A stretch of DNA of 63,120 bases, the filler included. It is 4 parts of 4 records of this genome, joined end to end, with 100 filler letters (N's around TTAATTAATTAA, not from the genome) between each part and the next. Parts side by side here need not be neighbours in the genome. Positions count along the whole stretch, not along the records: positions 31,504 to 63,120 come from SRR22947727_1057; 3 more parts are not named here. The stretch is one strand, 5' to 3'. Under the pieces are notes generated by a model. That model searched no databases. It had not been told where the DNA came from and worked only from the letters and a program-made list of their open reading frames with translations. A program made the position numbers and the translations under genes. Shown here piece after piece: positions 1-63,120 of the stretch. Position 1 is the stretch's first letter. Each line of letters starts with the position of its first letter.

Positions 1-1002
1 TTTATTTTTTGAGTATAATTCCATTTTATGATGCATTAACCATGGATAAGAAAATATTTTTATATTATTTTTAGCAAATAAATTGAATATTTTTTCAATG
101 TTTGTTTTGTCATTGATTATAAAAGGGTATCCATTAAAAAAACCACCTCTTATTGATAATTCATTAATCTTTACAGGCTGGATATTTTCACACTTATCGA
201 GAATTAGATCAATTTTTTTATATATTTCTCTCTTGTAGTAATTAATTTTTTCTAAATTGATTAAATCAACTTGAGCAATTGATATTCCTAGTGGATGTGC
301 CCTTAATTTTTTTGATAATCCAGTTTTAGCAAAAATTTTAAAATCATCTTTTGATAAAAATTCTTTTTCATTTCGATTAAAGTGTCCATATGAAGACATT
401 CTTAGATAGTAATCGTAATTATCTGTGACTGTTATTCCACCCTCACCAGCAGCTATAGCTTTTGCTCCTTGTAAACTAAAACATCCTATGTCACCAAAAC
501 TACCAACTTTTTTTCCATTAAAAATGGCTCCATGTGCATGAGAACAATCTTCAATTAATCTTAAGTTAAATTCTCTGCTAATATTTTGAATTTCATTCAT
601 ATTACACGGGTAGCCCCAAGGATGAACAATTAATAAAGCTTTACATCTACTTGTAATTTTTTCCCTTATATCATTGCAGTCTACAGTTAATGTATGTGGA
701 TCAATATCCACAAAAACAGGTTTTAATGATAGATTTATAATTGGACCTAATGTTGCATGAAATGTACTTGATGGAACTAAAACTTCATCATCTTTTGATA
801 AATTTAGAGCATATAATGCTGCTTCAATAGAAGATGTCCCGTTACAAAAAGTTAAGCCAAATTTTTTACCAATATAATTTGCAAAATTATTTTCAAATTC
901 TTTTACTAATTTAGGGTAACCTGAAATTTCTCTTTTTAAAAAACAAATATTTAGTTTGATAATTTTTTCTAATAAAATTTTGATTATTAAAAGATATTTC
1001 AT
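1..1002 (-). CDS. DegT/DnrJ/EryC1/StrS-family PLP-dependent sugar aminotransferase (3' end runs off window; absent from ORF track)
   Basis: Manual translation from ATG at 1002: ...FCNGTSSIEAAL...EDCSHAHGA...GSFGDIGCFSLQGAKAIAAGEGG, the DegT motifs. Confidence 0.9.
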   Translation of the reverse strand, partial: MKYLLIIKILLEKIIKLNICFLKREISGYPKLVKEFENNFANYIGKKFGLTFCNGTSSIEAALYALNLSKDDEVLVPSSTFHATLGPIINLSLKPVFVDIDPHTLTVDCNDIREKITSRCKALLIVHPWGYPCNMNEIQNISREFNLRLIEDCSHAHGAIFNGKKVGSFGDIGCFSLQGAKAIAAGEGGITVTDNYDYYLRMSSYGHFNRNEKEFLSKDDFKIFAKTGLSKKLRAHPLGISIAQVDLINLEKINYYKREIYKKIDLILDKCENIQPVKINELSIRGGFFNGYPFIINDKTNIEKIFNLFAKNNIKIFSYPWLMHHKMELYSKNK

Positions 1003-1004
1003 TT

Positions 1005-2606
1005 TTATATTTTATCTAAATATTTACCTAATTTATTAGACATTGCCATATTTGTTAATCCAGGATTACCACTGCCTATGGTTCTAAAAATTGAATTACC
1101 AGATATATACAGATTTTTAACATCATGAAATTTACTATTTTTATCAACTACACCATCAGATCTACTCAAAGACATTCTTGTTGTTCCACTGTGGTGGCTA
1201 GCATCTGTGATTTCTAAACTGTCATTCTTTTTAAATGATAGATAGCTATGATTATTTGTCATTTCTTCTATGATTTTAATAAATTCTTGTTGAGTTTGAT
1301 GATCTATTTCACTCAATTTCCAATCCATAATAGGAATATTTTGTCCAAATATATCTTTTTTATTGCTTAAATGAATTTTGCTATTGATATTTGGAAATTG
1401 CTCTCCCTGAAAATTAATTTTTATATTACTAAATGATAGAATATTATTTTTTCTACTTAAAATAATTCTTATAATGTTATTTATATAAGAATTTGATATT
1501 TGAGCAGGTATTTTAAAATATATTAACTCTAGTAATTTTTTCAAACTTAAATTTTTAAAGTTTAAAAAGTTAGGTACACCAGATAATTTTATAATTTTTT
1601 TAATTTCATTTAAAATACTTTCAAAATATTTGTCATCTTCGTCACCAAAATCTGGGTCAAGATAGGCATGACAATTTAAAACTTTATTTGTTATTTGATG
1701 ATTGTTCGAAATTTTTAGACTATTTCTTAGGTCGAAGCTATTGAATTTAATTCCAAATAAAGAACTTAGTGAAAATTTATTTCTTGTGGTTAAGGTACCA
1801 AGAGTTGTTCTTGGATGATCCATGTAATATCTGCCTGTATTAGCGTTATCTAATATATTGTAATTTATGCTATTGTTAAGAATAATTTTTGCATTTTCTA
1901 TTGCACCACAAGATAGGACAAAAACTTTTGACTTAACATTTATTTTTTTTCCTTTTGACTGAAGAAGAATCTCTTCAATTATTTGGCCTTCTTGGTTAAT
2001 TTTTAATTGTGTTGCTGTTAGGTTAGTAATTAAAATAATATTATTATTATTAATTAATTTCTTAGTAAATTTTGAATTAATATTAAATTTTTCCATTTTT
2101 GATGGCCAAAAATGATTTTTGAAAGATAATTTTTTTTCGTTTATGAATTCATTTTCTAATTTTAAATAGTATTTTTCAATTTTTTTAAAGCCAAAATAGT
2201 CGAAATTATTAAAACTTTTATCAAATATTTCATTTATTATTTCTTCATAATTTTTTTTCAATTCATTGTAATCAATTGGCCATTCTAAATTATTATCTAA
2301 CCACTCTCTTTTGCTAATTTCATTTTCTTCTAATAACATCAATTGATTAGCCCATAAATTAGCTGAACCACCTAATTGTCTAACTCGATTTACATGATTG
2401 GTTCTTAGTTTTAATCCCCTGTTATCAAGATCATTTAATTGTTGTATAGTAGAGTCATAATTAACACCACCACTATCAACTATTATTATTTTTTTATTTT
2501 TAATTTTAGATGCAATTATCTGACCACTCATACCCGCTCCTACAATACAAACGTCAGCATTTAAAATTGTATCATTTTCAAGCTTAAGATTATCAATTAT
2601 AGGCAC
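1005..2606 (-). CDS. GMC-family FAD oxidoreductase
   Basis: IVGAGMSG dinucleotide motif, LGGSANLW, GRYYMDHP, HHSGTTRM, GNPGLT. Confidence 0.85.
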   Translation of the reverse strand: MPIIDNLKLENDTILNADVCIVGAGMSGQIIASKIKNKKIIIVDSGGVNYDSTIQQLNDLDNRGLKLRTNHVNRVRQLGGSANLWANQLMLLEENEISKREWLDNNLEWPIDYNELKKNYEEIINEIFDKSFNNFDYFGFKKIEKYYLKLENEFINEKKLSFKNHFWPSKMEKFNINSKFTKKLINNNNIILITNLTATQLKINQEGQIIEEILLQSKGKKINVKSKVFVLSCGAIENAKIILNNSINYNILDNANTGRYYMDHPRTTLGTLTTRNKFSLSSLFGIKFNSFDLRNSLKISNNHQITNKVLNCHAYLDPDFGDEDDKYFESILNEIKKIIKLSGVPNFLNFKNLSLKKLLELIYFKIPAQISNSYINNIIRIILSRKNNILSFSNIKINFQGEQFPNINSKIHLSNKKDIFGQNIPIMDWKLSEIDHQTQQEFIKIIEEMTNNHSYLSFKKNDSLEITDASHHSGTTRMSLSRSDGVVDKNSKFHDVKNLYISGNSIFRTIGSGNPGLTNMAMSNKLGKYLDKI

Positions 2607-2642
2607 AAAATTACATTAATACTCAAATAAGTTAACGGCAAA

Positions 2643-3629
2643 TTATTTTTTTGAAATTAAAAATAAATTATCTCCTAAATTTTTTAAGAATGGTAAAAAA
2701 GATGATAATCTCTTCAAAATAATAGATATTATCAAAATAATTTTATTTATTGTTGTAAATAATTTAAAATCTGTAATTTGCGCTTGTGTAAAAAAACTTC
2801 CAATTTCAATTTTAGTTTCACCAATATTGGATTTAAACATTAATTTTAATTGTTTTGGGGAGTAATAATTTGTATCAAAATATTTTTCTTTATTAAAAAT
2901 TTTCTTCGTAAGAGCATAAATACTTCTTAGTCCAAATTTATTTAACATTTGAATTTGAGAAACTCCATTTGGCTTTAAAGTAAATTGAATTTCTTTCAAA
3001 GTTTTTAAAACATCTTCCCTACTGAAGTGTTGTAAAACACTATAAGAAAAACAATAATTAAAAAGATTTTCTTTAAATGGCATATGACATGCATCTCCAA
3101 CAATAAATCTAGATTTAACTCCTAATTGTTTTGCAACTTTTGTAGCAGCAACAACGCTTTTAATAGAAGGATCAATTCCGACTGGATCAAATCCATTATT
3201 ATAGGCAGAAAATGACCATCTTCCCCAGCCACATCCTATATCAAGTAGTAAGTTTTTCTGGTTATTAATTATTGGAAAAATTGGAATTGGATATTTTTTT
3301 AATTTTCCAATTGCTGGCTTATAAAAATTACTGTTTGTAGCCGCAACAACATTTTGAACATGACCATCTATAGCATCAGATTTAAGATTTGAATTATAAT
3401 ATTCATCAATATTTTTTTTTTCTTTTAAAATTTTTAAAGATCTAATTGTAAAATCATTTTTTGATTTAATGTATTCATTTACTAGCATAATTGGTATATT
3501 ATTATAAATTTCATATTTATGCTGGTGTGTTGAGCAAACAAAATTATTATTATTAATGGTTAGTTTAGATTTATCTATAGGACAAACTAAATTTTCTTCA
3601 AACCACGGGTCTATTTTTTTTGTAATCAT
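2643..3629 (-). CDS. Trm112-like N-terminal domain fused to class I SAM methyltransferase
   Basis: LVCPIDK...YEIYNNIPIML; LLDIGCGWG; VGDACHMPF; SVLQHF. Confidence 0.8.
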   Translation of the reverse strand: MITKKIDPWFEENLVCPIDKSKLTINNNNFVCSTHQHKYEIYNNIPIMLVNEYIKSKNDFTIRSLKILKEKKNIDEYYNSNLKSDAIDGHVQNVVAATNSNFYKPAIGKLKKYPIPIFPIINNQKNLLLDIGCGWGRWSFSAYNNGFDPVGIDPSIKSVVAATKVAKQLGVKSRFIVGDACHMPFKENLFNYCFSYSVLQHFSREDVLKTLKEIQFTLKPNGVSQIQMLNKFGLRSIYALTKKIFNKEKYFDTNYYSPKQLKLMFKSNIGETKIEIGSFFTQAQITDFKLFTTINKIILIISIILKRLSSFLPFLKNLGDNLFLISKK

Positions 3630-3668
3630 TTATAGTTTTTAGAAATATATATTATATATTTTCAATGA

Positions 3669-4424
3669 ATGCTTTCAAAAAAACTTAAACCAAATAAGCT
3701 ATATGATCTAACCAGAATTGGTAAAGAAAATGATGGTGGTTATTTAATTTGTAAAAAAAGTTTCTTAGAGTCAAATTTATTATTTTCATTTGGTATTAGT
3801 GATGATTTTTCATTTGAGAAACAATTTAAAGATATAAACAATTGTAAGATAATTGCTTTTGATCCATCGTCTACAAATAACTTTTTTATAAAAAAAATAT
3901 TAATAGCTTTAATTAAATTAGATTTAATACAGTTTGTTAAAAACATAAATAATTTTATTAATTTTTTAATTTTTTTTGGTCAAAAAAATTGTTCTTTAAT
4001 TAAAAAAAAAGTTGCAATGAAGACTAATCAACATTTTAATTCTATATCAATAAAAGATATATTTAATTTAGCAGATAAAAGTTCTAAAATTTTTTTAAAG
4101 ATTGATATTGAGGGGTCTGAATATAGAATTTTAGATGATTTAATTAATTTTTCAAAAAATATATCAGGTTTAACAATTGAATTTCATGATGTGGATTTAA
4201 ATATTAATCGAATACTTGATTTTATAAAAAAATTTGACTTAACACTAGTGCATATACACCCAAACAATTATTCAAATTTAGGTATAGATAATATACCCAC
4301 ATCACTAGAATTAAGTTTTTCCAAAGATCCAGTTATAATTAAAAAAACTTTACATTTTCCTCACAAATTAGATCAAAAAAATGATAAAATTTCTAAAGAT
4401 ATTAAGTTAATTTTTAAAAAATAA
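3669..4424 (+). CDS. FkbM/Methyltransf_22-like methyltransferase
   Basis: RIGKENDGGY, SFGISDDFSFE, LKIDIEGSEY, IEFH, HIHPNN. Confidence 0.75.
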   Translation: MLSKKLKPNKLYDLTRIGKENDGGYLICKKSFLESNLLFSFGISDDFSFEKQFKDINNCKIIAFDPSSTNNFFIKKILIALIKLDLIQFVKNINNFINFLIFFGQKNCSLIKKKVAMKTNQHFNSISIKDIFNLADKSSKIFLKIDIEGSEYRILDDLINFSKNISGLTIEFHDVDLNINRILDFIKKFDLTLVHIHPNNYSNLGIDNIPTSLELSFSKDPVIIKKTLHFPHKLDQKNDKISKDIKLIFKK

Positions 4425-4482
4425 TTTTATTCAATCAGATAAAAAATTTAGTATACTTAAAACTATACTTATTTATCAAAAT

Positions 4483-6003
4483 ATGAAAATTTTAGATTGC
4501 ACTCTTAGAGATGGAGGATATTACACAGGTTGGGATTTTAGTGATAATTTAGTAAATAGTTATTTTGATTTAGTTAAACATCTTCCAATAGATATCGTAG
4601 AAGTAGGTTATAGAGGAAATAAAACCAAAAAATCATATTTTGGTGAATATTATTTTCTTACAAAAACAAAACTTCAAAGTATAAAAAAAAAAATTGGTAA
4701 GAAAACAAAAGTTTCAGTGATGATTGACTTGAAAGATTGGAAAACACCTAAAGCATTAGAAACAAATTTAAGAGATTGTAATAAGTGTGTCGATATTATC
4801 AGGTTTGCTGTTGATCCAAAAAAAATATCAGAAATTAAAGAATATATAAAAATTACCAAAAAATTAGGTTTTACTGTAGCAGTTAATTTAATGTACACAC
4901 ATTTAATTCTTAAAGATGTCGAAATAATTTTAAATATTATTAAATTAAAAAAATATTTTGACATTATCTATTTAGTGGATTCTTATGGAGCTTTAGTTCC
5001 TGGAGATATTGGTAAGATTATTGATAAAATAAAATTAATAGACAAAAATTTAAAGATTGGCTTTCATAGTCATAATAATTTGGAGTTAGCGCTTTCAAAT
5101 TCAATTGAAGCAATTAATCGTGGTGTTGATTTTGTTGATTGTACATTTACAGGGATGGGTAGAGGAGCCGGTAATTTAAAAACTGAATTATTACTTTCTT
5201 ATCTGGGTATTAAGCATAACAAAATTAAAATAAATAATTTTAAGAATATAGGCACTGTCGTTGATATGTTGGAGGAAATTAAATCCAAAGAAAAATGGGG
5301 AACTAGTTTGCCCTATATGATATCAGGCTCTACCAATTCTCCACAATCTGAAGCTATGCAATTAATTAAATCCAAGAGATATAATATGACGGATATTGTC
5401 ACATATCTTTATAAAAAAAATGAAAAAGATATCAATATTATTAAAAATTTAAATTTTAAAAAGAAAGAAGTTTTAATAATAGGAGGAGGGATGTCTGTTA
5501 AAAAAAAAATTGACTATTTAAAAGAATTTTTAAAAGAAAATAAAAATATTTTTGTAATATTTTCTAGCTCAAGAAATACTGAGCTTTTTAACAATATATC
5601 CTCAAGATCCATAACGTGTATAACAGGTAATGAGATTGTGAAAATTAAGAAAAATTATTTAAAAAAAAATAAGTTCATCATAAATGATTTAATAGATGAA
5701 AAAACGTTGCTACCTAAAAAGACTATTAATTTTTATAAGATAAAAAAAAATATTTTATCAAAAAAAGTTAATAACTCTCCACTAGCAATATCTTTAGCTC
5801 TTGCACATGAAATTAATGCAAAAAAGATATTTTTAGTTGGTTTTGATGGGTTTAAAGAAACTGATAAAATAAACGACTACAATCTATTTAATGAAAATCA
5901 AAAAATTCTTAATTTTTATGATAATAGACTAAATTTAATTTTTTTAAGTGAAACGACTTATGATACCAAAAATAAAACTTCAATTTTTAAATATTTAACA
6001 TAA
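4483..6003 (+). CDS. DRE-TIM (HMGL-like / 4-hydroxy-2-oxovalerate aldolase-like) aldolase with C-terminal Rossmann-like domain
   Basis: ILDCTLRDGGY, DSYG, GFHSHNNL, GMGRGAGN; C-terminal IIGGGMS and LVGFDG. Confidence 0.8.
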   Translation: MKILDCTLRDGGYYTGWDFSDNLVNSYFDLVKHLPIDIVEVGYRGNKTKKSYFGEYYFLTKTKLQSIKKKIGKKTKVSVMIDLKDWKTPKALETNLRDCNKCVDIIRFAVDPKKISEIKEYIKITKKLGFTVAVNLMYTHLILKDVEIILNIIKLKKYFDIIYLVDSYGALVPGDIGKIIDKIKLIDKNLKIGFHSHNNLELALSNSIEAINRGVDFVDCTFTGMGRGAGNLKTELLLSYLGIKHNKIKINNFKNIGTVVDMLEEIKSKEKWGTSLPYMISGSTNSPQSEAMQLIKSKRYNMTDIVTYLYKKNEKDINIIKNLNFKKKEVLIIGGGMSVKKKIDYLKEFLKENKNIFVIFSSSRNTELFNNISSRSITCITGNEIVKIKKNYLKKNKFIINDLIDEKTLLPKKTINFYKIKKNILSKKVNNSPLAISLALAHEINAKKIFLVGFDGFKETDKINDYNLFNENQKILNFYDNRLNLIFLSETTYDTKNKTSIFKYLT

Positions 6004-6060
6004 TAAAAATGTTATTTGTATTATATTGTTAAGATAAATTTGCAGTATTGAAACTAACTA

Positions 6061-7071
6061 ATGATAAAAGATAAAAAAATATTAATTGTTGGAGCTGGTG
6101 GTTTTATTGGTGGACATTTGGTTGATCGATTATTGAAAGATGGCAATACTATAATTGCTAGCGATATAAAACCAAAAGAATATTGGTTCCAAGATTTTGA
6201 TGAAGTAGAAAATCACTATGAAATGGACATGAAAGATATTTCGAATTGCAGAAAAGTGACTCAAGGAATTGATTATGTTTTTAACATGGCTTGTAATATG
6301 GGTGGAATGGGATTTATTGAAAATAATAAAGCTGAATGTATGCAATCAGTTTTAATTAATACAAATTTATTAATTGCCTGTAATGAGAATAAAGTTCAAA
6401 GATATTTCTTCTCATCAAGTGCTTGCGCTTACAATATAACAAAACAACAAGACGTCTTTATTGAAGGCTTAAAAGAGGAAGATGCTTATCCAGCAAATCC
6501 AGAGGATGGTTATGGGTGGGAAAAATTATTTAGCGAGAGAATGTGTAGACATTTTCAGGAAGATTATGGACTTGAAGTTAGAGTTGCTAGGTATCACAAC
6601 ATATATGGACCTTTTGGTACTTATGATGGTGGAAGAGAAAAAGCTCCCGCCGCTTTATGTAGAAAAGTTATTCAATCTAAAAAGGAAAATAAAGATATCA
6701 TTGATGTTTGGGGTGATGGTGAACAAACAAGAACTTTTCTCTATGTAGATGAATGCGTTGAAGGAACCTTAAGATTATTCGAGTCTGATCATTCTGACCC
6801 TATAAATATTGGAAGTGACGAACAAGTATCCATTAATCAAATGATAGGGATTATTGAGGATATTTCAGGAATAAATAAACTAAATAAAAATTATCAATTA
6901 GATAAACCCAAAGGGGTAAGAGGCAGATCTAGCAATAATGATTTAATAAAAAAAGTCCTTAACTGGAGCTATCAAATGAGTTTAAAAGATGGATTAATGA
7001 AAACTTATGACTGGATTGAAAATGAGATGGATAAAAAAGGTTCAAATTTAAGTAAATTTACCAAATCTTAG
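6061..7071 (+). CDS. GDP-mannose 3,5-epimerase-like NDP-sugar epimerase
   Basis: GAGGFIG, NMGGMGFI, SSSACAY, YGWEK, GGREKAPAALCRK, GVRGRSS. Confidence 0.85.
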   Translation: MIKDKKILIVGAGGFIGGHLVDRLLKDGNTIIASDIKPKEYWFQDFDEVENHYEMDMKDISNCRKVTQGIDYVFNMACNMGGMGFIENNKAECMQSVLINTNLLIACNENKVQRYFFSSSACAYNITKQQDVFIEGLKEEDAYPANPEDGYGWEKLFSERMCRHFQEDYGLEVRVARYHNIYGPFGTYDGGREKAPAALCRKVIQSKKENKDIIDVWGDGEQTRTFLYVDECVEGTLRLFESDHSDPINIGSDEQVSINQMIGIIEDISGINKLNKNYQLDKPKGVRGRSSNNDLIKKVLNWSYQMSLKDGLMKTYDWIENEMDKKGSNLSKFTKS

Positions 7072-7097
7072 GATTCTAGATATAATGTGTATAAATT

Positions 7098-7478
7098 ATG
7101 GAAATAAAAAGAAGTTCTAATAAAAACTTTGGAATAGTTTTTTTTGTAGTTTTTATCATAATTGGTTTTTGGCCTTTGCTAGATATCAATACATATAGAT
7201 TGTGGGCAATAATAATTGCTGTGATTTTTTTAACCTTAGGATTCATGAATTCTAGACTATTAACCCCTTTAAATATCTTATGGTTTAAATTTGGAATTTT
7301 TTTAGGAAAAATAGTTTCTCCAATAGTAATGGGTGTGATATTTTTTTTTGTAGTCACACCAATAGCTATTTTAATGAGAATATCTAAAAAAGATTTGTTA
7401 AATCTAAAGTTTAATAATAAAGAAACTTATTGGATAAAGAAAAGCAATTATAAAAGTAAAATGAAAAATCAATTTTAA
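7098..7478 (+). CDS. SxtJ-family small membrane protein
   Basis: SNKNFGIVF...LLTPLNILWFKFGIFLG...FFFVVTPIA...TYWI...MKNQF pattern. Confidence 0.8.
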   Translation: MEIKRSSNKNFGIVFFVVFIIIGFWPLLDINTYRLWAIIIAVIFLTLGFMNSRLLTPLNILWFKFGIFLGKIVSPIVMGVIFFFVVTPIAILMRISKKDLLNLKFNNKETYWIKKSNYKSKMKNQF

Positions 7479-7484
7479 CATGAG

Positions 7485-7584
7485 NNNNNNNNNNNNNNNN
7501 NNNNNNNNNNNNNNNNNNNNNNNNNNNNTTAATTAATTAANNNNNNNNNNNNNNNNNNNNNNNNNNNNNNNNNNNNNNNNNNNN
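7485..7584. other. Artificial contig spacer
   Basis: 44 N + TTAATTAATTAA (stops in all six frames) + 44 N. Confidence 0.99.
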
Positions 7585-7585
7585 T

Positions 7586-7735
7586 CATGAAATGGGTTTT
7601 GCTAAAACTGTAGCAGATAGAATGGTTTTTATGGATGAAGGGAGAATTGTAGAGCAGGCCGTTCCTGAAAAATTCTTTAATAACCCTGAAAGTGATCGTA
7701 CAAAATTGTTTTTAAGTCAAATTCTTAATCATTAA
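7586..7735 (+). CDS. Polar amino-acid ABC transporter ATP-binding subunit, C-terminal fragment
   Basis: Manual translation HEMGFAKTVADRMVFMDEGRIVEQAVPEKFFNNPESDRTKLFLSQILNH*; truncated by contig start. Confidence 0.9.
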   Translation, partial: HEMGFAKTVADRMVFMDEGRIVEQAVPEKFFNNPESDRTKLFLSQILNH

Positions 7736-8426
7736 TTAAAATATTTACACGGCGATTCATTCGTCCTTTATTTTCTATTTTGCCTATTGTAATTTTGCCT
7801 ATTTCTTTAGTTGATCTGACGTGAGTCCCTCCGCAAGGTTGAAAATCAACATTGCCTATTTTGACAAATCTTAATTTGCCGTCAATGTTAGGTGGTTTGA
7901 CAGACATTGTTCTTACTAGCTCTGGCTGACTTTCCAATATTTTACTATCTATATATTCATATGTAATTTCATGATCTTCTTCCATTAACGCATTAATTTT
8001 TTCCTGCAGCTCTTCTTTTTTTATTTCTTTATCAGGATCATTGAAATCCAACCTACTTTTTTCATAGCCGATTTGCCCCCCTGTTACTCCAAGTGATATT
8101 GAAGCACACATTAGATGTAATGCACTGTGCATCTGCATATATTTATATCTTTTATCCCAATTTATTCTTGCTATTATTTTTTGATTTATGCTTAACCCAT
8201 TTATATTTTCTAATATATTTTTTATAGAACCATTTGTTTTTATTGTGTCAATCACCTCTATTTTTTGACCATCAGCTATTATTTCGCCTTCATCCCCTGG
8301 TTGACCACCACTTTTTCCATAAAATATTGCATCCTCTAATTCTATTGTTTTATTTTCTTCATTAATCTCCTTTATCCTTGTTTCTATTTCTTTTGTGTAT
8401 GCATTTTTTTCAAATATATTTGCCAT
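7725..8426 (-). CDS. alaX: AlaX-type alanyl-tRNA editing protein
   Basis: FYGKSGGQPGDEG, HSALH, QPCGGTHV. Confidence 0.9.
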   Translation of the reverse strand: MANIFEKNAYTKEIETRIKEINEENKTIELEDAIFYGKSGGQPGDEGEIIADGQKIEVIDTIKTNGSIKNILENINGLSINQKIIARINWDKRYKYMQMHSALHLMCASISLGVTGGQIGYEKSRLDFNDPDKEIKKEELQEKINALMEEDHEITYEYIDSKILESQPELVRTMSVKPPNIDGKLRFVKIGNVDFQPCGGTHVRSTKEIGKITIGKIENKGRMNRRVNILIND

Positions 8427-8458
8427 ATTTTTTTTTATCAGATTTTTGCATTATTATG

Positions 8459-8486
8459 TTGACTTTTTTATCAATCTAAATAGATT
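8459..8486 (+). promoter_or_regulatory. Putative sigma70 promoter of umuDC
   Basis: TTGACT-N16-TAGATT directly upstream of the LexA box. Confidence 0.5.
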
Positions 8487-8487
8487 A

Positions 8488-8502
8488 GAACAAAACAAGA
8501 AC
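8488..8502 (+). promoter_or_regulatory. Alphaproteobacterial LexA (SOS) box
   Basis: GAAC-AAAACAA-GAAC = GAAC-N7-GAAC upstream of umuD. Confidence 0.85.
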
Positions 8503-8566
8503 ATTATTATATTTATTTTAAATATAATTATTGTTTATCAATTATTTAAATAATTTTTTTAAAAAT

Positions 8567-9010
8567 ATGAATGAGAAAAATATAGTATCCATTATCGATA
8601 TAGGGAATAGCAAAAAGATTACAACACCGCTATTTTTAGACTCTGTATCAGCAGGCTTTCCATCTCCAGCAACTGATTATTTAGAAAATAAGCTTGATTT
8701 AAATGAGTATCTTGTGAAGCATCCCGCAGCGACTTTCATTGTCAAAGCAAGCGGCCCTTCTATGATAGAGGCTGGAATTCTATCGGGAGATTTACTGATT
8801 GTAGATAGAAGTGTTACACCAAAAAACGATAATATCGTTATAGCCTCAGTCTTCGGCGATCTCACAGTTAAAAAATTACGTAAAAAAGGATCTTCGTTGT
8901 TTTTAGTTTCCGCTAATAACGAATATCCTAGTATTGAGATAAAAGAGGAGATGGAGTGCTTTATATGGGGGGTTGTAACTTATGTCATACATAAAGCAGT
9001 TACAAAATAA
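8567..9010 (+). CDS. umuD: UmuD (peptidase S24 autoprotease subunit of Pol V)
   Basis: VSAGFPSPA cleavage site, GPSM, TVKKL; ATG at 8567 preferred to TTG at 8531. Confidence 0.92.
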   Translation: MNEKNIVSIIDIGNSKKITTPLFLDSVSAGFPSPATDYLENKLDLNEYLVKHPAATFIVKASGPSMIEAGILSGDLLIVDRSVTPKNDNIVIASVFGDLTVKKLRKKGSSLFLVSANNEYPSIEIKEEMECFIWGVVTYVIHKAVTK

Positions 9011-10286
9011 TCACTCTTCTTTAGATAATTCTATCGCTTTGATAGATTGTAATAACTTTTACGCATCTTGTGAGAGAATATTTAATCCAAAATTAATGAG
9101 AAGACCTATCGTTGTCCTATCAAATAATGACGGATGTATAATTACAAGATCAGCAGAAGCTAAAAAGCTAGGAATTAAAATGGGTGAACCATATTTCAAG
9201 GCAAAGAAAATTATTGATAAAAATAATGTAAAAGTTTTTTCTTCTAATTACTCCTTGTATGGTGATATTTCTCAGCGAGTTATGGAAACCTTAGCAAGGT
9301 TTGCTCCTGATATAGAAATTTATTCAATAGATGAGGCTTTTTTAGGACTAAATGGTTTTGAAAATTATGAATTAAACACGTATTGCAGTTACATACGTCG
9401 TACCGTAAAACAGTGGGTAGGCATTCCAGTGAGTATAGGTGTGAGCTCAACAAAAACACTTTCAAAAATTGCAAATAACTTGGCAAAAAAAAATAAAGAG
9501 TATGAGGGCGTATGTATATTGAAGTCTTGGTTTGAAATAAATGAGGCTTTAAAGTTAACTCCTATAGGAGATGTCTGGGGAATTGGAAGAAGACTGTCTT
9601 CTTTTTTACAAAAATATAACATTAAAACTGCTTATGATTTTATTCAACTTGATAAAGGATGGGTAAGAAAAAATATGGGTGTGGTTGGAGAAAAAACATT
9701 TCTAGAACTTTGCGGAGTATCTTGTATCGAATTAGATTTAATTCCATCAGATAAAAAAAGCTGTTGTGTTTCACGTTCGTTTAGTAAACCAATAGAAAAA
9801 ATTCATGACTTAGAAGAATCTGTTTCAGCTTATGGAACAAGGGTTGCAGAAAAAATAAGAGAAGAGGGGCTGATGGCAGAATCAATGAGTGTTTTTGTTC
9901 TTACAAATTATTTTAATAGAAAAGAAAAACAGTATTCAAACTCAATTAAATTACAGCTACCTTTTCCAACTAACAATAGTATTAAGATTGTCAAACGGGC
10001 ATTACAAGGAATAAGAAAAATATACCGTGAGGGGTATCGTTATAAAAAAGCAGGAGTAATTTTATACGGCTTAAGTAAATCAAGTCAGGTAAAAGGTTTA
10101 TTGGACTATGATCGAGAAAGTTCAGACGCAATCATGAATACAATGGATAGGATTAATGGGCGTTATGGTAGTTCTGTAATTAGGTTGGCATCTGAAGGTA
10201 CTGAAAAATCATGGAGAATGAAAAGAGAGAATGTATCTCCTTCATACACAACAAAATTTGAAGATATTGTAAGGGTAAAACTATAG
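8982..10286 (+). CDS. umuC: UmuC Y-family DNA polymerase
   Basis: DCNNFYASCE, VLSNNDGC, YSIDEAF, WRMKRENVSPSYTT. Confidence 0.93.
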   Translation: MSYIKQLQNNHSSLDNSIALIDCNNFYASCERIFNPKLMRRPIVVLSNNDGCIITRSAEAKKLGIKMGEPYFKAKKIIDKNNVKVFSSNYSLYGDISQRVMETLARFAPDIEIYSIDEAFLGLNGFENYELNTYCSYIRRTVKQWVGIPVSIGVSSTKTLSKIANNLAKKNKEYEGVCILKSWFEINEALKLTPIGDVWGIGRRLSSFLQKYNIKTAYDFIQLDKGWVRKNMGVVGEKTFLELCGVSCIELDLIPSDKKSCCVSRSFSKPIEKIHDLEESVSAYGTRVAEKIREEGLMAESMSVFVLTNYFNRKEKQYSNSIKLQLPFPTNNSIKIVKRALQGIRKIYREGYRYKKAGVILYGLSKSSQVKGLLDYDRESSDAIMNTMDRINGRYGSSVIRLASEGTEKSWRMKRENVSPSYTTKFEDIVRVKL

Positions 10287-10376
10287 TAGAATAGTATATA
10301 AATAGTAAATATTAATAGTTTTTAAATTTATTAAATAGCTAAGATTGAAAAGAGAATAGCGAATTAAATTTAGAGA

Positions 10377-11522
10377 ATGAGTACAAAGCAAATTTTTTTA
10401 AAAGCAAAGTGGGCATCACTAATTGCAATCTCAGCACCTATGATAATGTGGGTGTTTTTACTTGGTCATATCCCAATAATATATGAGAATTTAAATTTGT
10501 CTGAGACAAGTTGGGGGGTATTTTTATTAATCTTTGGAGCAATGCAAATATTATCAGGGCAGATATTTTCAAGACTTGTCACCCCTAAGTATGGAACAAA
10601 GTTAATGATTTGTTTTGGTATTTTAATATTGTCAATTAGTTTTCTTGGAATTAGTTTTGTAAATAGATATGAAACTTTTTTACTAATAGCTGTTTTTTTT
10701 GGACTTTCTATGGGATTGATTATGCCATCAGCAAATTCTCATTTAGCATTAATAGAAGAGAAAACTAATCAAGTACTTCAGCCTATTTTTTGGGCATCAA
10801 TGAGTTTAGGGGCTGTTATTGGAGCATTTTTATCAATTTATTTATTAAATTTAAAATTCAGTATCAGTAATTCTTTTCCAATAATTTCTATAATAGGAAT
10901 TATTATAACCATTTTAGTTTATTATTTAGGACTGCCTAAAGATAAGGATTATTTTGGTAAATCTGAAAAATTCTCATTACCAGATAAAAAGGTAATAATT
11001 TTTGGGGTAATTCTTTTTTTTGAATTTGCAACAGTAGGTATAATAATGGAGTGGTCACCTTTATGGATCACCAATAATTTAAATGCTCCTTTATTTTTAG
11101 GAGCTCTAGTTTTAATTGCGTTTCATGCTGGAGAAATACCTTCAAGAATATTTGGTGCCTATTTAATAAAATTTTTTGGTGAGTTAAGAATTGGCTTTCA
11201 TTTAGTTATAATAGGATGTTTTTGTTTATTTGTTTCAATAATTACTATGCATTATATAATAATAGCAGTAGCTGCATTTATTTTTGGTTTTGCAACAGGA
11301 AACACGAACCCAATTGTAATAAGGCAGGCAATTAAATCTACTAATGAGAATATTCCAACTACTATAGCAAATTTAATGACATTGGCATTTTCAGGATTGA
11401 TGATCGGACCAGGTATAGTTGGCTTAACGGCTAAATATATGGGCATGACTTTTAATATGTATTTATTACCAATAATTTGGGCAATGTGTGCTATTATTTT
11501 TTTGCTAAATTTCAAAAAATAA
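10377..11522 (+). CDS. MFS transporter
   Basis: About 12 hydrophobic segments; EWSPLW, GLMIGPGIVG. Confidence 0.8.
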   Translation: MSTKQIFLKAKWASLIAISAPMIMWVFLLGHIPIIYENLNLSETSWGVFLLIFGAMQILSGQIFSRLVTPKYGTKLMICFGILILSISFLGISFVNRYETFLLIAVFFGLSMGLIMPSANSHLALIEEKTNQVLQPIFWASMSLGAVIGAFLSIYLLNLKFSISNSFPIISIIGIIITILVYYLGLPKDKDYFGKSEKFSLPDKKVIIFGVILFFEFATVGIIMEWSPLWITNNLNAPLFLGALVLIAFHAGEIPSRIFGAYLIKFFGELRIGFHLVIIGCFCLFVSIITMHYIIIAVAAFIFGFATGNTNPIVIRQAIKSTNENIPTTIANLMTLAFSGLMIGPGIVGLTAKYMGMTFNMYLLPIIWAMCAIIFLLNFKK

Positions 11523-11525
11523 TTT

Positions 11526-11600
11526 TGGCTCCCCGGGCCGGGCTCGAACCAGCGACCGATCGGTTAACAGCCGATTGCTCTACCACTGAGCTACCGAGGA
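11526..11600 (-). tRNA. tRNA-Asn(GTT)
   Basis: TCCTCGGTAGCTCAGTGGTAGAGCAATCGGCT-GTT-AACCGATCGGTCGCTGGTTCGAGCCCGGCCCGGGGAGCCA; cloverleaf, encoded CCA. Confidence 0.97.
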
Positions 11601-11648
11601 ACACAATTGGTCTGTTAATAACAAAAAGAAAAAAAAACAAGTAAAATA

Positions 11649-11722
11649 TGGAGGCTCGGAGCGGAATCGAACCGCTGTGCAAGGCTTTGCAGGCCCCTAC
11701 ATAACCACTCTGCCACCGAGCC
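11649..11722 (-). tRNA. tRNA-Cys(GCA)
   Basis: GGCTCGGTGGCAGAGTGGTTATGTAGGGGCCT-GCA-AAGCCTTGCACAGCGGTTCGATTCCGCTCCGAGCCTCCA. Confidence 0.97.
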
Positions 11723-11855
11723 AAATTTTTTGGACAATTAATCTGTTATTAACTTCAAGTCAATTAATCAAAACTATAAGATTGCAAAATAAAAAACATA
11801 TCAATTATATAAGTAGTTATATATACAAACTACTTATAATTTACCCAATACAGCT

Positions 11856-12506
11856 ATGAATTTAGAAAAAAATCGTGAAGTGATGATAGAAAATCAGCTC
11901 AGACCAAATAAAATAACAAACAACGATGTTTTGCAGGTATTCATGAGCACTAGTAAAGAAAAATTTATATCTGAGGATAAAATAAATATTTGTTATTCTG
12001 ATCAAGATATATCAATTAAAGATCAGAGGGGGTACCTTAAGAATCTACATTTAGCTCAAATCTTACATTTTGCTGAAATAAAAAATAATGAAAAGGTTTT
12101 ACATATTGGTGGGCTTACAGGTTACCTATCTGTGTTAATAGCAAAGTTGTGCAATAAAATTTATGTAACTGATAATGATCCAGAGTTTGTAGAAAATATA
12201 ATAAATAATTTCAAAAATAATGAAGTAACAAATGGTAAAGTTATAAAAGAAGAATTTTCAGAGGGCTTGAAGGGTGAAGAACCTTATGATTTGATAATTA
12301 TCGACTGTCCACAATATAATTTTAATCTTGATTTACTAAGTCAAGTAAATGTGGGAGGAAGGATTATATATATTGAAAAAATAAATGAAGAACTATCTAA
12401 AGCTTATAAAATGATAAAATATGAAGATAATTTTTCTAAAGTTTTTCTGTTTGATGTTTTCTCTAATTTTTATCTTACAAAACAAGAAGAAAGGTTTAAT
12501 TTTTAA
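11856..12506 (+). CDS. pcm: Protein-L-isoaspartate O-methyltransferase family protein
   Basis: REVMIENQLRPN, KVLHIGGLTGY, EPYDLII; upstream of tolC. Confidence 0.8.
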   Translation: MNLEKNREVMIENQLRPNKITNNDVLQVFMSTSKEKFISEDKINICYSDQDISIKDQRGYLKNLHLAQILHFAEIKNNEKVLHIGGLTGYLSVLIAKLCNKIYVTDNDPEFVENIINNFKNNEVTNGKVIKEEFSEGLKGEEPYDLIIIDCPQYNFNLDLLSQVNVGGRIIYIEKINEELSKAYKMIKYEDNFSKVFLFDVFSNFYLTKQEERFNF

Positions 12507-13789
12507 TGAAAAAGATATTCATAATTATAATCATTTTATTTTCTAAAATTTCTTTTGCTATTGATGTTGATGATGCGATTAAAAGCACAATTGAAAATAA
12601 TCCGAAGGTTAAAATTGCATTTGAAAAATTAGAAGAGTCAAAAGAATTAATTGAGAATGCTTACAATCAAAAACTACCTACTATAACAAGTACAATCTCT
12701 GGCACTTACTCAAATTCTGACTCATCTACTGCAACGGCTTCCACTAGTCCTGAGTCGTTTACCGATAAATATAAATTATCACTAACTCAAAACCTTTATG
12801 ATGCTGGTGAAAAAAATTTAGAAATTGAAAGATCGAAAATACTATTTGATAAAGAAATTATTAATTTTAAAATATCAATCCAAGATCTTATATTAAGTGC
12901 TATTAATGGATATTTGACTGTCATAAATTATGAAAAATCACTTGAAGCAAGTAATAAAAATTTTGACTCAGTAACAAGATTTTTAGATGAAACTAAGACA
13001 AAATTTGATTTAGGGTCTGCTACACTTTATGATTTACAAAATGCTGAATCAGCATTTGCTATAGCTGAAACAAATTTATTTATAGCTCAGCAAAATTATG
13101 ATGTTAGTAAAATTACATTTAATCGTATTGTAGGATTAGAAGCTGTAAATTTAGAGGACATTATTGATTTAAATAAAAATATAAGTTTGAAGCTTTTCAT
13201 TCAAAATGTTGAAAATAATAATTATTCCTTAGCTTTGCTTGATAATGATACTCGTAATATAAATCTTCTTTTGGCTATTGAGAAATTAAGCAATAAACCT
13301 TCTCTAGATTTATCAACTTCTGTGGAATATTCTGACTCTGGAAGAATTGACTCGGGAACAGAAAAAACAAACGGAACTATTGGTTTAACTTTAACGATCC
13401 CTGTCTTTCAAAAAAATAATGATAAATCAGAAATTCGTAAATATCAGTCTAAACTTTTACAGTCTGAATTAACCTTTGAAGACACAAAGCAAGATCTTAC
13501 TATTCAAGCATCAAATTTGTATAAAAATTATTTAATTAGCAAATCAAATATTTCTTCCAATAATAAACAATTAAAATCTATTCAAACATCTCTGGACAGT
13601 ATTAAAGAAGAATACAAGATTGGAACCAAAACCATAACTGATTTAATAGATGCTGAAAGTGAACTACTAGATGTCAATGTCAATTATCACTCATCGAGAA
13701 AAGACATGATTTTAAATTATTTTAATATTTTGGCTCTTGAAGCAACTTTATTAGAAAACTTTGAAAATTATCTTCCTGATTATAATTAA
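12506..13789 (+). CDS. tolC: TolC-family outer membrane efflux protein
   Basis: Signal peptide, ENNPKV, FDLGSATLYDL, YKIGTKTITDLIDAE. Confidence 0.88.
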   Translation: MKKIFIIIIILFSKISFAIDVDDAIKSTIENNPKVKIAFEKLEESKELIENAYNQKLPTITSTISGTYSNSDSSTATASTSPESFTDKYKLSLTQNLYDAGEKNLEIERSKILFDKEIINFKISIQDLILSAINGYLTVINYEKSLEASNKNFDSVTRFLDETKTKFDLGSATLYDLQNAESAFAIAETNLFIAQQNYDVSKITFNRIVGLEAVNLEDIIDLNKNISLKLFIQNVENNNYSLALLDNDTRNINLLLAIEKLSNKPSLDLSTSVEYSDSGRIDSGTEKTNGTIGLTLTIPVFQKNNDKSEIRKYQSKLLQSELTFEDTKQDLTIQASNLYKNYLISKSNISSNNKQLKSIQTSLDSIKEEYKIGTKTITDLIDAESELLDVNVNYHSSRKDMILNYFNILALEATLLENFENYLPDYN

Positions 13790-13826
13790 CTTTAGTATTT
13801 CTTGTACTTAATTTATAAGTAATTTT

Positions 13827-14105
13827 ATGTCTAACAATGAGTCTATAAAAGACACACTCGATGTGATTAGAAGAGCGCTAGAGGATAAGGGCGATTTTAG
13901 TGAAAAAAATGAAAATGTTCTTATTTTAAATAAAAAAGTCAATGATGATGGCACTGTTAAATTATTAAATCAATCGGATGATATTAATGCAATTAATAAA
14001 GTGATTGATAAAAAATTAGATGATTTAATGGAAAAAAAAATGACTACCATGCTAGAAAATCAATTACCTATTATATTGGATAACTACTTCAAAAATAAGA
14101 AATAA
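13827..14105 (+). CDS. popZ: Probable minimal PopZ-like (DUF2497) pole-organising protein
   Basis: N-terminal helix ESIKDTLDVIRRALED resembles PopZ H1; position pcm-tolC-X-valS. Confidence 0.6.
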   Translation: MSNNESIKDTLDVIRRALEDKGDFSEKNENVLILNKKVNDDGTVKLLNQSDDINAINKVIDKKLDDLMEKKMTTMLENQLPIILDNYFKNKK

Positions 14106-14106
14106 T

Positions 14107-16734
14107 ATGGAACTTTCAAAATTTTTTGATTTTCTAGAAGATGAAAAAAATATCTATTCTGATTGGGAAAAATCTAACAGCTTTAAATCAAAAAAAAATA
14201 AAGAATCTTATTCAATTATGATGCCTCCCCCAAATGTTACAGGAAGTCTTCATATGGGCCATGCTTTAACTTTTACTATTCAAGATATATTGATTCGCTA
14301 TCATAGAATGCAAGGGAAAGAAGTTTTGTGGCAAGCTGGTACTGATCATGCAGGTATTGCAACTCAAATGGTTGTAGAAAGAAAGTTATCTGAGCAAGGG
14401 ATAGATAGAAGAACTTTAGGAAGAAAAAAGTTTATAGAAAAAGTTTGGGAATGGAAAAAAGAATCTGGAGGAAGTATAAATAATCAATTGAGAAGATTAG
14501 GTGCTTCTGCTGACTGGTCACGTGAAAGATTTACAATGGATGAAGGTCTCTCAAAAGCTGTTAAAAAAGTTTTTGTAGATTTATACAATGATGGAATTAT
14601 CTATAAAGATAAAAGACTTGTTAACTGGGATCCAAAATTATTAACTGCTATTTCTGATTTGGAAGTAGAGCAAAGAGATCAAGAAGGTAGCCTTTGGCAT
14701 ATAAAATATCCAATTGATAAAGATAATCATATAGTTGTAGCAACTACAAGGCCAGAGACATTATTAGGTGACTCCGCCGTTGCAGTTCATCCTGAAGATG
14801 CAAAATATAAAAATTTAATTGGTAAATTCTGTCAGTTGCCATTAGTTGATAAAAATATTCCAATTATTGCAGATGAATATGCTGATCCAGAAAAAGGTTC
14901 AGGAGCAGTCAAAATTACACCAGCTCATGATTTTAATGATTTTGAAGTAGGCAAAAGACATCAATTAGAATTTATTAATATTTTTGATGAATTTGCAAAA
15001 ATAAATGAAAATGCCCCAAAAAGATTTCAAGGGTTAGATAGATTTGACGCTAGAAAATTAATATTAGAAGAGCTTTCAAAATTAGGCTTACTTATTAAGG
15101 AAGAAAAACAAGAAATGGTTATTCCTTATGGAGATAGATCGGGAGTTGTCATTGAGCCATGGTTAACAGATCAATGGTTTTGTGATGCAAAAAAATTAGC
15201 AATAGATCCTCTCAAGTCAGTGAAAGAAAACAATACAACTTTTGTTCCAAAGAATTGGGAAAATACTTTTTTTAATTGGATGGAAAACATTCAGCCTTGG
15301 TGCATCTCAAGACAGTTATGGTGGGGCCATCAAATACCCGCATGGTATGGGCCAGATAATAAAAGTTTTGTTGCTTTATCAATAGATGAGGCAAAATTAA
15401 TGGCAAAAAATCATTATGGTAAAGAGGTAGAATTAAAACAAGACGAAGATGTATTAGATACTTGGTTCTCCTCAGCTCTTTGGACTTTTTCTACCTTAGA
15501 TTGGCCTGATAAAACATATGAACTTGACAGATTTTATCCAGGAAATGTTCTCGTTACAGGCTTTGATATTATTTTTTTCTGGGTTGCGAGAATGATGATG
15601 ATGGGGTCATATTTTATGAAAGAGACTCCCTTTAAAGATATTTATATTCATCCATTAATTAGAGATGAAAAAGGTCAAAAAATGTCTAAGTCAAAAGGAA
15701 ATATAATAGATCCATTAGTTTTATTAGATAAATATGGGGCGGACACACTTAGATTTACTCTAACAGCTTTGTTAAATCCTGGCAGGGATGTAAAATTAGC
15801 TGAAGAAAGAGTTAAAGGATACAAATCATTTACAAATAAAATTTGGAATGCGGCAAATTTTTTAAATATAAATGATGTTAAATTTATTGATCAAATTGAT
15901 ACTGAAACAATAAACTTAGATAGCAGTAAGTGGATATTAAAAGAATTTGAAGGAGTTCAAAAAAAGTATTTTGCAAATATTGAAAAATATCAGTTCCATG
16001 AAATTGCAAGTTTAATATATCATTTCACTTGGCATACATTTTGTGACTGGTATATTGAGTTTATTAAATCTGATTTTAAAGATCCTAAGAAATCTGAAGA
16101 AACAAAAAAAATTTCAGGATGGGTTTTTGTTCAAACATTAAAATTACTTCATCCAATAATGCCTTTTATCACTGAAAAATTATGGTTCTCTCTTGTTGAT
16201 AAAAAGTCTTTTTTAATGAGTCAGAATTTTATTAATGTAAATTTTGATCCATCTTTTGATAATAGCAAAAAGTATATATTAAAGATTATTGAAATATTGA
16301 CCTCTTTGAGAAATCTTAGAGCTGATTTAAACATTTCTTACAAGAATGAAATTGATATTATTATAGATACAAAAAATAGAAGCTTAAAAGACTTTATTAC
16401 AAATTATCAAACAGAATTTAAAAGATTACTCAAAATAAAATCAATATTATTTGAAGAAAATACAACGCAAAAAAAATCTGCTTTTATTGTGTTGAATGAT
16501 ATTACAATCTTAATACCTTTGGACGGCATAGTTGATATAGAAAAAGAAATTATTAAATTAGAAAATAAAAAAAATACCTACAATGAAAAACTAAAATCTA
16601 TTTTAGGAAAATTAAATAATAAAGCTTTTATTGAAAAAGCTCCTGATAATGTTATAGAAAATTTTAGAATTCAAGAGCAAGATATGAAATCTTCTATTGA
16701 AAAAATTAATGAAATAATAAATACTATAAATTAA
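14107..16734 (+). CDS. valS: Valyl-tRNA synthetase
   Basis: PPPNVTGSLHMGH, WCISRQLWWGH, KMSKS. Confidence 0.98.
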   Translation: MELSKFFDFLEDEKNIYSDWEKSNSFKSKKNKESYSIMMPPPNVTGSLHMGHALTFTIQDILIRYHRMQGKEVLWQAGTDHAGIATQMVVERKLSEQGIDRRTLGRKKFIEKVWEWKKESGGSINNQLRRLGASADWSRERFTMDEGLSKAVKKVFVDLYNDGIIYKDKRLVNWDPKLLTAISDLEVEQRDQEGSLWHIKYPIDKDNHIVVATTRPETLLGDSAVAVHPEDAKYKNLIGKFCQLPLVDKNIPIIADEYADPEKGSGAVKITPAHDFNDFEVGKRHQLEFINIFDEFAKINENAPKRFQGLDRFDARKLILEELSKLGLLIKEEKQEMVIPYGDRSGVVIEPWLTDQWFCDAKKLAIDPLKSVKENNTTFVPKNWENTFFNWMENIQPWCISRQLWWGHQIPAWYGPDNKSFVALSIDEAKLMAKNHYGKEVELKQDEDVLDTWFSSALWTFSTLDWPDKTYELDRFYPGNVLVTGFDIIFFWVARMMMMGSYFMKETPFKDIYIHPLIRDEKGQKMSKSKGNIIDPLVLLDKYGADTLRFTLTALLNPGRDVKLAEERVKGYKSFTNKIWNAANFLNINDVKFIDQIDTETINLDSSKWILKEFEGVQKKYFANIEKYQFHEIASLIYHFTWHTFCDWYIEFIKSDFKDPKKSEETKKISGWVFVQTLKLLHPIMPFITEKLWFSLVDKKSFLMSQNFINVNFDPSFDNSKKYILKIIEILTSLRNLRADLNISYKNEIDIIIDTKNRSLKDFITNYQTEFKRLLKIKSILFEENTTQKKSAFIVLNDITILIPLDGIVDIEKEIIKLENKKNTYNEKLKSILGKLNNKAFIEKAPDNVIENFRIQEQDMKSSIEKINEIINTIN

Positions 16735-18462
16735 ATGTCAGATAAAGGTTCAAATATCAAATCCAGACTCCCGAGTAGACATGTTAGTGTAGGTCCTAAA
16801 AGTGCACCGCACAGATCCATGTATTATGCAATGGGGATGACTGAAGAGCAAATTTATCAACCTTTTGTTGGAGTTGCTACAACTTGGAATGAATCAGCTC
16901 CCTGTAATATAACTTTAGGTAGACAGGCTCAAGCAGTTAAAAAAGGCGTTAAGGAAGTTAATGGTACCCCCCGTGAATTTACAACAATTACTGTAACGGA
17001 CGGCATTGCGATGGGGCATGAGGCAATGAAAGCTTCATTAGTGAGTAGAGAGGTTATTGCCGACTCTGTTGAATTGTCTGTAAGAGGACATTGTTATGAT
17101 GGTATTGTCGGTCTTGCAGGATGTGATAAATCTCTTCCAGGTTTGATGATGGCTATGGTAAGATTAAATATACCATCCGTCTTTATTTACGGAGGATCTA
17201 TCTTGCCTGGAAATTATAAAGGTAAAGACTTAACAATTATTGATGTTTTTGAAGCAGTTGGAAAACATGCTTCAGGTGAAATTGATGAAAAGGAATTAAA
17301 AAATATTGAAAAAGTTGCTTGTCCAACTGCAGGTTCATGTGGAGGACAATTTACTGCAAATACTATGGCATGTATATCAGAGGCGCTTGGACTGGCTTTA
17401 ACTAATTCTGCGATGACTCCAGCGACTTACGAGGAGCGGGATAATTATGGATTTGAAAGTGGTAAAGCTGTTATGGATTTGATTGAAAAAAATATTAGAC
17501 CTCGAGACATTGTTACTCTGGAGTCTTTAAAGAATGCTGCCGTTGTAGTTGCTGCTACAGGAGGTTCCACTAATGCGGCATTACATTTACCGGCTATAGC
17601 TAATGAAGCTGGAATTAAATTTACGTTAAGAGACGTTGTTGAGATCTATCAATCTACTCCATACATTGGAGATATGTCGCCAGGTGGAAAATATGTTGCA
17701 AAAGATCTCTACGAAGTAGGAGGAGTTCCTATTGTCATTAAATCACTTTTGGATGGTGGATATATCAACGGTGATTGCATGACAGTTACTGGAAAAACAA
17801 TTGGAGAAAATCACAAGAATGTTATTTTCCCAAAAGATCAAGATGTGGTTTATTCTTGTGATAATCCAATCAGTGATCATAGTTCTGTTGTTGGTTTATG
17901 GGGAAATTTAGCTGAAGAAGGGTCTATTTCTAAAATAGCTGGGTTAAAAAACTTATCTTTTAAAGGTAAGGCTAAATGTTTCGATTGTGAAGAAGATGCT
18001 CTTACAGCAGTATTAAAAAATGAAATTGTTGCAGGGGATGCTGTAATTATTCGTTATGAAGGCCCTAAAGGTGGACCTGGAATGAGAGAGATGCTCTCAA
18101 CGACAGGAGCAATTTATGGTCAAGGATTAGGTGACTCTGTAGCTTTAATTACCGATGGTCGTTTTTCTGGAGGCACGAGAGGATTTTGTATTGGCCATGT
18201 AGGACCGGAAGCTGCTGTTGGCGGAATGATTGGTTTATTAAAAGATGGTGATGAAATTATCATTGATGCAATTAAAGGTGAGATAAATGTTTCCTTAACT
18301 GATGAGGAAATAGCTAAAAGAAAAACAGAATGGAAACCTAGAAGCACTAATCATAACTCAGGTTCTATTTGGAAATATGCACAAACGGTTGGTCCTGCCC
18401 ATGAGGGTGCTGTAACTCAACCAGGAGCAAAAGAAGAAACGCACACGTACGCAGATATTTAG
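16735..18462 (+). CDS. ilvD: Dihydroxy-acid dehydratase
   Basis: [38 protein letters not shown]. Confidence 0.97.
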
Positions 18463-19244
18463 TTCTCTAGTGTAATCGTTACGGGTGTATGATCTGAAGC
18501 CTTTTCCCAACCTCTTGGTTCACGATTTACTTCAACATTATTTACTAAATCTGTAACATTAGCAGTTGTTAAAAAGTGATCAATTCGCAGACCATTACCT
18601 TTTTGCCATCCACCGCCTCTATATCCCCAAAATGTCCAATTGGTTTTACCTTCAACAAAGTGTTTAACTAAATCAGTAAAGCCCATATTAATTAATATTC
18701 GGTACTGCTCTCGTGTTAAAGGATGGGTGCAAGCATCATTTTTAAAATTTTCAGGAGAATATACATCATCATCTGTTGGAATAACATTAAAGTCTCCTGA
18801 AATGATAATTGGAATATTTTTGTTTTTTAAGCCTTGAATATAACTATTAAATTTTTTCATCCATTTAATTTTATAATCAAATTTTTCTGTTTCAATAGGG
18901 TTACCATTGGGAAGATAAATATTTATTAATTTAATATTCTTTTTTATTTTTTTTAACTGTATCTCTGTCTCAATGAATCTGGCATTTGGGTCATCGTATG
19001 TAGGAATAGATGTATTGGTAATTTCTAATTTTTCTTTGCTTAAAATAGCAACGCCATTCCATGCTTTTTGTCCATTTACATAAGAGTAATAACCTGCATT
19101 TTTTATTACTTCTTTTGGAAAACCATCTTCAATGGTCTTTAATTCTTGGAGTAAATAAATGTCTGATTGATCTTTTTTTATAAATTTTTCTAAATGCTCA
19201 ATTCTAGCATTAACAGAATTGACGTTCCATGTTGATATTTTCAT
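18459..19244 (-). CDS. xth: Exodeoxyribonuclease III
   Basis: [31 protein letters not shown]; start reassigned to ATG 19244. Confidence 0.95.
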
Positions 19245-19567
19245 TAAATAGAAAAAGAAGTGCCACAACCACAAGAAGACGATGCTTGAGGATTAGTTAT
19301 CTTAAAAGAAGAGCCAATTAATTCATGTACATAATCAATGGTTGAATTTTCGATTAATTCCATAGAAGTTTCATCTATCACGACATTAATTTTTTCTTCC
19401 TCAATTAATATATCATCATCATTTTTAAGATTTTCAAAATCAAACTTATATTGGAAACCAGCACAGCCACCGCCTAGAACGGTAATTCTAAAATAACTAG
19501 CTGAGTCTTTTTCTAAAATTGACGCTATATGATCCTGAGCATTATCTGTTATTTCTATCTTATTCAT
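19244..19567 (-). CDS. erpA: Fe-S carrier, HesB/IscA/ErpA family
   Basis: GGGCAGFQY, SSCGCGTSF. Confidence 0.9.
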   Translation of the reverse strand: MNKIEITDNAQDHIASILEKDSASYFRITVLGGGCAGFQYKFDFENLKNDDDILIEEEKINVVIDETSMELIENSTIDYVHELIGSSFKITNPQASSSCGCGTSFSI

Positions 19568-19618
19568 AATAAATTAATATATACTTACTTATAATTAGAT
19601 TTTATAGCATAATTTGCA

Positions 19619-20740
19619 ATGTTTGACCATTTAGCTGCCACACCAGAAACTAGTAAAGGTCGTTTATTTAAGGAGAATGACTCGGATCATAATAGAAGTC
19701 CCTACGAAAGGGATAGATCAAGAGTTATTCACTCAAGTTCATTTCGTAAATTAAAATACAAAACGCAGGTATTTATTGAGAGTGAAAGCGATTATTACCG
19801 GACAAGACTAACACACTCATTAGAGGTTTCTCAAATTTCACGATCTATTTGTCGATTACTAAAATTAAATGAAGACTTAGGAGAGACAGTAGCATTAGCC
19901 CATGATTTAGGGCACCCACCTTTTGGTCATAATGGAGAAAAAGCATTAAATATTGCTATGCAAGATCATGGCGGTTTTAATCATAATGATCAGACTCTCA
20001 GAGTCTTAACGCATATTGAAAAAAGACACCCCGATTTTAATGGATTAAATCTTACCTGGGAGAGCTTAGAAGGAATAGTAAAGCATAATGGAATAGTTAT
20101 AAGTAATATCCCTTTTCATACAAATTTCTATAATAACAAACATGACTTGTTATTGAGTAAGCAGCCGTTCTTGGAATCTCAAATTGCTGCAATTGCTGAT
20201 GATGTAGCATATAATAATCACGATGTTGAAGACGCTATTAGGGCGGGCTTATTATCTATTGATCAGCTTCAAGAAAATACTTTTTTTAACAATATAATTA
20301 ATCAATTAAAGAAAGAATATACTGTCATTGATGACAAGTTATTGATGTTCCAAGTCTTGAGAAAAAGTATGTCTTTAATGATTGAGGATATTTATAATCA
20401 AACTAATAAAAATATTCTTGATTTAGAGATTAAGACGAAAATAGATTTGCAAAACTGTAATGATTTTATAGTTACTTTTTCGCCTTCTATGCAATCCAAA
20501 GTACAAGATATAAAATCATTTTTATTTGATAATGTTTATAATCATCAAAATTTACTTGATAAAAGGCAAAATGTAGAAAAAATTATGTCGAATTTATTTA
20601 AATACTTTTATAAATCACCTAATAAACTTCCCGATGATTGGCGAAGTATAAATGAGCCCATAGAAAGGGTAATTTGTGATTATATTTCTGGTATGACGGA
20701 TAGATATGCCTCAAGACTTCATAAGGATTTATATGAATAA
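19619..20740 (+). CDS. dgt: Deoxyguanosinetriphosphate triphosphohydrolase (HD family)
   Basis: RTRLTHSLEV, AHDLGHPPFGHNGE, DYISGMTD. Confidence 0.93.
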   Translation: MFDHLAATPETSKGRLFKENDSDHNRSPYERDRSRVIHSSSFRKLKYKTQVFIESESDYYRTRLTHSLEVSQISRSICRLLKLNEDLGETVALAHDLGHPPFGHNGEKALNIAMQDHGGFNHNDQTLRVLTHIEKRHPDFNGLNLTWESLEGIVKHNGIVISNIPFHTNFYNNKHDLLLSKQPFLESQIAAIADDVAYNNHDVEDAIRAGLLSIDQLQENTFFNNIINQLKKEYTVIDDKLLMFQVLRKSMSLMIEDIYNQTNKNILDLEIKTKIDLQNCNDFIVTFSPSMQSKVQDIKSFLFDNVYNHQNLLDKRQNVEKIMSNLFKYFYKSPNKLPDDWRSINEPIERVICDYISGMTDRYASRLHKDLYE

Positions 20741-22472
20741 TCATATCGATTTGCTTTATACATTTTTTAATGAATTTGCTGATAAATGTATCAAGAATAA
20801 TCATCTTGATGTTTTGAATAGAAGATCAATTAGTATTGATTTTTCATCAAAGTCGAGACAAGGGGACATTTCCTCTAATTTTTATTTAGTAGCAATTAAA
20901 AAAATTTTAGACAATGAATTTAATTTTAAAGATGAACTTATTGCAGGAGTTCACAGTCTACCGTTTATTGAAAAATGTGAAATTTCAAAAAAAGGATTTA
21001 TTAATATAAATATTAAGAAGAGGTTTCTAATAGATCAAATTGAATATCTGCTAACTCAGCAAAATCAATTTGGTAAATCGAATATTGGTGAGGGAAAAAA
21101 TGTAAATGTTGAATTTGTGTCCGCCAATCCAACAGGCCCTGTTACTGTAGCTCATATGCGTGGAGCGGTATTGGGCGATGTTATATCTTCTTTACTGACC
21201 AATACCGGTCATCACGTAACTAGAGAATATTATGTTAATAATGCAGGATCTCAAATTGATATATTAGGAAAATCTTTATTCAAAAGATATCTAGAGTTAC
21301 ACGGAGAGAAAATAGAATTAAATAGCGATGAATATCCAGGTGAATATCTAATTGATATTGCCAAATTAATTGAAAAAAAAGATGGAGATAAATGGCTTAA
21401 TTATGACTCCAGTCAAAGAGAAGATCATTTTAAAGAGTTTGCCGTTAAGTATTTGATAGAATTTATTGAGCAGGATTTGAAGTTATTAAATATTAAGTTT
21501 GATAAATTTTCTTTTGAGTCAGATATTGTTAATAGCAATATTATTAACGATTTATTTGAGATACTAGATAAAAATAATTTACTTTATAACGGCGTTCTTG
21601 AAAAACCCAAAGGGGATGATTCTGAAGAATGGGAACCAAGAGAACAATTACTTTTTAAATCATCTGCAATACTTGATGATCAAGACCGAGCATTTAAAAA
21701 ATCCAACGGTGAATGGACATATTTTGCTAATGATGCGGCGTACCATCTTGATAAATATAATAGAAAATTTGATCAGTTAATTAATATATGGGGCGCAGAT
21801 CATGTGGGGTATATTCCGCGTATGAAATCTGTATTAAAAACAATCTCTAATAAAGATGATTATCTTGAAATAGTAACATGTCAAATAGTACGACTCATCA
21901 AGAATAATCAAATATTAAAAATGTCAAAAAGAGAAGGAAATTTTATTACATTGCAAGAGGTGTATGATCAGGTTGGTAAAGACCCTCTTAGATACTTTAT
22001 GGTAGCAACGAAAAGTGAAACTTCGATGGATTTTGATTTAAATAAAGTAATTGAAAAAAATAAAGACAATCCCGTTTTTTATTGTCAATATGCCTATGCA
22101 AGGGCATCCTCAGTAATCAACAAAGCAGGAGACTTAGGTATTAATATAAAATCATTTAACAATTTTAGTGAAATATCTCATCATTTGACAGAGGATGAAA
22201 TAGAAATAATTTTAAAATTATTATCATATCCATATATTGTGAAATTAGCCTCTATTGCAAGAGAACCTCATCGACTCACTATCTTTATTGAAGATGTATC
22301 AGCTTCTTTTCATTCCTTTTGGAATAAAGGGAAAGAAAATGAGTCTCTTCGATTTATAGATGAGAAAGATGTAATAAAGACTCAAGCTAAATTAATCTGG
22401 TTGCAATCGATGAGAATAGTTTTTGAAAATATATTTAATATTATTGGTATTGATTATCACGAAACTATGTAA
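20733..22472 (+). CDS. argS: Arginyl-tRNA synthetase
   Basis: VEFVSANPTGP, WGADH, KMSKR, NPVFYCQYA; start likely 20733. Confidence 0.96.
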   Translation: MNNHIDLLYTFFNEFADKCIKNNHLDVLNRRSISIDFSSKSRQGDISSNFYLVAIKKILDNEFNFKDELIAGVHSLPFIEKCEISKKGFININIKKRFLIDQIEYLLTQQNQFGKSNIGEGKNVNVEFVSANPTGPVTVAHMRGAVLGDVISSLLTNTGHHVTREYYVNNAGSQIDILGKSLFKRYLELHGEKIELNSDEYPGEYLIDIAKLIEKKDGDKWLNYDSSQREDHFKEFAVKYLIEFIEQDLKLLNIKFDKFSFESDIVNSNIINDLFEILDKNNLLYNGVLEKPKGDDSEEWEPREQLLFKSSAILDDQDRAFKKSNGEWTYFANDAAYHLDKYNRKFDQLINIWGADHVGYIPRMKSVLKTISNKDDYLEIVTCQIVRLIKNNQILKMSKREGNFITLQEVYDQVGKDPLRYFMVATKSETSMDFDLNKVIEKNKDNPVFYCQYAYARASSVINKAGDLGINIKSFNNFSEISHHLTEDEIEIILKLLSYPYIVKLASIAREPHRLTIFIEDVSASFHSFWNKGKENESLRFIDEKDVIKTQAKLIWLQSMRIVFENIFNIIGIDYHETM

Positions 22473-22990
22473 TGAATGCAAGGCCTTTATTTAAGAAAAG
22501 AAAATCATATAGAAAGATAATTATTCCTTTATCTTTACTGTTAATTCTTTTTATTTTTCTTTATTTTTTTATTTTTATAAACGAAAAAGAATTTATTGTT
22601 ATCCCAGAAAATACTGATGTTTTTTATATTATCCCTGAAGATAGAGGAGGGGAAAAAGTACCAAATCTTGATAAGAAAAGTCTTAATACTATTACACAAG
22701 ACATTATTGAAGATATCATTAAAAAACCTGATGATTTATTATTTAGCATTCAGTTTTTTACAGATAGTGAGATGAACAATGTTAATCAATATTTACAAAA
22801 AATAACAAATTTTGAGGAAACAATATATAGCATCGATGATTTTTATATTTTAGCTTTGACATCAGAGATAGGAATTGAATATTTTTTACTATATAAAAAT
22901 TTTACAACGCGATTAGAAGCTACAACTTATTGTACTAAATTTTTGCCTAAAATAGATAATTGTTTAATCGTCGATACGACGAAATTTTAG
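22472..22990 (+). CDS. Single-pass membrane protein, probable degenerate SPOR-domain protein
   Basis: N-terminal TM; IIPEDRGGEKV; C-terminal FSIQF...YCTKF...CLIV; position after argS. Confidence 0.5.
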   Translation: MNARPLFKKRKSYRKIIIPLSLLLILFIFLYFFIFINEKEFIVIPENTDVFYIIPEDRGGEKVPNLDKKSLNTITQDIIEDIIKKPDDLLFSIQFFTDSEMNNVNQYLQKITNFEETIYSIDDFYILALTSEIGIEYFLLYKNFTTRLEATTYCTKFLPKIDNCLIVDTTKF

Positions 22991-23026
22991 ATTAGCCAGA
23001 ATCACAAAAAATTATTATAAGAAAAT

Positions 23027-23797
23027 ATGCTTGATATTACTAATGACATTGAAAATTCTGCTCCTTCAAAGCAATTTAATATTTCTCTTAATGCTTATGA
23101 AGGTCCTATTGACTTACTTTTAGAATTGGCAAGAAAGCAAAAAGTTGATTTATCTGAAATATCTATTCTCGAATTAGCCGAGCAATACATCCGTTTTATT
23201 AATGAATATCAAGACATTCATCTAGAAATAGCTGCTGATTATCTTGTTATGGCAGCATGGTTAACATATCTCAAATCACGCTTACTTCTTCCAAAAGAAG
23301 AGAAATCAGAAGATCATACTCCTGAAGAGTTAGAAGAGGCTTTAAAGTATCAATTACAACGCTTAGAAGCATTCCAGTCTGCTTCCAAAAAATTATACAA
23401 ACGTCCATTAATTGGAAGAGATATATTTTATGGTGGTTCTTCTGAGGGCTTAAAAGTAAAGTATAATATTACCTATTCATCCACTCTGTTTGATCTATTG
23501 CGAGCGTATTCAACTATTATTCAACAAGATGAAAAACCAAGTCATTTAACTATAGCTTTTTCCGAATTATACTCGGTTGATAAGGCAATCCAAAGATTAA
23601 AGAATATTTTTGGTGAGGTAACAGAATGGACAAATTTTTTATCTTTAATTCCTAAAATGAATAGTAATAAGATCGTAAATAAATCTATTTTATCATCTAA
23701 TTTTGTTGCATCATTAGAGTTAGCTAAAAACGGTTTTATTGATGTAAAACAGAATAGTGTATTTGGTAATATTTTTGTTAAATTGAAAAAATCATGA
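23027..23797 (+). CDS. scpA: Segregation and condensation protein A
   Basis: YEGPIDLLL, AADYLVMAAWLTYLKSRLLLP. Confidence 0.93.
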   Translation: MLDITNDIENSAPSKQFNISLNAYEGPIDLLLELARKQKVDLSEISILELAEQYIRFINEYQDIHLEIAADYLVMAAWLTYLKSRLLLPKEEKSEDHTPEELEEALKYQLQRLEAFQSASKKLYKRPLIGRDIFYGGSSEGLKVKYNITYSSTLFDLLRAYSTIIQQDEKPSHLTIAFSELYSVDKAIQRLKNIFGEVTEWTNFLSLIPKMNSNKIVNKSILSSNFVASLELAKNGFIDVKQNSVFGNIFVKLKKS

Positions 23798-24432
23798 GCA
23801 CAAATAGAGATACAAAAATTTTAGAAGCTATTTTATTTGCTTCTGGCTCACCCGTTCTAGAGGATGATTTAAAAGACAAAATAATTAATAAAAAAGATTT
23901 CAAGCAAGAGATGGACAATCTGAAAGAATTTTACAAGGATAGAGGTATCAATTTAATCAAGACGGGAAATAAATGGTCTTTTCGAACAGCTGAATCAATT
24001 AAAGATGACCTAACAATTTTTAAAACACAAAAAAGAAAACTATCGAGAGCTGCTATAGAAACATTATCCATTATCGCTTACCAACAACCTATTACTAGAT
24101 CTGAAATTGAAAATATACGAGGGGTGCAAATGGGAAGAGGGTCAATTGATCATCTAATGGAAATAGGATGGATTAAACCATCGGGTAGAAAAAATATTCC
24201 AGGCAAGCCTGCTTTGTGGGTTACCACTGAATTATTTATGGAGCATTTTGGTATAGAAAAAATATCTGACTTACCTAATAAAGATGAACTTAAAGCAAGT
24301 GGCTTCTTAGAAAAAAGATCTGCCATTGCCACTATTACTGATATTGCAGGTAAAAATGACTTAATTGAAGAACAAGACCTTGAAGAAGAAGAAACTTTAG
24401 ATGATTTTATTCCTGAGGAAAACTCAACTTAA
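23794..24432 (+). CDS. scpB: Segregation and condensation protein B
   Basis: LEAILFA, LSRAAIETLSIIAYQQPITRSEIENIRGV. Confidence 0.95.
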   Translation: MSTNRDTKILEAILFASGSPVLEDDLKDKIINKKDFKQEMDNLKEFYKDRGINLIKTGNKWSFRTAESIKDDLTIFKTQKRKLSRAAIETLSIIAYQQPITRSEIENIRGVQMGRGSIDHLMEIGWIKPSGRKNIPGKPALWVTTELFMEHFGIEKISDLPNKDELKASGFLEKRSAIATITDIAGKNDLIEEQDLEEEETLDDFIPEENST

Positions 24433-24512
24433 TAATTCATAGTATTATTTAATATTATTATTTAATATTTTTATAATTAGTTAAATCATTAACTGCCTAA
24501 ATTAACGGCGGT

Positions 24513-24707
24513 ATGATAAAAAAAATCAGTAATTTGATTAACTCTAGTTATGTTTTATTTATAGCATTTCTAATTTTAATTTTTTCAAATCTATTATTTA
24601 ATAAAGCAGAAGCTACTCCAACATTTGTTAGTGACACTTCTATAAGCTCTCAAGAGAGCTCACCTGATGCAATAGCATTTAATAATGATGGAACAAAAAT
24701 GTTTATT
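24513..24707 (+). CDS. N-terminal fragment of a secreted/surface protein with beta-propeller-like repeat
   Basis: Signal peptide ending AEA, then SSQESSPDAIAFNNDGTKMFI; cut by contig end. Confidence 0.6.
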
Positions 24708-24807
24708 NNNNNNNNNNNNNNNNNNNNNNNNNNNNNNNNNNNNNNNNNNNNTTAATTAATTAANNNNNNNNNNNNNNNNNNNNNNNNNNNNNNNNNNNNN
24801 NNNNNNN
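24708..24807. other. Artificial contig spacer
   Basis: 44 N + TTAATTAATTAA + 44 N. Confidence 0.99.
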
Positions 24808-25623
24808 AAAAATTTTTTTAATAAAAGTGGTGGCGACGGAAGACTTGCAGGTTTATTTGATGATGAATTAATAATTGGTAGTTTTTTATCAAGAAATTTA
24901 CCTTTACTATTTTTTTTATTCTTAAATGTTAATCAAAATTTAAATAGAAATCAATTAATTTACTTTATTCCAATTATTATGCTTTCTTGTATTACAATTG
25001 TTTTTTCAGGTGAGAGAACAGCATTTATGATTCTGTTGATAATTTTTTCTATTTACTTTATTTTCTTATTTAAATTTTATTTTTTTAAATTTTATAAAAT
25101 TATATTAATTTTCTTTTCTTTTTCAATTATACTTTTTGCAATGCCATTTATTACTTTTGATAATACTCAAAAAAGAATGACTCAAGACTTGAGTAGTCAT
25201 TTTTCTTTGAATGTAGATGATAGTGTCTATTTTTCTCTATTTAATACTTCTTATTTAATGTTTCTAGATAAACCTTTAATAGGCCATGGAACTAAAATGT
25301 TTCGAAAAAAATGTGAGGACTTTAAAAAAAATAACTATGGTTGTAATACACATCCTCACAATACTTACGCCCAAATTCTTTCTGAAACTGGTATAGTTGG
25401 CTTCTTTTTTATATTTTCGTTATTTTTATATATTTGTTTCAAAATACTTAAAATTTTTTTTAAAAAAAAAATATCTTATATAGACTGGCAAAAATTATCA
25501 TTATTAATATGTTTTTTTATCACTACATCACCAATAATCCTCTCAGGTAATTTTTTTAATAACTGGCTTTGTGTAATATACTTTTTGCCTATTGGTTTTT
25601 ATTTAAATCTATCAAAAAAATAA
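24808..25623 (+). CDS. O-antigen ligase/polymerase family membrane protein (5'-truncated)
   Basis: Frame open from contig start (GRLAGLFDDELIIGSFL), SGERTA, GHGTKMFR, CNTHPHN, SETGIVG. Confidence 0.85.
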   Translation, partial: KNFFNKSGGDGRLAGLFDDELIIGSFLSRNLPLLFFLFLNVNQNLNRNQLIYFIPIIMLSCITIVFSGERTAFMILLIIFSIYFIFLFKFYFFKFYKIILIFFSFSIILFAMPFITFDNTQKRMTQDLSSHFSLNVDDSVYFSLFNTSYLMFLDKPLIGHGTKMFRKKCEDFKKNNYGCNTHPHNTYAQILSETGIVGFFFIFSLFLYICFKILKIFFKKKISYIDWQKLSLLICFFITTSPIILSGNFFNNWLCVIYFLPIGFYLNLSKK

Positions 25624-25662
25624 TTTTATATACATATACGGGTCATTTATTATAAATATATT

Positions 25663-26658
25663 ATGAATATTTTAGTTACAGGTTATGCTGGTTTTATAGG
25701 CTCGCAATTAGTTAAAAAGTTGCTGACTGACTTAAAAATTAGCAAAATATATTGTATTGATAATTTTAATTCTTATTACGATAAGAATTTAAAAAATAAT
25801 AGAGTCAAAGATTTAAAATTAATAGATTTTAACAATAAGTTAGTTGAATATAAAGTAGATATTAGTAATTTAACTGAACTTAAAAAAATCTTTAAAAAAA
25901 ATTCTTTTGATGCTGTAATTCATTTAGCTGCTCAAGCGGGTATACGTTACTCTTTTATAAATCCAAAATCATATATTCAGTCAAATATTATTGGTTTTTT
26001 TAATATTTTAGAGTTAATCAAAATTTATCAGATTCCTAAATTAATTTATGCTAGTACCTCAAGTGCCTATGGCAATGAAGTTAAAACTCCTTTTAAGGAA
26101 ATGGATATGAATAATCGTCCTTTACAATTATATGCTGCTACTAAAATTAGTAATGAGGTTATGGCTCATGCATATAGTAGCCTTTATGGTTTCACTGCAA
26201 TTGGATTGCGATTTTTTACTGTTTACGGTCCTTGGGGAAGGCCTGATATGGCTATATATAAATTTACAAACTTAATTTACAATCAAAAAAAAGTTGAATT
26301 GTATGGTGAAGGAAAAATGTTAAGAGACTGTACTTATATTGATGATATTGTTCTAGGTATTATTAAAACCTTAAAAAAGAAAAAAATTAAATTTGCTAAC
26401 TGTAAAAATACAGATCATAATATTTACAATATTGGCTATGGTGAACCAACTTCAGTGAAAACTATATTAAAAAAAATTGAAAATAATATTGGTAATAGAG
26501 CTTTACTTATAACTTCTCCAAAGCACATCTCAGAAATGAAAAAAACTTACTGTTCAACAGTAAAATTTAGCAAAGAGTTTAATTTCAAGCCAAAAATTAA
26601 AATAAACGAAGGTTTAAAAAAATTTAATGACTGGTATATTTCTTACCATTCAAAATAA
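25663..26658 (+). CDS. UDP-glucuronate 4-epimerase-like NDP-sugar epimerase
   Basis: TGYAGFIG, HLAAQAGIRYS, YAATK, RFFTVYGPWGRPDMA. Confidence 0.88.
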   Translation: MNILVTGYAGFIGSQLVKKLLTDLKISKIYCIDNFNSYYDKNLKNNRVKDLKLIDFNNKLVEYKVDISNLTELKKIFKKNSFDAVIHLAAQAGIRYSFINPKSYIQSNIIGFFNILELIKIYQIPKLIYASTSSAYGNEVKTPFKEMDMNNRPLQLYAATKISNEVMAHAYSSLYGFTAIGLRFFTVYGPWGRPDMAIYKFTNLIYNQKKVELYGEGKMLRDCTYIDDIVLGIIKTLKKKKIKFANCKNTDHNIYNIGYGEPTSVKTILKKIENNIGNRALLITSPKHISEMKKTYCSTVKFSKEFNFKPKIKINEGLKKFNDWYISYHSK

Positions 26659-26667
26659 TCATATATA

Positions 26668-27558
26668 ATGGCTACTAAAAAATTATTAAATATTTCTGAC
26701 TTAACTAGATCTGATTTTGATGATATTTTAAATAATTCTAAAAATCTTGCTAGTGATAACTCTGATATTTTAGGTAATAAATGTATTGGACTTATATTTG
26801 AAAAATATTCTACGAGAACCAGAATATCTTTTCAAGTTGGAATAAGGCAATTAGGTGGAAATCCAATAGATATTCGTTTTGAAGATTTAAATATACAAAG
26901 AGTTGAATCTTTCGAAGATACTTTTGAAATATTTGGATGCTATTTAGATGCTTTAATATATAGAACTTCTAATCATGATAAATTAATCACTGCCTATGAT
27001 TATTTCAAAAAACCTTTAATAAATGCTCTTTCTGACAAGTCTCATCCTTGCCAAATTATTTCTGATTTTTATACAATTAAAAATCATTTCAAAACATTTG
27101 AAAATATTGTAATCAGTTGGTTTGGTGACATGAATAATGTTTTATTTAGTTATTTTGAAGCTGCTAAATTATATCCCGAAATCACAATTAATGTTTTTAC
27201 CGATGAGGGCATATATAAAAAAAATATTGGTGACTTTCCAATTTCTAATAATATTAATTATTACTTTGATCTTAATGAAAAAGTAATTTCTAATTCAGAC
27301 TGTATAATGACCGATGTGTTTACTTCAATGAACGATGACAATCAACAAATTAAAGATAAAATTCTAAGTAAATATCAAGTAAACAATGAAATTATGTCTA
27401 TTACAAAACCTAACTCTGTATTTATGCATTGTTTGCCAGCTAATATTAACTCTGAAGTAACTCAGGAAGTTTTAGGTCATTCAAAATCAATTACTTTAAT
27501 TCAAGCCAAAAATAGACTCATAGCTCAAAAAGGTATTTTAAAGTGGTTAAATATTTAA
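26668..27558 (+). CDS. argF: Ornithine carbamoyltransferase
   Basis: STRTRISF, HPCQ, GDMNNV, MHCLPA. Confidence 0.88.
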   Translation: MATKKLLNISDLTRSDFDDILNNSKNLASDNSDILGNKCIGLIFEKYSTRTRISFQVGIRQLGGNPIDIRFEDLNIQRVESFEDTFEIFGCYLDALIYRTSNHDKLITAYDYFKKPLINALSDKSHPCQIISDFYTIKNHFKTFENIVISWFGDMNNVLFSYFEAAKLYPEITINVFTDEGIYKKNIGDFPISNNINYYFDLNEKVISNSDCIMTDVFTSMNDDNQQIKDKILSKYQVNNEIMSITKPNSVFMHCLPANINSEVTQEVLGHSKSITLIQAKNRLIAQKGILKWLNI

Positions 27559-28031
27559 CTCTTTTAATTTTTTTCTTTTTGATATCGGGTTGTCAAAATC
27601 AAATAACTGTAATTGAAAAATACGAGCCTCTTTACAGAGAAATTAAGATAAATACTGCTGAAAAAAAAACTAACCTTATAGCGAGCATTAATGGTAAGCA
27701 TGACAAAACTTTATTAAAACTACTTAAAAATTGGACTGATAATGATATTAAAACTAATGGTTTTGAAGGTCTTCTCACAATTGACTTAGTATCTATTTCT
27801 ACATCTGAGTTAATGATTAATGATGGTGTCAGAATTGAAATGAAACTAGAAGTAGACTTTATAATTACAAAGAAAATAATTGTTAAGAAGAGATTAATAA
27901 AATTTAAAGGAGAAGAATTTGTTGAGATTACAGGTGATTACTCTTTAAATGACAAAGAAATTCAAATTAATAATATTGCAAAAAAAATAGTTGAAAGATT
28001 AAGTATTAAATTATTTGAAGAATTAAATTAA
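27543..28031 (+). CDS. Putative lipoprotein
   Basis: Lipobox LISG-C after a hydrophobic stretch. Confidence 0.6.
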   Translation: MVKYLTLLIFFFLISGCQNQITVIEKYEPLYREIKINTAEKKTNLIASINGKHDKTLLKLLKNWTDNDIKTNGFEGLLTIDLVSISTSELMINDGVRIEMKLEVDFIITKKIIVKKRLIKFKGEEFVEITGDYSLNDKEIQINNIAKKIVERLSIKLFEELN

Positions 28032-29476
28032 TTTTTCCAATAAAATGGTGATAAAAGTATAAGTAGGGTTAATATCTCCAATCTCCCAAAAAGCATTCCT
28101 AAAGCCAGAACATACTTAGAATAGTTGGACATGCTGCTAAAATTCCCCTCAGGACCAATAATTTCCCCTAAGCCAGGCCCCACATTGGATATTGATGTAG
28201 CAGCTGCCGATAAACAAGTTATCAAATCATAACCACTAAAAGACAATAGTAATGAAATTAAAACAAAAGATAGAATGTACAAATAAAAAAAACTCGTTAC
28301 AGAGTCAAAACTTGCTTCTGGAATAGTTTTACCATTAAATTTTGAGGGAAATACGCCATGAGGTTTTATTAATTTTTTAATATGATTTTTTACTGCAAGA
28401 TATAAAATTTGAAATCTAAAAATTTTTAATCCACCAGTTGTGGACCCAGCACAACCTCCGATAAACATTATTAATAAAAATAGCACTGATGAGTAATTCC
28501 CCCAATTTTCAAAATTCTCACTCACATAACCCGTACCGGTAATTATAGAAATGGAATTAAAAGATATCGATAGTATTTTATTACCTGCTGAGCCAATTAT
28601 ACTATCACCGATGATAAAATATAAAGAAATAACAAGTCCAGTAATTATTAATATAAATAATCTAATCTGTTGATCTTTAAAAAGTATAAATGGATTTTTA
28701 TACGATACTTGAGCTAATAATATAAAAGGAAAACTTCCAATTATCATGAATATTATCGATGTTAATAATATTTTATTACTATTAAAAAATGCTAATGATT
28801 CATTGTGTGTTGAAAATCCACCAGTCGATATGGTTGTAAAGCCATGAGTAATTGCATCAAATAAACTCATCCCAAAATAAAAATAAGAAATAATACAAGT
28901 AATTGTTAAGCTGATATATATAAAAAAGATTTTTGAAACTACAGATGTTATTCTTGGTAAGAATTTTTCATAAGGATCATCGCCTTCCATATGAAATAGC
29001 TGCATACCTCCCACTTTTAAAAATGGTAAAACTGAAATAGCTAAGACTATTATACCTATTCCCCCTAACCACTGTAACAAAGCTCTCCAAATCAGAACAC
29101 CTTTGGGTTGCATATCTAAATCATTAATGATTGTTGATCCTGTTGTGGTAATCCCACTCATGGATTCAAATAAAGCATTAGTAAAGGTCAGGTTTGTTTT
29201 GGCAAACATAAAAGGTATCGAGCAAATTAAAGCCATTACAATCCATGATATGCCAGTCAAGAAAAAAGCCCCTTTCAAATTTAATTTCATCTCCGTATCT
29301 TTATTGATGATAATGAGAGAACCACCCACGACTAAATAAACTATCAATGGAGCTGCGTAAGCTTGCCATTGATCAGTCTTGTAAATAATTTCAGTTATTA
29401 GAGGAATACTTAAAAAAAATCCTGTTGTGCATATAAGAAAACCTAGTACCAAAGATATTGGCTTGAAATCAAACAT
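28028..29476 (-). CDS. trkH: Trk potassium uptake membrane protein
   Basis: FESMSGITTTG, QWLGGIG, STGGFS, GGCAGSTTGG, GRLE. Confidence 0.95.
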   Translation of the reverse strand: MFDFKPISLVLGFLICTTGFFLSIPLITEIIYKTDQWQAYAAPLIVYLVVGGSLIIINKDTEMKLNLKGAFFLTGISWIVMALICSIPFMFAKTNLTFTNALFESMSGITTTGSTIINDLDMQPKGVLIWRALLQWLGGIGIIVLAISVLPFLKVGGMQLFHMEGDDPYEKFLPRITSVVSKIFFIYISLTITCIISYFYFGMSLFDAITHGFTTISTGGFSTHNESLAFFNSNKILLTSIIFMIIGSFPFILLAQVSYKNPFILFKDQQIRLFILIITGLVISLYFIIGDSIIGSAGNKILSISFNSISIITGTGYVSENFENWGNYSSVLFLLIMFIGGCAGSTTGGLKIFRFQILYLAVKNHIKKLIKPHGVFPSKFNGKTIPEASFDSVTSFFYLYILSFVLISLLLSFSGYDLITCLSAAATSISNVGPGLGEIIGPEGNFSSMSNYSKYVLALGMLFGRLEILTLLILLSPFYWKN

Positions 29477-29491
29477 TTAATTTAATGTAAA

Positions 29492-29884
29492 TTAGTGAAT
29501 TTTCTTTTTTTCATAAGGACTATCAAGAGAAAAAGTAGGAATATCTATTTTTATTTTTTCCCCACTATTAGCTGACATTGAATAATAGCCTTGCATAATG
29601 CCACTCGTTGTCTTTAAGGGAGTGCCACTTGTGTATTCAAAAGTTTCGCCAGGTTTAATAATTGGAGTTTCTCCAACAACCCCATCACCTTGTACTTGAA
29701 GAACTCTTCCGTTACCGTCAATAATTATCCAAGTTCTTTGATGTAAATGGAGAATATCAGAACCTTTGTTATCAATATTAACTTTATAAGCCCAAACATA
29801 ATGATTATCATTGGGTGATGACTGATCATCTAAAAAATAAGGATTGACTGTTACGGTTACCCCGTTTGTAGTTTTCGAATACAT
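29492..29884 (-). CDS. apaG: ApaG
   Basis: GDGVVGETP, FEYTSGTPL, IPTFSLDSP. Confidence 0.95.
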   Translation of the reverse strand: MYSKTTNGVTVTVNPYFLDDQSSPNDNHYVWAYKVNIDNKGSDILHLHQRTWIIIDGNGRVLQVQGDGVVGETPIIKPGETFEYTSGTPLKTTSGIMQGYYSMSANSGEKIKIDIPTFSLDSPYEKKKIH

Positions 29885-29932
29885 CTCTGATGACTATATA
29901 TTAATTGCCATCAGAGAAAAACGATTAATTAT

Positions 29933-31403
29933 TTAAAATAAGCCTTGAATTAAACCATCGTCATCAAGCATAATGCTATTTGCACTTGGAACTCTTGGAA
30001 GGCCTGGCATTGTCATAATCTCACCGGTTACAACAACAATAAATCCGGCTCCCGCTGATAATCTAACTTCTCTGACAGGAACAGTGAAGCCTCTAGGAGC
30101 TCCTCTAAGGACAGGGTTAGTAGAAAAACTATATTGAGTTTTAGCTATACATATTGGAAGTTTACCATACCCACTATCTTCAAAAGTTTTTAATTGATCC
30201 ATTACTTTTTTATCAACCGTAATATCATCAGCACGGTAAATATTTTTTGCTACCGTTCTAATTTTTTCTAAAAGAGGAATATCATCTTCATATTGGTAAT
30301 GAAATTGAGAAACATCACTTGCTTCAGCTACTCTTACAACTTCTTCTGCTAATTCTATTGTTCCTTCACTTCCATTAGCCCAATGTGAACACATGATAGC
30401 TTTCACATCAATCTTCTCACACCCATCTTTAATGATTTTACCTTCAGCTTCTGTATCTAAAGTGAAACTATTAATTGCAACAATAGGTTGAAGCCCAAAA
30501 GATTTTATATTTTCAATATGTTGCTCGAGATTAGCGAAGCCACCGCGAACAGCTTCAACGTTTTCTTTATTAAGTTCTGCTTTTTCAACACCACCGTGTG
30601 ATTTTAGAGCTCTTACAGTTGCTACTATGACAACCGCGTTTGGAACTAGTCCTGCTTTTCGACATTTAATATCTAAAAACTTTTCCGCACCTAAATCAGC
30701 ACCAAAACCAGCTTCAGTTACAACATAGTCGGCAAGTTTTAATGCTGTTGTAGTCGCAATAACTGTATTACATCCGTGAGCAATATTAGCGAATGGACCG
30801 CCATGAATAATGGCAGGATTATTTTCAAGAGTTTGAACTAAATTAGGCATAAGAGCATTTTTTAACAAGACAGTCATCGGGCCATCTGCTTTCACATCTC
30901 TTGCATAAATCGCAGTCTTATCTCTTTTATAAGCAACAATTATATCGCCAATTCTTTTTTGAAGATCTTTAATGTCTGTTGCAAGACAAAAGATTGCCAT
31001 AATTTCACTAGCAACTGTAATATCAAATTTATCTTCTCTAGGAAAACCATTAGAAATTCCACCAAGGTTAACATTAACTTTTCTCAGTGAGCGATCTCCT
31101 AAATCCACAACTCTTCCCCAGGTGATACGTCTTTGATCAATTTCTAAATCATTGCCCCAATAAATATGATTGTCTATCAGAGAAGATAATAAATTATGTG
31201 CAGAAGTAATTGCATGAAAGTCTCCAGTAAAATGCAAATTAATTTCTTCCATTGGCACGACTTGAGCGTAACCACCGCCAGCAGCTCCACCTTTCATTCC
31301 AAAACATGGGCCTAAACTAGGCTCTCTTAAAGCTACTATAGATTTTTTACCAATCTTATTTAAACCATCGCTCAAACCAACTGAAGTAGTAGTTTTACCT
31401 TCA
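29933..31403 (-). CDS. fhs: Formate-tetrahydrofolate ligase (5'-truncated)
   Basis: [10 protein letters not shown] at contig edge, [44 protein letters not shown]. Confidence 0.97.
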
Positions 31404-31503
31404 NNNNNNNNNNNNNNNNNNNNNNNNNNNNNNNNNNNNNNNNNNNNTTAATTAATTAANNNNNNNNNNNNNNNNNNNNNNNNNNNNNNNNNNNNNNNNN
31501 NNN
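31404..31503. other. Artificial contig spacer
   Basis: 44 N + TTAATTAATTAA + 44 N. Confidence 0.99.
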
Positions 31504-32640
31504 AAAGGTGTTTGGGAAGGCGACTGGAAAGATTCCAATTGTCCTAAAGCCAAAAAAAAACGTGAACAAGTGTTGGCGTTTATGGATGGCAACATGGATT
31601 ATGGTATGATATTAGATATACCTGCTTGGGTATCTCGTTCTCCTGCGGGTGCGGCGGCAAGTAAAATCAGTTCATATCAAGAAGCAGTTGATGGTACAAA
31701 AATTAACAATGATTACTTTATGAAAAATCGTAACGGTAATTGTAAATTTTTAAATGTACTGCAAGGTGAAAACTTTCAACAAGCAGATGATTGGTACACA
31801 CAAATGAAACACTACTGTGATCCTAAACAATTTCCTAGCACACACTTTAATGGTTGGGCAATGGGTGGACAGAACATGTGCGATATACACTTGGCATTGA
31901 AACGTTTGGTGGCATTGAGATTTGATGGATTGTTGGAAAAAGGTGTGCATGATGTTATGCACTTTTTAGGAACAAGTAAATTAGAATGGGCAGTGTTGTT
32001 GACAGATGTTCAAAGAGCAATTAGAAAATATCATAATGAAAACTTTATGATCACATTTGATTGTGCTTCACCTTTCTTAGCCAGTGCTAATGGTCAAATT
32101 TACACTGACATAGAAATTGAAGACAAAAAGAAATGGACATACAGAATGCAACCAAGTGTTGATAATAAAGATTTTTCAACAGAAACAAAATTATTTAGAG
32201 ATGCTGTGTTAGAAAAAGGTATATTTGAAAGATTTATGGACAGTCCTATCAGTAAAAGATTGATGCTGAAAGATATTACCTGTTATAAACCGGGTGATTT
32301 AAACAAGATGGGCAATGAAGGTAGAACATCTTGGGACTCATTCAGTTACACACTACAAATGGCACACAATGTGTGGACACATATTTCAGCAGTGCAAGAA
32401 GCAAATCGTCAATATGATTTAGGTTTAAATCCTAAAATGTTGGTTGAAGAGAAGTTTGATAGAGTTGCTTTTAAAGATATTGTGGATGCCATATTTGCCA
32501 CCAGCAGTAGAGATGAGGCAAACATGGTAATCGAAGAGTTTTCAAGATTCTGGATGTCAATCATTGGCACTAGAGGAGCAACAGGTAAAAAGACAGTGAA
32601 TGCAAGTACACAATTTTCTAACCTATTTGAGGAGGCTTAA
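31504..32640 (+). CDS. Guanine transglycosylase fold protein (TGT/DpdA-like), 5'-truncated
   Basis: Frame open from contig start (KGVWEGDWK...); MILDIP, NVLQG, GWAMGG, HFLG, TFDCASP; no CxCxxC Zn site of tRNA TGTs. Confidence 0.78.
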   Translation, partial: KGVWEGDWKDSNCPKAKKKREQVLAFMDGNMDYGMILDIPAWVSRSPAGAAASKISSYQEAVDGTKINNDYFMKNRNGNCKFLNVLQGENFQQADDWYTQMKHYCDPKQFPSTHFNGWAMGGQNMCDIHLALKRLVALRFDGLLEKGVHDVMHFLGTSKLEWAVLLTDVQRAIRKYHNENFMITFDCASPFLASANGQIYTDIEIEDKKKWTYRMQPSVDNKDFSTETKLFRDAVLEKGIFERFMDSPISKRLMLKDITCYKPGDLNKMGNEGRTSWDSFSYTLQMAHNVWTHISAVQEANRQYDLGLNPKMLVEEKFDRVAFKDIVDAIFATSSRDEANMVIEEFSRFWMSIIGTRGATGKKTVNASTQFSNLFEEA

Positions 32641-32641
32641 A

Positions 32642-32833
32642 ATGGCAATAAGAAAAAGTAGAAAAGTAAAGTCAGTTGAGAAGGAATACAACTGGTACAA
32701 GAGTAAAGTTAATGAAATGGAGTCTGAACGTTCTTATGATAGATCATGGGGCAGTAAAGAACTTCTTTTAAAATTTAAAAAGATGAAACTGTTTTTAAAA
32801 ACACAATTAAAGAAAATGCAGGATACATTATAA
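32642..32833 (+). CDS. Small basic hypothetical protein
   Basis: GGAGG RBS before ATG 32642; fills the operon gap. Confidence 0.7.
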   Translation: MAIRKSRKVKSVEKEYNWYKSKVNEMESERSYDRSWGSKELLLKFKKMKLFLKTQLKKMQDTL

Positions 32834-32835
32834 CA

Positions 32836-33747
32836 ATGAAAAGTTTGGTTGTTGGACTAGGATTTGGACAGTTGTACGTTAACATTCTAAAAAGAATGGG
32901 ACATGAAGTGATTACTGTGGATATAAATCCCAATGCTGATGCAGACTTCACAGAACTTACAACAGCCATAACAGCTCATGCACCATTTGACACTGCTCAT
33001 ATTTGTGTGCCTAATCATTTACACTACAAGACAGCATTAAAATTAGCAGAACACACAAAGATTGTGTTTGTGGAGAAGCCAGGTGTGGAAACAATTAATC
33101 ACTGGAGATTGCTTACAAACCTAAATAAGTCAACAAGATTTATGATGACAAAGAATAATCAGTGGAGAAACAATATCAAACAGATAGCAGAAAATTGTGA
33201 AGCAAGTGATATGATACAGATCAACTGGGTAAACAAAAATAGAATTCCTGGACCAGGAACATGGTTTACAGATAAGAGCAAAGCATTTGGCGGTGTGAGT
33301 AGAGATTTATTACCTCACTTAATGAGTATAATGATGTCAGTGAACAAGAACAGTTATCAAGATTTTAAAGTTAGACAGTATCACACAGAGCAACGATGGA
33401 ACTTGTCGGATTGTACAGGCACAGATTATGGTGTTGTCAATGAAGATGGAGTGTATGATGTGGATGATTCAGCCACTATGGAATTGACAGATGGTAACAA
33501 AACCTATATACTGTATGCTAATTGGAAAACTAACTTACACGATGACATGGCAATACATTTTTACAAAGATGGAGAATCACATTTAGCATCAATACCTTTA
33601 GGATTATGTCCAGAAGAAGCATATAAAGAAATGATCAAAGACAGTTTAATACATCTAGAAGATGATATGTTTTGGAACAATCAGTTGGAACAAGATTTAT
33701 ACATACAGGAAAAAATTAATGACAAAAGTACAGATATTATACACTGA
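32836..33747 (+). CDS. Gfo/Idh/MocA-family oxidoreductase
   Basis: VVGLGFG, ICVPNHLH, VFVEKP, GGVSRDLLPH. Confidence 0.88.
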   Translation: MKSLVVGLGFGQLYVNILKRMGHEVITVDINPNADADFTELTTAITAHAPFDTAHICVPNHLHYKTALKLAEHTKIVFVEKPGVETINHWRLLTNLNKSTRFMMTKNNQWRNNIKQIAENCEASDMIQINWVNKNRIPGPGTWFTDKSKAFGGVSRDLLPHLMSIMMSVNKNSYQDFKVRQYHTEQRWNLSDCTGTDYGVVNEDGVYDVDDSATMELTDGNKTYILYANWKTNLHDDMAIHFYKDGESHLASIPLGLCPEEAYKEMIKDSLIHLEDDMFWNNQLEQDLYIQEKINDKSTDIIH

Positions 33748-34621
33748 AGGTAAAGGTGAATTCAAAGAAGGAGATTTTGAAGTACCTGATATTACCTCTG
33801 ATCAAATAAGAGTAAAAAGTGTTTTTACTGGTGTATGTAGAAGTGATATTGATATGATGAATGGAGACTTTGGTCCACTTCCTTTGAACATGCAAGGTCA
33901 TGAAGGTTTAGGTGAAGTATTAGAAATAGGTAGCGAAGTAAAAGATATCGATGTGGGAGATTATGTTGCAACAAGAGGTGAGCCTGCATATGCTGATCAA
34001 TACAATGCTGATAAAGGAACTTATGTAAGTGTTCCTGAAGCAGACCCTAAATACATCATAGAACCAGTTGCTTGTGGGTTGAATGTGGTCATGCAAGAAG
34101 AATACCAGTTTGAAAAACGTAACAGCAAAGATGCAAGAATTGCCATTATAGGCAGTGGATTTCTTAGTTGGGTTGTGTATCAATATCTAAGTGCTAATTA
34201 TTTCTTTCAAATAGATGTAATAGGCAGTCACAACAAAGAACGTTGGGGTGACAATTTAAAAGATACATTTGAAGGAATGTATGATATTGTGATAGATTTA
34301 AACACTAGAGATGAAGTCTTTGTAAGAGATATCATAAAACCGCAAGGGTTGATTGTGCTAGGTGCAGAGAAAACAGATAAAATTACAACGTCATTTAGCA
34401 AACTGTTATGGAATGCTGTCACTGTTGTGTTTCCGTCTCCTAGACAAAAAGATTTTCAAAGATGTATGAAGACAGCAGTTAACATGATTGAAAAAGGTGC
34501 TTTGAACATAGATAAATTTTGGAGCAAAGGATATAATAGAAAAACAGAATGGCATGATGCTTTTAAAGAAGGCAATCAAAGAATGCCAGGTTACAGCAGA
34601 GGATACATAGAATGGCTTTAG
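33719..34621 (+). CDS. MDR (zinc alcohol/sugar dehydrogenase-like) oxidoreductase
   Basis: GVCRSD, GHEGLG, EPVAC, IIGSG; no structural-Zn lobe; start at ATG 33719. Confidence 0.85.
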   Translation: MTKVQILYTEGKGEFKEGDFEVPDITSDQIRVKSVFTGVCRSDIDMMNGDFGPLPLNMQGHEGLGEVLEIGSEVKDIDVGDYVATRGEPAYADQYNADKGTYVSVPEADPKYIIEPVACGLNVVMQEEYQFEKRNSKDARIAIIGSGFLSWVVYQYLSANYFFQIDVIGSHNKERWGDNLKDTFEGMYDIVIDLNTRDEVFVRDIIKPQGLIVLGAEKTDKITTSFSKLLWNAVTVVFPSPRQKDFQRCMKTAVNMIEKGALNIDKFWSKGYNRKTEWHDAFKEGNQRMPGYSRGYIEWL

Positions 34622-35139
34622 ACACAGCAAAAAGAAAACAGGTAATATACTTTACAGGTACCGAGATAGAAAACACAATAGCAAAAGGTTGGCAAACACT
34701 TTTTGTGGTTGGTGTTAGATCCGCTGAAGAAATTGAAAAATTGGCTGTTGGTCACAAAGCAAAACACATATATTTCGGAACTAGTCAAAGTTTTGTTATA
34801 AACAAGAATGAAGAATTAAAACCTTGGGTGGATATGATAAAATCCTTGTTGGAAAAAGATTTTTGGATCACACTGGACTTTGGTATAGAATATATGGAAA
34901 CTGTTACAAGTACAGGTTTAATGAGTTATAAAAAATTTATTCCAATGATAAGTGCTAAAATTCCAAACATTTACAAAGTGAATGGTAATGCTACACTTAA
35001 AATAGATGATGTTACTTGGGGACATTCAAACACAGGTGTTTGGAGCAGAAACCTAAAAGAAATTACCAAAGATATGCACTACACAGATTGGAAAGAATAT
35101 GTGGGAGACACAGTAATTGACGTTGACACAGACGAATAA
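34612..35139 (+). CDS. Hypothetical protein within base-modification operon
   Basis: 175-aa ORF overlapping the MDR stop; no recognised motif. Confidence 0.7.
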   Translation: MALDTAKRKQVIYFTGTEIENTIAKGWQTLFVVGVRSAEEIEKLAVGHKAKHIYFGTSQSFVINKNEELKPWVDMIKSLLEKDFWITLDFGIEYMETVTSTGLMSYKKFIPMISAKIPNIYKVNGNATLKIDDVTWGHSNTGVWSRNLKEITKDMHYTDWKEYVGDTVIDVDTDE

Positions 35140-35151
35140 AATTGCTATAAT
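35123..35151 (+). promoter_or_regulatory. Consensus sigma70 promoter, probably giving a leaderless mRNA
   Basis: TTGACA-N17-TATAAT with extended TG; ATG 5 nt downstream. Confidence 0.85.
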
Positions 35152-35156
35152 TAGTT

Positions 35157-35540
35157 ATGAATAAAAAAACATTTATATGGGTAACATTTAAAAAAGAAGG
35201 CATTCACAAATATCCTGCGGCATTGGATGATCCAAAGTTAGCAACAGGTGACGAGTATGATGTATCATTTTTAGGATATCCTCACAGACATATATTTCAT
35301 TTTAAAGTGGAGATTGAAGTATTTCACGATGATCGAGACATTGAATTTATTCAATTCAAAAGATGGTTAGAAAAACTGTATGCAGAAAAAACTTTACAGT
35401 TGGATTATAAATCTTGCGAAATGATAAGTGATGATCTATATGAAACAATTACTAAAAAATACCCAGGTAGAGAGATTATCATCAACGTTAGCGAAGATGG
35501 TGAAAATGGTAGTGAGAGCATCTACCATGTTGAGGATTAA
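35157..35540 (+). CDS. QueD-like T-fold protein, DpdL-like
   Basis: EGIH...FLGYPHRHIFHF...KSCEM...VSEDGENG; LxxxHRHxF His motif. Confidence 0.72.
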   Translation: MNKKTFIWVTFKKEGIHKYPAALDDPKLATGDEYDVSFLGYPHRHIFHFKVEIEVFHDDRDIEFIQFKRWLEKLYAEKTLQLDYKSCEMISDDLYETITKKYPGREIIINVSEDGENGSESIYHVED

Positions 35541-35543
35541 TCC

Positions 35544-35708
35544 TTGATTTACTTGTCCGGTATTATTGCTTTTGCCTGTTTAATAGGATTTAGTATTACT
35601 ATGCCTCATCCACTAACAGGCGGCAATGAAATGCTAAATGACATTTACTTTTATTCGTTCGGAGCATTTGCCGGACTAACAATTATTTTAAACATGGACA
35701 ATAAATGA
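35544..35708 (+). CDS. 54-aa two-TM membrane protein (absent from ORF track)
   Basis: GAGGA RBS, TTG start, MIYLSGIIAFACLIGFSITMPHPLTGGNEMLNDIYFYSFGAFAGLTIILNMDNK; ATGA overlap with next gene. Confidence 0.7.
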   Translation: MIYLSGIIAFACLIGFSITMPHPLTGGNEMLNDIYFYSFGAFAGLTIILNMDNK

Positions 35709-36757
35709 CAATTTATATAGTAGACTTAGAAGCAGTTGACACAAGGTACACAAAGGAATGGAAGTCTAATCTTCCTAAGCAACTTAAACGTGCTACCAAC
35801 TTAGATGTTGTGTCTATCAGTGGTGGCGATACTCCACAAGCAACTACACCTGGAGCATTTTTAAACTTTGGTGGCACTAATGTTTACAAAGCCAATCAAA
35901 TGCAACAGATAGGTAAATTGTTCTGCGATGGCAAAATAAAAGATGGTGATTACTTTTTGTATACAGATGCATGGAATCCCACAGTGTTACAATTAAAGTA
36001 CATGGCAGAACTGTTAAAAGTAAAAATTAAGATAGGCGGTATGTGGCACGCCGGTTCATATGATCCGCAAGACTTCTTAGGGAGACTGATTGGAGATAAA
36101 CCTTGGGTAAGAAACACAGAACAGGCAATGTTTGATACATTTGATCACAATTTCTTTGCTACACAATTTCATATTGATTTATTTTCTAAAACATTTACAC
36201 AAGCCAAAGATAATGATAAAGTTGTAAAAGTAGGTTGGCCCATGGAGTATATGGAACACACTTTGGATATGTATCAGAACATGGAGAAGAAAGATATTAT
36301 TCTTTTCCCACATAGAATGGCTCCTGAAAAACAACCTGCTATATTTCAAGATTTAAAAAATGCTTTACCACAATATGAATTTGTGGTTTGTCAGGAAAAA
36401 ACTTTATCTAAAAACGAATATCATAACTTGTTAGGAGAAGCAAAATTAATGTTCAGTGCTAATCTACAAGAAACATTAGGTATCAGTTGGTATGAAGGTG
36501 CTATACTTGGAGTTATTCCAATGATGCCTGACAGATTAAGTTACAAAGAGATGGCACTAAATGAATTCTTATACCCAAGTGAATGGACAGAGAATATGGA
36601 AAGTTACAGAAAACACAAAAAACAGTTGATGGCTAAGATAGATGATTACATGGAAAACTATTCAAAGTATGCTCCTGCTGTTATAAAACAAAAAACAAAA
36701 CTGAAAGAACAATATTTTTCAGGCAATAAACTATATGGAGTTTTATCAAATGGCTAA
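35705..36757 (+). CDS. GT-B (GT4-like) glycosyltransferase
   Basis: LFPHRMAPEKQP and QETLGISWYEG (Ex7E motif), LSYKEM. Confidence 0.8.
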   Translation: MTIYIVDLEAVDTRYTKEWKSNLPKQLKRATNLDVVSISGGDTPQATTPGAFLNFGGTNVYKANQMQQIGKLFCDGKIKDGDYFLYTDAWNPTVLQLKYMAELLKVKIKIGGMWHAGSYDPQDFLGRLIGDKPWVRNTEQAMFDTFDHNFFATQFHIDLFSKTFTQAKDNDKVVKVGWPMEYMEHTLDMYQNMEKKDIILFPHRMAPEKQPAIFQDLKNALPQYEFVVCQEKTLSKNEYHNLLGEAKLMFSANLQETLGISWYEGAILGVIPMMPDRLSYKEMALNEFLYPSEWTENMESYRKHKKQLMAKIDDYMENYSKYAPAVIKQKTKLKEQYFSGNKLYGVLSNG

Positions 36758-37310
36758 AAAAGGACGACCACTAGAACAACAAAATAATCTAGCATCTAAC
36801 GGTATTTACGTTTTGATGGAAGACATCACAATGGAATCTTGTAGAAGTTGCATTCAATGGATTATGAATCACAATCTAGCAGACACAAGATTACCACAAC
36901 TAACTTTGATAATTAATTCACCTGGTGGAGATGTACACGCCGCATTTGCATTGATTGATACAATGAAAGCGAGTACTATACCAATTAAAACTGTGGGATT
37001 AGGATTAATTGCGTCATGTGGATTTTTATTATTCATAGCAGGTAAAAAAGGTTCAAGAATATTAACACCTAATACTGCAATACTATCACACCAATACAGT
37101 TGGGGCAGTGCAGGTAAAGAACACGAACTGTATGCAAGAGTTAAAGAATTCGAACTGAGTACAAAACGAATGATTGAACACTACAAAAAATGTATAGGCA
37201 TGAATGAAAAACAGATTAGAGAAATTTTACTGCCACCACAGGATGTGTGGTTAGATGCCAAGGAAGCAAAAAGACTTAAGATTTGTGATAAAGTAGAAGA
37301 GTTATATTAA
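36750..37310 (+). CDS. ClpP-like serine protease
   Basis: INSPGGDV, IASCG, LSHQ, DVWLDAKEA. Confidence 0.88.
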   Translation: MAKKGRPLEQQNNLASNGIYVLMEDITMESCRSCIQWIMNHNLADTRLPQLTLIINSPGGDVHAAFALIDTMKASTIPIKTVGLGLIASCGFLLFIAGKKGSRILTPNTAILSHQYSWGSAGKEHELYARVKEFELSTKRMIEHYKKCIGMNEKQIREILLPPQDVWLDAKEAKRLKICDKVEELY

Positions 37311-37335
37311 TATATCTTAAAGGAGTTAAATTTAT

Positions 37336-37683
37336 ATGACAATTAGTAAAAAACAAGAAGAAGAAATATGGAGTGTTGATTCTGAATCACTCACTAGTAG
37401 TTCAGCAGGACCGGTTGTGAGTTATTCAACAGATTCCTCATCATTCACACTCACAGAACCAATTGACTTTGGTCCAGATGCAGGGAAAGGTTTTGAAAAT
37501 ATGAAGTTTGACGATTTCTTACCTGGTAAACCTTTTGAAGACACAGTACCAACTTTAGAAACTATAGATAAAGTGTGTGACGATTATCCTTCATTACAAA
37601 TAGCATATGAAAAATTCAAGAACGTTTGGAGAATCTGTTATACAGATTATTGTTCTAAAAACCCAGATGAAGAGAACTACTAA
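37336..37683 (+). CDS. Hypothetical acidic protein
   Basis: AAGGAG RBS; TAATG coupling to next gene. Confidence 0.7.
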   Translation: MTISKKQEEEIWSVDSESLTSSSAGPVVSYSTDSSSFTLTEPIDFGPDAGKGFENMKFDDFLPGKPFEDTVPTLETIDKVCDDYPSLQIAYEKFKNVWRICYTDYCSKNPDEENY

Positions 37684-38132
37684 TGGACAATAAAGTTTAT
37701 TTTACAATGATACAGATTCGAAACGGCATGGATAAAATCTGTGAGCAAATGGGTAAAGATGGATTTGAACCTGACCTTGTTATGGGTATCAACAGAGGTG
37801 GATGTATTCCTGGTGTGTATATGAGTCATCGAATGCATATTCCACACGAAGTATTAGACGTTAGATTGAGAGATCATAAAGCAAAACCAGATTTATCTAA
37901 TCTAGAAAAAGCCTATGCATTTCAAAAAAAAATATTAATTATCGATGACATTAATGATTCCGGTAGCACATTCAAATTCATTCGTGAAAATTTTGGTGGA
38001 GAAGACAGAGTAAAAACAGCCGCAATCATACACAATAAGCCAAGCAAGTTTGACACATTGGATTATTGGTGCTATAATATAAACAAAGAAGAAAATCCAC
38101 AATGGATTGTATTTCCTTGGGAGCAATGGTAA
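37683..38132 (+). CDS. Purine phosphoribosyltransferase (Gpt-like)
   Basis: GINRGG, ILIIDDINDSGSTF PRPP loop, WIVFPWE. Confidence 0.9.
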   Translation: MDNKVYFTMIQIRNGMDKICEQMGKDGFEPDLVMGINRGGCIPGVYMSHRMHIPHEVLDVRLRDHKAKPDLSNLEKAYAFQKKILIIDDINDSGSTFKFIRENFGGEDRVKTAAIIHNKPSKFDTLDYWCYNINKEENPQWIVFPWEQW

Positions 38133-38515
38133 TGATAGAAGTAGACACATTAGAAAAAGCAAAGAAAGACGGAAGAGCACCTTGGACAGATGTGGTGTAT
38201 GATTTTAAAGACATGATGTGGTACAATGACGGATATCCAGTTACAGAAGGACATTCTTTAATAGTGCCTAAAGAAGCAACACAAGAAAGACTTATTAGAT
38301 GTGTTGAACTTGCAATTAAAATAGGCAATGACAATGTTGCCAAAGGTGTTGTTGACGGATACAATGTTGGGATCAATGTTGGTGAAGCGGCAGGACAAAC
38401 TGTGATGTATCCACACGTTCATCTTATTCCTAGGAAAAAAGGTGATTGTGAAAATCCCAAAGGTGGTGTAAGGAATGTTATACCAGGCAAAGGGGATTAC
38501 ACAAAAAATGAATAA
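38132..38515 (+). CDS. HIT-family nucleotide hydrolase
   Basis: YPVTEGHSLIVPK, GEAAGQTVMYPHVHLIPR. Confidence 0.9.
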   Translation: MIEVDTLEKAKKDGRAPWTDVVYDFKDMMWYNDGYPVTEGHSLIVPKEATQERLIRCVELAIKIGNDNVAKGVVDGYNVGINVGEAAGQTVMYPHVHLIPRKKGDCENPKGGVRNVIPGKGDYTKNE

Positions 38516-39074
38516 TGAACCATTTATCAAAGTTTATGATGATCTAATACCTGCTTATTTGCAAGATCATCTTGAGTTAATTACATTAGGTGTTAAAAGC
38601 AAAGGTGAAGAGTTCATTGACCCCAGTGTTGATTTTAAATGCAAATATGAAATAACTGCTAAAGAAACAAATCAACCGCCATTAAGTTTTGTACATTTGC
38701 TTAAATCACATACATCAATCAGTAAACACCTTGACAATTTTGGAATGGTGGCTCAGGCTTTGTGCAATGTAAATGATTTAATATTGCAAAATATTATGTT
38801 GGCAAGAGTGTTTATCACAGTACCACATGCAACAGAACTAACACACTATGCACCTCACATTGATATAGAAGTAGATCATATGGCAGTGATTTATTTTGTT
38901 AATGATGCAGATGGAGATACAGTATTTTTTGACAATGATGGAAAAATTATAAAATCAGTTGAGCCAAAAAAAGGTAGAGCAATTATCTTTGATGGTAAAA
39001 TAATGCATGGAGGTGGGATTCCTAAAAATGGCCCACGATGTATTGCAAACTTTGATATAAAGGTAAAACAATGA
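38508..39074 (+). CDS. 2OG-Fe(II) oxygenase
   Basis: PHID, IYFVNDADGDTVFF, PKKGRAIIFDG..MH, RCIANF. Confidence 0.85.
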   Translation: MNNEPFIKVYDDLIPAYLQDHLELITLGVKSKGEEFIDPSVDFKCKYEITAKETNQPPLSFVHLLKSHTSISKHLDNFGMVAQALCNVNDLILQNIMLARVFITVPHATELTHYAPHIDIEVDHMAVIYFVNDADGDTVFFDNDGKIIKSVEPKKGRAIIFDGKIMHGGGIPKNGPRCIANFDIKVKQ

Positions 39075-39889
39075 GCAGATCACTTTTTATAGGCGATAGC
39101 CACACAGTAGGATATAAAACCATTGAAGGACAAGTTGGTCCAGGTAGTTTTACATTTTGGAACGATAATAATTATGCAGTAAAATATTCTGAAATTCACA
39201 ATAAAGATATTATAATTTATGCTCAACCAGGTGCAACTAACAACTTGTACACAATTTGGTTGGCTAATATGTTTTCTAAATATAACGATATCGACGAAGT
39301 GTTTATTTGTTTGGCTCCGTTGAATAGAATAGAATTAAGTTTTGATCCAGACTTACAACATGAAGCAGGTCCATTAGATCAATTCACATACGAACATCCA
39401 GAATCAACTGAAAATGTTAGAAAATTTTCTGATCAACCTGTTGCAGGAAACACTGTGCAGATATTACAGAAGCCTGTGGGGGATGATTATAAAAAAATAC
39501 CAAGTATTGGCTTTTCAGCAGAACATGGGTTGACATCACCTGATCTAAGAAAAGATCCTTATATGTCTGTAAAATTGTTTTACGAGTGCAACACTATAAT
39601 AGAAAAAAGAGAATTTTTAAAAAATATGTATATGTGGGATAAGATGTGTACAGCAAATAACACAAAGTTGTATGTGTTTAATTTTAGAAGCAGAGGTGTG
39701 TGGCCCAGTGAGTCAGATTATTTTGGTAAAATTGATACCCTGAAAAGAGCTGAACAGAGTGTGGAACAACATCTAAATACATTAGGACACAAAGCAGAAG
39801 ATTATTTTATTGAAGACAAAGAACATTTTAACAATCAATATCATACAATAATAGCAACAGAATATTTGAAATGGCTAAAAGAATATTAA
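39071..39889 (+). CDS. SGNH/GDSL-like protein
   Basis: FIGDSH, QPGATN, C-terminal DKEH. Confidence 0.6.
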   Translation: MSRSLFIGDSHTVGYKTIEGQVGPGSFTFWNDNNYAVKYSEIHNKDIIIYAQPGATNNLYTIWLANMFSKYNDIDEVFICLAPLNRIELSFDPDLQHEAGPLDQFTYEHPESTENVRKFSDQPVAGNTVQILQKPVGDDYKKIPSIGFSAEHGLTSPDLRKDPYMSVKLFYECNTIIEKREFLKNMYMWDKMCTANNTKLYVFNFRSRGVWPSESDYFGKIDTLKRAEQSVEQHLNTLGHKAEDYFIEDKEHFNNQYHTIIATEYLKWLKEY

Positions 39890-40479
39890 TAACAGGCGAC
39901 AGTTTTGGTTGTGAATGGCCCGGTGGTGAAGGTATCGGTTGGCCTTTGATATTATCCGAAACTCATGCTGTGAACAATTTGGCACAGGCTGGTGTGGGAG
40001 AATATAAAATACTGAAACAATTACATGATTTAAGTGCTCATGATTCGTATTGGGTTAACAATTATGATTGTGTTATTGTGTGTCATACAAGTCCTAGCAG
40101 AATACACACACCTAAACATCCTGTACACAAACAAGGGTTACATGAACATTGTGATTTGATATACTCTGATATACACGATAAATTTGATTGGTTCAATCCA
40201 GGGTTGAAAACTGCTAAAAATTGGTTTTATCATCATTACGATGATGAGTACCAAAAAGATCTATATCAAATTTTACGTGAAGAAATAAACAGATTCATAC
40301 CAATTCCATATTTGGCTGTGGACAATTTTAGTATCAGTAACCAATTTGCTTTTGAAAAGAACACATTAGATTTAACAGATATTTGGCATGAACATAGAGG
40401 TGAAATTAATCACTACACTGAAGAAGGAAACCAACTTGTTCTTAAACAAATCATTGACAAATTAGATAAAATTTGTTAA
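39871..40479 (+). CDS. SGNH/GDSL-like protein
   Basis: ITGDSF, NLAQAGVG, INHYTEEGN. Confidence 0.65.
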   Translation: MAKRILITGDSFGCEWPGGEGIGWPLILSETHAVNNLAQAGVGEYKILKQLHDLSAHDSYWVNNYDCVIVCHTSPSRIHTPKHPVHKQGLHEHCDLIYSDIHDKFDWFNPGLKTAKNWFYHHYDDEYQKDLYQILREEINRFIPIPYLAVDNFSISNQFAFEKNTLDLTDIWHEHRGEINHYTEEGNQLVLKQIIDKLDKIC

Positions 40480-40482
40480 TAT
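40454..40482 (+). promoter_or_regulatory. Putative sigma70 promoter for the folE-queE unit
   Basis: TTGACA-N17-TAATAT with extended TG. Confidence 0.55.
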
Positions 40483-40506
40483 AGTAATAACATAGGAGAA
40501 ATAAAA

Positions 40507-40719
40507 ATGGCAAGTAGACAACACATATATGATGCACTTGTGGCACACGCCAAAGGACATATAGAAAAACACAAAGCCAATGTTGAAATATACATGGAGA
40601 AGGCTGTGGGAATTGGTGAACACGGAGACATTCTTGAAACTATAGAAAAAGAATTAAAAGTGATTGCTGAATACCATGATCAATTAGAAGTATTAGAAAC
40701 ATACATCAAGAGGGATTAA
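40507..40719 (+). CDS. Small hypothetical phage protein
   Basis: AGGAG RBS; VGIGEHGDI; coupled to folE. Confidence 0.75.
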   Translation: MASRQHIYDALVAHAKGHIEKHKANVEIYMEKAVGIGEHGDILETIEKELKVIAEYHDQLEVLETYIKRD

Positions 40720-41393
40720 TGAAAGCATCTGAACGAATAAGACAAAGGCTTAAGGAAAAAGACGTTAGATTTCATAGCAATGACAATATTGCTGATTTTG
40801 TAGAACCAGGCGAGTTGGAAGAACTTCAGAAAGAAGTTGAAGATTCATTTTCAGGAGTACTCGATGCATTAGTAATTGATACTGAAAATGATCATAACAC
40901 AAAAGAGACTGCAAGACGTGTTGCTAAAATGTATATAAAAGAAATATTTGGTGGTAGATTTATTCAACCGCCTAAAATTACTTCTTTTCCTAACATGGGT
41001 TATAGAAGTTTATACACAAGTGGTCCAATCAGTGTTAAATCAACTTGTGCTCATCACTTTCAGAATATTGTAGGTAAGTGTTGGATAGGTGTTCTTCCAG
41101 AAAAAGAAGTTATTGGATTATCTAAATTTAATAGATTAGTTCATCACATTGCTGAAAGACCTCAAATACAGGAAGAAATGACAACACAGATTGCTGAAGC
41201 ATTACAAAAATATGCAAAGACTCCAAATGTGGCTGTACTGATCAAAGCAGAACATCATTGCATGACACACAGAGGTGTAAGAGAACATGAATCAGATATG
41301 ACAACTGCTATCATGTTGGGTGCGTTTGATAAACATGCTCCTCTTAAGAAAGAGTTCTATGATATATGTTTGAGCATGAAAGGTCATAACTAA
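40719..41393 (+). CDS. folE: GTP cyclohydrolase I
   Basis: ETARRVAKMY, STCAHH, GLSKFNR, PQIQE, EHHCMTHRG. Confidence 0.95.
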   Translation: MKASERIRQRLKEKDVRFHSNDNIADFVEPGELEELQKEVEDSFSGVLDALVIDTENDHNTKETARRVAKMYIKEIFGGRFIQPPKITSFPNMGYRSLYTSGPISVKSTCAHHFQNIVGKCWIGVLPEKEVIGLSKFNRLVHHIAERPQIQEEMTTQIAEALQKYAKTPNVAVLIKAEHHCMTHRGVREHESDMTTAIMLGAFDKHAPLKKEFYDICLSMKGHN

Positions 41394-41397
41394 ATCA

Positions 41398-42297
41398 ATG
41401 AGTAGTAAACTTCGATATTCAGAAGCATTTTATTCCATACAAGGCGAAGGACGTTTTGTTGGAGTACCCAGTGTGTTCTTAAGAACATTTGGTTGTAATT
41501 TTCGTTGTATGAACTTTGGGTTAGATAAAGAACCAAACAGAGCAGAAAAACTCAAACAAGGAATAAAATACAATCCAGAAGTTAAGAAGTTGTTGGATGA
41601 GGGGATTACTGACAAAGTGGATAAGTTTGAAGACTTGCCAATAATTCATACAGGCTGTGACACTTATGCCAGTATCTATCCTGAGTTTAAAAAGTTCATG
41701 ATGGATAAAACTGTTGACGAGGTTGTGGATCATATATTATCATTAACTCCAGAAGGCAAGTGGACTATGTCTAATGGACAAGATGTACACTTTATTTTAA
41801 CAGGCGGTGAACCTTTGTTAGGATGGCAAAGAACATACATCGAACTATTTGAACATCCAAGAATGAAGGATTTAAAAAATGTTACTTTCGAAACAAACAC
41901 AACGCAGACTTTACATAAGGATTTTGAAGACTATCTTAGAAAACAAAACAGATTCCAAGTCACTTGGTCATGCTCTCCAAAACTTTCCGTATCAGGTGAA
42001 CCTTGGGACACTGCTATCAAACCTGAAATTGCTAGGTCTTATAATGGGATTCCTAACAGTGAAATGTATTTCAAATTTGTGGTTGCTGATGCTTCCGATG
42101 TTGATGAAGTTGCACAAGCAGTTGCCGAGTTCAATCAAGTGGGAGTCAACGTTCCCGTTTATGTCATGCCACTGGGAGGCAGATCAGAAACATACACACT
42201 CAACACAAAAAGAGTTGCCGAATTGGCAATGGCAAGAGGATGGAGATACACTCCAAGACTACACGTCGACATATTCGGAAATGCCTGGGGGACTTGA
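41398..42297 (+). CDS. queE: 7-carboxy-7-deazaguanine synthase (radical SAM)
   Basis: FYSIQGEG, VFLRTFGCNFRC...GCDTY, TGGEPLL, FETN, CSPKL, PRLH. Confidence 0.88.
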   Translation: MSSKLRYSEAFYSIQGEGRFVGVPSVFLRTFGCNFRCMNFGLDKEPNRAEKLKQGIKYNPEVKKLLDEGITDKVDKFEDLPIIHTGCDTYASIYPEFKKFMMDKTVDEVVDHILSLTPEGKWTMSNGQDVHFILTGGEPLLGWQRTYIELFEHPRMKDLKNVTFETNTTQTLHKDFEDYLRKQNRFQVTWSCSPKLSVSGEPWDTAIKPEIARSYNGIPNSEMYFKFVVADASDVDEVAQAVAEFNQVGVNVPVYVMPLGGRSETYTLNTKRVAELAMARGWRYTPRLHVDIFGNAWGT

Positions 42298-42329
42298 TAA
42301 AATAAACAAGGAAAAAATGGAGAATAATA

Positions 42330-42725
42330 ATGGACATCATTAAGAAAATTAAAGAAGTAAAGGACAAGTTTATTAAGAAGAAAGAAACAACTTCTAAAGA
42401 AACTGGTAAAAATCCAAAGTTAGATGCATTAATGAAAGAAAAAGAACAAGCAACAGCAAAAGGTGAACCTTGGGTTGCTGTGTTAGACACAAAAATTAAT
42501 GGAGACAACATAAGAAACGGGTTCTTTGAACTGGATTGGAACAATGAGTTTATTGAGAAACTGTTGGATGCTGGATACAAAGGTGAAAGCAATGAACAAA
42601 TAGTAGATGGTTGGTTCAGAACAATAGCTCAAAATATTCTTGATGAAGAAGGTTTAGATCCTACAAGAGGTGCTGGATATATCAATACAAAAAATTTAAG
42701 TGAGGATAAATCGGAGATCAGTTAA
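42330..42725 (+). CDS. Hypothetical phage protein
   Basis: GGAG RBS; EPWV...GFFELDWN. Confidence 0.75.
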   Translation: MDIIKKIKEVKDKFIKKKETTSKETGKNPKLDALMKEKEQATAKGEPWVAVLDTKINGDNIRNGFFELDWNNEFIEKLLDAGYKGESNEQIVDGWFRTIAQNILDEEGLDPTRGAGYINTKNLSEDKSEIS

Positions 42726-42823
42726 TGATATCAATTTTACAAGAAACCGTCGCAATAATAATGATACTGGGATCAGGTGGGTCCTTATTTGTACTATGGT
42801 ATTACTTGTTTATGAAATTTTAA
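42725..42823 (+). CDS. 32-aa single-TM peptide (absent from ORF track)
   Basis: TAATG coupling; MISILQETVAIIMILGSGGSLFVLWYYLFMKF*; exactly fills the gap. Confidence 0.6.
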   Translation: MISILQETVAIIMILGSGGSLFVLWYYLFMKF

Positions 42824-42826
42824 GAT

Positions 42827-43825
42827 ATGAATTATATATTAGTAGACACAGCCAATACATTTTTTAGAGCCAAACACGCAATACAGAGTGATTTGGATTC
42901 TAAGGTAGGAATGGCTTTACATATCACATTAAACAGTGTTCGTAAAGTATGGCAGGATTTTAAAGGTGACCATGTTGTATTTTGTTTGGAAGGTAGAAGT
43001 TGGCGTAAAGACTTTTATGAACCTTATAAACGTAATAGAAAAAATGCTAGAGATGCCAGAACAGAAAAAGAAGTCGAAGAAGATTTAATATTTTGGGAAA
43101 CTTTTGATAATTTTAACGAATTTATTGAAACAAAAACAAACTGTACAACATTACAACATCCTAGACTTGAAGCAGATGATTTAATTGCAGGTTGGGTACA
43201 AGCACACCCTAATGATAATCACTTTATTATAAGCACAGACGGTGACTTTGCTCAATTGATCGCTCCTAATGTGTGTCAATACAATGGAATAACTGAAGTA
43301 ACAACCACACATGAAGGATATTTTGACTCAAAAGGAAAAAGAGTAATAGATAAAAAGACCAAAGAAGAAAAACCTGCACCCAACCCTCAATGGTTGTTGT
43401 TTGAAAAATGTATGAGAGGCGATACTGCTGACAATGTGTTCAGTGCTTATCCTGGAGTTAGAACAAAAGGAACTAAAAAGAAAGTTGGTTTGCAAGAAGC
43501 ATTTGAAGATAGAAATTCTAAAGGATATAATTGGAACAATATAATGTTACAACGTTGGGTTGATCACAATGGCATCGAACACAGAGTGATGGATGACTTT
43601 CAAAGAAATATAACATTGTGTGACTTAACAGCACAACCTGAAGAAATAAGAACATTGATTAACGATGCTATCAATGATATTAAACCTAAAACTGTTGAAC
43701 AAGTAGGATTAAAATTAATAAAATTTTGTGCTAAATGGGATATGCAAAAAATTGCAGAATATCCACAGACGTATGCAGAACCATTAAATGCAAAATATAA
43801 ACTTAAAGAGGAGGCAATAGCATGA
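42827..43825 (+). CDS. 5'-3' exonuclease / T4 RNase H-like flap nuclease
   Basis: ILVDTAN, SWRKDFYEPYKRNR, EADDLIA, STDGDF, GDTADNV. Confidence 0.9.
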   Translation: MNYILVDTANTFFRAKHAIQSDLDSKVGMALHITLNSVRKVWQDFKGDHVVFCLEGRSWRKDFYEPYKRNRKNARDARTEKEVEEDLIFWETFDNFNEFIETKTNCTTLQHPRLEADDLIAGWVQAHPNDNHFIISTDGDFAQLIAPNVCQYNGITEVTTTHEGYFDSKGKRVIDKKTKEEKPAPNPQWLLFEKCMRGDTADNVFSAYPGVRTKGTKKKVGLQEAFEDRNSKGYNWNNIMLQRWVDHNGIEHRVMDDFQRNITLCDLTAQPEEIRTLINDAINDIKPKTVEQVGLKLIKFCAKWDMQKIAEYPQTYAEPLNAKYKLKEEAIA

Positions 43826-44319
43826 CAAATAAATTTTTTGCAAAGCCGATATTAGAAAATAGATTCTGGATATTAGAATCCGACGGAAAAAAAGTAGGAA
43901 CTATATGTAGACAAGAAGATAGAAGATATATGTTTAGTTGTACCGATGGTACTAGACTGTTTGATAATCAACAACAACTCCAAGGAAGTTTTGATGGAGA
44001 GTTGATGTGGGGATCAACATTAAGTATACCAACAGAAGAAAAGGAAAACGAAGATAATTCAGTTTATGATTACCCTTCAAAATTTAAAGCATTCAATATG
44101 GTTTTCGATGTGAAACGTAAACTACCACTGTTTAATAAAAGTAAAAAATCTAAAAGTTTATACTGTGCTGGATACTATATCATTCAATTTGAAAAAGGAT
44201 GGGTTAGAAGTTACTGTCCTAAATTATTAACATTAGACAATTATCCTTACAAAGGACCATTTAGAACATCATTAGAAATGAAAACGGAGTTAAGTAATGC
44301 CAACAAATTACCCTATTAA
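43822..44319 (+). CDS. Hypothetical phage protein
   Basis: GGAGG RBS, ATGA overlap. Confidence 0.75.
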   Translation: MTNKFFAKPILENRFWILESDGKKVGTICRQEDRRYMFSCTDGTRLFDNQQQLQGSFDGELMWGSTLSIPTEEKENEDNSVYDYPSKFKAFNMVFDVKRKLPLFNKSKKSKSLYCAGYYIIQFEKGWVRSYCPKLLTLDNYPYKGPFRTSLEMKTELSNANKLPY

Positions 44320-44536
44320 TACAGCCAGTCTGCAACAATTTATACAACAAGTTAAAGGTGCAGACTTCAGTAACCAAAAAGAAGTGCGTTTAGACATCAA
44401 CACAGCCAAGCAAGTCACATATAGCCTAGCCACAGTGTTGGCCCGTTTAGCGGGCGACTATGAGGGTCTAATAGCACAGAATAACAGCACAGAAGCAGAA
44501 ACCATAGAAGTTAAAGTAGACGGCGGTAATTTATAA
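44297..44536 (+). CDS. Hypothetical phage protein
   Basis: GGAG RBS, overlaps upstream gene. Confidence 0.7.
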   Translation: MPTNYPINTASLQQFIQQVKGADFSNQKEVRLDINTAKQVTYSLATVLARLAGDYEGLIAQNNSTEAETIEVKVDGGNL

Positions 44537-44569
44537 TACTACCTCAAGGTAGATAAATACTCATATAAT

Positions 44570-44860
44570 ATGAGTAGACCTAAGCCGACTATATTACTAG
44601 AATCCACCGATCGCAAATCTTATAAGAGCGAACAGGTACTTGCGGCTGAAGGTATATGGGCAGTGTTCTACAAAAATAAACCATTCAATTTAAAATCAGC
44701 AAACATGCTGAACAACTACCCGGGACCAAAATACAAGAAAGTATCGTTTTCAAATCCTGGACACGCATTCAATCTAGCCAAAAAGATGAACACCATGTTC
44801 AACACTGAAGACTTCACAGTGGTCAAATTGACCCAGGGTGAAACTGTCAGTGAAAAATGA
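44570..44860 (+). CDS. Hypothetical basic phage protein
   Basis: Preceded by TAAATA at 44554-44559. Confidence 0.75.
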   Translation: MSRPKPTILLESTDRKSYKSEQVLAAEGIWAVFYKNKPFNLKSANMLNNYPGPKYKKVSFSNPGHAFNLAKKMNTMFNTEDFTVVKLTQGETVSEK

Positions 44861-45246
44861 ATTGGAAAGAAACCTACACCAAAATCTTCTTAAAACAGGC
44901 TGATATAGGCATCAGCGAAAACACTCTGAAAGAGTATATGCCGTCTTGGTGGAAGAACACTAGAGACAAAGGTTCAGGAGGTTTACGATTGACTGATGCT
45001 GGTTTAGAGTTTATCAAAGACAAACTGCAACTGCAAACATATGATGTACCATTTCCTACTGACTTTAACCTTACCACACAGACTATAATATTTTTGGACA
45101 AGTATTTAAACTGTCCTTACTACCTAGCAGACGATGGCATTATTGTTACCAACGAAAGGAGAGCAATGGAATTGATGTTGTTTTCTGGAGATATCCGAAA
45201 ATATGGTATCAACAAAGCACTTTCCAGACTAGAATCCACAGAATAA
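44857..45246 (+). CDS. Hypothetical phage protein
   Basis: ATGA overlap; WWKN...GLRLTDAG. Confidence 0.75.
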   Translation: MNWKETYTKIFLKQADIGISENTLKEYMPSWWKNTRDKGSGGLRLTDAGLEFIKDKLQLQTYDVPFPTDFNLTTQTIIFLDKYLNCPYYLADDGIIVTNERRAMELMLFSGDIRKYGINKALSRLESTE

Positions 45247-45294
45247 GTTATCCACAGATCAAATTACCCGCATAAACCTTGACTTCTTAGGCAC

Positions 45295-45323
45295 TTGACT
45301 TTTGGTACGTCAGAATGTATTAT
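45295..45323 (+). promoter_or_regulatory. sigma70-type promoter of the MoxR ATPase
   Basis: TTGACT-N17-TATTAT, then GAGGAG RBS. Confidence 0.75.
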
Positions 45324-45355
45324 TAAGTATAACAACAAATTAACGAGGAGTACAA

Positions 45356-46468
45356 ATGGTAAAACAAAGTAAAACACAAGATGCTGGTCTTACAACTAGA
45401 CAACTTTCGCCTAACAAAGCAAAGGCAAGTATATTACACGCATTAAAAATTAAAAGACCAATATTTTTATGGGGCGGCCCTGGTATTGGTAAATCAGATA
45501 TTATTCATCAAATTGCTAAAGATATTGATGCTAAGGTGATTGATATCAGATTAAGTTTATGGGAACCTACAGATATTAAAGGTATTCCTTATTACAATTC
45601 AAAAGAAAACAACATGACATGGGCATCACCTTCAGAATTGCCTACTTCAGCAATGGCTAAAAAGCACAAAAATATTGTGTTGTTTTTAGATGAGATGAAT
45701 TCTGCGGCACCTTCAGTACAGGCGGCGGCATATCAACTTATATTGAACAGAAAAGTAGGTCAATACGAATTGCCTGAAAATGTTCTTATTGTGGCGGCTG
45801 GTAACAGAGAGGCAGACAAAGGTGTTGTTTACAGAATGCCGGCTCCGTTGGCAAACAGATTTATCCACTTAGAAATGAAACCAGAATTTGATGACTGGTT
45901 TGAATGGTCAGTGGCTAACAACATTAACAAAGATGTTGTTGGATATCTAACTTTTAGCAAAAAAGACCTATACGACTTTGATCCTAAATCACCTAGTCGT
46001 TCTTTTGCTACTCCGAGATCTTGGTCATTTGTGAGTGAATTACTTTCAGATGATTTAGATGAAAACACTATAACTGACTTGGTCAGTGGTGCAGTGGGCG
46101 AAGGACTTGCAGTTAAGTTCATGGCTCATCGAAAGGTGGCTTCGCAGTTACCTAATCCTTCAGATATACTTGAAGGAAAAATAACAGAACTGAAATCGAA
46201 AGAAATATCAGCAATGTACTCGCTTACGGTTTCACTATGTTATGAACTCAAAGAAGCAAATGACAAAAAAGATAAGAAATTTAACGACAAAGTTAATAAA
46301 TTTCTTAGATTTATGATGGATAATTTTGATACAGAACTTGTTGTTATGGGTATCAAGATGGCATTAACTCAGTATCAATTACCGATTGATCCTGATGCTG
46401 TTAAATGTTTTGATGAATTCCACGAAAAATACGGCAAATATATTACTGCCGCTCAAAGCATCAAATAA
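45356..46468 (+). CDS. MoxR-like AAA+ ATPase
   Basis: Walker A GGPGIGKS, Walker B LFLDE, AAGN, PLANRF, TPRSW. Confidence 0.9.
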   Translation: MVKQSKTQDAGLTTRQLSPNKAKASILHALKIKRPIFLWGGPGIGKSDIIHQIAKDIDAKVIDIRLSLWEPTDIKGIPYYNSKENNMTWASPSELPTSAMAKKHKNIVLFLDEMNSAAPSVQAAAYQLILNRKVGQYELPENVLIVAAGNREADKGVVYRMPAPLANRFIHLEMKPEFDDWFEWSVANNINKDVVGYLTFSKKDLYDFDPKSPSRSFATPRSWSFVSELLSDDLDENTITDLVSGAVGEGLAVKFMAHRKVASQLPNPSDILEGKITELKSKEISAMYSLTVSLCYELKEANDKKDKKFNDKVNKFLRFMMDNFDTELVVMGIKMALTQYQLPIDPDAVKCFDEFHEKYGKYITAAQSIK

Positions 46469-46478
46469 TAGTGTTGAA

Positions 46479-46507
46479 TATAGGGCACTTTTTACCGGTG
46501 CCCTATA
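46479..46507. terminator. Stem-loop after the MoxR gene (terminator-like or processing site)
   Basis: TATAGGGCAC-N9-GTGCCCTATA, perfect 10-bp stem; no U-tract on + strand. Confidence 0.55.
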
Positions 46508-46518
46508 CCAAAAAAGAG

Positions 46519-46547
46519 TTGACTAATTTACCAAAAGAAAGTATAAT
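46519..46547 (+). promoter_or_regulatory. sigma70 promoter, probably giving a leaderless mRNA
   Basis: TTGACT-N17-TATAAT; ATG 6 nt downstream, no RBS. Confidence 0.8.
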
Positions 46548-46553
46548 AGTATT

Positions 46554-47810
46554 ATGAGCACAGACACTTTAGAAATAGAAAAAAAAGAATTAAGTCCAGA
46601 AGAATTAAAAAACTTAAGAGCAGAAGTTATTGATAAAATTGTGGTTGCTAGAGTTGGATTGTTATTAAGACATCCTTTCTTTGGTAACATGGCAACAAGA
46701 TTACAAATTAAAGAGTGTGATGATTGGTGTCCTACTGCCGCAACTGATGGCAGAAACTTATTTTTTAACACAGAGTTTTTCAGCAAGATGACATCTAAAG
46801 AAATTGAATTTGTTATAGCACATGAGATTCTTCATTGTGTGTTTGATCACATGACAAGAAGAGAAGACAGAGATCCACAACTTCATAATATTGCTTGTGA
46901 TTACATTGTGAACAATACTTTGGTTAGAGATAACATTGGTGAAAAACCAAAAGCAGTACAAATATTTCAAGATTGGAAATATGACGGTTGGGCAAGTGAA
47001 GCCGTGTATGACGACATTTATAAAAAAGGTAAAGAGCAAATGGAACAGTTAGGTAAACTGTTAGACGAACACATTGATTGGGAAAAAGGTGAAAGTACAG
47101 GTGGAACAACACAAGGTCCTAACAGTGGTGGAAAAGGTAAAGGTCCTACATATTCAAAAGAAGAACTGGAAAATATTAAGAATGAGATAAAAGAATCAAT
47201 GATGTCGGCGGCACAGGCGGCTGGTGCTGGAAATTTACCAGCAGAAATTGAAAGAATCATTCAACAATTCACAGAACCTAAAATGAATTGGAGAGAATTA
47301 TTACAGCAACAGATTCAAAGTGTAATTAAAAATGATTACACATTTTCAAGACCTAGTAGAAAAGGATGGCATTCAGGAATAATACTTCCAGGTACAAATT
47401 ATGATGAGACCATAGACATTTGTATTGCTATTGATACTTCAGGATCTATCATGAGTCAACAAGTGGAAGATTTTTTAGGTGAAGTACAAAGCATTATGGA
47501 ACAATACAGAGATTACAACATTAAAATATGGTGTTTTGACACTGATGTTCACAATGAACAAGACTTTAATTCATCTGGCGAAACATTAGAATCATACAAA
47601 ATAGAAGGTGGCGGTGGTACTGACTTTATGGCTAATTGGGAATACATGAAAGAAAACGACATTGTTCCTAAAAAATTTATAATGTTTACAGATGGCTACA
47701 CATGGGATGGTTGGGGAGAAGATGATTACTGTGACACTGTGTTTGTGATCAATGGTCACCACGACAAGAACATGGAGGCACCTTTTGGTACTACTGTGCA
47801 TTATGAATAA
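46554..47810 (+). CDS. Metallopeptidase-like + VWA domain protein (DUF2201-type MoxR partner)
   Basis: TAATDG, HEILH, MIDAS DTSGS, GGGGTDF, FTDG. Confidence 0.88.
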   Translation: MSTDTLEIEKKELSPEELKNLRAEVIDKIVVARVGLLLRHPFFGNMATRLQIKECDDWCPTAATDGRNLFFNTEFFSKMTSKEIEFVIAHEILHCVFDHMTRREDRDPQLHNIACDYIVNNTLVRDNIGEKPKAVQIFQDWKYDGWASEAVYDDIYKKGKEQMEQLGKLLDEHIDWEKGESTGGTTQGPNSGGKGKGPTYSKEELENIKNEIKESMMSAAQAAGAGNLPAEIERIIQQFTEPKMNWRELLQQQIQSVIKNDYTFSRPSRKGWHSGIILPGTNYDETIDICIAIDTSGSIMSQQVEDFLGEVQSIMEQYRDYNIKIWCFDTDVHNEQDFNSSGETLESYKIEGGGGTDFMANWEYMKENDIVPKKFIMFTDGYTWDGWGEDDYCDTVFVINGHHDKNMEAPFGTTVHYE

Positions 47811-48097
47811 TGTTTTCAAAAACTAATCAAGTAAACCCGTTAAATTATTTCAACTGTAGGCAGTTTACCAAAAAACCTCACGGATTAGAATTTCTCAAAT
47901 TAAACTATGATTGGAATGACAACGAAGAACTTTTGGAGAAGTGGATTTTGGAAAACCTAAAAGGAAGATTCTATATTGGTAAACATTTAGGAGTTGATGT
48001 AGACAAAAAAATTGTAAACCATATTTTGGTAGGATTCGAAAACTCCAAAGAGCTATCAATATTCAATCTTAGTTGCCCATATATCAAACGTCATTAA
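47810..48097 (+). CDS. Hypothetical phage protein
   Basis: TAATG coupling. Confidence 0.7.
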   Translation: MFSKTNQVNPLNYFNCRQFTKKPHGLEFLKLNYDWNDNEELLEKWILENLKGRFYIGKHLGVDVDKKIVNHILVGFENSKELSIFNLSCPYIKRH

Positions 48098-48133
48098 ATA
48101 CTTCTGTATACAATAATAAAGGAGCATTTTAAA

Positions 48134-48436
48134 ATGACAGATACAAACCAAACAAAAACTGTAACGACTCCGACGAAAGATGAAGTAGTTGGAAAAGATG
48201 TTGCAGGTATGGCACCAAAAGTTCAAGCAGGTGCTGGAGCAGAACTTACTGTTCAAGACTTAAACGTCCTTAAACAAATTATCGACGTTGCAAGTCAACG
48301 AGGAGCATTCAAAGCCAACGAAATGGCAATGGTGGGTGCAACTTATAATAAACTAGAAGCATTTTTAAAGATTGTTGAACAGTCTCAAAAAGATGCCAAT
48401 ACACCAAAAGATGATAAACCAACGGAGGCAAAATAA
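48134..48436 (+). CDS. Hypothetical phage protein
   Basis: TAAATA at 48095-48100, AAGGAG RBS. Confidence 0.78.
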   Translation: MTDTNQTKTVTTPTKDEVVGKDVAGMAPKVQAGAGAELTVQDLNVLKQIIDVASQRGAFKANEMAMVGATYNKLEAFLKIVEQSQKDANTPKDDKPTEAK

Positions 48437-49008
48437 TGGCCGATATAAAACATGTAGGAAAATTAAAAGGTAGCGAAAAAAAAGTTGTCGTTGCTTACAG
48501 AACAATTCCTGGTGATTCAAAATCAGCAGTTGTAATCGAAACAGCAAAAATAGATCCATTGGATCATGATGCTTTAATCAAAGTTGTTGAAAGCAATGAA
48601 GGTCAAACTGCATTTGAATTGTTTGAAGTGTTAGAAAGAAATCTGACACCAGACAGTCAAGTTATGTTGAATAAATTTCACACAGGTGGATTTATGAGAA
48701 AAGTTCCAACTGACACAGTTATAATGACACCAAACACAACAGCAACAATTCAGTTAGATGAATTGAACACAATCATTGCTAAACAAAAAGGTGTATCAGT
48801 TGATGACCTAGCAGTGAAGTCAGTAAAAACGAATACTGCTACTCCTGTTGCTTCAAGTCAGTTGTCATCAGCAAGTAAAGAGCAACCTTTGACAGATGAG
48901 AGATTAGCGGCTAACTTAAGAAGCGATGCTGATCGTTTGTATAAAGAGGCAAAATTACTTAGAGAACAAGCAGAAGAACTTGTACCTACTAAGAAAAAGT
49001 CTAAGTAA
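48436..49008 (+). CDS. Hypothetical phage protein
   Basis: GGAGG RBS, TAATG coupling. Confidence 0.78.
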   Translation: MADIKHVGKLKGSEKKVVVAYRTIPGDSKSAVVIETAKIDPLDHDALIKVVESNEGQTAFELFEVLERNLTPDSQVMLNKFHTGGFMRKVPTDTVIMTPNTTATIQLDELNTIIAKQKGVSVDDLAVKSVKTNTATPVASSQLSSASKEQPLTDERLAANLRSDADRLYKEAKLLREQAEELVPTKKKSK

Positions 49009-49014
49009 AGCATA

Positions 49015-49344
49015 GTGTCTGTAGTGGTCAAATTCCGTAAAAAACAATTGCCAAAGGAAGTAGTGGCTCACTGGCCCGAAGTGTTTTCGGACCTACACAT
49101 CGAGTCAATACCAATTGAATATTTGCTGTCTATAAAGGTAGAGTTTAGAGATGGCAAGAATTGGGAAATACGTGTCAAAAAGAACCGTCAGAAGTTGACC
49201 AACAAAGAATTAGAGAAGAATATCAAGGAACTGTTTCAACATTACGGAAACAGCATCAAAAACGTGGATTTTAGGATAGATACCAACAAGGTTAAAGCAG
49301 ACATTCAAAAACGCACTAAAACCTTCCTAAAAAAGCGGAAATAG
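49015..49344 (+). CDS. Hypothetical basic phage protein
   Basis: ORF filling the operon; GTG start. Confidence 0.65.
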   Translation: MSVVVKFRKKQLPKEVVAHWPEVFSDLHIESIPIEYLLSIKVEFRDGKNWEIRVKKNRQKLTNKELEKNIKELFQHYGNSIKNVDFRIDTNKVKADIQKRTKTFLKKRK

Positions 49345-49407
49345 TAACTCCAGCAATCTGCACAGCGGAATAAATACACTATAATATACGTTAGGAGCAT
49401 ATTACAA

Positions 49408-50508
49408 ATGGCATTACAAATTAGACGTGGAACAGACGCAGAGCGAACTGGAATAACACCGATAGCAGGTGAATTAATATTCACAACAGATACAAAAAAA
49501 TTATATGTAGGTGATGGTACTACTGTAGGTGGAAACCAAGTAGACACAACATTAGCGGCACAATATCTTGCAGTCAACAGCAACATCACTCCAGATGCCA
49601 ACAACACAAGAGATTTAGGAACAAGCAGTGCAGTTTGGAGAACTGGTTTTTTCGGAACTGTAGATGCTTCACACATAGACGCTGTATCAATCAACGGTAA
49701 TATTGTTAGCGGTGATTCTACTGTCATTGTTAATGTTGGTGCAGGAACTGTAACAGCAGACCTAACAGGTAATGTTACAGGTAATGTTACAGGAGATTTA
49801 ACAGGCAGTTCTACAGGTAACCATAAAGGTTCAGTTCTTGCTGACGACAATAATGTAAGAATAGACAGTGCTATAAACAGAGTCACAAACGGTGTATTAG
49901 ACTTTAATGGAAGTGCAATTAAGTTAACATCAGGAAACGGAATTCAAATAGGTACAAACAGTTCAGTGGAAGGTGTTGGTTTAGAAATATTCAGCACAGA
50001 TCACACAGTTAGAAATGCATTAAGACTTTATTCAGATGCTGGTAATTCCAACACATTCAACTCAATAGAAGGATACGCATCTAGAGGATCAGTGGTAACT
50101 CCAACAGTGAGTGTTGCAGATGATTCATTGTTTGGTTATATTAATTACGGTCACGATGGTTCAGCGTATGTACAGTCTAGTTTTATTGTAGCAGGTGTTG
50201 ATCCACAAGCATCAGTGGCTTCTGGTGCAGTACCAGGAAATCTGTTATTGGGAACAACTCCAGATAATGGAGTAACAAATAATTTTTGTGTTATAAACAA
50301 AGATGGTAATTTAGGTATCAACATTTATCAACCAACAGAAAAATTACATGTTGACGGTAATGCAAAAGTAACAGGCTTTGTTCAGTTTGGTTCATTAACC
50401 ACTACTGAAAGAAACGCACTAACTCCAGCAAACGGTATGGTTATATACAACTCAACAGATAACAAATTCCAAGGTTACGAAAACGGCGGTTGGGCTAACT
50501 TAATTTAA
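49408..50508 (+). CDS. Phage fibre/decoration protein with Mtd-like N-terminal domain
   Basis: MALQIRRGT...GELIFTTDTKKLYVGDG; GNVTGNVTGDLTG repeats; GNLGIN...PTEKLHVDG; NGMVIYNSTDNKFQGY. Confidence 0.8.
   Translation: MALQIRRGTDAERTGITPIAGELIFTTDTKKLYVGDGTTVGGNQVDTTLAAQYLAVNSNITPDANNTRDLGTSSAVWRTGFFGTVDASHIDAVSINGNIVSGDSTVIVNVGAGTVTADLTGNVTGNVTGDLTGSSTGNHKGSVLADDNNVRIDSAINRVTNGVLDFNGSAIKLTSGNGIQIGTNSSVEGVGLEIFSTDHTVRNALRLYSDAGNSNTFNSIEGYASRGSVVTPTVSVADDSLFGYINYGHDGSAYVQSSFIVAGVDPQASVASGAVPGNLLLGTTPDNGVTNNFCVINKDGNLGINIYQPTEKLHVDGNAKVTGFVQFGSLTTTERNALTPANGMVIYNSTDNKFQGYENGGWANLI
49765..49824 (+). repeat. Degenerate 12-bp tandem repeat (5 units) encoding TGxx
   Basis: ACAGGTAATGTT x2, ACAGGAGATTTA, ACAGGCAGTTCT, ACAGGTAACCAT. 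Confidence 0.8.
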
Positions 50509-50513
50509 TCTTA

Positions 50514-50981
50514 ATGAAAGTCCGAATTACAGGACACACAAGCGGACTTGGTGCAAAGATTTATAACTATTTTAAATCTAAAGATTACGACACACAAGGA
50601 TTTACCTCAAAAAATTCATTAGAAGAAATCATAGAACATTCAAAAAATTGCGATATATTTTTTAATAATGCCTATTCAGATGACAACGTACAACTTAAAC
50701 TTTTAAATGCATTACACAACCACGTTAACAAAATGGTTGTGTGTGGTTCTGTAACAACAGAATATCCTGATCCAACTTATCCAGAATACACTCTTAACAA
50801 AAAACTTTTAGAAGAAAGATTTATGGAATTAGCAATTAATAAATTACCTAATGTAGCAGATTTGCTACTATTAAAATTAACAAGTAGTTCGTATAAAGAT
50901 CACGAAATTATTTTAAATTCAGTCGATTTTTGGATTCAAAATCCTGCAGTAATTAGTTTAACTTATAATGTTACCGATTAA
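50514..50981 (+). CDS. Minimal SDR/Rossmann-fold protein
   Basis: ITGHTSGLG, FFNNA, YTLNK (YxxxK). Confidence 0.7.
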   Translation: MKVRITGHTSGLGAKIYNYFKSKDYDTQGFTSKNSLEEIIEHSKNCDIFFNNAYSDDNVQLKLLNALHNHVNKMVVCGSVTTEYPDPTYPEYTLNKKLLEERFMELAINKLPNVADLLLLKLTSSSYKDHEIILNSVDFWIQNPAVISLTYNVTD

Positions 50982-52115
50982 TTTAGATTGTTTATCTTGA
51001 TATTCGTCCCAACTTTTCCAAGTCCACTCTGTAACAGCATAATCAATTCTTTCAGGCTGAAACAGATATTTGTTTGGTACAGTGTCGTGTAAATTATAAC
51101 CTTCATTCACCACAGCATCTCTCAACATAATTTGATGTAGAAAATTAGTAACAGGTTTGCCTGGTACAAAATCACACCAAGGACCACACTGTAATTGTTC
51201 CATGTCTATGGTTTTAGGATCACTCCATTGTATTATTCTATGAGTGATTCCATTTATTTTTACCATATAATGATAAAGATTATCATCTGCTGGTTCCTTT
51301 TCCCAAATCCAACCTTTACGATCACAAATATCTTTTATTAGTTGCACATGGTCACTTAAAAAGAACTGAGGTTCATCGGGTGATCTTCCTATATCAGAAC
51401 CTGCTCTAATTCTATACTGCCATGCTTTGTTGCCTAGTGACTGTATTTCTTCTAACACTTCTTCCATGTGTTCTAAATTTTCTAATGTATATCCTACATA
51501 ATAAACAAAGATGCCTTCAGCAATACAATTTTCAATTCCTTTTAATTGTTTTTCGTGTACTTTTTCGCCTTGATAAGAGTGGTGATTCATTCCAATCATA
51601 ACCATTCTAGTGCCTGCTTCAGCAATTTCTTTTACCCATGCTCTGTTAGAAAGTTTTACGCCATTTGTCAATATACATACATCTTCAGGTCTATTCAGTT
51701 TTTTCAATAGTGCTTTGATTTGTTTTATAAGTTCTGGTAAGTCTTTACGCACAGTAGGTTCAGCACCTGCCAATATCACAGCACCTGCATCTGCTGAAAA
51801 TCTGTTTTCTATTTGCCATAGTATTTGTTCTATTGGTTTATCTGTGGTTTTATTGTCTGGTTTATGATAACAGTGCGGACAATTCAAATTACATTTGTCT
51901 GTGACTTCCACCATGATGCCTTGAGGAATAGAATATCCTGATTTATCATATGTTAAATTGTTATAAAATTCTTTGTTGGTTTCCACAAGATAATCACTTA
52001 CACCATGTTCTGGACAAGTTTTCACAAGATGTATACCATCTTCTTTAGTTACTCTTTCTGCTTCACAGTGCCTATAACACACATGGCACAGACTGGTTGT
52101 TTTTGTATCTTGCAT
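50958..52115 (-). CDS. Radical SAM protein with N-terminal Cys/His metal-binding domain
   Basis: SLCHVC...KTCPEHG, then CNLNCPHC, AGAEPT, TNG. Confidence 0.88.
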   Translation of the reverse strand: MQDTKTTSLCHVCYRHCEAERVTKEDGIHLVKTCPEHGVSDYLVETNKEFYNNLTYDKSGYSIPQGIMVEVTDKCNLNCPHCYHKPDNKTTDKPIEQILWQIENRFSADAGAVILAGAEPTVRKDLPELIKQIKALLKKLNRPEDVCILTNGVKLSNRAWVKEIAEAGTRMVMIGMNHHSYQGEKVHEKQLKGIENCIAEGIFVYYVGYTLENLEHMEEVLEEIQSLGNKAWQYRIRAGSDIGRSPDEPQFFLSDHVQLIKDICDRKGWIWEKEPADDNLYHYMVKINGITHRIIQWSDPKTIDMEQLQCGPWCDFVPGKPVTNFLHQIMLRDAVVNEGYNLHDTVPNKYLFQPERIDYAVTEWTWKSWDEYQDKQSKLIGNIIS

Positions 52116-52119
52116 AGTA

Positions 52120-52806
52120 TTACTTATAGATAGAAATTGCTTTGTTTATAAATGAATCCGGATATACATTCCTAAAACTTTCTAAACATAATACTTGAAG
52201 TTTATCGAATGGATATGTTTTGTTTTCCTCAATACCTAATTTTTTCATCTGTGGCATCAATTGTTGCTGTCTTTCTTTAGATATATGACTCATATGCTCC
52301 TGAACAGTGATCGCAGGTTCATTGTTTCTATAAGCAAAGAAGTAATTGATTGTTCTCAATTCACCATCAATTACCCAATAACTGCTAGGGTGTAAACTGT
52401 ATTTGTAGATGCCTAATTTTTTGTGTGTTTCTAACATATACAACATTTCTTCTTCCCATCTAGGCACAACGTCTTCGAACTTTTTGCCATGACTCTGTTC
52501 CCAAAAATCATCTCCTTGTATTTCAAAATAAATTTTTTTCTCTTCGGAATCAATTCTTGTGATATTAGGTATAATTTCTTTATGGTCCACATCTAGTAAT
52601 AACAAGAAATCTTTTTCTCGACTAAACTTCATATCCATCAAAGCAGGATCTACCACTTCATTATGTCCTTTATGATATTCTGAATCATTATGAAACCACA
52701 TACAAAATTCCGTAGCATCTTCGTTTATCAAACTAGTGTAAATTAAATTGTTTCTACACAACCCTTTGCCAGGCACATTGTTGTAATAATATTTAAAATT
52801 ATTCAT
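52120..52806 (-). CDS. Degenerate protein-kinase-like fold protein
   Basis: FSREKDFL, IIPNI, LGIYKYSLHPSSYWVIDGELRTINYF spaced like kinase subdomains III-VII. Confidence 0.5.
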   Translation of the reverse strand: MNNFKYYYNNVPGKGLCRNNLIYTSLINEDATEFCMWFHNDSEYHKGHNEVVDPALMDMKFSREKDFLLLLDVDHKEIIPNITRIDSEEKKIYFEIQGDDFWEQSHGKKFEDVVPRWEEEMLYMLETHKKLGIYKYSLHPSSYWVIDGELRTINYFFAYRNNEPAITVQEHMSHISKERQQQLMPQMKKLGIEENKTYPFDKLQVLCLESFRNVYPDSFINKAISIYK

Positions 52807-53371
52807 AAGTGGGCCAAGCCTTTACTTGTTGTAGTTGTTTGAAATATACATCAGCATTAACACGCCATACTGTTTGTTGTGTGCCTCTATAATTTAACTC
52901 TTTAACTTTGGTGTAAACACCTGTGCTTTCTAAAGTTGGTGCAACAATTGAATGAACTAATCGTTGTGTTCCTTCTGCATTTTCATTTGTTGTCACATAA
53001 TAGTTCTTATTAAAGCCTGCCCACATTATTCCTGCTGGTTGAAAAAATTGTTGTGTAGTTGTTTGGTGGGTTTTAATTGTTTCCCGAGTACGAACCATTT
53101 GATATTCTTTAGGCAATTCATTTGTAAATGTACATATACGACAAGCAATACGATAACTGTCAGGACCCATTTCTGGAAATGAATGTGCCGCAGTGGATCC
53201 AATCACTTTGCCATTCCATAACAACATCCAAACCTGATATCTATCTTCTTTAGATAATGAATCTACCAACATTTTTTTGGTTGAATTGTTGACAAATCCT
53301 TTTTGGTCGGCTGTATGATAAAACGTTTCAAGATTTAACTTGTCTGAATAGGGTACCAATTTAAAAGCCAT
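52799..53371 (-). CDS. Putative GNAT-like acyltransferase
   Basis: VWMLLWNGKVIGSTAAHSF...YRIACR; weak fold-level resemblance only. Confidence 0.4.
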   Translation of the reverse strand: MAFKLVPYSDKLNLETFYHTADQKGFVNNSTKKMLVDSLSKEDRYQVWMLLWNGKVIGSTAAHSFPEMGPDSYRIACRICTFTNELPKEYQMVRTRETIKTHQTTTQQFFQPAGIMWAGFNKNYYVTTNENAEGTQRLVHSIVAPTLESTGVYTKVKELNYRGTQQTVWRVNADVYFKQLQQVKAWPTYE

Positions 53372-53388
53372 AATAAAATATCTATACT

Positions 53389-53406
53389 GTATTTAAAAGT
53401 AAATAC
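53389..53406. promoter_or_regulatory. Back-to-back TAAATAC late-type motifs between divergent genes
   Basis: GTATTTA-AAAG-TAAATAC inverted repeat in a 39-bp divergent gap. Confidence 0.65.
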
Positions 53407-53410
53407 TTTA

Positions 53411-54217
53411 ATGATTAGAGGAATTGGCGGTAGTCCATATATCAATTTAGACGAACACATAAACATAGAAGGTTTTCAACAACTGCATACCGAAATATGT
53501 AGAGGTTTTGCTCTTGCTCGTGAGTATGCCAAAGAAGGCACATGGATGTCACCAGGATTCGATCCCAAAGACATGAGTTATACTTTAAATTGGAAACCAA
53601 TTTATCAAGCACTAGAAGAATACAAAGCACTGCCTAAAGATCATCCAATTAGAAAAAATGGCGACGATTTGTATTCCAACATCAAAGATTACAAAACAAG
53701 GAATCAATTCACAAGATATTTAAAAGCAGTTTTAGGTGCTAACGATCCTTACATTTATTATTTCTTATGGGAAGAAGGAGATTGGGATCACCGAAACACA
53801 GAAAGAAACATCACAGAAGAAGCAAAATATTTTCCAGGTGTAGTGGCTTGGATTAAGGAATTAGTGAACACTGGTGTAATAGAAAGCATCGGTAGAGTGA
53901 TATTTTTTCATTGTGAACACGATGGTAAGCCATTTGAACACAGAGATCTAGATGGCAAACACGGCGACAGTCAAGGGTACACTGATCACCGTAATGAATT
54001 CATACACATTAGATACAGCACAAAAAGAGGATTCTACATATGGGATCCTGAAGTAAAAAATAAAACTTACATCAATGCCAATGCGGCATTTTGGAACGAT
54101 CAAGATTGGCATGGTGGCGATGTCAGCAACGAACAAGAATACGGCTTACGAATTGATTGTGTGTTTACAGATAAATTCAGGAAAAAAATTAAAATTGATA
54201 ATTTAAAGAGTTATTAA
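53411..54217 (+). CDS. 2OG-Fe(II)/cupin oxygenase-like protein
   Basis: EHRD...DWHGG...YGLRID facial-triad pattern. Confidence 0.65.
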   Translation: MIRGIGGSPYINLDEHINIEGFQQLHTEICRGFALAREYAKEGTWMSPGFDPKDMSYTLNWKPIYQALEEYKALPKDHPIRKNGDDLYSNIKDYKTRNQFTRYLKAVLGANDPYIYYFLWEEGDWDHRNTERNITEEAKYFPGVVAWIKELVNTGVIESIGRVIFFHCEHDGKPFEHRDLDGKHGDSQGYTDHRNEFIHIRYSTKRGFYIWDPEVKNKTYINANAAFWNDQDWHGGDVSNEQEYGLRIDCVFTDKFRKKIKIDNLKSY

Positions 54218-54777
54218 TAACATCTAACGTCAAGTGTAGAAATATACATAGGTTCATTTACGATATAATCAATAGTTCTAATTATATCATCTGCATTACA
54301 AGTAGGCTCTCCGCTTCTATCACCAGTTTTCTCGCCATAGTTTAATACTCTAACAAGACTGAACTTTAATTGCGGTCCAAATGGAGTTTGATTTGCCAAT
54401 GCGTTGTGTACAGCATCTATATGATGTTTGTCTTTTAGATATTGTTTATCGATACCAACTTGATCTAATAATTTTTTAGGGACTTTTGTTGCTAGTGATC
54501 CTATTGTTATAACTTTACGCAAAGGTGCGTCATGTGTCCAACGTTCTTGTAATTTCAGTAGTAATGAGGATTGTGAAGCACCCACGTGTGCTATGTTTAA
54601 AAATACATCTCTGGCTAACACTTCACTAACTGCGTTGTTGAGACTGTCTGTATTTGTAAAATCATATCCTGTGGTTCTACTAATACCTAAACACTGATGT
54701 GTTTTTGAATAATGTTCATATACATCTTTTCCCATGGGAGATGTGTGTCCTGTGATTGCTATTTTATCACTGTTCAT
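54214..54777 (-). CDS. Minimal SDR/Rossmann-fold protein
   Basis: KIAITGHTSPMG, GISRTTGYD, VFLNIA, YLKDK; start 54777 (ATGA overlap). Confidence 0.7.
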   Translation of the reverse strand: MNSDKIAITGHTSPMGKDVYEHYSKTHQCLGISRTTGYDFTNTDSLNNAVSEVLARDVFLNIAHVGASQSSLLLKLQERWTHDAPLRKVITIGSLATKVPKKLLDQVGIDKQYLKDKHHIDAVHNALANQTPFGPQLKFSLVRVLNYGEKTGDRSGEPTCNADDIIRTIDYIVNEPMYISTLDVRCY

Positions 54778-55328
54778 CTTTTTGTTCCAAAGAAGTTGAA
54801 GATGTATTTGGGTCTTTGTCCACAGTTGGAGCCGGCGTGCCAAGCATTTCTATCTGGCCATTTGTACACATCACCTGCTTTGGCATTGTAATACAAATCA
54901 TCTTCCACAATTAATACATGTCCAGGGTGTGTATCTTCCATGTGTACATGAAATCTTTCTATGTTGTTTAATTTACATAGTTCTTCTTCGTTGTCTTGTG
55001 TGTCCCAGTGCCAAGGGGCATGATTTCCTTGATGCACAACACTAACCCAACAACTTAAAACATCAACTCCAACGTAATCTGCAAATTTGTTTACAACACT
55101 TCTGTCAAAATTAGTTTCAGGTATACACATATCCCAACCAATTGTGCCATTTTCAGATGCAAGTTTATATCCTGCTTTGTTCCACGACTCGCTGATTTCT
55201 TTTATACCTGGAAGATCATCTTGTGTTGTGTGTCTTGGTCCTTGATATGCTGGTTTAGAATTCTTTATGGATTCAACAACTGCATTCCAGTCTATTACAT
55301 CACTACAATTTCCTACGTATTGTTTCAT
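54774..55328 (-). CDS. Asp/Asn beta-hydroxylase-like 2OG-Fe(II) oxygenase
   Basis: APWHWD...ERFH...AWHAGSN...KYIFN. Confidence 0.75.
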   Translation of the reverse strand: MKQYVGNCSDVIDWNAVVESIKNSKPAYQGPRHTTQDDLPGIKEISESWNKAGYKLASENGTIGWDMCIPETNFDRSVVNKFADYVGVDVLSCWVSVVHQGNHAPWHWDTQDNEEELCKLNNIERFHVHMEDTHPGHVLIVEDDLYYNAKAGDVYKWPDRNAWHAGSNCGQRPKYIFNFFGTKR

Positions 55329-55870
55329 TCTGCGTATGCCAAGTAATTAAAATTAAATTTAGGTACAAGTCCACAATTAGTTCCGCCATGATACGATTTA
55401 AAGTCAGGCCACTTGTGAACATCTCCTTGTTTCTGATTGTACAATGCTTCGTCGCCTACTATGAACACGTGTCCTGGTGCAGGTTCGTTAATCATTGCTG
55501 TGAATCTTACAGGATTGCCTTGCTCTGTGTATTTTTTCCAATCAACGTCCCAGTCCCAATGCCATGGAGCAGTTTTTCCTGGATATATTTTAGATATCCA
55601 ACTCTTAATCATTCTGGGTGCACCAACAAACTCGCCAAACTTCTCAGCAACCTCCATTGAAAACTCATTGCCTGGATAATAATTGATCCATTCTATAGAT
55701 TCTCTGTTGTAACTGCCTATAGTAGATAATGCATCATCAATCTCTTTTAATTCCGGTACATCTTTGACTGGAAGATATTTACAAGCAAGTTTACCTTCTT
55801 GATCCTGCACTTCTTTGATGATCGTGTTCCAGTCTAATATATCGTTACAGTTACCTACAAATTCAAGCAT
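55325..55870 (-). CDS. Asp/Asn beta-hydroxylase-like 2OG-Fe(II) oxygenase (paralog)
   Basis: APWHWD...VRF...SYHGGTN...KFNFN. Confidence 0.75.
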   Translation of the reverse strand: MLEFVGNCNDILDWNTIIKEVQDQEGKLACKYLPVKDVPELKEIDDALSTIGSYNRESIEWINYYPGNEFSMEVAEKFGEFVGAPRMIKSWISKIYPGKTAPWHWDWDVDWKKYTEQGNPVRFTAMINEPAPGHVFIVGDEALYNQKQGDVHKWPDFKSYHGGTNCGLVPKFNFNYLAYAE

Positions 55871-56483
55871 TTAAAAAATCTCCTGGCCACTCTGCATAAT
55901 TGGTTTTAATTGTTTCTTTATACAGTTCATGAGTGTCTAATTGGTTGTTTAATATAAATTTATCAAATCTATCCGTTCTTATCAATGGTTTTAGATATTT
56001 TATATCAAGGTATCTATTATCATTGTCTGTGCAACCATATAAATCCATACAGTGTGCTTCATTGGCATCATCAAAGTAAAAAGTATGAGGGTACATATTA
56101 ATTTTATATATGTTTTGTTGCTCTAAATCTTGTTTTATTTGTTTAATTTTTTCTTTCCAATTAGGTATGCTGTCTATTTGGTTATTTTCAATCAAAACAT
56201 TAAGATTTTTATTATACCATTTGAATTTAATTTCTCTTTTAGCATAGTCAATGTCTAATAATTCTGGAATATATTTTGTGTCTTTCAATTTTGAAAGATA
56301 CATCACTTCTTGATCAAACCAAAAGTTGTACAATTCTTCATTCATAGATTCATTCTCAAAATAATCGTTTGGATTCCAATTCATACAGAACACAGTGTTG
56401 TCTTCGTTCACAAGCGGTTGGTAAAGCATATTTGCCACAGCCAGTCCTTGTTTATGTTTATAAAAATGTTTCCAATTATGCAT
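55863..56483 (-). CDS. Degenerate protein-kinase-like fold protein (paralog of 52120-52806)
   Basis: Shared L[IV]NEDxTxFCM; FDQEVMYL, YIPELL, NIYKINMYPHTF...CMDLYG. Confidence 0.5.
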   Translation of the reverse strand: MHNWKHFYKHKQGLAVANMLYQPLVNEDNTVFCMNWNPNDYFENESMNEELYNFWFDQEVMYLSKLKDTKYIPELLDIDYAKREIKFKWYNKNLNVLIENNQIDSIPNWKEKIKQIKQDLEQQNIYKINMYPHTFYFDDANEAHCMDLYGCTDNDNRYLDIKYLKPLIRTDRFDKFILNNQLDTHELYKETIKTNYAEWPGDFLNA

Positions 56484-57153
56484 ATACAATATCTATTTTA
56501 AATCCACAAATTTGTTGCATCTTTAAAAGTTCATTTATTTTTGAACCATCACATAAAAATTTAATTGTGTGTTCATTAATTCTAGCAAATGAGTCTATTG
56601 ATTGTTCTTTTGCTAATCTATTAAGCAGTATTGAAAAAGAACTGTCAAAAAGATATCTTAAATTGTACACTGGATCTTTTGATGTCATAACAACCTGTCT
56701 TGGATCTTTCATCATGTGATTACTTTGCAATCTCTTACGTATTACCAATTGATATCTGTTTTTGTATCCGTAATTAGATGCTGAATGAAGCACACCTGCA
56801 TTCATCAAATACACTGTGTCGTCTGGTTTGGTAGCATACATCATTTCATCTCCAATATCATGAAGGAAACTTTGTTCTGCATCTAGTGTGAGATGATATC
56901 TGTCATCTATATCAGCATGGGCAGAATAACTTTCTCCTGGTTTTAAAACAATAACTCTTGCCTCTCCGTGATCTGGTAGTTGTTTTAATAAATCTTCAAT
57001 GGCAGTGTCTTTGTATTCTGGTAATAACTCCCATGGATCATAAAAAAAATTTCCTGTGGGCTTATTTAAAACACTTTTACCTTCTGGTAAATGTTTTACT
57101 AAATCAAACAATATTTTGGAATCAGTTTTGGTTTCTAATTTTTGTAACATCAT
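56476..57153 (-). CDS. Asp/Asn beta-hydroxylase-like 2OG-Fe(II) oxygenase
   Basis: LKPGESYSAHADIDDRYH...LHSASNYG..RYQLV; start reassigned to 57153 (TAAGTA 4 nt upstream). Confidence 0.75.
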   Translation of the reverse strand: MMLQKLETKTDSKILFDLVKHLPEGKSVLNKPTGNFFYDPWELLPEYKDTAIEDLLKQLPDHGEARVIVLKPGESYSAHADIDDRYHLTLDAEQSFLHDIGDEMMYATKPDDTVYLMNAGVLHSASNYGYKNRYQLVIRKRLQSNHMMKDPRQVVMTSKDPVYNLRYLFDSSFSILLNRLAKEQSIDSFARINEHTIKFLCDGSKINELLKMQQICGFKIDIVYA

Positions 57154-57214
57154 ATTGTACTTATCGTAAATTATAATGTGCGTACTTAATAGCGATAAAT
57201 AAAGATGTCCATAT

Positions 57215-58021
57215 ATGTCCAATTTAGAAAATATAAAATCTCTATACCAATCTAGTGCCTATCGTGATATTCTTCACGATATAAATGGAGTAGTATTTCC
57301 TTTCAATCCTGAATGGAAAAATATTGGTATCAGTGTGAGTGGTGGAGCAGACAGTGCCTTGATGAGTGTGCTGTTGTGCAGTATCATATCTCAATTAAAA
57401 TCAAACACCAATGTACACATTATTACTAACGTGAGATGTTGGAAGACCAGACCTTGGCAAAAACACAACAGTTTGAATGTGTTCAATTGGATTACTAATT
57501 CTTTTCCTAATATACAATTTAAAAGACACGAAAATTTTATTGCTCCTGATTTAGAATGGGGATCAGTAGGACCTAACATACAAGATGAGTATGGAAAATT
57601 AAAAAGCGGTAATCAAATAGAGTTAAGAGCACACGCAGAGTATGTTGCTCATACAGAAAATTTAGATGCTTGGTACTGTGGTGTAACCAAGAATCCAGAT
57701 AAAGAATTTGATGGTCGTCTATTGGCTCGAGACATCGAAGATGCTACATTAGATAGACTAATCAAAATACACATGGGCGGCTTGGCTTGTCACCCTTTCA
57801 CACATGTTCAAAAAGATTGGATAGTTGCTCAATATAAAAAATTAGGCATAATGGACCTATTTGATCTTACAAGAAGTTGTGAAGGTGATAACCAGACATA
57901 TCCTGAAGTCTTTGGAGACTTAGACTACAAGACATATGTCGAAGGGTCGCCTGTGCCAGTATGTGAAAAATGTTTTTGGTGTAAAGAAAGAGAATGGGGA
58001 GTAAGCAAATGTCAAGACTGA
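57215..58021 (+). CDS. QueC-like PP-loop ATP pyrophosphatase
   Basis: SVSGGADS; TRSC...CEKCFWCKER Zn site. Confidence 0.7.
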   Translation: MSNLENIKSLYQSSAYRDILHDINGVVFPFNPEWKNIGISVSGGADSALMSVLLCSIISQLKSNTNVHIITNVRCWKTRPWQKHNSLNVFNWITNSFPNIQFKRHENFIAPDLEWGSVGPNIQDEYGKLKSGNQIELRAHAEYVAHTENLDAWYCGVTKNPDKEFDGRLLARDIEDATLDRLIKIHMGGLACHPFTHVQKDWIVAQYKKLGIMDLFDLTRSCEGDNQTYPEVFGDLDYKTYVEGSPVPVCEKCFWCKEREWGVSKCQD

Positions 58022-58632
58022 TAACGTTTGGTTGTTCTTATGCTTATGGTACAGGATTACCTGACTGTAACAATTGGATGTTTGATAAACTGCACAATTT
58101 AAAACCTAGCAAATTGGGTTGGTCAAGTTTGTTGGCAGACAAAATGAAAGTTGAATGTGTTAACGAATCTTTTCCAGGTTCAAGCAACACAGAAATATTG
58201 TACAATGTATTAAAATTTGATTATAAGTCAGATGATACTGTGGTTATCATGTGGACACATTTTGTTAGGGATATGTTGTTTAATTTCCCTCACAAGTTTC
58301 CTTTCTTTAGAGATAGATTAGGTCCTTGGGCAAAAACACATCAAGAACGCAAATGGGCAGAGTATTTGAGTGAAAAAGATTATGCAATGAAAAGTTGGTT
58401 CAATATACAACATGCAGACTTACATCTACAAAAACAAGGAGTGGATTATATTCATTATCCTGCAACACCTGAAGAATTAAACAAAAACAAATTAAATTTT
58501 ATTCAAGTAGAAAACTATCATAGCGATGGTATTGTGTACTTGGACACAGCAACAGATGACATGCACCCGGGTATAAAAAGTAATCAACTGTTGTGTGATT
58601 CAATATATAGGAGATTAAATGACAGACCATAA
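58009..58632 (+). CDS. SGNH-like protein
   Basis: ITFGCSY, PGSSN, DDMHPG. Confidence 0.62.
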   Translation: MSRLITFGCSYAYGTGLPDCNNWMFDKLHNLKPSKLGWSSLLADKMKVECVNESFPGSSNTEILYNVLKFDYKSDDTVVIMWTHFVRDMLFNFPHKFPFFRDRLGPWAKTHQERKWAEYLSEKDYAMKSWFNIQHADLHLQKQGVDYIHYPATPEELNKNKLNFIQVENYHSDGIVYLDTATDDMHPGIKSNQLLCDSIYRRLNDRP

Positions 58633-60037
58633 CGAATATTGGCAGAATCCTAAAGATACCCAGTTGGGTAAATGGCAAAAAGAACTTGAATCTGTATCAG
58701 GCAGTTCTACATTTTGTATTCTACCATGGATACACTTTGCTACCAGACCCAATGGAGATATGAGATTGTGTTGTTCAGCAAATGCCAGTGGTGCAGGTGA
58801 AGATCATGAAGTTGGTCTTGTAAAAATGGAAGATGGCAAACCTGCAAACTTTGGCAAACACACTCCTATGGAGGCATGGAACAACGACTACATGAAGTCT
58901 GTGCGTACAACTATGATGAAAGGTAACGTACCTAATAGTTGTCGTAAATGTTTTCAAGAAGAAAAGGTGGGTGTAGTTTCAAAACGTATATGGGAAACAG
59001 GCACATGGTACAAAGATGGTGTAGACATTCCTGAACTGTTAAAACAAACCAAAGAAGATGGCACAGTGCCAGAACAATTAATGTATTTGGATCTAAGATT
59101 AGGACACACTTGTAATATAAAATGTGTGATGTGTTCACCACATGACAGTTCTAAATGGGTTAAAGATTGGCAACAGTTAATGCCTCAATTGAAAGATAAA
59201 AATGTAAAAGATCAATTACAATGGAATAAAAAAGAATTCAACAACAAGTGGCATGAAAAAGATACATTTTGGCAAGAGATGTATGCACAGATTCCTAATT
59301 TGAAACAGGTGTACTTTGCAGGTGGTGAACCTTTGATGATCAAGGAACACAAAATGTTTATAGAAGAAATTATTAGACAAGGCTATCAAGATAAGATATT
59401 GTTGCGTTACAACTCAAACGGATTGTTGGTGGACGAAGATTTGATTCAGTTGTGGAGTAAATTTAGAAAAGTTAAATTTGCTGTCAGCATGGATGCAATG
59501 GGTAAACGTGACGAGTACATACGTTATCCTACAGATTTTAAAACAGTAGAAAAAACTTTACACATGCTGGACAATACACCAGACAATATACAAACCAGTT
59601 TGGCAACAGCAATACAAATTTTTAACATAAAACACTTACCGGACTTTATGAAATGGAAAGTGGAAAGTGGATTTAAAAAATTAAATGCAGGCACTGTGCC
59701 AGGAGATGTACAAATGGGCGGCGGCTTGGTTAATATGCACTTGTTGTATATTCCTACTTTCTTAAGTATTCAAATATTACCCAAAGAAGACAAGCAAGAA
59801 GTTGAAGAAAAATTTATGGACTTTAAAGATTGGTTATGGAAAAATTACAGACAGGATGATGACTATTGGAAACACAATCCATATGGATGGCGTCGTTGGG
59901 AGGCTGTGTTAAAACATATGAATCAAAATGATCACAGTAATCTACTTCCAGGATTCAAAGAATATGTTACAAAATTAGATGCTATAAGAGGCATAGATGC
60001 AAAATCTATATTTCCGGAGTTAAAACATTTATTATGA
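58619..60037 (+). CDS. Radical SAM protein with N-terminal SPASM/twitch-like domain
   Basis: FCILPW...NGDMRLCC...CRKC; CNIKCVMC; FAGGEPL; YIRYP. Confidence 0.9.
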   Translation: MTDHNEYWQNPKDTQLGKWQKELESVSGSSTFCILPWIHFATRPNGDMRLCCSANASGAGEDHEVGLVKMEDGKPANFGKHTPMEAWNNDYMKSVRTTMMKGNVPNSCRKCFQEEKVGVVSKRIWETGTWYKDGVDIPELLKQTKEDGTVPEQLMYLDLRLGHTCNIKCVMCSPHDSSKWVKDWQQLMPQLKDKNVKDQLQWNKKEFNNKWHEKDTFWQEMYAQIPNLKQVYFAGGEPLMIKEHKMFIEEIIRQGYQDKILLRYNSNGLLVDEDLIQLWSKFRKVKFAVSMDAMGKRDEYIRYPTDFKTVEKTLHMLDNTPDNIQTSLATAIQIFNIKHLPDFMKWKVESGFKKLNAGTVPGDVQMGGGLVNMHLLYIPTFLSIQILPKEDKQEVEEKFMDFKDWLWKNYRQDDDYWKHNPYGWRRWEAVLKHMNQNDHSNLLPGFKEYVTKLDAIRGIDAKSIFPELKHLL

Positions 60038-60996
60038 ACGTAGTACAAGTATGGAATCCTCAACCTAAAGAAGTGTTGCGTATCGAATTTATGATAGGTA
60101 ATACTTGTAATTTCTCTTGTTGGTACTGTTTCGAAGGTTCACATGAAGGCACTCACAGATGGACCGACGACATGGATCAATTGGTGTTGAACTTTAAACA
60201 TCTATTTGAAAAATACAAAGCAATTGGCAAAACAAAACTTGAATTACACATTGTGGGAGGGGAACCTACATTGTGGCCTAGACTGGGAGAATTTGTTACA
60301 GAAATCAGAAAAACAATACCTTCATACATCACAATCAGTTCCAATGGAAGCAGAACTGTGAGATGGTGGCGTAAGTACGGAGAAGTGTTTGATAAAATTT
60401 TATTAAGTGCTCATTGGAAGCAGATTGATGTGCCTCACTTTATTGAAGTGGCAGACACACTGCACGAATTGGATAGAAGTCCTAACGCAATGGTTTTAAT
60501 GGATCCTACACAATGGGACGTGTGTTTAGGCTTGATTGACAAATTTAAAAAAAGTAAACATGATTGGTTTATAAGTGCTATGGAAGTTATGCACAAAACA
60601 ATCAATTACACAGAAGAACAAAAAGCATTTGTTGCCAAACCCACAAAAAGAAGACCTAGTCTATGGTATCTATGGACACACAGAAAACATTTGAAAAGCG
60701 AACCCACTGTTAAATTTGAAGATGGATCTTCAAAAAAAGTTAATCGTAACTGGTTGGTGTTAAACAAACAAAATGATTTCCGAGGCTGGATGTGTAATAT
60801 AGGAGTGGACAGTATGATGATAGACCCTGCTGGTCTAATCACAAGTGCTTGTAGAACTAAATTATTTGAAAATTATAATATATATGATCCAGACTTTGTG
60901 ACAAAATTCAATCCCGACATTAAACCGAAAATATGCGACAAACGTAACACTTGTATGTGTCAGCCTGAAAGTTTGTTGGATAAAGTTAAACTTTAG
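60034..60996 (+). CDS. Radical SAM protein with C-terminal SPASM/twitch-like domain
   Basis: CNFSCWYC, GGEPT, SNGSRT; GWMCNIG...SAC...ICDKRNTCMC. Confidence 0.9.
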   Translation: MNVVQVWNPQPKEVLRIEFMIGNTCNFSCWYCFEGSHEGTHRWTDDMDQLVLNFKHLFEKYKAIGKTKLELHIVGGEPTLWPRLGEFVTEIRKTIPSYITISSNGSRTVRWWRKYGEVFDKILLSAHWKQIDVPHFIEVADTLHELDRSPNAMVLMDPTQWDVCLGLIDKFKKSKHDWFISAMEVMHKTINYTEEQKAFVAKPTKRRPSLWYLWTHRKHLKSEPTVKFEDGSSKKVNRNWLVLNKQNDFRGWMCNIGVDSMMIDPAGLITSACRTKLFENYNIYDPDFVTKFNPDIKPKICDKRNTCMCQPESLLDKVKL

Positions 60997-61882
60997 ATTT
61001 AGTTATATTGATATCTGCGGCACACGTACACCATTCACGTGTACAGTTGATTGCTTCTGTGGGTTGTGCAAAAGTTCCTTCATAGATGTTTCCAATGGGA
61101 CCTCCCACTCTGCAAGTGGCTCTGTGAACTTCTCCGTCCCAATTAATCATTAAACTTTCTAATCCAGCATTACATTTCCACCCTTTGAATTGATTTGTTT
61201 TTGCGATCAACAAGTCGTTGGTGTTACAAGATTCAGTTTCATCTATCATTGTGTTGTGTGGAGGATTATGATTTTGTGTTACCAAAAAATCTTTTTCATC
61301 TGCAGAATAACGTTCCATGTCTTCAAAAACATCATGTGTTTCAGTCCAACGAATTGGTCGTAGAGCATAGTTTATTCCTGCTTCTTTTAGGCGTCTACAA
61401 GCGTCAGAGACGTCATCTAAATGCCCTGGTAACATCATCATATGCACTAGTATATTTTTATTTTTTGTGTGTTGTGCGACGTTTAAAACGGTTTCTATCA
61501 CTTTTTGGTAGTCATATTCAAAGTGTACAGAGAACACAATATGGTTTATCAATCTATCCAAAATATCTATGTAGAATTCAGCAGTCCTTGTACCATTTGT
61601 GGTTACATTTAACCATGACACTTTTGGTTTAGCATACTCCAACAGATCTAAAATTTTTGGATGTACACATGGTTCTCCACCTGTAAAACTTATTCTTATG
61701 TTGTTGATTTTAGAAAGTTCGTCCACAGCATTTTTTAATATGTTGATGTCTGTGTGTGGACTTGTGTTGTCATGTATCACTGCTGGACAGTAAGAACAAT
61801 CGTAATTACATCTTTTACCAAGGTTCCATTCAACCTTTACACTTTGTTTGATGTGTGGATATAAATGCTCTACCTTAAACAT
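60986..61882 (-). CDS. Radical SAM protein with C-terminal SPASM/twitch-like domain
   Basis: CNYDCSYC, TGGEPC, TNGTRT; GWKCNAG...ATC...NCTREWCTC; start likely 61882. Confidence 0.9.
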   Translation of the reverse strand: MFKVEHLYPHIKQSVKVEWNLGKRCNYDCSYCPAVIHDNTSPHTDINILKNAVDELSKINNIRISFTGGEPCVHPKILDLLEYAKPKVSWLNVTTNGTRTAEFYIDILDRLINHIVFSVHFEYDYQKVIETVLNVAQHTKNKNILVHMMMLPGHLDDVSDACRRLKEAGINYALRPIRWTETHDVFEDMERYSADEKDFLVTQNHNPPHNTMIDETESCNTNDLLIAKTNQFKGWKCNAGLESLMINWDGEVHRATCRVGGPIGNIYEGTFAQPTEAINCTREWCTCAADINITKSKV

Positions 61883-63120
61883 AATCTCGAAACTCCGGAT
61901 TGATTTTTTCAAACGGTCCTTGGTTTCTTGTAAGATCAAGTTTTCTATTAAAGTCTACACAATCTTGCCAATACTCATTAAGGTCTTTTGCTTGTAAAAA
62001 GTTTATGTTGTCTTGTATTTGTTGTTGTGTAATTTTTTCTAATATTGGGTGTTGTTTTACTATTTCATAATCTTTTATTTTAGGTTTCATTGCTTCTAGT
62101 TTTGCAACCACTTGATCTTTCAATGCTTTGGGCAACACTTGTGCCGATAATGCTCTAGGATAACTCACTCTGTGACTGTAAAACACAATCTTCATCTCTC
62201 TTAAAAAATAATCTATCACTTTGTCTATCTGCATTATGTTGTTTGCTTGTACAGTGAATGCACCTACTATTCTACTAACTGTTTTAATTTTTTTCATTTC
62301 TTTAATATTGTATTCAACATCTGAAAATTTACCATTGCCTCTGATATACTCGTATGTGTCGTGTAACCCATCTATGCTGACATTCACAGCAACACTTTTA
62401 AACTTGGGCCAATAATCATGCACAGTTCTTCCACCTTTAATGCCTAGTTTAGTTCCATTTGTGGCATACTTAATTTCAATATTATCTCCATTTTTAGATA
62501 ATAAATCTAATATTTTATAGTGTACAGGATCCATTAAAGGTTCTCCTCCTGCAAATTCCACACGTCTAAAGTGTGGCAAGAGTTTTTCTAAATTATCCCA
62601 AAAGTGATCTTTGTCTTCAAATATTCCCACATAAGGTGCTTTGGTTAAACCTAAACTTTCAACAGCATCTACTAGATAATTTCCTTCTTTTTTATAATGA
62701 TCAACAATAGCATTCCAATCTTTCCATTGTGTAGAATCTAAAGGATTACACATTCTGCATTTTAAATTACATAAGTTATTAACTTTAATCTCTATTGTGG
62801 GTAGTTCAAATGGCATCGAATAATCATCGTTAAGTGTATCCAATGCATTTGGGTATAAATTAATTCTAGATTCTGGAGACGAATCAGTGATATGTCTTTG
62901 ACGTAGGCTTTGGACTCCTTGGTCTTCTAAATCAAAACAAGGTTCACACACATCTGGACGTTCATCATTTAATACCCGACGTCTTACATCTTTCATTTTG
63001 TCTGAGTTCCATGCTTCTTCCAGACTCATATCTTTTATATTAGCAATAGGAAGACTGCGACAACACACCTTAATTGCTCCATCTTCTCTAGTAGCCAATC
63101 CTGTAAAAGGGTGCATACAA
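61875..63120 (-). CDS. Radical SAM protein with N-terminal SPASM/twitch-like domain (starts beyond window)
   Basis: CMHPF...GAIKVCC...CEPC; CNLKCRMC; FAGGEPL; YEYIRG. Confidence 0.9.
   Translation of the reverse strand, partial: CMHPFTGLATREDGAIKVCCRSLPIANIKDMSLEEAWNSDKMKDVRRRVLNDERPDVCEPCFDLEDQGVQSLRQRHITDSSPESRINLYPNALDTLNDDYSMPFELPTIEIKVNNLCNLKCRMCNPLDSTQWKDWNAIVDHYKKEGNYLVDAVESLGLTKAPYVGIFEDKDHFWDNLEKLLPHFRRVEFAGGEPLMDPVHYKILDLLSKNGDNIEIKYATNGTKLGIKGGRTVHDYWPKFKSVAVNVSIDGLHDTYEYIRGNGKFSDVEYNIKEMKKIKTVSRIVGAFTVQANNIMQIDKVIDYFLREMKIVFYSHRVSYPRALSAQVLPKALKDQVVAKLEAMKPKIKDYEIVKQHPILEKITQQQIQDNINFLQAKDLNEYWQDCVDFNRKLDLTRNQGPFEKINPEFRDYV

Follow-up and report, generated by a model that had tools for sequence, protein, structure and literature searches.

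The window, by which we mean the whole 63,120-nucleotide stretch of DNA analyzed here, contains runs of N at 7485-7584, 24708-24807, and 31404-31503 and is thus four contigs joined by linkers. Three are bacterial, and the fourth is part of a marine jumbo phage genome of some 360-400 kb, whose replication region (PolB and sliding clamp, followed by RNaseH and an AAA ATPase) shows synteny with that of Pseudomonas phage PA5oct. Embedded in this region is a deazaguanine module (31504-42297) of 17 ORFs, all on the plus strand, that overlap or are spaced by no more than 32 nt, with the single exception of a 164-nt gap from 35540 to 35705. The run is co-oriented and tightly packed, as the original prediction had it, but both properties extend far past the cluster limits, so they provide no evidence of an operon on their own; that the cluster is more than chance is indicated by the synteny conserved in other phages. 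The contig is also truncated upstream, as had been noted: position 31504 immediately follows the linker that ends at 31503, so the first gene lacks its 5' end. A scan of the phage contig for tRNA genes found none. The features of the run are as follows.

31504..32640, plus strand: DpdA-like transglycosylase of the TGT superfamily, 5'-truncated (from predicted structure)
32600..32833, plus strand: small basic ORF, 77 aa, pI 10.2 (70-100% identity in 20 of 25 loci, marine lineage)
32836..33747, plus strand: Gfo/Idh/MocA NAD(P) oxidoreductase (PF01408, 33.3 bits, cut-off 24)
33662..34621, plus strand: Zn-type medium-chain dehydrogenase, MDR (ADH_N, 42.4 bits; phrog_2640); likely start at the second Met, 33719
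34612..35139, plus strand: 175-aa protein, a member of the conserved gene core in several lineages
35123..35151, plus strand: site matching the sigma-70 consensus in full, TTGACA-17-TATAAT with TG, just ahead of DpdL (consensus match only)
35157..35540, plus strand: DpdL homologue, T-fold QueD paralogue (motif LGYPHRHIF; phrog_17812, E 2.9e-35)
35705..36757, plus strand: GT4-like GT-B glycosyltransferase (GT), 350 aa (from predicted structure)
36735..37310, plus strand: ClpP-family protease (PF00574, E 5.6e-29)
37336..37683, plus strand: acidic ORF, 115 aa (poorly conserved, 53-100% identity within the lineage)
37683..38132, plus strand: type I phosphoribosyltransferase (PRTase), XGPRT-like (PF00156, E 6.4e-13; phrog_8995)
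38102..38515, plus strand: HIT-family nucleotide hydrolase/transferase (PF01230, E 2.2e-11)
38475..39074, plus strand: 2OG-Fe(II) oxygenase (PF13640, 31.3 bits; phrog_274, phrog_61)
39071..39889, plus strand: 272-aa protein, N-terminal GDS motif (FIGDSHT), possibly an SGNH hydrolase
39871..40479, plus strand: 202-aa protein, N-terminal GDS motif (ITGDSFG), possibly an SGNH hydrolase
40507..40719, plus strand: conserved phage protein, 70 aa (phrog_1811, E 3.2e-28)
40719..41393, plus strand: FolE, GTP cyclohydrolase I (PF01227, E 8e-46; phrog_2197, E 4.7e-52)
41398..42297, plus strand: QueE-like radical-SAM 7-carboxy-7-deazaguanine synthase (phrog_2076, E 1e-50)

The earlier gene list had overlooked ClpP and three small ORFs; its calls for FolE, QueE, the Gfo/Idh/MocA oxidoreductase, the MDR, the PRTase, the HIT protein, and the 2OG oxygenase all agree with the family matches above. 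Its two SGNH proteins do carry the GDS motif, but a family assignment did not follow: the 272-aa protein had no match in Pfam, PHROG, NCBIfam, or the PDB, and the 202-aa protein had none in Pfam, PHROGs, or NCBIfam, its sole match being the GDSL protein 4rsh (E 0.92).

The frame of the first gene is open from the linker onward, and a full-length, 97% identical form of 496 aa (L002:46-1536, minus strand, in virus record G001) supplies the N-terminus, including LGDSGGFQ with the DSGGFQ motif. The TGT/DpdA-like call for this gene, which lacks its start and had no match in Pfam, PHROGs, or NCBIfam, TGT models included, holds at the level of the predicted fold (AF2 model of the 496-aa form, pLDDT 79.6). 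Foldseek gave Z. mobilis TGT for each of its top 50 matches (E about 1e-6), and the best five of 48,161 PDB representatives by VIA-align all belonged to the TGT superfamily (Z 14.1-17.5), with ArcTGT at 17.5, QTRT2 at 16.6, and TGT at 16.5. The DNA preQ0 insertase DpdA (7ui4) gave Z 14.7 over 304 aligned residues, and other, unrelated TIM barrels gave at most 11.7. D111 (DSGGFQ), D156, and D304 (FDCAS) are invariant among 25 sequences. The protein is related weakly to DpdA3 by hhalign (probability 12%), and the PA5oct homologue is 34% identical. The gene lies between the sliding clamp and replication genes, adjoining PolB. We interpret its product as a TGT-fold, DpdA-like transglycosylase with DNA as the putative substrate.

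The T-fold protein, originally described as QueD- or DpdL-like, is assigned to DpdL, and a QueD identity was dropped: LGYPHRHIF fits the published DpdL signature LxxxHRHxF (Cui et al. 2023), the catalytic Cys of PTPS/QueD is missing, and identity is 34% to phiST CGPG_00067 and 58-74% to the PA5oct, ACP17, and Phosso proteins. The sigma-70 consensus preceding it matches at 12 of 12 positions, in a sequence where the total of promoter-like sites is not above that of shuffles. The QueE-like protein is 46% identical to QueE of L025, 38% to that of BUCT-ZZ01, and 31% to that of PA5oct; NCBIfam QueE models match it below cut-off only (E 6e-11, 42.5 bits versus 260). The window has no QueD. In the related record G002, a PTPS gene is found at a distance of about 50 kb, and eight of the nine records searched contain PTPS/QueD. 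None of these nine has QueC above cut-off, and searches for QueC, QueF, QueA, and QueG found none. Thus, the pathway stops short of preQ0 and cannot lead to preQ1 or queuosine.

Although the 350-aa protein encoded next has no match in Pfam, PHROGs, or NCBIfam, a confident model (AF2, pLDDT 96.2) predicts a GT4-like GT-B glycosyltransferase, in keeping with the original call. Foldseek placed BshA (5d01, E 1.9e-11) first, then MshA, PimA, and glycogen synthase, with a tetrahydrobiopterin glucosyltransferase (9v0l) at rank 40. R204, K209, and E256 are near-invariant and E264 is invariant, giving an EX7E motif; homologues comprise 1271 cluster representatives. The literature that we searched contained no paper linking a GT to 7-deazaguanine DNA.

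The expectation that the GT belongs with dpdA genes is borne out in other phages. A GT homologue occurs in 23 phage records, and in 18 of these it adjoins DpdL and a DpdA or is no more than 4 kb from them, counts that overstate independence because many records are near-identical. The association extends over at least 10 diverged phage lineages, including PA5oct, ACP17, Phosso, BUDD/X1, BCSR5, and BUCT-ZZ01, in which the GT directly adjoins DpdA or DpdL, the stop codon of one gene often overlapping the start codon of the next, at GT identities down to 24-29%. Beyond the 18 records, four further metagenomic lineages keep the arrangement at GT identities down to 29%; metagenomic lineages with the synteny are L024, L025/26, and L056-59. 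The DpdA partners fall in at least two different subfamilies, and gene order around the module is otherwise not conserved, for example, among ACP17, BUDD, and PA5oct:

PA5oct: DpdA-GT-DpdL-x-epimerase-like-PRT-QueE
ACP17: QueD-FolE-u175-like-DpdA-GT-DpdL-QueE
Phosso: DpdL-GT-x-FolE...QueE
BUCT-ZZ01: QueE-PRT-x-QueD-FolE-GT2-DpdA-DpdL-GT
BUDD: GT-DpdA, then DpdL-QueE
BCSR5: GT-DpdA, then a 97-aa ORF and QueE; DpdL lies upstream of GT by about 2.7 kb

The GT family is not exclusive to deazaguanine clusters, since in five records of jumbo Xanthomonas/Erwinia phages a homologue (27% identity, 64% coverage) has GlmS and a BshB-like deacetylase as neighbors, and deazaguanine genes are missing within 7 kb. 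Nor does DpdL need the GT: 10 DpdL-positive records, phiST and nine more, have no GT homologue.

Co-occurrence with dpdA, predicted also for the two oxidoreductases, holds for the GT and DpdL but not for the Gfo/MDR pair, which is confined to the marine lineage and absent from L024-L026, PA5oct, ACP17, Phosso, BUDD, BCSR5, and BUCT-ZZ01. The Gfo/Idh/MocA sequence has EKP and DxxxH motifs and only far sub-threshold NCBIfam matches (e.g., UDP-GlcNAc 3-dehydrogenase, 26.7 bits versus a cut-off of 450); the MDR has GVCRSD, GHE, and GSGFLS. The idea of sugar tailoring stays alive because in other lineages this slot is filled by sugar-type enzymes of other kinds. In L025, a UDPG/GDP-Man-dehydrogenase-like gene overlaps the GT stop; the PA5oct module includes an epimerase-like gene, that of BCSR5 a PIG-L-like gene, and that of BUDD likewise (33% identity to the BCSR5 gene); and BUCT-ZZ01 and L057 have a second GT inside the module.

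Among the remaining genes, that of the 175-aa protein recurs in the marine lineage, L024, L025/26, and ACP17 by HMM search, and in ACP17 just upstream of DpdA (E 1e-51); it had no match in Pfam, PHROGs, NCBIfam, or, by profile, the PDB, and none of its 594 homologues is named. The PRTase is 36% identical to a BUCT-ZZ01 "xanthine-guanine PRTase," 35% to that of L025, and 21% to that of PA5oct. ClpP (probably unrelated to base modification) and HIT, both absent from L024-L026, the 2OG-Fe(II) gene, missing from L014 and L024-L026, and the GDS-motif genes are lineage-specific. The 77-aa ORF had no match in PHROGs, and the 115-aa ORF no family match in Pfam, PHROGs, or NCBIfam.

From family membership, GTP would be the substrate of FolE in the first step and QueE would form 7-carboxy-7-deazaguanine (CDG), with QueD, absent from the window, acting between the two. 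CDG would pass to DpdL, which has been proposed in print to decarboxylate it to 7-deazaguanine. The TGT-fold enzyme may then swap DNA guanine for the deazapurine, as suggested by its fold, the conserved Asp motifs, the location of its gene within the replication module, and the resistance of PA5oct DNA to G-site restriction enzymes reported in a 2025 preprint. The GT4-like enzyme would most likely move a sugar from an NDP-sugar onto the deazaguanine, giving a product beyond dDG; the Gfo/Idh/MocA and MDR enzymes could, as the most speculative step, tailor the donor sugar in the marine lineage. The PRTase would most simply return guanine freed by base exchange to GMP, then GTP. We regard the run as a deazaguanine DNA module on the CDG/DpdL branch, equipped with a dedicated GT that may add a sugar to give a product beyond dDG, although our overall judgment of this reading is evenly balanced. 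The phage 7-deazaguanine cluster of the original prediction stands in its TGT-fold enzyme, FolE, QueE, DpdL, and GT, and its sugar-bearing product is plausible from gene neighborhood. We know of no obvious hydroxyl acceptor on 7-deazaguanine for a GT4-type enzyme, which counts against glycosylation of the base.

Alternatively, the module might yield plain dDG (or dCDG), and the GT and Gfo/MDR enzymes might act elsewhere, perhaps on a second base in DNA, on a protein of the phage or host, or on a glycan of the host envelope. Their genes would then be near the deazaguanine genes only as fellow early anti-defense or replication-region genes. We consider this possible but unlikely. In its favor, Cellulophaga phage phiST carries plain dDG in its DNA and has DpdL, DpdA3, FolE, QueD, and QueE but no GT. 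The other GT-free DpdL records, the GlmS/deacetylase neighborhoods, and the marine lineage-specific insertions (Gfo, MDR, ClpP, HIT, 2OG), of a kind common in marine phages, point the same way. However, a GT adjoining DpdA/DpdL in at least 10 lineages, at such low GT identities and with DpdA from at least two subfamilies, is hard to explain without shared function, and the rest of the gene order is not kept. More doubtful is that the module acts on a free small molecule or nucleotide rather than on a base already in DNA. The PRTase might make a deazapurine nucleotide for a pre-replicative route or a nucleoside, much as a PRTase converts a deazapurine base to a nucleotide in toyocamycin/tubercidin biosynthesis, or FolE, the T-fold protein, the reductases, and the GT might build a pterin glycoside. 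Recurrence of the PRTase in the window, L025, BUCT-ZZ01, and weakly PA5oct is consistent with this, as are the GMP reductase, NT5C nucleotidase, and HAD-like phosphatase encoded upstream in G001, MazG in the L025 and phiST modules, and the tetrahydrobiopterin glucosyltransferase match. Yet that match is no better than those to dozens of other GT4 enzymes, the PRTase serves guanine salvage equally well, and a TGT-fold base-exchange enzyme, needless for a nucleotide-level route, is always there; QueE commits the pathway to deazapurines, and a pterin route through DpdL is unlikely because the PTPS/QueD catalytic Cys is missing.

In animals, a GT4-family enzyme glycosylates queuosine in tRNA, and the best structural matches of the transglycosylase are tRNA enzymes. 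Both would fit modification of host or phage tRNA through a queuosine-like pathway, perhaps glycosylated as in eukaryotic galactosyl- or mannosyl-queuosine, but we find this very improbable. At this degree of divergence, Z gaps of 2-3 cannot tell one substrate from another, the gene sits among replication genes, the phage contig has no tRNA genes, and QueC, QueF, QueA, and QueG are absent; further, the restriction-resistant DNA of PA5oct and the dDG made by the DpdL-type cluster of phiST both point to DNA. The placement of this GT beside deazaguanine genes in many unrelated phages suggests an as yet undescribed guanine modification.

Three places at which runs of N flank a stop-codon linker (7485-7584, 24708-24807 and 31404-31503) mark the window as four joined contigs and not one molecule. 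Contigs 1-3 (1-31403) have 23-33% G+C and carry ordinary bacterial genes (ValRS, ArgRS, IlvD, TrkH, a TolC-like OEP for efflux, UmuC and formate-THF ligase), together with tRNA-Asn and tRNA-Cys. Contig 4 (31504-63120) is viral, has ~35% G+C, and carries the cluster. Bacterial contigs beside a phage contig could point to the host if the assembly is from a single cell or is well binned, or they could reflect faulty binning. The nearest virus record, G001 (48 kb, rated 12% complete by CheckV), matches the whole of 31504-42400 at 97% identity, and a 148-kb record of the window lineage is rated 41% complete, so that the two ratings imply a phage of roughly 360-400 kb. At the DNA level, megablast of these 11 kb matched nothing in the phage collection.

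The cluster (31504-42297) comprises 17 ORFs, all on the + strand, which overlap or are separated by at most 32 nt, the sole exception being the 164 nt between 35540 and 35705. Because co-orientation runs on for many kb to either side, it is a property of the genome and not of the cluster. The genes discussed here are as follows:

31504-32640, + strand, DpdA-like transglycosylase
32836-33747, + strand, Gfo/Idh/MocA oxidoreductase
33662-34621, + strand, ADH_N/MDR dehydrogenase
34612-35139, + strand, 175-aa protein
35157-35540, + strand, DpdL
35705-36757, + strand, glycosyltransferase (GT)
36735-37310, + strand, ClpP
37683-38132, + strand, PRTase
38102-38515, + strand, HIT protein
38475-39074, + strand, 2OG-Fe(II) oxygenase
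39071-39889, + strand, GDS-motif protein
39871-40479, + strand, GDS-motif protein
40719-41393, + strand, FolE
41398-42297, + strand, QueE-like radical-SAM protein

Pfam, PHROGs, and NCBIfam bear out the family calls of the original prediction for Gfo/Idh/MocA, ADH_N/MDR, PRTase, HIT, 2OG-Fe(II) oxygenase, FolE, and QueE-like radical-SAM, and family models also recovered the ClpP gene, which it had overlooked. The same three collections gave no match for the transglycosylase, the 175-aa protein, the GT, or the two proteins called SGNH. What stands of the SGNH calls is a pair of N-terminal GDS motifs (FIGDSHT and ITGDSFG); family models do not back them, and a PDB search gave one of the two a GDSL protein as its best match (E 0.92) and the other no match. 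Perfect matches to the sigma-70 promoter consensus (TTGACA-17-TATAAT plus extended TG) lie directly upstream of DpdL (35123-35151) and of the HIT gene (38050-38078) and, as consensus matches only, suggest possible early transcription by the host polymerase.

DpdL (127 aa) contains LGYPHRHIF, which fits the signature LxxxHRHxF that has been set against the QueD motif CxxxHGH (Cui et al. 2023, NAR, PMC10516641). Its identity is 34% to the founding DpdL, CGPG_00067 of phage phiST (E 1e-10 by tblastn, 1.3e-16 by blastp), and it is 58-74% identical to the proteins of PA5oct (58%), ACP17 (59%), and Phosso. DpdL is the proposed decarboxylase of 7-carboxy-7-deazaguanine (CDG) on the way to dDG, although its heterologous expression failed (PMC10516641). 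FolE scores 156.2 bits against PF01227 (cut-off 27), and the QueE-like protein matches phrog_2076, "QueE-like radical SAM", over its full length (E 1e-50), but reaches only 42.5 bits against the NCBIfam QueE equivalogs (cut-off 260) and E 0.0063 against Pfam Radical_SAM. QueC was above cut-off in none of the nine related records searched, five of which are complete genomes. PTPS/QueD is absent from contig 4 and present in eight of the nine records, including one of the window lineage (G002), where it lies ~50 kb from the cluster. The lack of QueC and the frequency of PTPS/QueD in these records imply that the pathway ends at CDG or a CDG derivative, as in other DpdL phages. We regard it as highly probable that the cluster serves the modification of DNA with a 7-deazaguanine through the CDG/DpdL branch.

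The window copy of the DpdA-like gene is cut by the contig end; the G001 copy encodes 496 aa, with the motif LGDSGGFQ in the stretch shortly before the start of the window copy. This full-length protein matched no family at E <= 0.01, Pfam PF01702 and the NCBIfam TGT models included, and searches of the PDB by single sequence and by profile returned no match. The top 50 Foldseek matches of its AF2 model (pLDDT 79.6) are exclusively Z. mobilis TGT, and the five best of 48,161 PDB chains compared by VIA-align are ArcTGT (Z 17.5), QTRT2 (16.6), bacterial TGT (16.5), DpdA 7ui4 (14.7), and Cap10 (14.1), with unrelated TIM barrels at Z <= 11.7. Residues D111 (in LGDSGGFQ), D156, and D304 (in FDCAS) are invariant in 25 DpdA-like sequences, and the aspartate motifs align motif for motif with those of ACP17 DpdA (VDSGGLQ, YDST). 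By motif, the DSGG(F/Y)Q and (F/Y)D(C/S) aspartates presumably correspond to the TGT catalytic residues. Given the TGT-type structural matches and the invariant aspartates, the modelled protein is assigned to the TGT superfamily as a member unseen by Pfam. An Atlas feature match, which is a lead only, was to a cluster with PF01702 in 17% of members. The protein shares the TIM-barrel TGT fold (Z 14.7-17.5) and the DSGG and FDC-type motifs with the bacterial DNA preQ0 insertase DpdA (PDB 7ui4) and the tRNA-guanine transglycosylases, but it is only 13-16% identical to them, lacks a PF01702 match and a visible CxCxxC zinc motif, and has ~100 additional N-terminal residues. Its partners also differ from those of bacterial DpdA, being a GT and DpdL instead of DpdB or QueC.

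At E <= 0.001, at least 7,888 of 8,000 candidates tested are homologues of the DpdA-like protein, on contigs of up to 333 kb and in many cases from marine samples, and a second clade, 38% identical, adds 7,286 more. By tblastn the protein was found in 13 records: the PA5oct group, Phosso, and one Vibrio phage only. Alignment by hhalign to phiST DpdA3, the only named phage subfamily compared, was marginal (probability 12%, E 0.0024), and the DpdA-like profile did not match the 416-aa protein of BUCT-ZZ01. Median isoelectric points of the DpdA family (5.9) and the GT family (5.7) are uninformative on DNA binding.

The AF2 model of the GT (350 aa), built from a 60-sequence alignment, has a pLDDT of 96.2 and a pTM of 0.93, and matches 484 PDB entries at E <= 0.001, led by BshA (5d01, E 1.9e-11) and followed by MshA (3c4q), PimA, and glycogen synthases; on this model the GT is predicted to have a GT-B fold of two Rossmann domains and to be GT4-like. 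Within its EX7E motif E256 is near-invariant and E264 invariant, and R204 and K209 each occur in 90% or more of the 60 sequences. As in other GT4 enzymes, this Arg/Lys pair presumably binds the NDP-sugar diphosphate, and the conservation of the pair and of EX7E is as expected for an active NDP-sugar enzyme. Pfam Glycos_transf_1 does not match the window GT; it does match a more distant GT, 21% identical, in the same module of a metagenomic locus (L057; 27.8 bits, cut-off 26.4). Clustered at 50%, the family comprises 1,271 representatives, and three of four divergent GT queries returned no viral loci. BshA and MshA, the GlcNAc transferases of bacillithiol and mycothiol synthesis, share the EX7E motif and the Arg/Lys pair with the GT. 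BshA works with BshB, and the GT likewise adjoins a PIG-L/BshB-like deacetylase in the PhiXhv phages and BCSR5, as it does in BUDD too if the BUDD gene is judged by its similarity to that of BCSR5. The GT is, however, only 11-13% identical to BshA and MshA, and its acceptor must differ from theirs, since genes of the malate and inositol pathways are lacking.

The argument that this GT belongs to deazaguanine chemistry is one of synteny.

Gene orders in related phages (x, a further gene; percentages, identity to the window protein unless stated otherwise)
PA5oct: PolB, clamp, DpdA-like (34%), GT (45%), DpdL (58%), short epimerase-like gene, PRTase (21%), QueE (31%), RNaseH (54%), AAA ATPase (52%)
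ACP17: QueD, FolE, 175-aa homologue, DpdA, GT, DpdL, QueE
Phosso: PolB, clamp, 177-aa protein, DpdL, GT, x, FolE ... QueE
BUCT-ZZ01: QueE, PRTase, x, QueD, FolE, second GT, DpdA, DpdL, GT
BUDD: PAPS-reductase-like, PIG-L-like (33% identical to that of BCSR5), 143-aa gene, GT, TGT-annotated DpdA, DpdL, QueE
BCSR5: PAPS-reductase-like, PIG-L-like (weak Pfam match), 155-aa gene, GT, TGT-annotated DpdA, 97-aa ORF, QueE; DpdL ~2.7 kb upstream of GT
Lineage with a 29%-identical GT: PolB, DpdL, GT, x, (x), DpdA-like

DpdL is present in 18 of 23 phage records with a GT homologue. A GT search of IMG/VR yielded 25 loci: 23 contain DpdL, the remaining two start only within the GT gene, and 22 contain the DpdA-like gene. 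In the lineage with the 29%-identical GT, DpdL is present in three of four loci, the fourth starting inside the GT gene, and the DpdA-like gene in all four. These counts include many near-identical records and correspond to about ten independent lineages, across which GT and DpdL are kept together with dpdA, as the original prediction would have it. The GT is paired with at least two different DpdA subfamilies. The 29%-GT lineage also has a further GT gene near FolE and QueE (L056:28-639 and L057:2772-3956, the L056 fragment being 54% identical to the window GT), which hints at more than one sugar transfer. On balance, the GT is probably a functional part of the deazaguanine module.

The replication-region module of PA5oct (a Wroclawvirus) has the same gene order as that of the window, but without Gfo, MDR, ClpP, HIT, 2OG, and the GDS-motif proteins; it has no FolE within the 25-kb locus examined, and has the short epimerase-like gene instead. 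In the passages available to us of a 2025 preprint (PMC12191111), PA5oct DNA resists G-site restriction enzymes, from which its authors infer a modified G, naming QueE and PTPS genes, and nucleases that sense modified G target the phage; the GT and the DpdA-like gene do not come up in those passages, and no mass spectrometry is given for PA5oct. The G-site resistance of PA5oct DNA is the only sign, and an indirect one, that the DpdA-like enzyme inserts a deazaguanine into DNA.

Three distant metagenomic loci (L024-L026) help to separate the core of the module from its lineage-specific genes. All three retain the 175-aa protein, DpdL, GT, and QueE, and L025 and L026 also retain the DpdA-like gene, FolE, and PRTase; neither these loci nor the cultured relatives have Gfo, MDR, ClpP, HIT, 2OG, or either GDS-motif protein. 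The Gfo/MDR pair, which the original prediction had made part of the sugar-adding module, is thus specific to the marine lineage. A Gfo protein query for loci returned the window lineage only and says nothing on Gfo beyond that lineage. Other sugar-type genes occupy the corresponding slot elsewhere: a UDP-glucose/GDP-mannose-dehydrogenase-like gene that overlaps the GT stop in L025, the epimerase-like gene in PA5oct, the PIG-L-like gene of BCSR5 and the BUDD gene 33% identical to it, and a second GT in BUCT-ZZ01 and L057. A UXS-like (UDP-glucuronate-decarboxylase-like) SDR, read from sequence, lies beside QueD in the virus record G003. That differing sugar-type enzymes stand in the same slot fits, circumstantially, a sugar that varies between lineages.

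Several observations concern neighbouring genes. L025 lies on a ~259-kb jumbo phage contig (11095-11865, 16145-16462, and 17298-18392), where the GT is followed by the short Ugd-like gene and QueE is flanked by MazG and SAM synthetase; at another site of the same record (L054:2236-3168), QueD is followed by the UDP-glucuronate-decarboxylase-like SDR. The modules of BUDD (L051:6374-6868) and BCSR5 (L052:6137-6784) enclose a PAPS-reductase-like PP-loop protein; QueC, which activates the CDG carboxylate, is also a PP-loop enzyme, and by analogy the BUDD and BCSR5 proteins might prepare CDG for another ligation. For the 175-aa protein, the best Atlas score (0.84) was to unnamed clusters, PDB searches by sequence and profile gave chance-level matches only (gasdermin-like, WD40), and hhalign showed no significant similarity to either the Phosso 177-aa "glycosylase" or the 143-aa protein of BUDD. 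The phage ClpP (36735-37310) and a 749-aa ClpA/ClpB-type double-AAA chaperone encoded ~15 kb upstream of the cluster in G001 (L002:16361-18610) could form a phage-borne Clp proteolysis system. Upstream of PolB in G001 (L002:6061-8076 and 11055-11780) are a GMP reductase and a peroxiredoxin-like protein, both read from sequence, a HAD/PNKP-like phosphatase, and an NT5C 5'-nucleotidase; guanine released during base exchange could be processed by the GMP reductase and the PRTase. The best PHROG of the 2OG oxygenase (38475-39074) is phrog_274, whose label "DNA endonuclease V" looks wrong for a 2OG-FeII_Oxy_3 protein.

The phiST system counts against a sugar on the final base. Its dDG pathway (FolE, QueD, QueE, DpdL, DpdA3; PMC10516641) and the window module both have FolE, QueE, the LxxxHRHxF DpdL, and a TGT-superfamily transglycosylase in clustered genes, both lack QueC, and the product in phiST is known to be dDG. 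Thus DpdL can act without a GT, and nine further DpdL-positive records likewise have none. phiST lacks the GT4-like gene, the 175-aa protein, and PRTase, and its DpdA3 has 259 aa and is only marginally alignable with the 496-aa protein. Also against a glycosylated base are five Xanthomonas/Erwinia jumbo phage records in which the neighbours of a GT homologue are GlmS and a BshB-like deacetylase and no deazaguanine gene occurs within 7 kb. One such block (GlmS, BshB-like deacetylase, GT homologue) is found at L060:4669-7903 in the Xanthomonas phage PhiXhv-15, from a group of 228-kb phages, again with no deazaguanine genes nearby, and may serve another sugar pathway or another kind of DNA modification.

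The acceptor is a further difficulty. Phage hydroxymethylpyrimidine glycosylation (the T4 alpha- and beta-glucosyltransferases, and the 5hmC glycans of bioRxiv 10.1101/2023.12.21.572611) likewise places a GT beside base-modification genes, with lineage-variable sugar enzymes whose variation suggests that the glycans vary too. T4-type systems, however, act on a pyrimidine with a hydroxymethyl acceptor, whereas 7-deazaguanine is a deazapurine with no obvious hydroxyl, and the T4 glucosyltransferases are not among the top structural matches of the window GT. ThyA-like genes, checked for an hmC route, were uninformative (one strong match each in PA5oct and the records G003 and G004, and none in the partial marine records). 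Weighing the conserved GT against these points, we put the chance that the final DNA base carries a sugar or sugar-derived group at about even, and find it rather doubtful that Gfo and MDR tailor that sugar.

A specific chemistry can be proposed for a sugar-bearing base, although we consider it unlikely in this particular form. Removal of the CDG carboxyl by DpdL would expose the electron-rich C7 of 7-deazaguanine, and the conserved GT4-like enzyme would then join a sugar directly to C7, or to another ring position, to give glycosyl-7-deazaguanine in DNA. The sugar would vary by lineage, being tailored by Gfo and MDR in the marine phage and by the Ugd-like enzyme (with the UXS-like enzyme beside QueD) in L025, and GlcNAc/GlcN-like in BCSR5 through the PIG-L-type gene, as in BUDD through the homologue of that gene. 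To our knowledge, eight 7-deazaguanine derivatives occur in phage DNA, and none carries a sugar. No paper connecting a glycosyltransferase with 7-deazaguanine DNA emerged from a full-text literature search. This result is provisional, and the phage lists of Cui et al. could already include some of the genes.

The GT stays beside DpdL and DpdA both in the abundant marine jumbo phages and in those of Pseudomonas, Acidovorax, Xanthomonas, Burkholderia, Sinorhizobium, and Synechococcus, and so conserved a partner points to a further, uncharacterised step in deazaguanine chemistry. Several GT-bearing phages are already in culture, which makes the proposal directly testable. One of them, PA5oct, is a phage-therapy candidate that, in the part of its literature available to us, shows an unexplained G modification sensed by defence nucleases; the identity of the base would explain restriction and END-nuclease phenotypes, add an enzyme type for DNA glyco-engineering, and improve the prediction of DNA modification from metagenomes. 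The DpdA-like family, for all its thousands of metagenomic members, escapes Pfam, so that current surveys probably count too few deazaguanine systems. If glycosyl-7-deazaguanine is indeed the product, it would be a glycosylated purine-type base without precedent in any genome and, given those thousands of homologues, its pathway could be among the commonest deazaguanine systems in the ocean.

Follow-up and report, generated by a model that had tools for sequence, protein, structure and literature searches.

The locus and its boundaries

The locus considered here consists of 16 consecutive genes, g01 to g16 (Table 1), on a contig from an uncultured marine giant (jumbo) phage. In the window, that is, the whole stretch of DNA analysed (63,120 nucleotides), this contig is joined to an unrelated bacterial one via an N-linker near 31404-31504. 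The lineage is that of roughly 370-kb T4-like aquatic myophages with a variable island of 21-46 kb, flanked by the baseplate/fibre module on one side and an Mtd_N fibre gene on the other. All 16 open reading frames listed in a previous sequence-only reading are present, and the island does begin 5 bp past the fibre stop codon, with g01; its extent had been underestimated, however: the genes of the window (50514-63120) make up the half nearer to the fibre gene of an island that is about 24 kb long and in close relatives runs on into four closing glycosyltransferase (GT)-like genes, followed by the baseplate/fibre module. The Mtd_N fibre homologues are about 24-83% identical. Among the 47 loci in which downstream sequence extends for 6 kb or more, 46 have the Mtd_N gene at most three genes from the upstream anchor; at the opposite end of the island, the GT cassette comes after a fibre/baseplate homologue in 24 of 25 loci. 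The linkage to structural genes suspected earlier was thus recovered in this neighbourhood check, and also in the motif that operon heads share with structural genes (see below); the product of the fibre gene itself (49408-50508) is at most a candidate substrate, and the gene may only mark the island boundary.

Intergenic gaps range from -70 to +39 bp for the longest-ORF starts of the 16 ORFs, and with refined starts the widest one is of 61 bp, between g10 and g11. A search of IMG/VR with g13 gave 291 relatives, of which 80 (80-98% identical) were kept; in these loci, 4-21 kb long, homologues of g15, g14, g16, g11 and g10 occur in 77, 60, 59, 48 and 43 cases, respectively, and because of this recurrence the gene set is not due to chance. 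The loci are kin, so that such counts do not represent independent events. A complete 372-kb relative (G005) is devoid of the island, which is therefore dispensable in the lineage, and gene content differs among near-identical strains, two of which (L002/L083) carry three extra genes.

The 16 genes of the window include no GT. Their products appear to be soluble, with no transmembrane stretch (maximum 19-mer hydropathy 1.52), and, judged by their sequences, the enzymes keep their metal and cofactor motifs. The islands of relatives also contain cargo outside a pure glycan pathway, such as a TctA transporter, AMP-binding, Trp-halogenase-like, desaturase-like and PLP enzymes, and IMPDH/GMPR.

Table 1. 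Genes and motifs of the island region, in window coordinates
Feature	Position	Strand	Basis or remark
Late-promoter-type motif ATAAATA, upstream of fibre gene	49370..49376	+	phage part of the window contains just 3 ATAAATA, this one included
Mtd_N fibre-like virion protein, 366 aa	49408..50508	+	Pfam Mtd_N, E 2e-12; fixed island boundary
g01 mini-SDR	50514..50981	+	profile vs PDB SDRs, best E 7e-5; Ser, YxxxK kept
g02 radical SAM, N-terminal Zn ribbon, no twitch	50958..52115	-	TrsS/Tes-like, far below those cut-offs
g03 predicted pseudokinase	52120..52806	-	kinase fold; Ser at catalytic Asp position, DFG = NYF
g04 GNAT-like acyltransferase (weak assignment)	52799..53371	-	profile vs PDB 3t9y, E 0.032
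Divergent gap, back-to-back TAAATA	53372..53410	.	-24 before g04, -11 before g05
g05 Fe/2OG oxygenase	53411..54217	+	H177-x-D179...H234 invariant, 17 aligned homologues
g06 mini-SDR	54214..54777	-	start refined to ATG 54777
g07 Fe/2OG oxygenase	54774..55328	-	H107, D109, H164 invariant
g08 Fe/2OG oxygenase, g07 paralogue	55325..55870	-	H104, D106, H161 invariant
g09 predicted pseudokinase	55863..56483	-	Asn/Thr at catalytic Asp position; DFG Asp kept
g10 AspH-like Fe/2OG oxygenase, extra C-terminal domain	56476..57153	-	PF05118 below cut-off; HxD and distal His invariant; start refined to ATG 57153
Divergent gap g10/g11	57154..57214	.	TAAGTA -10 before g10; ATAAATA about -20 before g11
g11 QueC-fold PP-loop ATPase with Zn site	57215..58021	+	SGGADS, four Cys invariant (23 sequences)
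g12 SGNH-like hydrolase/acyltransferase	57994..58632	+	motif only: GCS...FPGSSN...DxxH; no Pfam match
g13 N-terminal-twitch radical SAM, most conserved island gene	58619..60037	+	NF033640, 392.6 bits
g14 radical SAM, C-terminal Cys cluster	60034..60996	+	Pfam, Cys motifs
g15 radical SAM, C-terminal Cys cluster	60986..61882	-	start refined to ATG 61882
g16 N-terminal-twitch radical SAM	61875..63120	-	NF033640, 322 bits; first 10 codons past window end

Enzymes encoded in the island

Five proteins score above the Pfam PF04055 cut-off for radical SAM enzymes and all keep CxxxCxxC; the twitch/SPASM-like Cys regions that had been assigned to four of them are found in g13, g14, g15 and g16, g02 having no twitch. 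Both g13 and g16 are members, above the cut-off of 170 bits, of NCBIfam NF033640 (N_Twi_rSAM), a family with no assigned function found; 414 of the 424 aa of g16 (the length in the near-identical locus L002) lie inside the window. In this family C51, C52, C108, C111, C165, C169, C172 and AGGEP are invariant and C33 nearly so, the twitch Cys cluster being N-terminal to the CxxxCxxC and GGE motifs. All listed matches to RiPP radical SAM/SPASM maturase families are far below cut-off, and no RiPP recognition element is found among the Pfam matches of the window genes. BtrN is an aminocyclitol dehydrogenase, and the twitch radical SAM enzymes BtrN and BlsE are known from sugar and nucleoside chemistry. 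The N-terminal twitch domain can be aligned with BtrN (E 1e-4), and there is a weak match between the core and BlsE (PDB 4m7s, 7vob), but the domain order is reversed in the island enzymes, with the twitch first. A GT or NDP-sugar gene is near the N-twitch gene in 8 of 13 cellular loci (hand-picked, without background control), 3 of these 8 also containing PhyH-type 2OG genes; four of the 13 have no glycan gene and one is ambiguous. For NF033640, the island context suggests a role in sugar tailoring.

The HxD...H facial triad is kept in the four expected 2OG-Fe(II) oxygenases (g05, g07, g08, g10), of which g10 only has a Pfam match, below cut-off; the profile of oxygenase group A6 found no relative in the PDB. 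The two mini-SDR proteins, g01 and g06, were also correctly recognised, keeping the Gly-rich loop, Ser and YxxxK, and the GNAT-like and SGNH assignments stand at the level of a weak PDB match (E 0.032) and of motifs alone, respectively.

Two genes had been called kinase-like. The fold is supported by the model of g03 (pLDDT 93.5; best VIA Z 12.6, rmsd 3.3, 188 aligned; 200 chains at Z of at least 8), and for g09 it comes from alignment to g03 only; the catalytic residues, in contrast, are missing in both, and g03 and g09 are predicted pseudokinases. In two tallies of relatives, with the register taken from a TTK alignment, the catalytic Asp is kept in 0/29 and 0/55, the catalytic-loop Asn in 0/29 and 1/55, and the beta3 Lys in 6/29 and 1/55, the DFG Asp being Asn in 17/17 g03-type and Asp in 12/12 g09-type sequences. 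In one protein (P0004), a relative of the g08-type 2OG oxygenase is fused to a g09-type pseudokinase.

The reading of g11 as QueC-like held for the fold (model pLDDT 90.7, Foldseek best match QueC 3bl5), the SGGxDS motif and the four-Cys Zn site, all shared with the QueC family including Cap9/QatC (Libby 2026, PMC13329287), but not for a canonical QueC. VIA Z scores for TilS/MesJ (13.6), QueC (13.0) and Cap9 (12.9) are a tie; spacing after the first Cys is longer (C-x27-CxxCxxC), and g11 has motifs of its own (WxTRPW, TRSCEG, CFWCxE). The QueC motifs given in the excerpted text of PMC13329287 (YxQxHxxE, VPxRN, YPDC) are all missing from the g11 alignment, for which a canonical preQ0 synthase was rejected, and 0/5 records match Pfam PF06508. 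Membership of Cap9/QatC was likewise discarded, the Y/FxQ, RN and YxDC motifs being missing and no CD-NTase or QatB being a neighbour, although g11 might still work in a similar way, in view of its fold tie with Cap9. Across loci, the neighbours of g11 are g10, g12, g13 and g16, and in 16 of 21 non-redundant cases g10 is the gene next to it upstream, in divergent orientation. FolE and QueE genes lie 8-10 kb upstream, in a module amid core genes that includes a TGT-like gene (motif reading, no Pfam match); ATAAATA is found upstream of FolE in 0/24 and of QueE in 0/26 cases.

Late-promoter motifs and strand switches

The motif ATAAATA, which in jumbo phage CBB is the predicted late motif (PMC5259590), is present upstream of 26/26 fibre homologues. 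Each operon head of the window carries, at motif level, the signal seen at structural genes, and the repeated strand switching already noticed corresponds to back-to-back copies of this T4-type late-promoter motif, a box resembling TATAAATA that lies roughly one turn before the start. Of 79 non-redundant divergent island heads, 63 have TAA[AG]TA in the 60 nt before the gene (12 on average in shuffles, 21 at most); it starts at -13..-9 in 44 of the 79 (shuffle 1.1), and 8 have a Shine-Dalgarno sequence. Structural-gene heads carry it in 27/28 cases and core-gene heads in 20/99 (shuffle 14.2, max 23), the latter with none at -13..-9 and a Shine-Dalgarno sequence in 62. A family-blind check downstream of the fibre gave 37/49 (shuffle 8.9, max 18), genes without homology to this island only 7/13 (shuffle max 7), and co-oriented island genes with gaps of at least 25 bp no clear enrichment (11/41, shuffle max 14). 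The late box of T4 starts at -13 (PMC2988020), and therefore TAAATA at -11 would set the transcript start on the ATG; the frequent position around -11 and the lack of a Shine-Dalgarno sequence suggest leaderless late mRNAs.

The glycosyltransferase-like core

The part of the island outside the window contains a core of fixed order (small protein, GT-A, GT-B, a protein of about 200 aa, GT-C), followed by GT-D, radical SAM and methyltransferase-like genes. This core is co-oriented with the fibre genes, is kept as far as a cultured soil phage, and the cassette order is common to 25/25 loci. The GT-A/B profile matches glycogenin (E 1.4e-5, about 100 positions) with the DxD aligned, D99 being invariant and D101 nearly so; single members gave no match to Pfam GT8. 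In GT-C/D the DxD is invariant, but the name GT comes from automatic Atlas annotation: the match to Pfam GT2 is weak (E about 0.06, 2/13 members scanned) and the profile found no match in the PDB.

A minimal syntenic core is found behind the tail genes of the cultured jumbo Ralstonia phage RsoM2USA (MG752970, ORFs 347-355, all 'hypothetical' in the record): small protein, GT-A, GT-B, about 190 aa, GT-C, N-twitch radical SAM, GT-D and methyltransferase-like. The GT-like, small-protein and methyltransferase-like genes are 27-44% identical to those of the island core, and the radical SAM 23%. It lies downstream of tail sheath, NDP-sugar epimerase and tube/baseplate genes and is devoid of the 2OG, QueC, pseudokinase and SDR expansion of the island, the flanking proteins giving no match to the 2OG and QueC genes of the window. 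The 10 virion bands given in the excerpted report (PMC8504454) include no product of these ORFs.

Proposed function and alternatives

The reading preferred here, for which the chances seem evenly balanced, is a late pathway glycosylating virion proteins, with radical tailoring of the glycan. The island genes would be transcribed late, during virion assembly; GT-A/B (GT8/glycogenin-like) would attach the priming sugar to a virion protein, and the glycan would then be lengthened by GT-C/D. BtrN-type enzymes oxidise, epimerise or deoxygenate sugar-type substrates and provide a model for the radical SAM enzymes of the island, N-twitch and others, which would do the same with sugars or NDP precursors. 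The SDRs might reset keto groups, the 2OG oxygenases hydroxylate, and the GNAT, SGNH and methyltransferase proteins attach acyl and methyl groups, while the QueC-fold enzyme may adenylate a carboxylate, giving an amide or conjugate, and the pseudokinases may serve the oxygenases as partners without phosphorylating activity. With tailoring genes gained and lost, surface chemistry would be strain-specific, serving host attachment or shielding. More tentatively, and with the chances rather against it, the island could encode a programmed, strain-variable coat: a glycogenin-primed, protein-linked glycan subjected to up to a dozen radical SAM/oxygenase steps, with a possible nucleobase-type-acid cap added by the QueC-fold enzyme, leaderless late mRNAs and a new pseudokinase family as oxygenase partners. 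If true, this coat would be the phage equivalent of the O-antigen, with sugars not known elsewhere.

A pathway modifying virion proteins directly after translation, by RiPP-like or side-chain chemistry, was emphasised in the sequence-only reading but is considered unlikely. It would comprise AspH-like Asn/Asp hydroxylation, radical SAM cross-linking or epimerisation, and a Cap9/QatC-like reaction in which the QueC-fold enzyme links a protein amine to a carboxylate, which may be 7-carboxy-7-deazaguanine made by the phage. The late motif and the fibre linkage fit it equally well, many oxygenases of the islands, g10 among them, match Asp_Arg_Hydrox, the structure of g11 is as close to QueC as to Cap9, with FolE and QueE nearby, and the fibre contains 10% Asn and 11% Thr. 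However, the absence of a precursor peptide was upheld, as the window island lacks any free ATG ORF of 18-89 aa and, of the 25 largest conserved small-ORF clusters of relatives, none lies inside islands, though a precursor could be encoded elsewhere in the genome; the radical SAM scores are all far below peptide-maturase cut-offs; the RsoM2USA core consists of GT-like genes with one adjacent radical SAM; and g11, which lacks the Cap9 motifs, is without match among cultured phages and absent from G005, where FolE is present. Moreover, the conserved core is GT-like, the twitch matches BtrN, cellular N-twitch genes are often in polysaccharide loci and the supposed kinases are predicted pseudokinases, all of which argues against that emphasis.

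A small molecule made late, diffusible or packaged (for instance a siderophore, a signal or an inhibitor set free at lysis), is improbable. Iyer et al. propose a sugar/amino-acid metabolite for cyanophage clusters (PMC7824862), islands of relatives carry a TctABC-type transporter, adenylating enzymes, halogenase, desaturases and aminotransferases, and one cellular N-twitch gene is among ketosynthase genes (L267); the invariant part, nevertheless, is a GT cassette linked to fibre genes, this island has no scaffold-building enzyme or exporter, and gene turnover between near-identical strains suits optional decoration better than a linear pathway.

Remodelling of the host surface polysaccharide (O-antigen/capsule) to exclude competing phages, as published for pelagimyophage host-recognition clusters (PMC7029224, PMC7824862), appears quite improbable here. 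Three cellular loci of Wzm/Wzt type (L221, L252, L200) do contain N-twitch genes alongside 2OG genes, but late-type promoters would turn the island genes on shortly before lysis, the island has no membrane protein, flippase or polymerase, and the core is found in marine phages as well as in a Ralstonia phage from soil, the surfaces of their hosts being different.

Hypermodification of phage DNA or of RNA is very improbable: phage base hypermodification uses GTs, radical SAMs, GNATs and 2OG enzymes, so that the enzyme classes fit, as do the QueC fold and the RNA kinase Ark1 among the top Foldseek matches of g03, but the FolE/QueE module with its TGT-like gene is separate, in core genes without the late motif, late timing and fibre-gene coupling are not expected, and g03 lacks the kinase catalytic residues.

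Comparison with known systems

Virion glycosylation is known in mycobacteriophages, whose GTs glycosylate capsid and tail proteins (Freeman 2023, as cited in PMC12619734); no radical or oxidative tailoring appears in that summary, whereas four GT-like genes, 7-14 radical SAMs and many oxygenases are found here. In marine T4-like viral genomes, up to 12 radical SAM genes per genome have been described (Nishimura 2017, PMC5332604) and interpreted as Fe-S auxiliary metabolism, the excerpted text connecting them neither with fibre genes or GTs nor with late expression. Compared with g11, the QueC family differs in the motifs and Cys spacing described above (PMC13329287, as excerpted). The late-motif strand switches, the RsoM2USA core, the pseudokinase status and the non-canonical QueC are added here.

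The host-recognition cluster (HRC) of pelagi- and cyanomyophages, as described in the excerpt of Zaragoza-Solas 2020 (PMC7029224), is also a large non-syntenic island by VrlC-like/fibre genes, with GTs and gain and loss of radical SAM cassettes. The present phages differ in being jumbo phages of roughly 370 kb whose islands are dominated by radical SAM and 2OG genes, in having as far boundary an Mtd_N gene by core genes instead of the neck gene gp14, and in their late-type promoters, which speak against the host O-antigen role suggested there. The giant gene near the island is a PHROG 'virion structural protein', 'VrlC-like' being the label given to it in this analysis.

Make-up of the window and phage relatives

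The window is not one molecule: its two contigs meet at an N-linker that contains a short all-frame-stop spacer. The contig left of the linker is low-GC and alphaproteobacterial, carries bacterial housekeeping and LPS-type genes, and is one which we take to be SAR11-like; its presence in the same window was set aside as evidence on the phage host, since the linker merely concatenates contigs. The contig to the right belongs to a large phage encoding FolE, QueE, a T4-type exonuclease, a MoxR-type ATPase with a vWA-peptidase, and ClpP. The nearest record is G001 (93-99% identity across five matched blocks), and relatives reach 372 kb (the complete G005). The ATPase is 51% identical to its counterpart in PA5oct-like jumbo phages, and a MoxR-type ATPase with a metallopeptidase-vWA partner is described for group 2.2 jumbo phages in PMC7824862. 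Four of 23 listed RNA runs were examined; all their sequences are assembled contigs, which indicate presence in marine libraries and say nothing of transcription, strand or start sites. No canonical QueC for the deazaguanine-type module was found in five related records.

Features of the window and of related loci (L-numbers)
Feature	Record	Position	Remarks
LPS/O-antigen-type island, bacterial	window	1-7478	GC 22-25%; genes presumably DegT-like, GMC oxidoreductase, methyltransferases, epimerase
N-linker	window	near 31404-31504	
Deazaguanine-type module	window; L271	31505-42297; 246-1736	496-aa gene cut by gap, which we take from its motifs to be TGT/DpdA-like (no Pfam match); QueD-like (35157), GT-like (35705), FolE, QueE, PRT, HIT, 2OG, two SGNH-like genes
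Sugar-oxidoreductase-like pair	window	32836-34621	Gfo/Idh/MocA oxidoreductase adjoining zinc-type alcohol dehydrogenase; phage core region
Conserved 96-aa gene	window	44570-44860	among core genes; ATAAATA upstream in 37/40 homologues
MoxR-type AAA ATPase and metallopeptidase-vWA partner	window	45356-47810	
Anchor gene	window	48436	
Mtd_N fibre gene	window	49408-50508 (+)	
Island (g01-g16)	window	50514-63120	
Cold-shock domain fused to 2OG oxygenase	L124	7456-8289	nucleic-acid-binding domain; within an island
ThyX and 2928-aa fibre-like gene	L153 (G005)	10952-20579	at site of Mtd_N gene and island in other relatives
Array of about 18 genes, each about 200 aa	L164 (RsoM2USA)	25090-41155	four translated share a similar terminal 'F..QD.L' motif
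Four twitch-like radical SAM genes	L165 (Vibrio phage K566)	11732-21193	cultured; match g16; adjoin small fibre-like gene

Conservation and linkage to structural genes

The island is real and conserved. All 16 genes of the sequence-only reading were found as described, including five intact radical SAM genes, two of them above the cut-off of NF033640 (the N-terminal-twitch, or N-twitch, radical SAM family), and the window island holds no free small ORF, in agreement with the report that its gaps lack a precursor peptide. No transmembrane stretch was detected in the 16 proteins or in the downstream island proteins checked. A search with the radical SAM gene g13 gave 291 relatives; the best 80 of these are 80-98% identical, and in their loci homologues of g15 (77), g14 (60), g16 (59), g11 (48) and g10 (43) stand in shuffled order. 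Whole genes set nearly identical strains apart: L002 and L083 have three extra ones between g05 and g07.

The proposed linkage to the fibre was borne out across relatives. Among the 47 of 80 loci with at least 6 kb downstream of the anchor gene, the Mtd_N fibre gene lies at most three genes after the anchor in 46, and an island-gene homologue follows it in 42. The remaining five include L153 (G005), missing both fibre and island homologue, and L129 and L148, where other radical SAM genes are present; the island is absent from the whole of the complete 372-kb G005. Beyond the window end, what comes next in L002 and G002 is a 461-aa gene, then genes for a 2OG oxygenase (2OG) and a methyltransferase-like protein and two radical SAM genes; after these stand four glycosyltransferase-like (GT-like) genes, a 111-aa gene, a set of four fibre-like genes and a giant gene for a structural protein. 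All 25 loci found with GT-A, six of them 99-100% identical to the query, have one arrangement in common: small gene, GT-A, GT-B, gene of about 200 aa, GT-C. In 24 of them a fibre or baseplate homologue lies directly upstream of the cassette. Island size and number of radical SAM matches range over about 24 kb and 7 in G002, 21 kb and 7 in G003, and 46 kb and 14 in G006. The 111-aa gene was considered as a DUF4376-type fibre chaperone, for which Pfam gave no support in 11 members scanned.

A late-type motif at the divergent heads

The phage part of the window has three copies of ATAAATA, upstream of the gene at 44570, of the fibre and of g11; TAA[AG]TA precedes g04, g05, g10 and g11, the first genes (heads) of all four divergent operons; these heads, the fibre promoter and a far-side operon would together cover all 16 genes. 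Once upstream regions at least 75% alike had been dropped, 63 of the 79 divergent heads left in islands had TAA[AG]TA upstream (shuffle mean 12, maximum 21), as did 27 of 28 structural and 20 of 99 core heads (shuffle 14.2, maximum 23). In 44 of these 79 the motif starts at -13 to -9, where 1.1 would be expected, and a Shine-Dalgarno sequence precedes 8 of 79, versus 62/99 core and 23/28 structural heads. Divergent heads with uncertain starts, tallied separately, carry the motif in 5 of 13 cases, and co-oriented island genes with gaps in 11 of 41, with no clear enrichment. Counted regardless of gene family, heads downstream of the fibre carry the motif in 37/49 cases, but genes unrelated to the window island in no more than 7/13.

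ATAAATA is the predicted late motif of jumbo phage CBB (PMC5259590), and the T4 late box (PMC2988020) spans 8 bp and begins at -13; TAAATA at -11 would therefore set the transcript start at the ATG. From these positions we infer that island transcription would be late and often leaderless. Scans of 47800-63120 for sigma-70 promoters (72 sites, 68 expected) and terminators (7, 7 expected) gave no signal. The 96-aa gene at 44570 is, from its upstream motif, probably a late gene.

Enzyme families of the islands

The GT-A/B profile matches glycogenin (E 1.4e-5) with the DxD motif aligned; GT-C and GT-D retain DxD, with weak support as glycosyltransferases. Profile searches of the PDB with GT-C/D, g11 and g07/g08 returned nothing useful. 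The N-twitch profile matches Tes, SkfB and BlsE in its core and BtrN in its twitch domain. Of 78 cellular N-twitch loci found, 13 were picked by hand, without background control, and 88 of their proteins were scanned; a GT or NDP-sugar gene lies nearby in eight, three of these also having PhyH oxygenases; one is ambiguous and four have neither gene. Four MAG contigs (L194, L195, L222, L233) hold 7-10 CxxxCxxC genes within 17 kb, of which some may be mis-binned phage and others true Bdellovibrionota arrays.

The fold of g11 resembles QueC, TilS and Cap9 (Z 12.9-13.6, tied), with ATP loop and Zn ligands retained, yet it lacks the canonical QueC motifs set out in PMC13329287. It was ruled out as the obligatory missing QueC of the deazaguanine module, G005 having FolE and a QueE-like match and no g11.

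As regards the two genes first called kinase-like, the kinase fold stood for g03, while the catalytic Asp is absent from both families (0/29 local and 0/55 library representatives). The pseudokinases form a compact family, with 208 representatives at E<=0.001. In the relative P0004 a g09-type domain is fused to a g08-type oxygenase (35%, E 5e-32), and in 11 of 14 non-redundant cases the next gene on the strand of g09 is g07 or g08. When g08 and g09 were co-folded without alignments the score was 0.00, which speaks neither for nor against binding.

Proposed pathway and alternatives

The likeliest mechanism, to which we give about an even chance, is a late pathway glycosylating virion proteins and editing their sugars. 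A glycan would be primed late in infection on proteins of the virion, such as those of fibre or baseplate, then extended, and its sugars edited through radical, oxidative, reductive, acyl, methyl and amide steps, by tailoring genes that would come and go from strain to strain. The late motif, the synteny, the enzyme motifs and the protein solubility are observed in the sequences; its timing, substrate, target and purpose are inferred. Mycobacteriophage virion glycosylation is reported (as cited in PMC12619734).

Against a glycan pathway count the weak assignment of GT-C/D and the cargo near the fibre of relatives, with TctA, adenylating, halogenase-like, desaturase-like and PLP enzymes, from a scan of 91 of the 125 proteins extracted. 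Direct modification of proteins is an unlikely alternative, and a small-molecule product is slightly less likely still. In L105, L121, L141 and L148 a phage-encoded TctA tripartite tricarboxylate transporter lies in-island downstream of the fibre, beside adenylating enzymes, a TctC-like gene adjoining it in some.

Editing of the host surface is improbable. Aquatic T4-like regions rich in radical SAM genes have so far been classed either as auxiliary metabolism around iron-sulfur clusters or as editing of the host's O-antigen; PMC5332604 reads such genomes as Fe-S metabolism, PMC7029224 presents GT-rich islands with radical SAM cassettes beside fibres as host recognition clusters, and GT clusters of jumbo phages appear in PMC7824862. 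Islands of this kind are already in print; the literature searched, with most subscription papers outside coverage, held no experimental study of one. Nucleic-acid modification is very improbable. The L124 fusion hints that part of the cargo acts on RNA or DNA.

If the late, virion-directed pathway is true, abundant ocean phages spend up to about one eighth of their genome on variable surface chemistry, which could govern host range, decay and iron demand, and substrates would be at hand for the uncharacterised N-twitch radical SAM family as well as for a clade of QueC and a family of pseudokinases that are both new.

Related genes in cultured phages

Among 50,697 phage records searched, four match g13, and the Ralstonia jumbo phage RsoM2USA alone matches GT-A or GT-C. 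Its cassette stands on the same strand as, and behind, tail sheath, NDP-sugar epimerase, tube-like and baseplate/fibre genes, and comprises (with identities) a 123-aa gene (28%), GT-A (39%), GT-B (32%), a 184-aa gene, GT-C (42%), an N-twitch radical SAM (23%), GT-D (44%) and a methyltransferase-like gene (28%). This minimal core in a cultured phage, together with the soluble enzymes, makes the question open to testing. In Vibrio phage K566 the radical SAM genes alternate with genes read as GT-like from motifs, with no family match; it is a separate lineage with the same radical SAM and GT-like theme.
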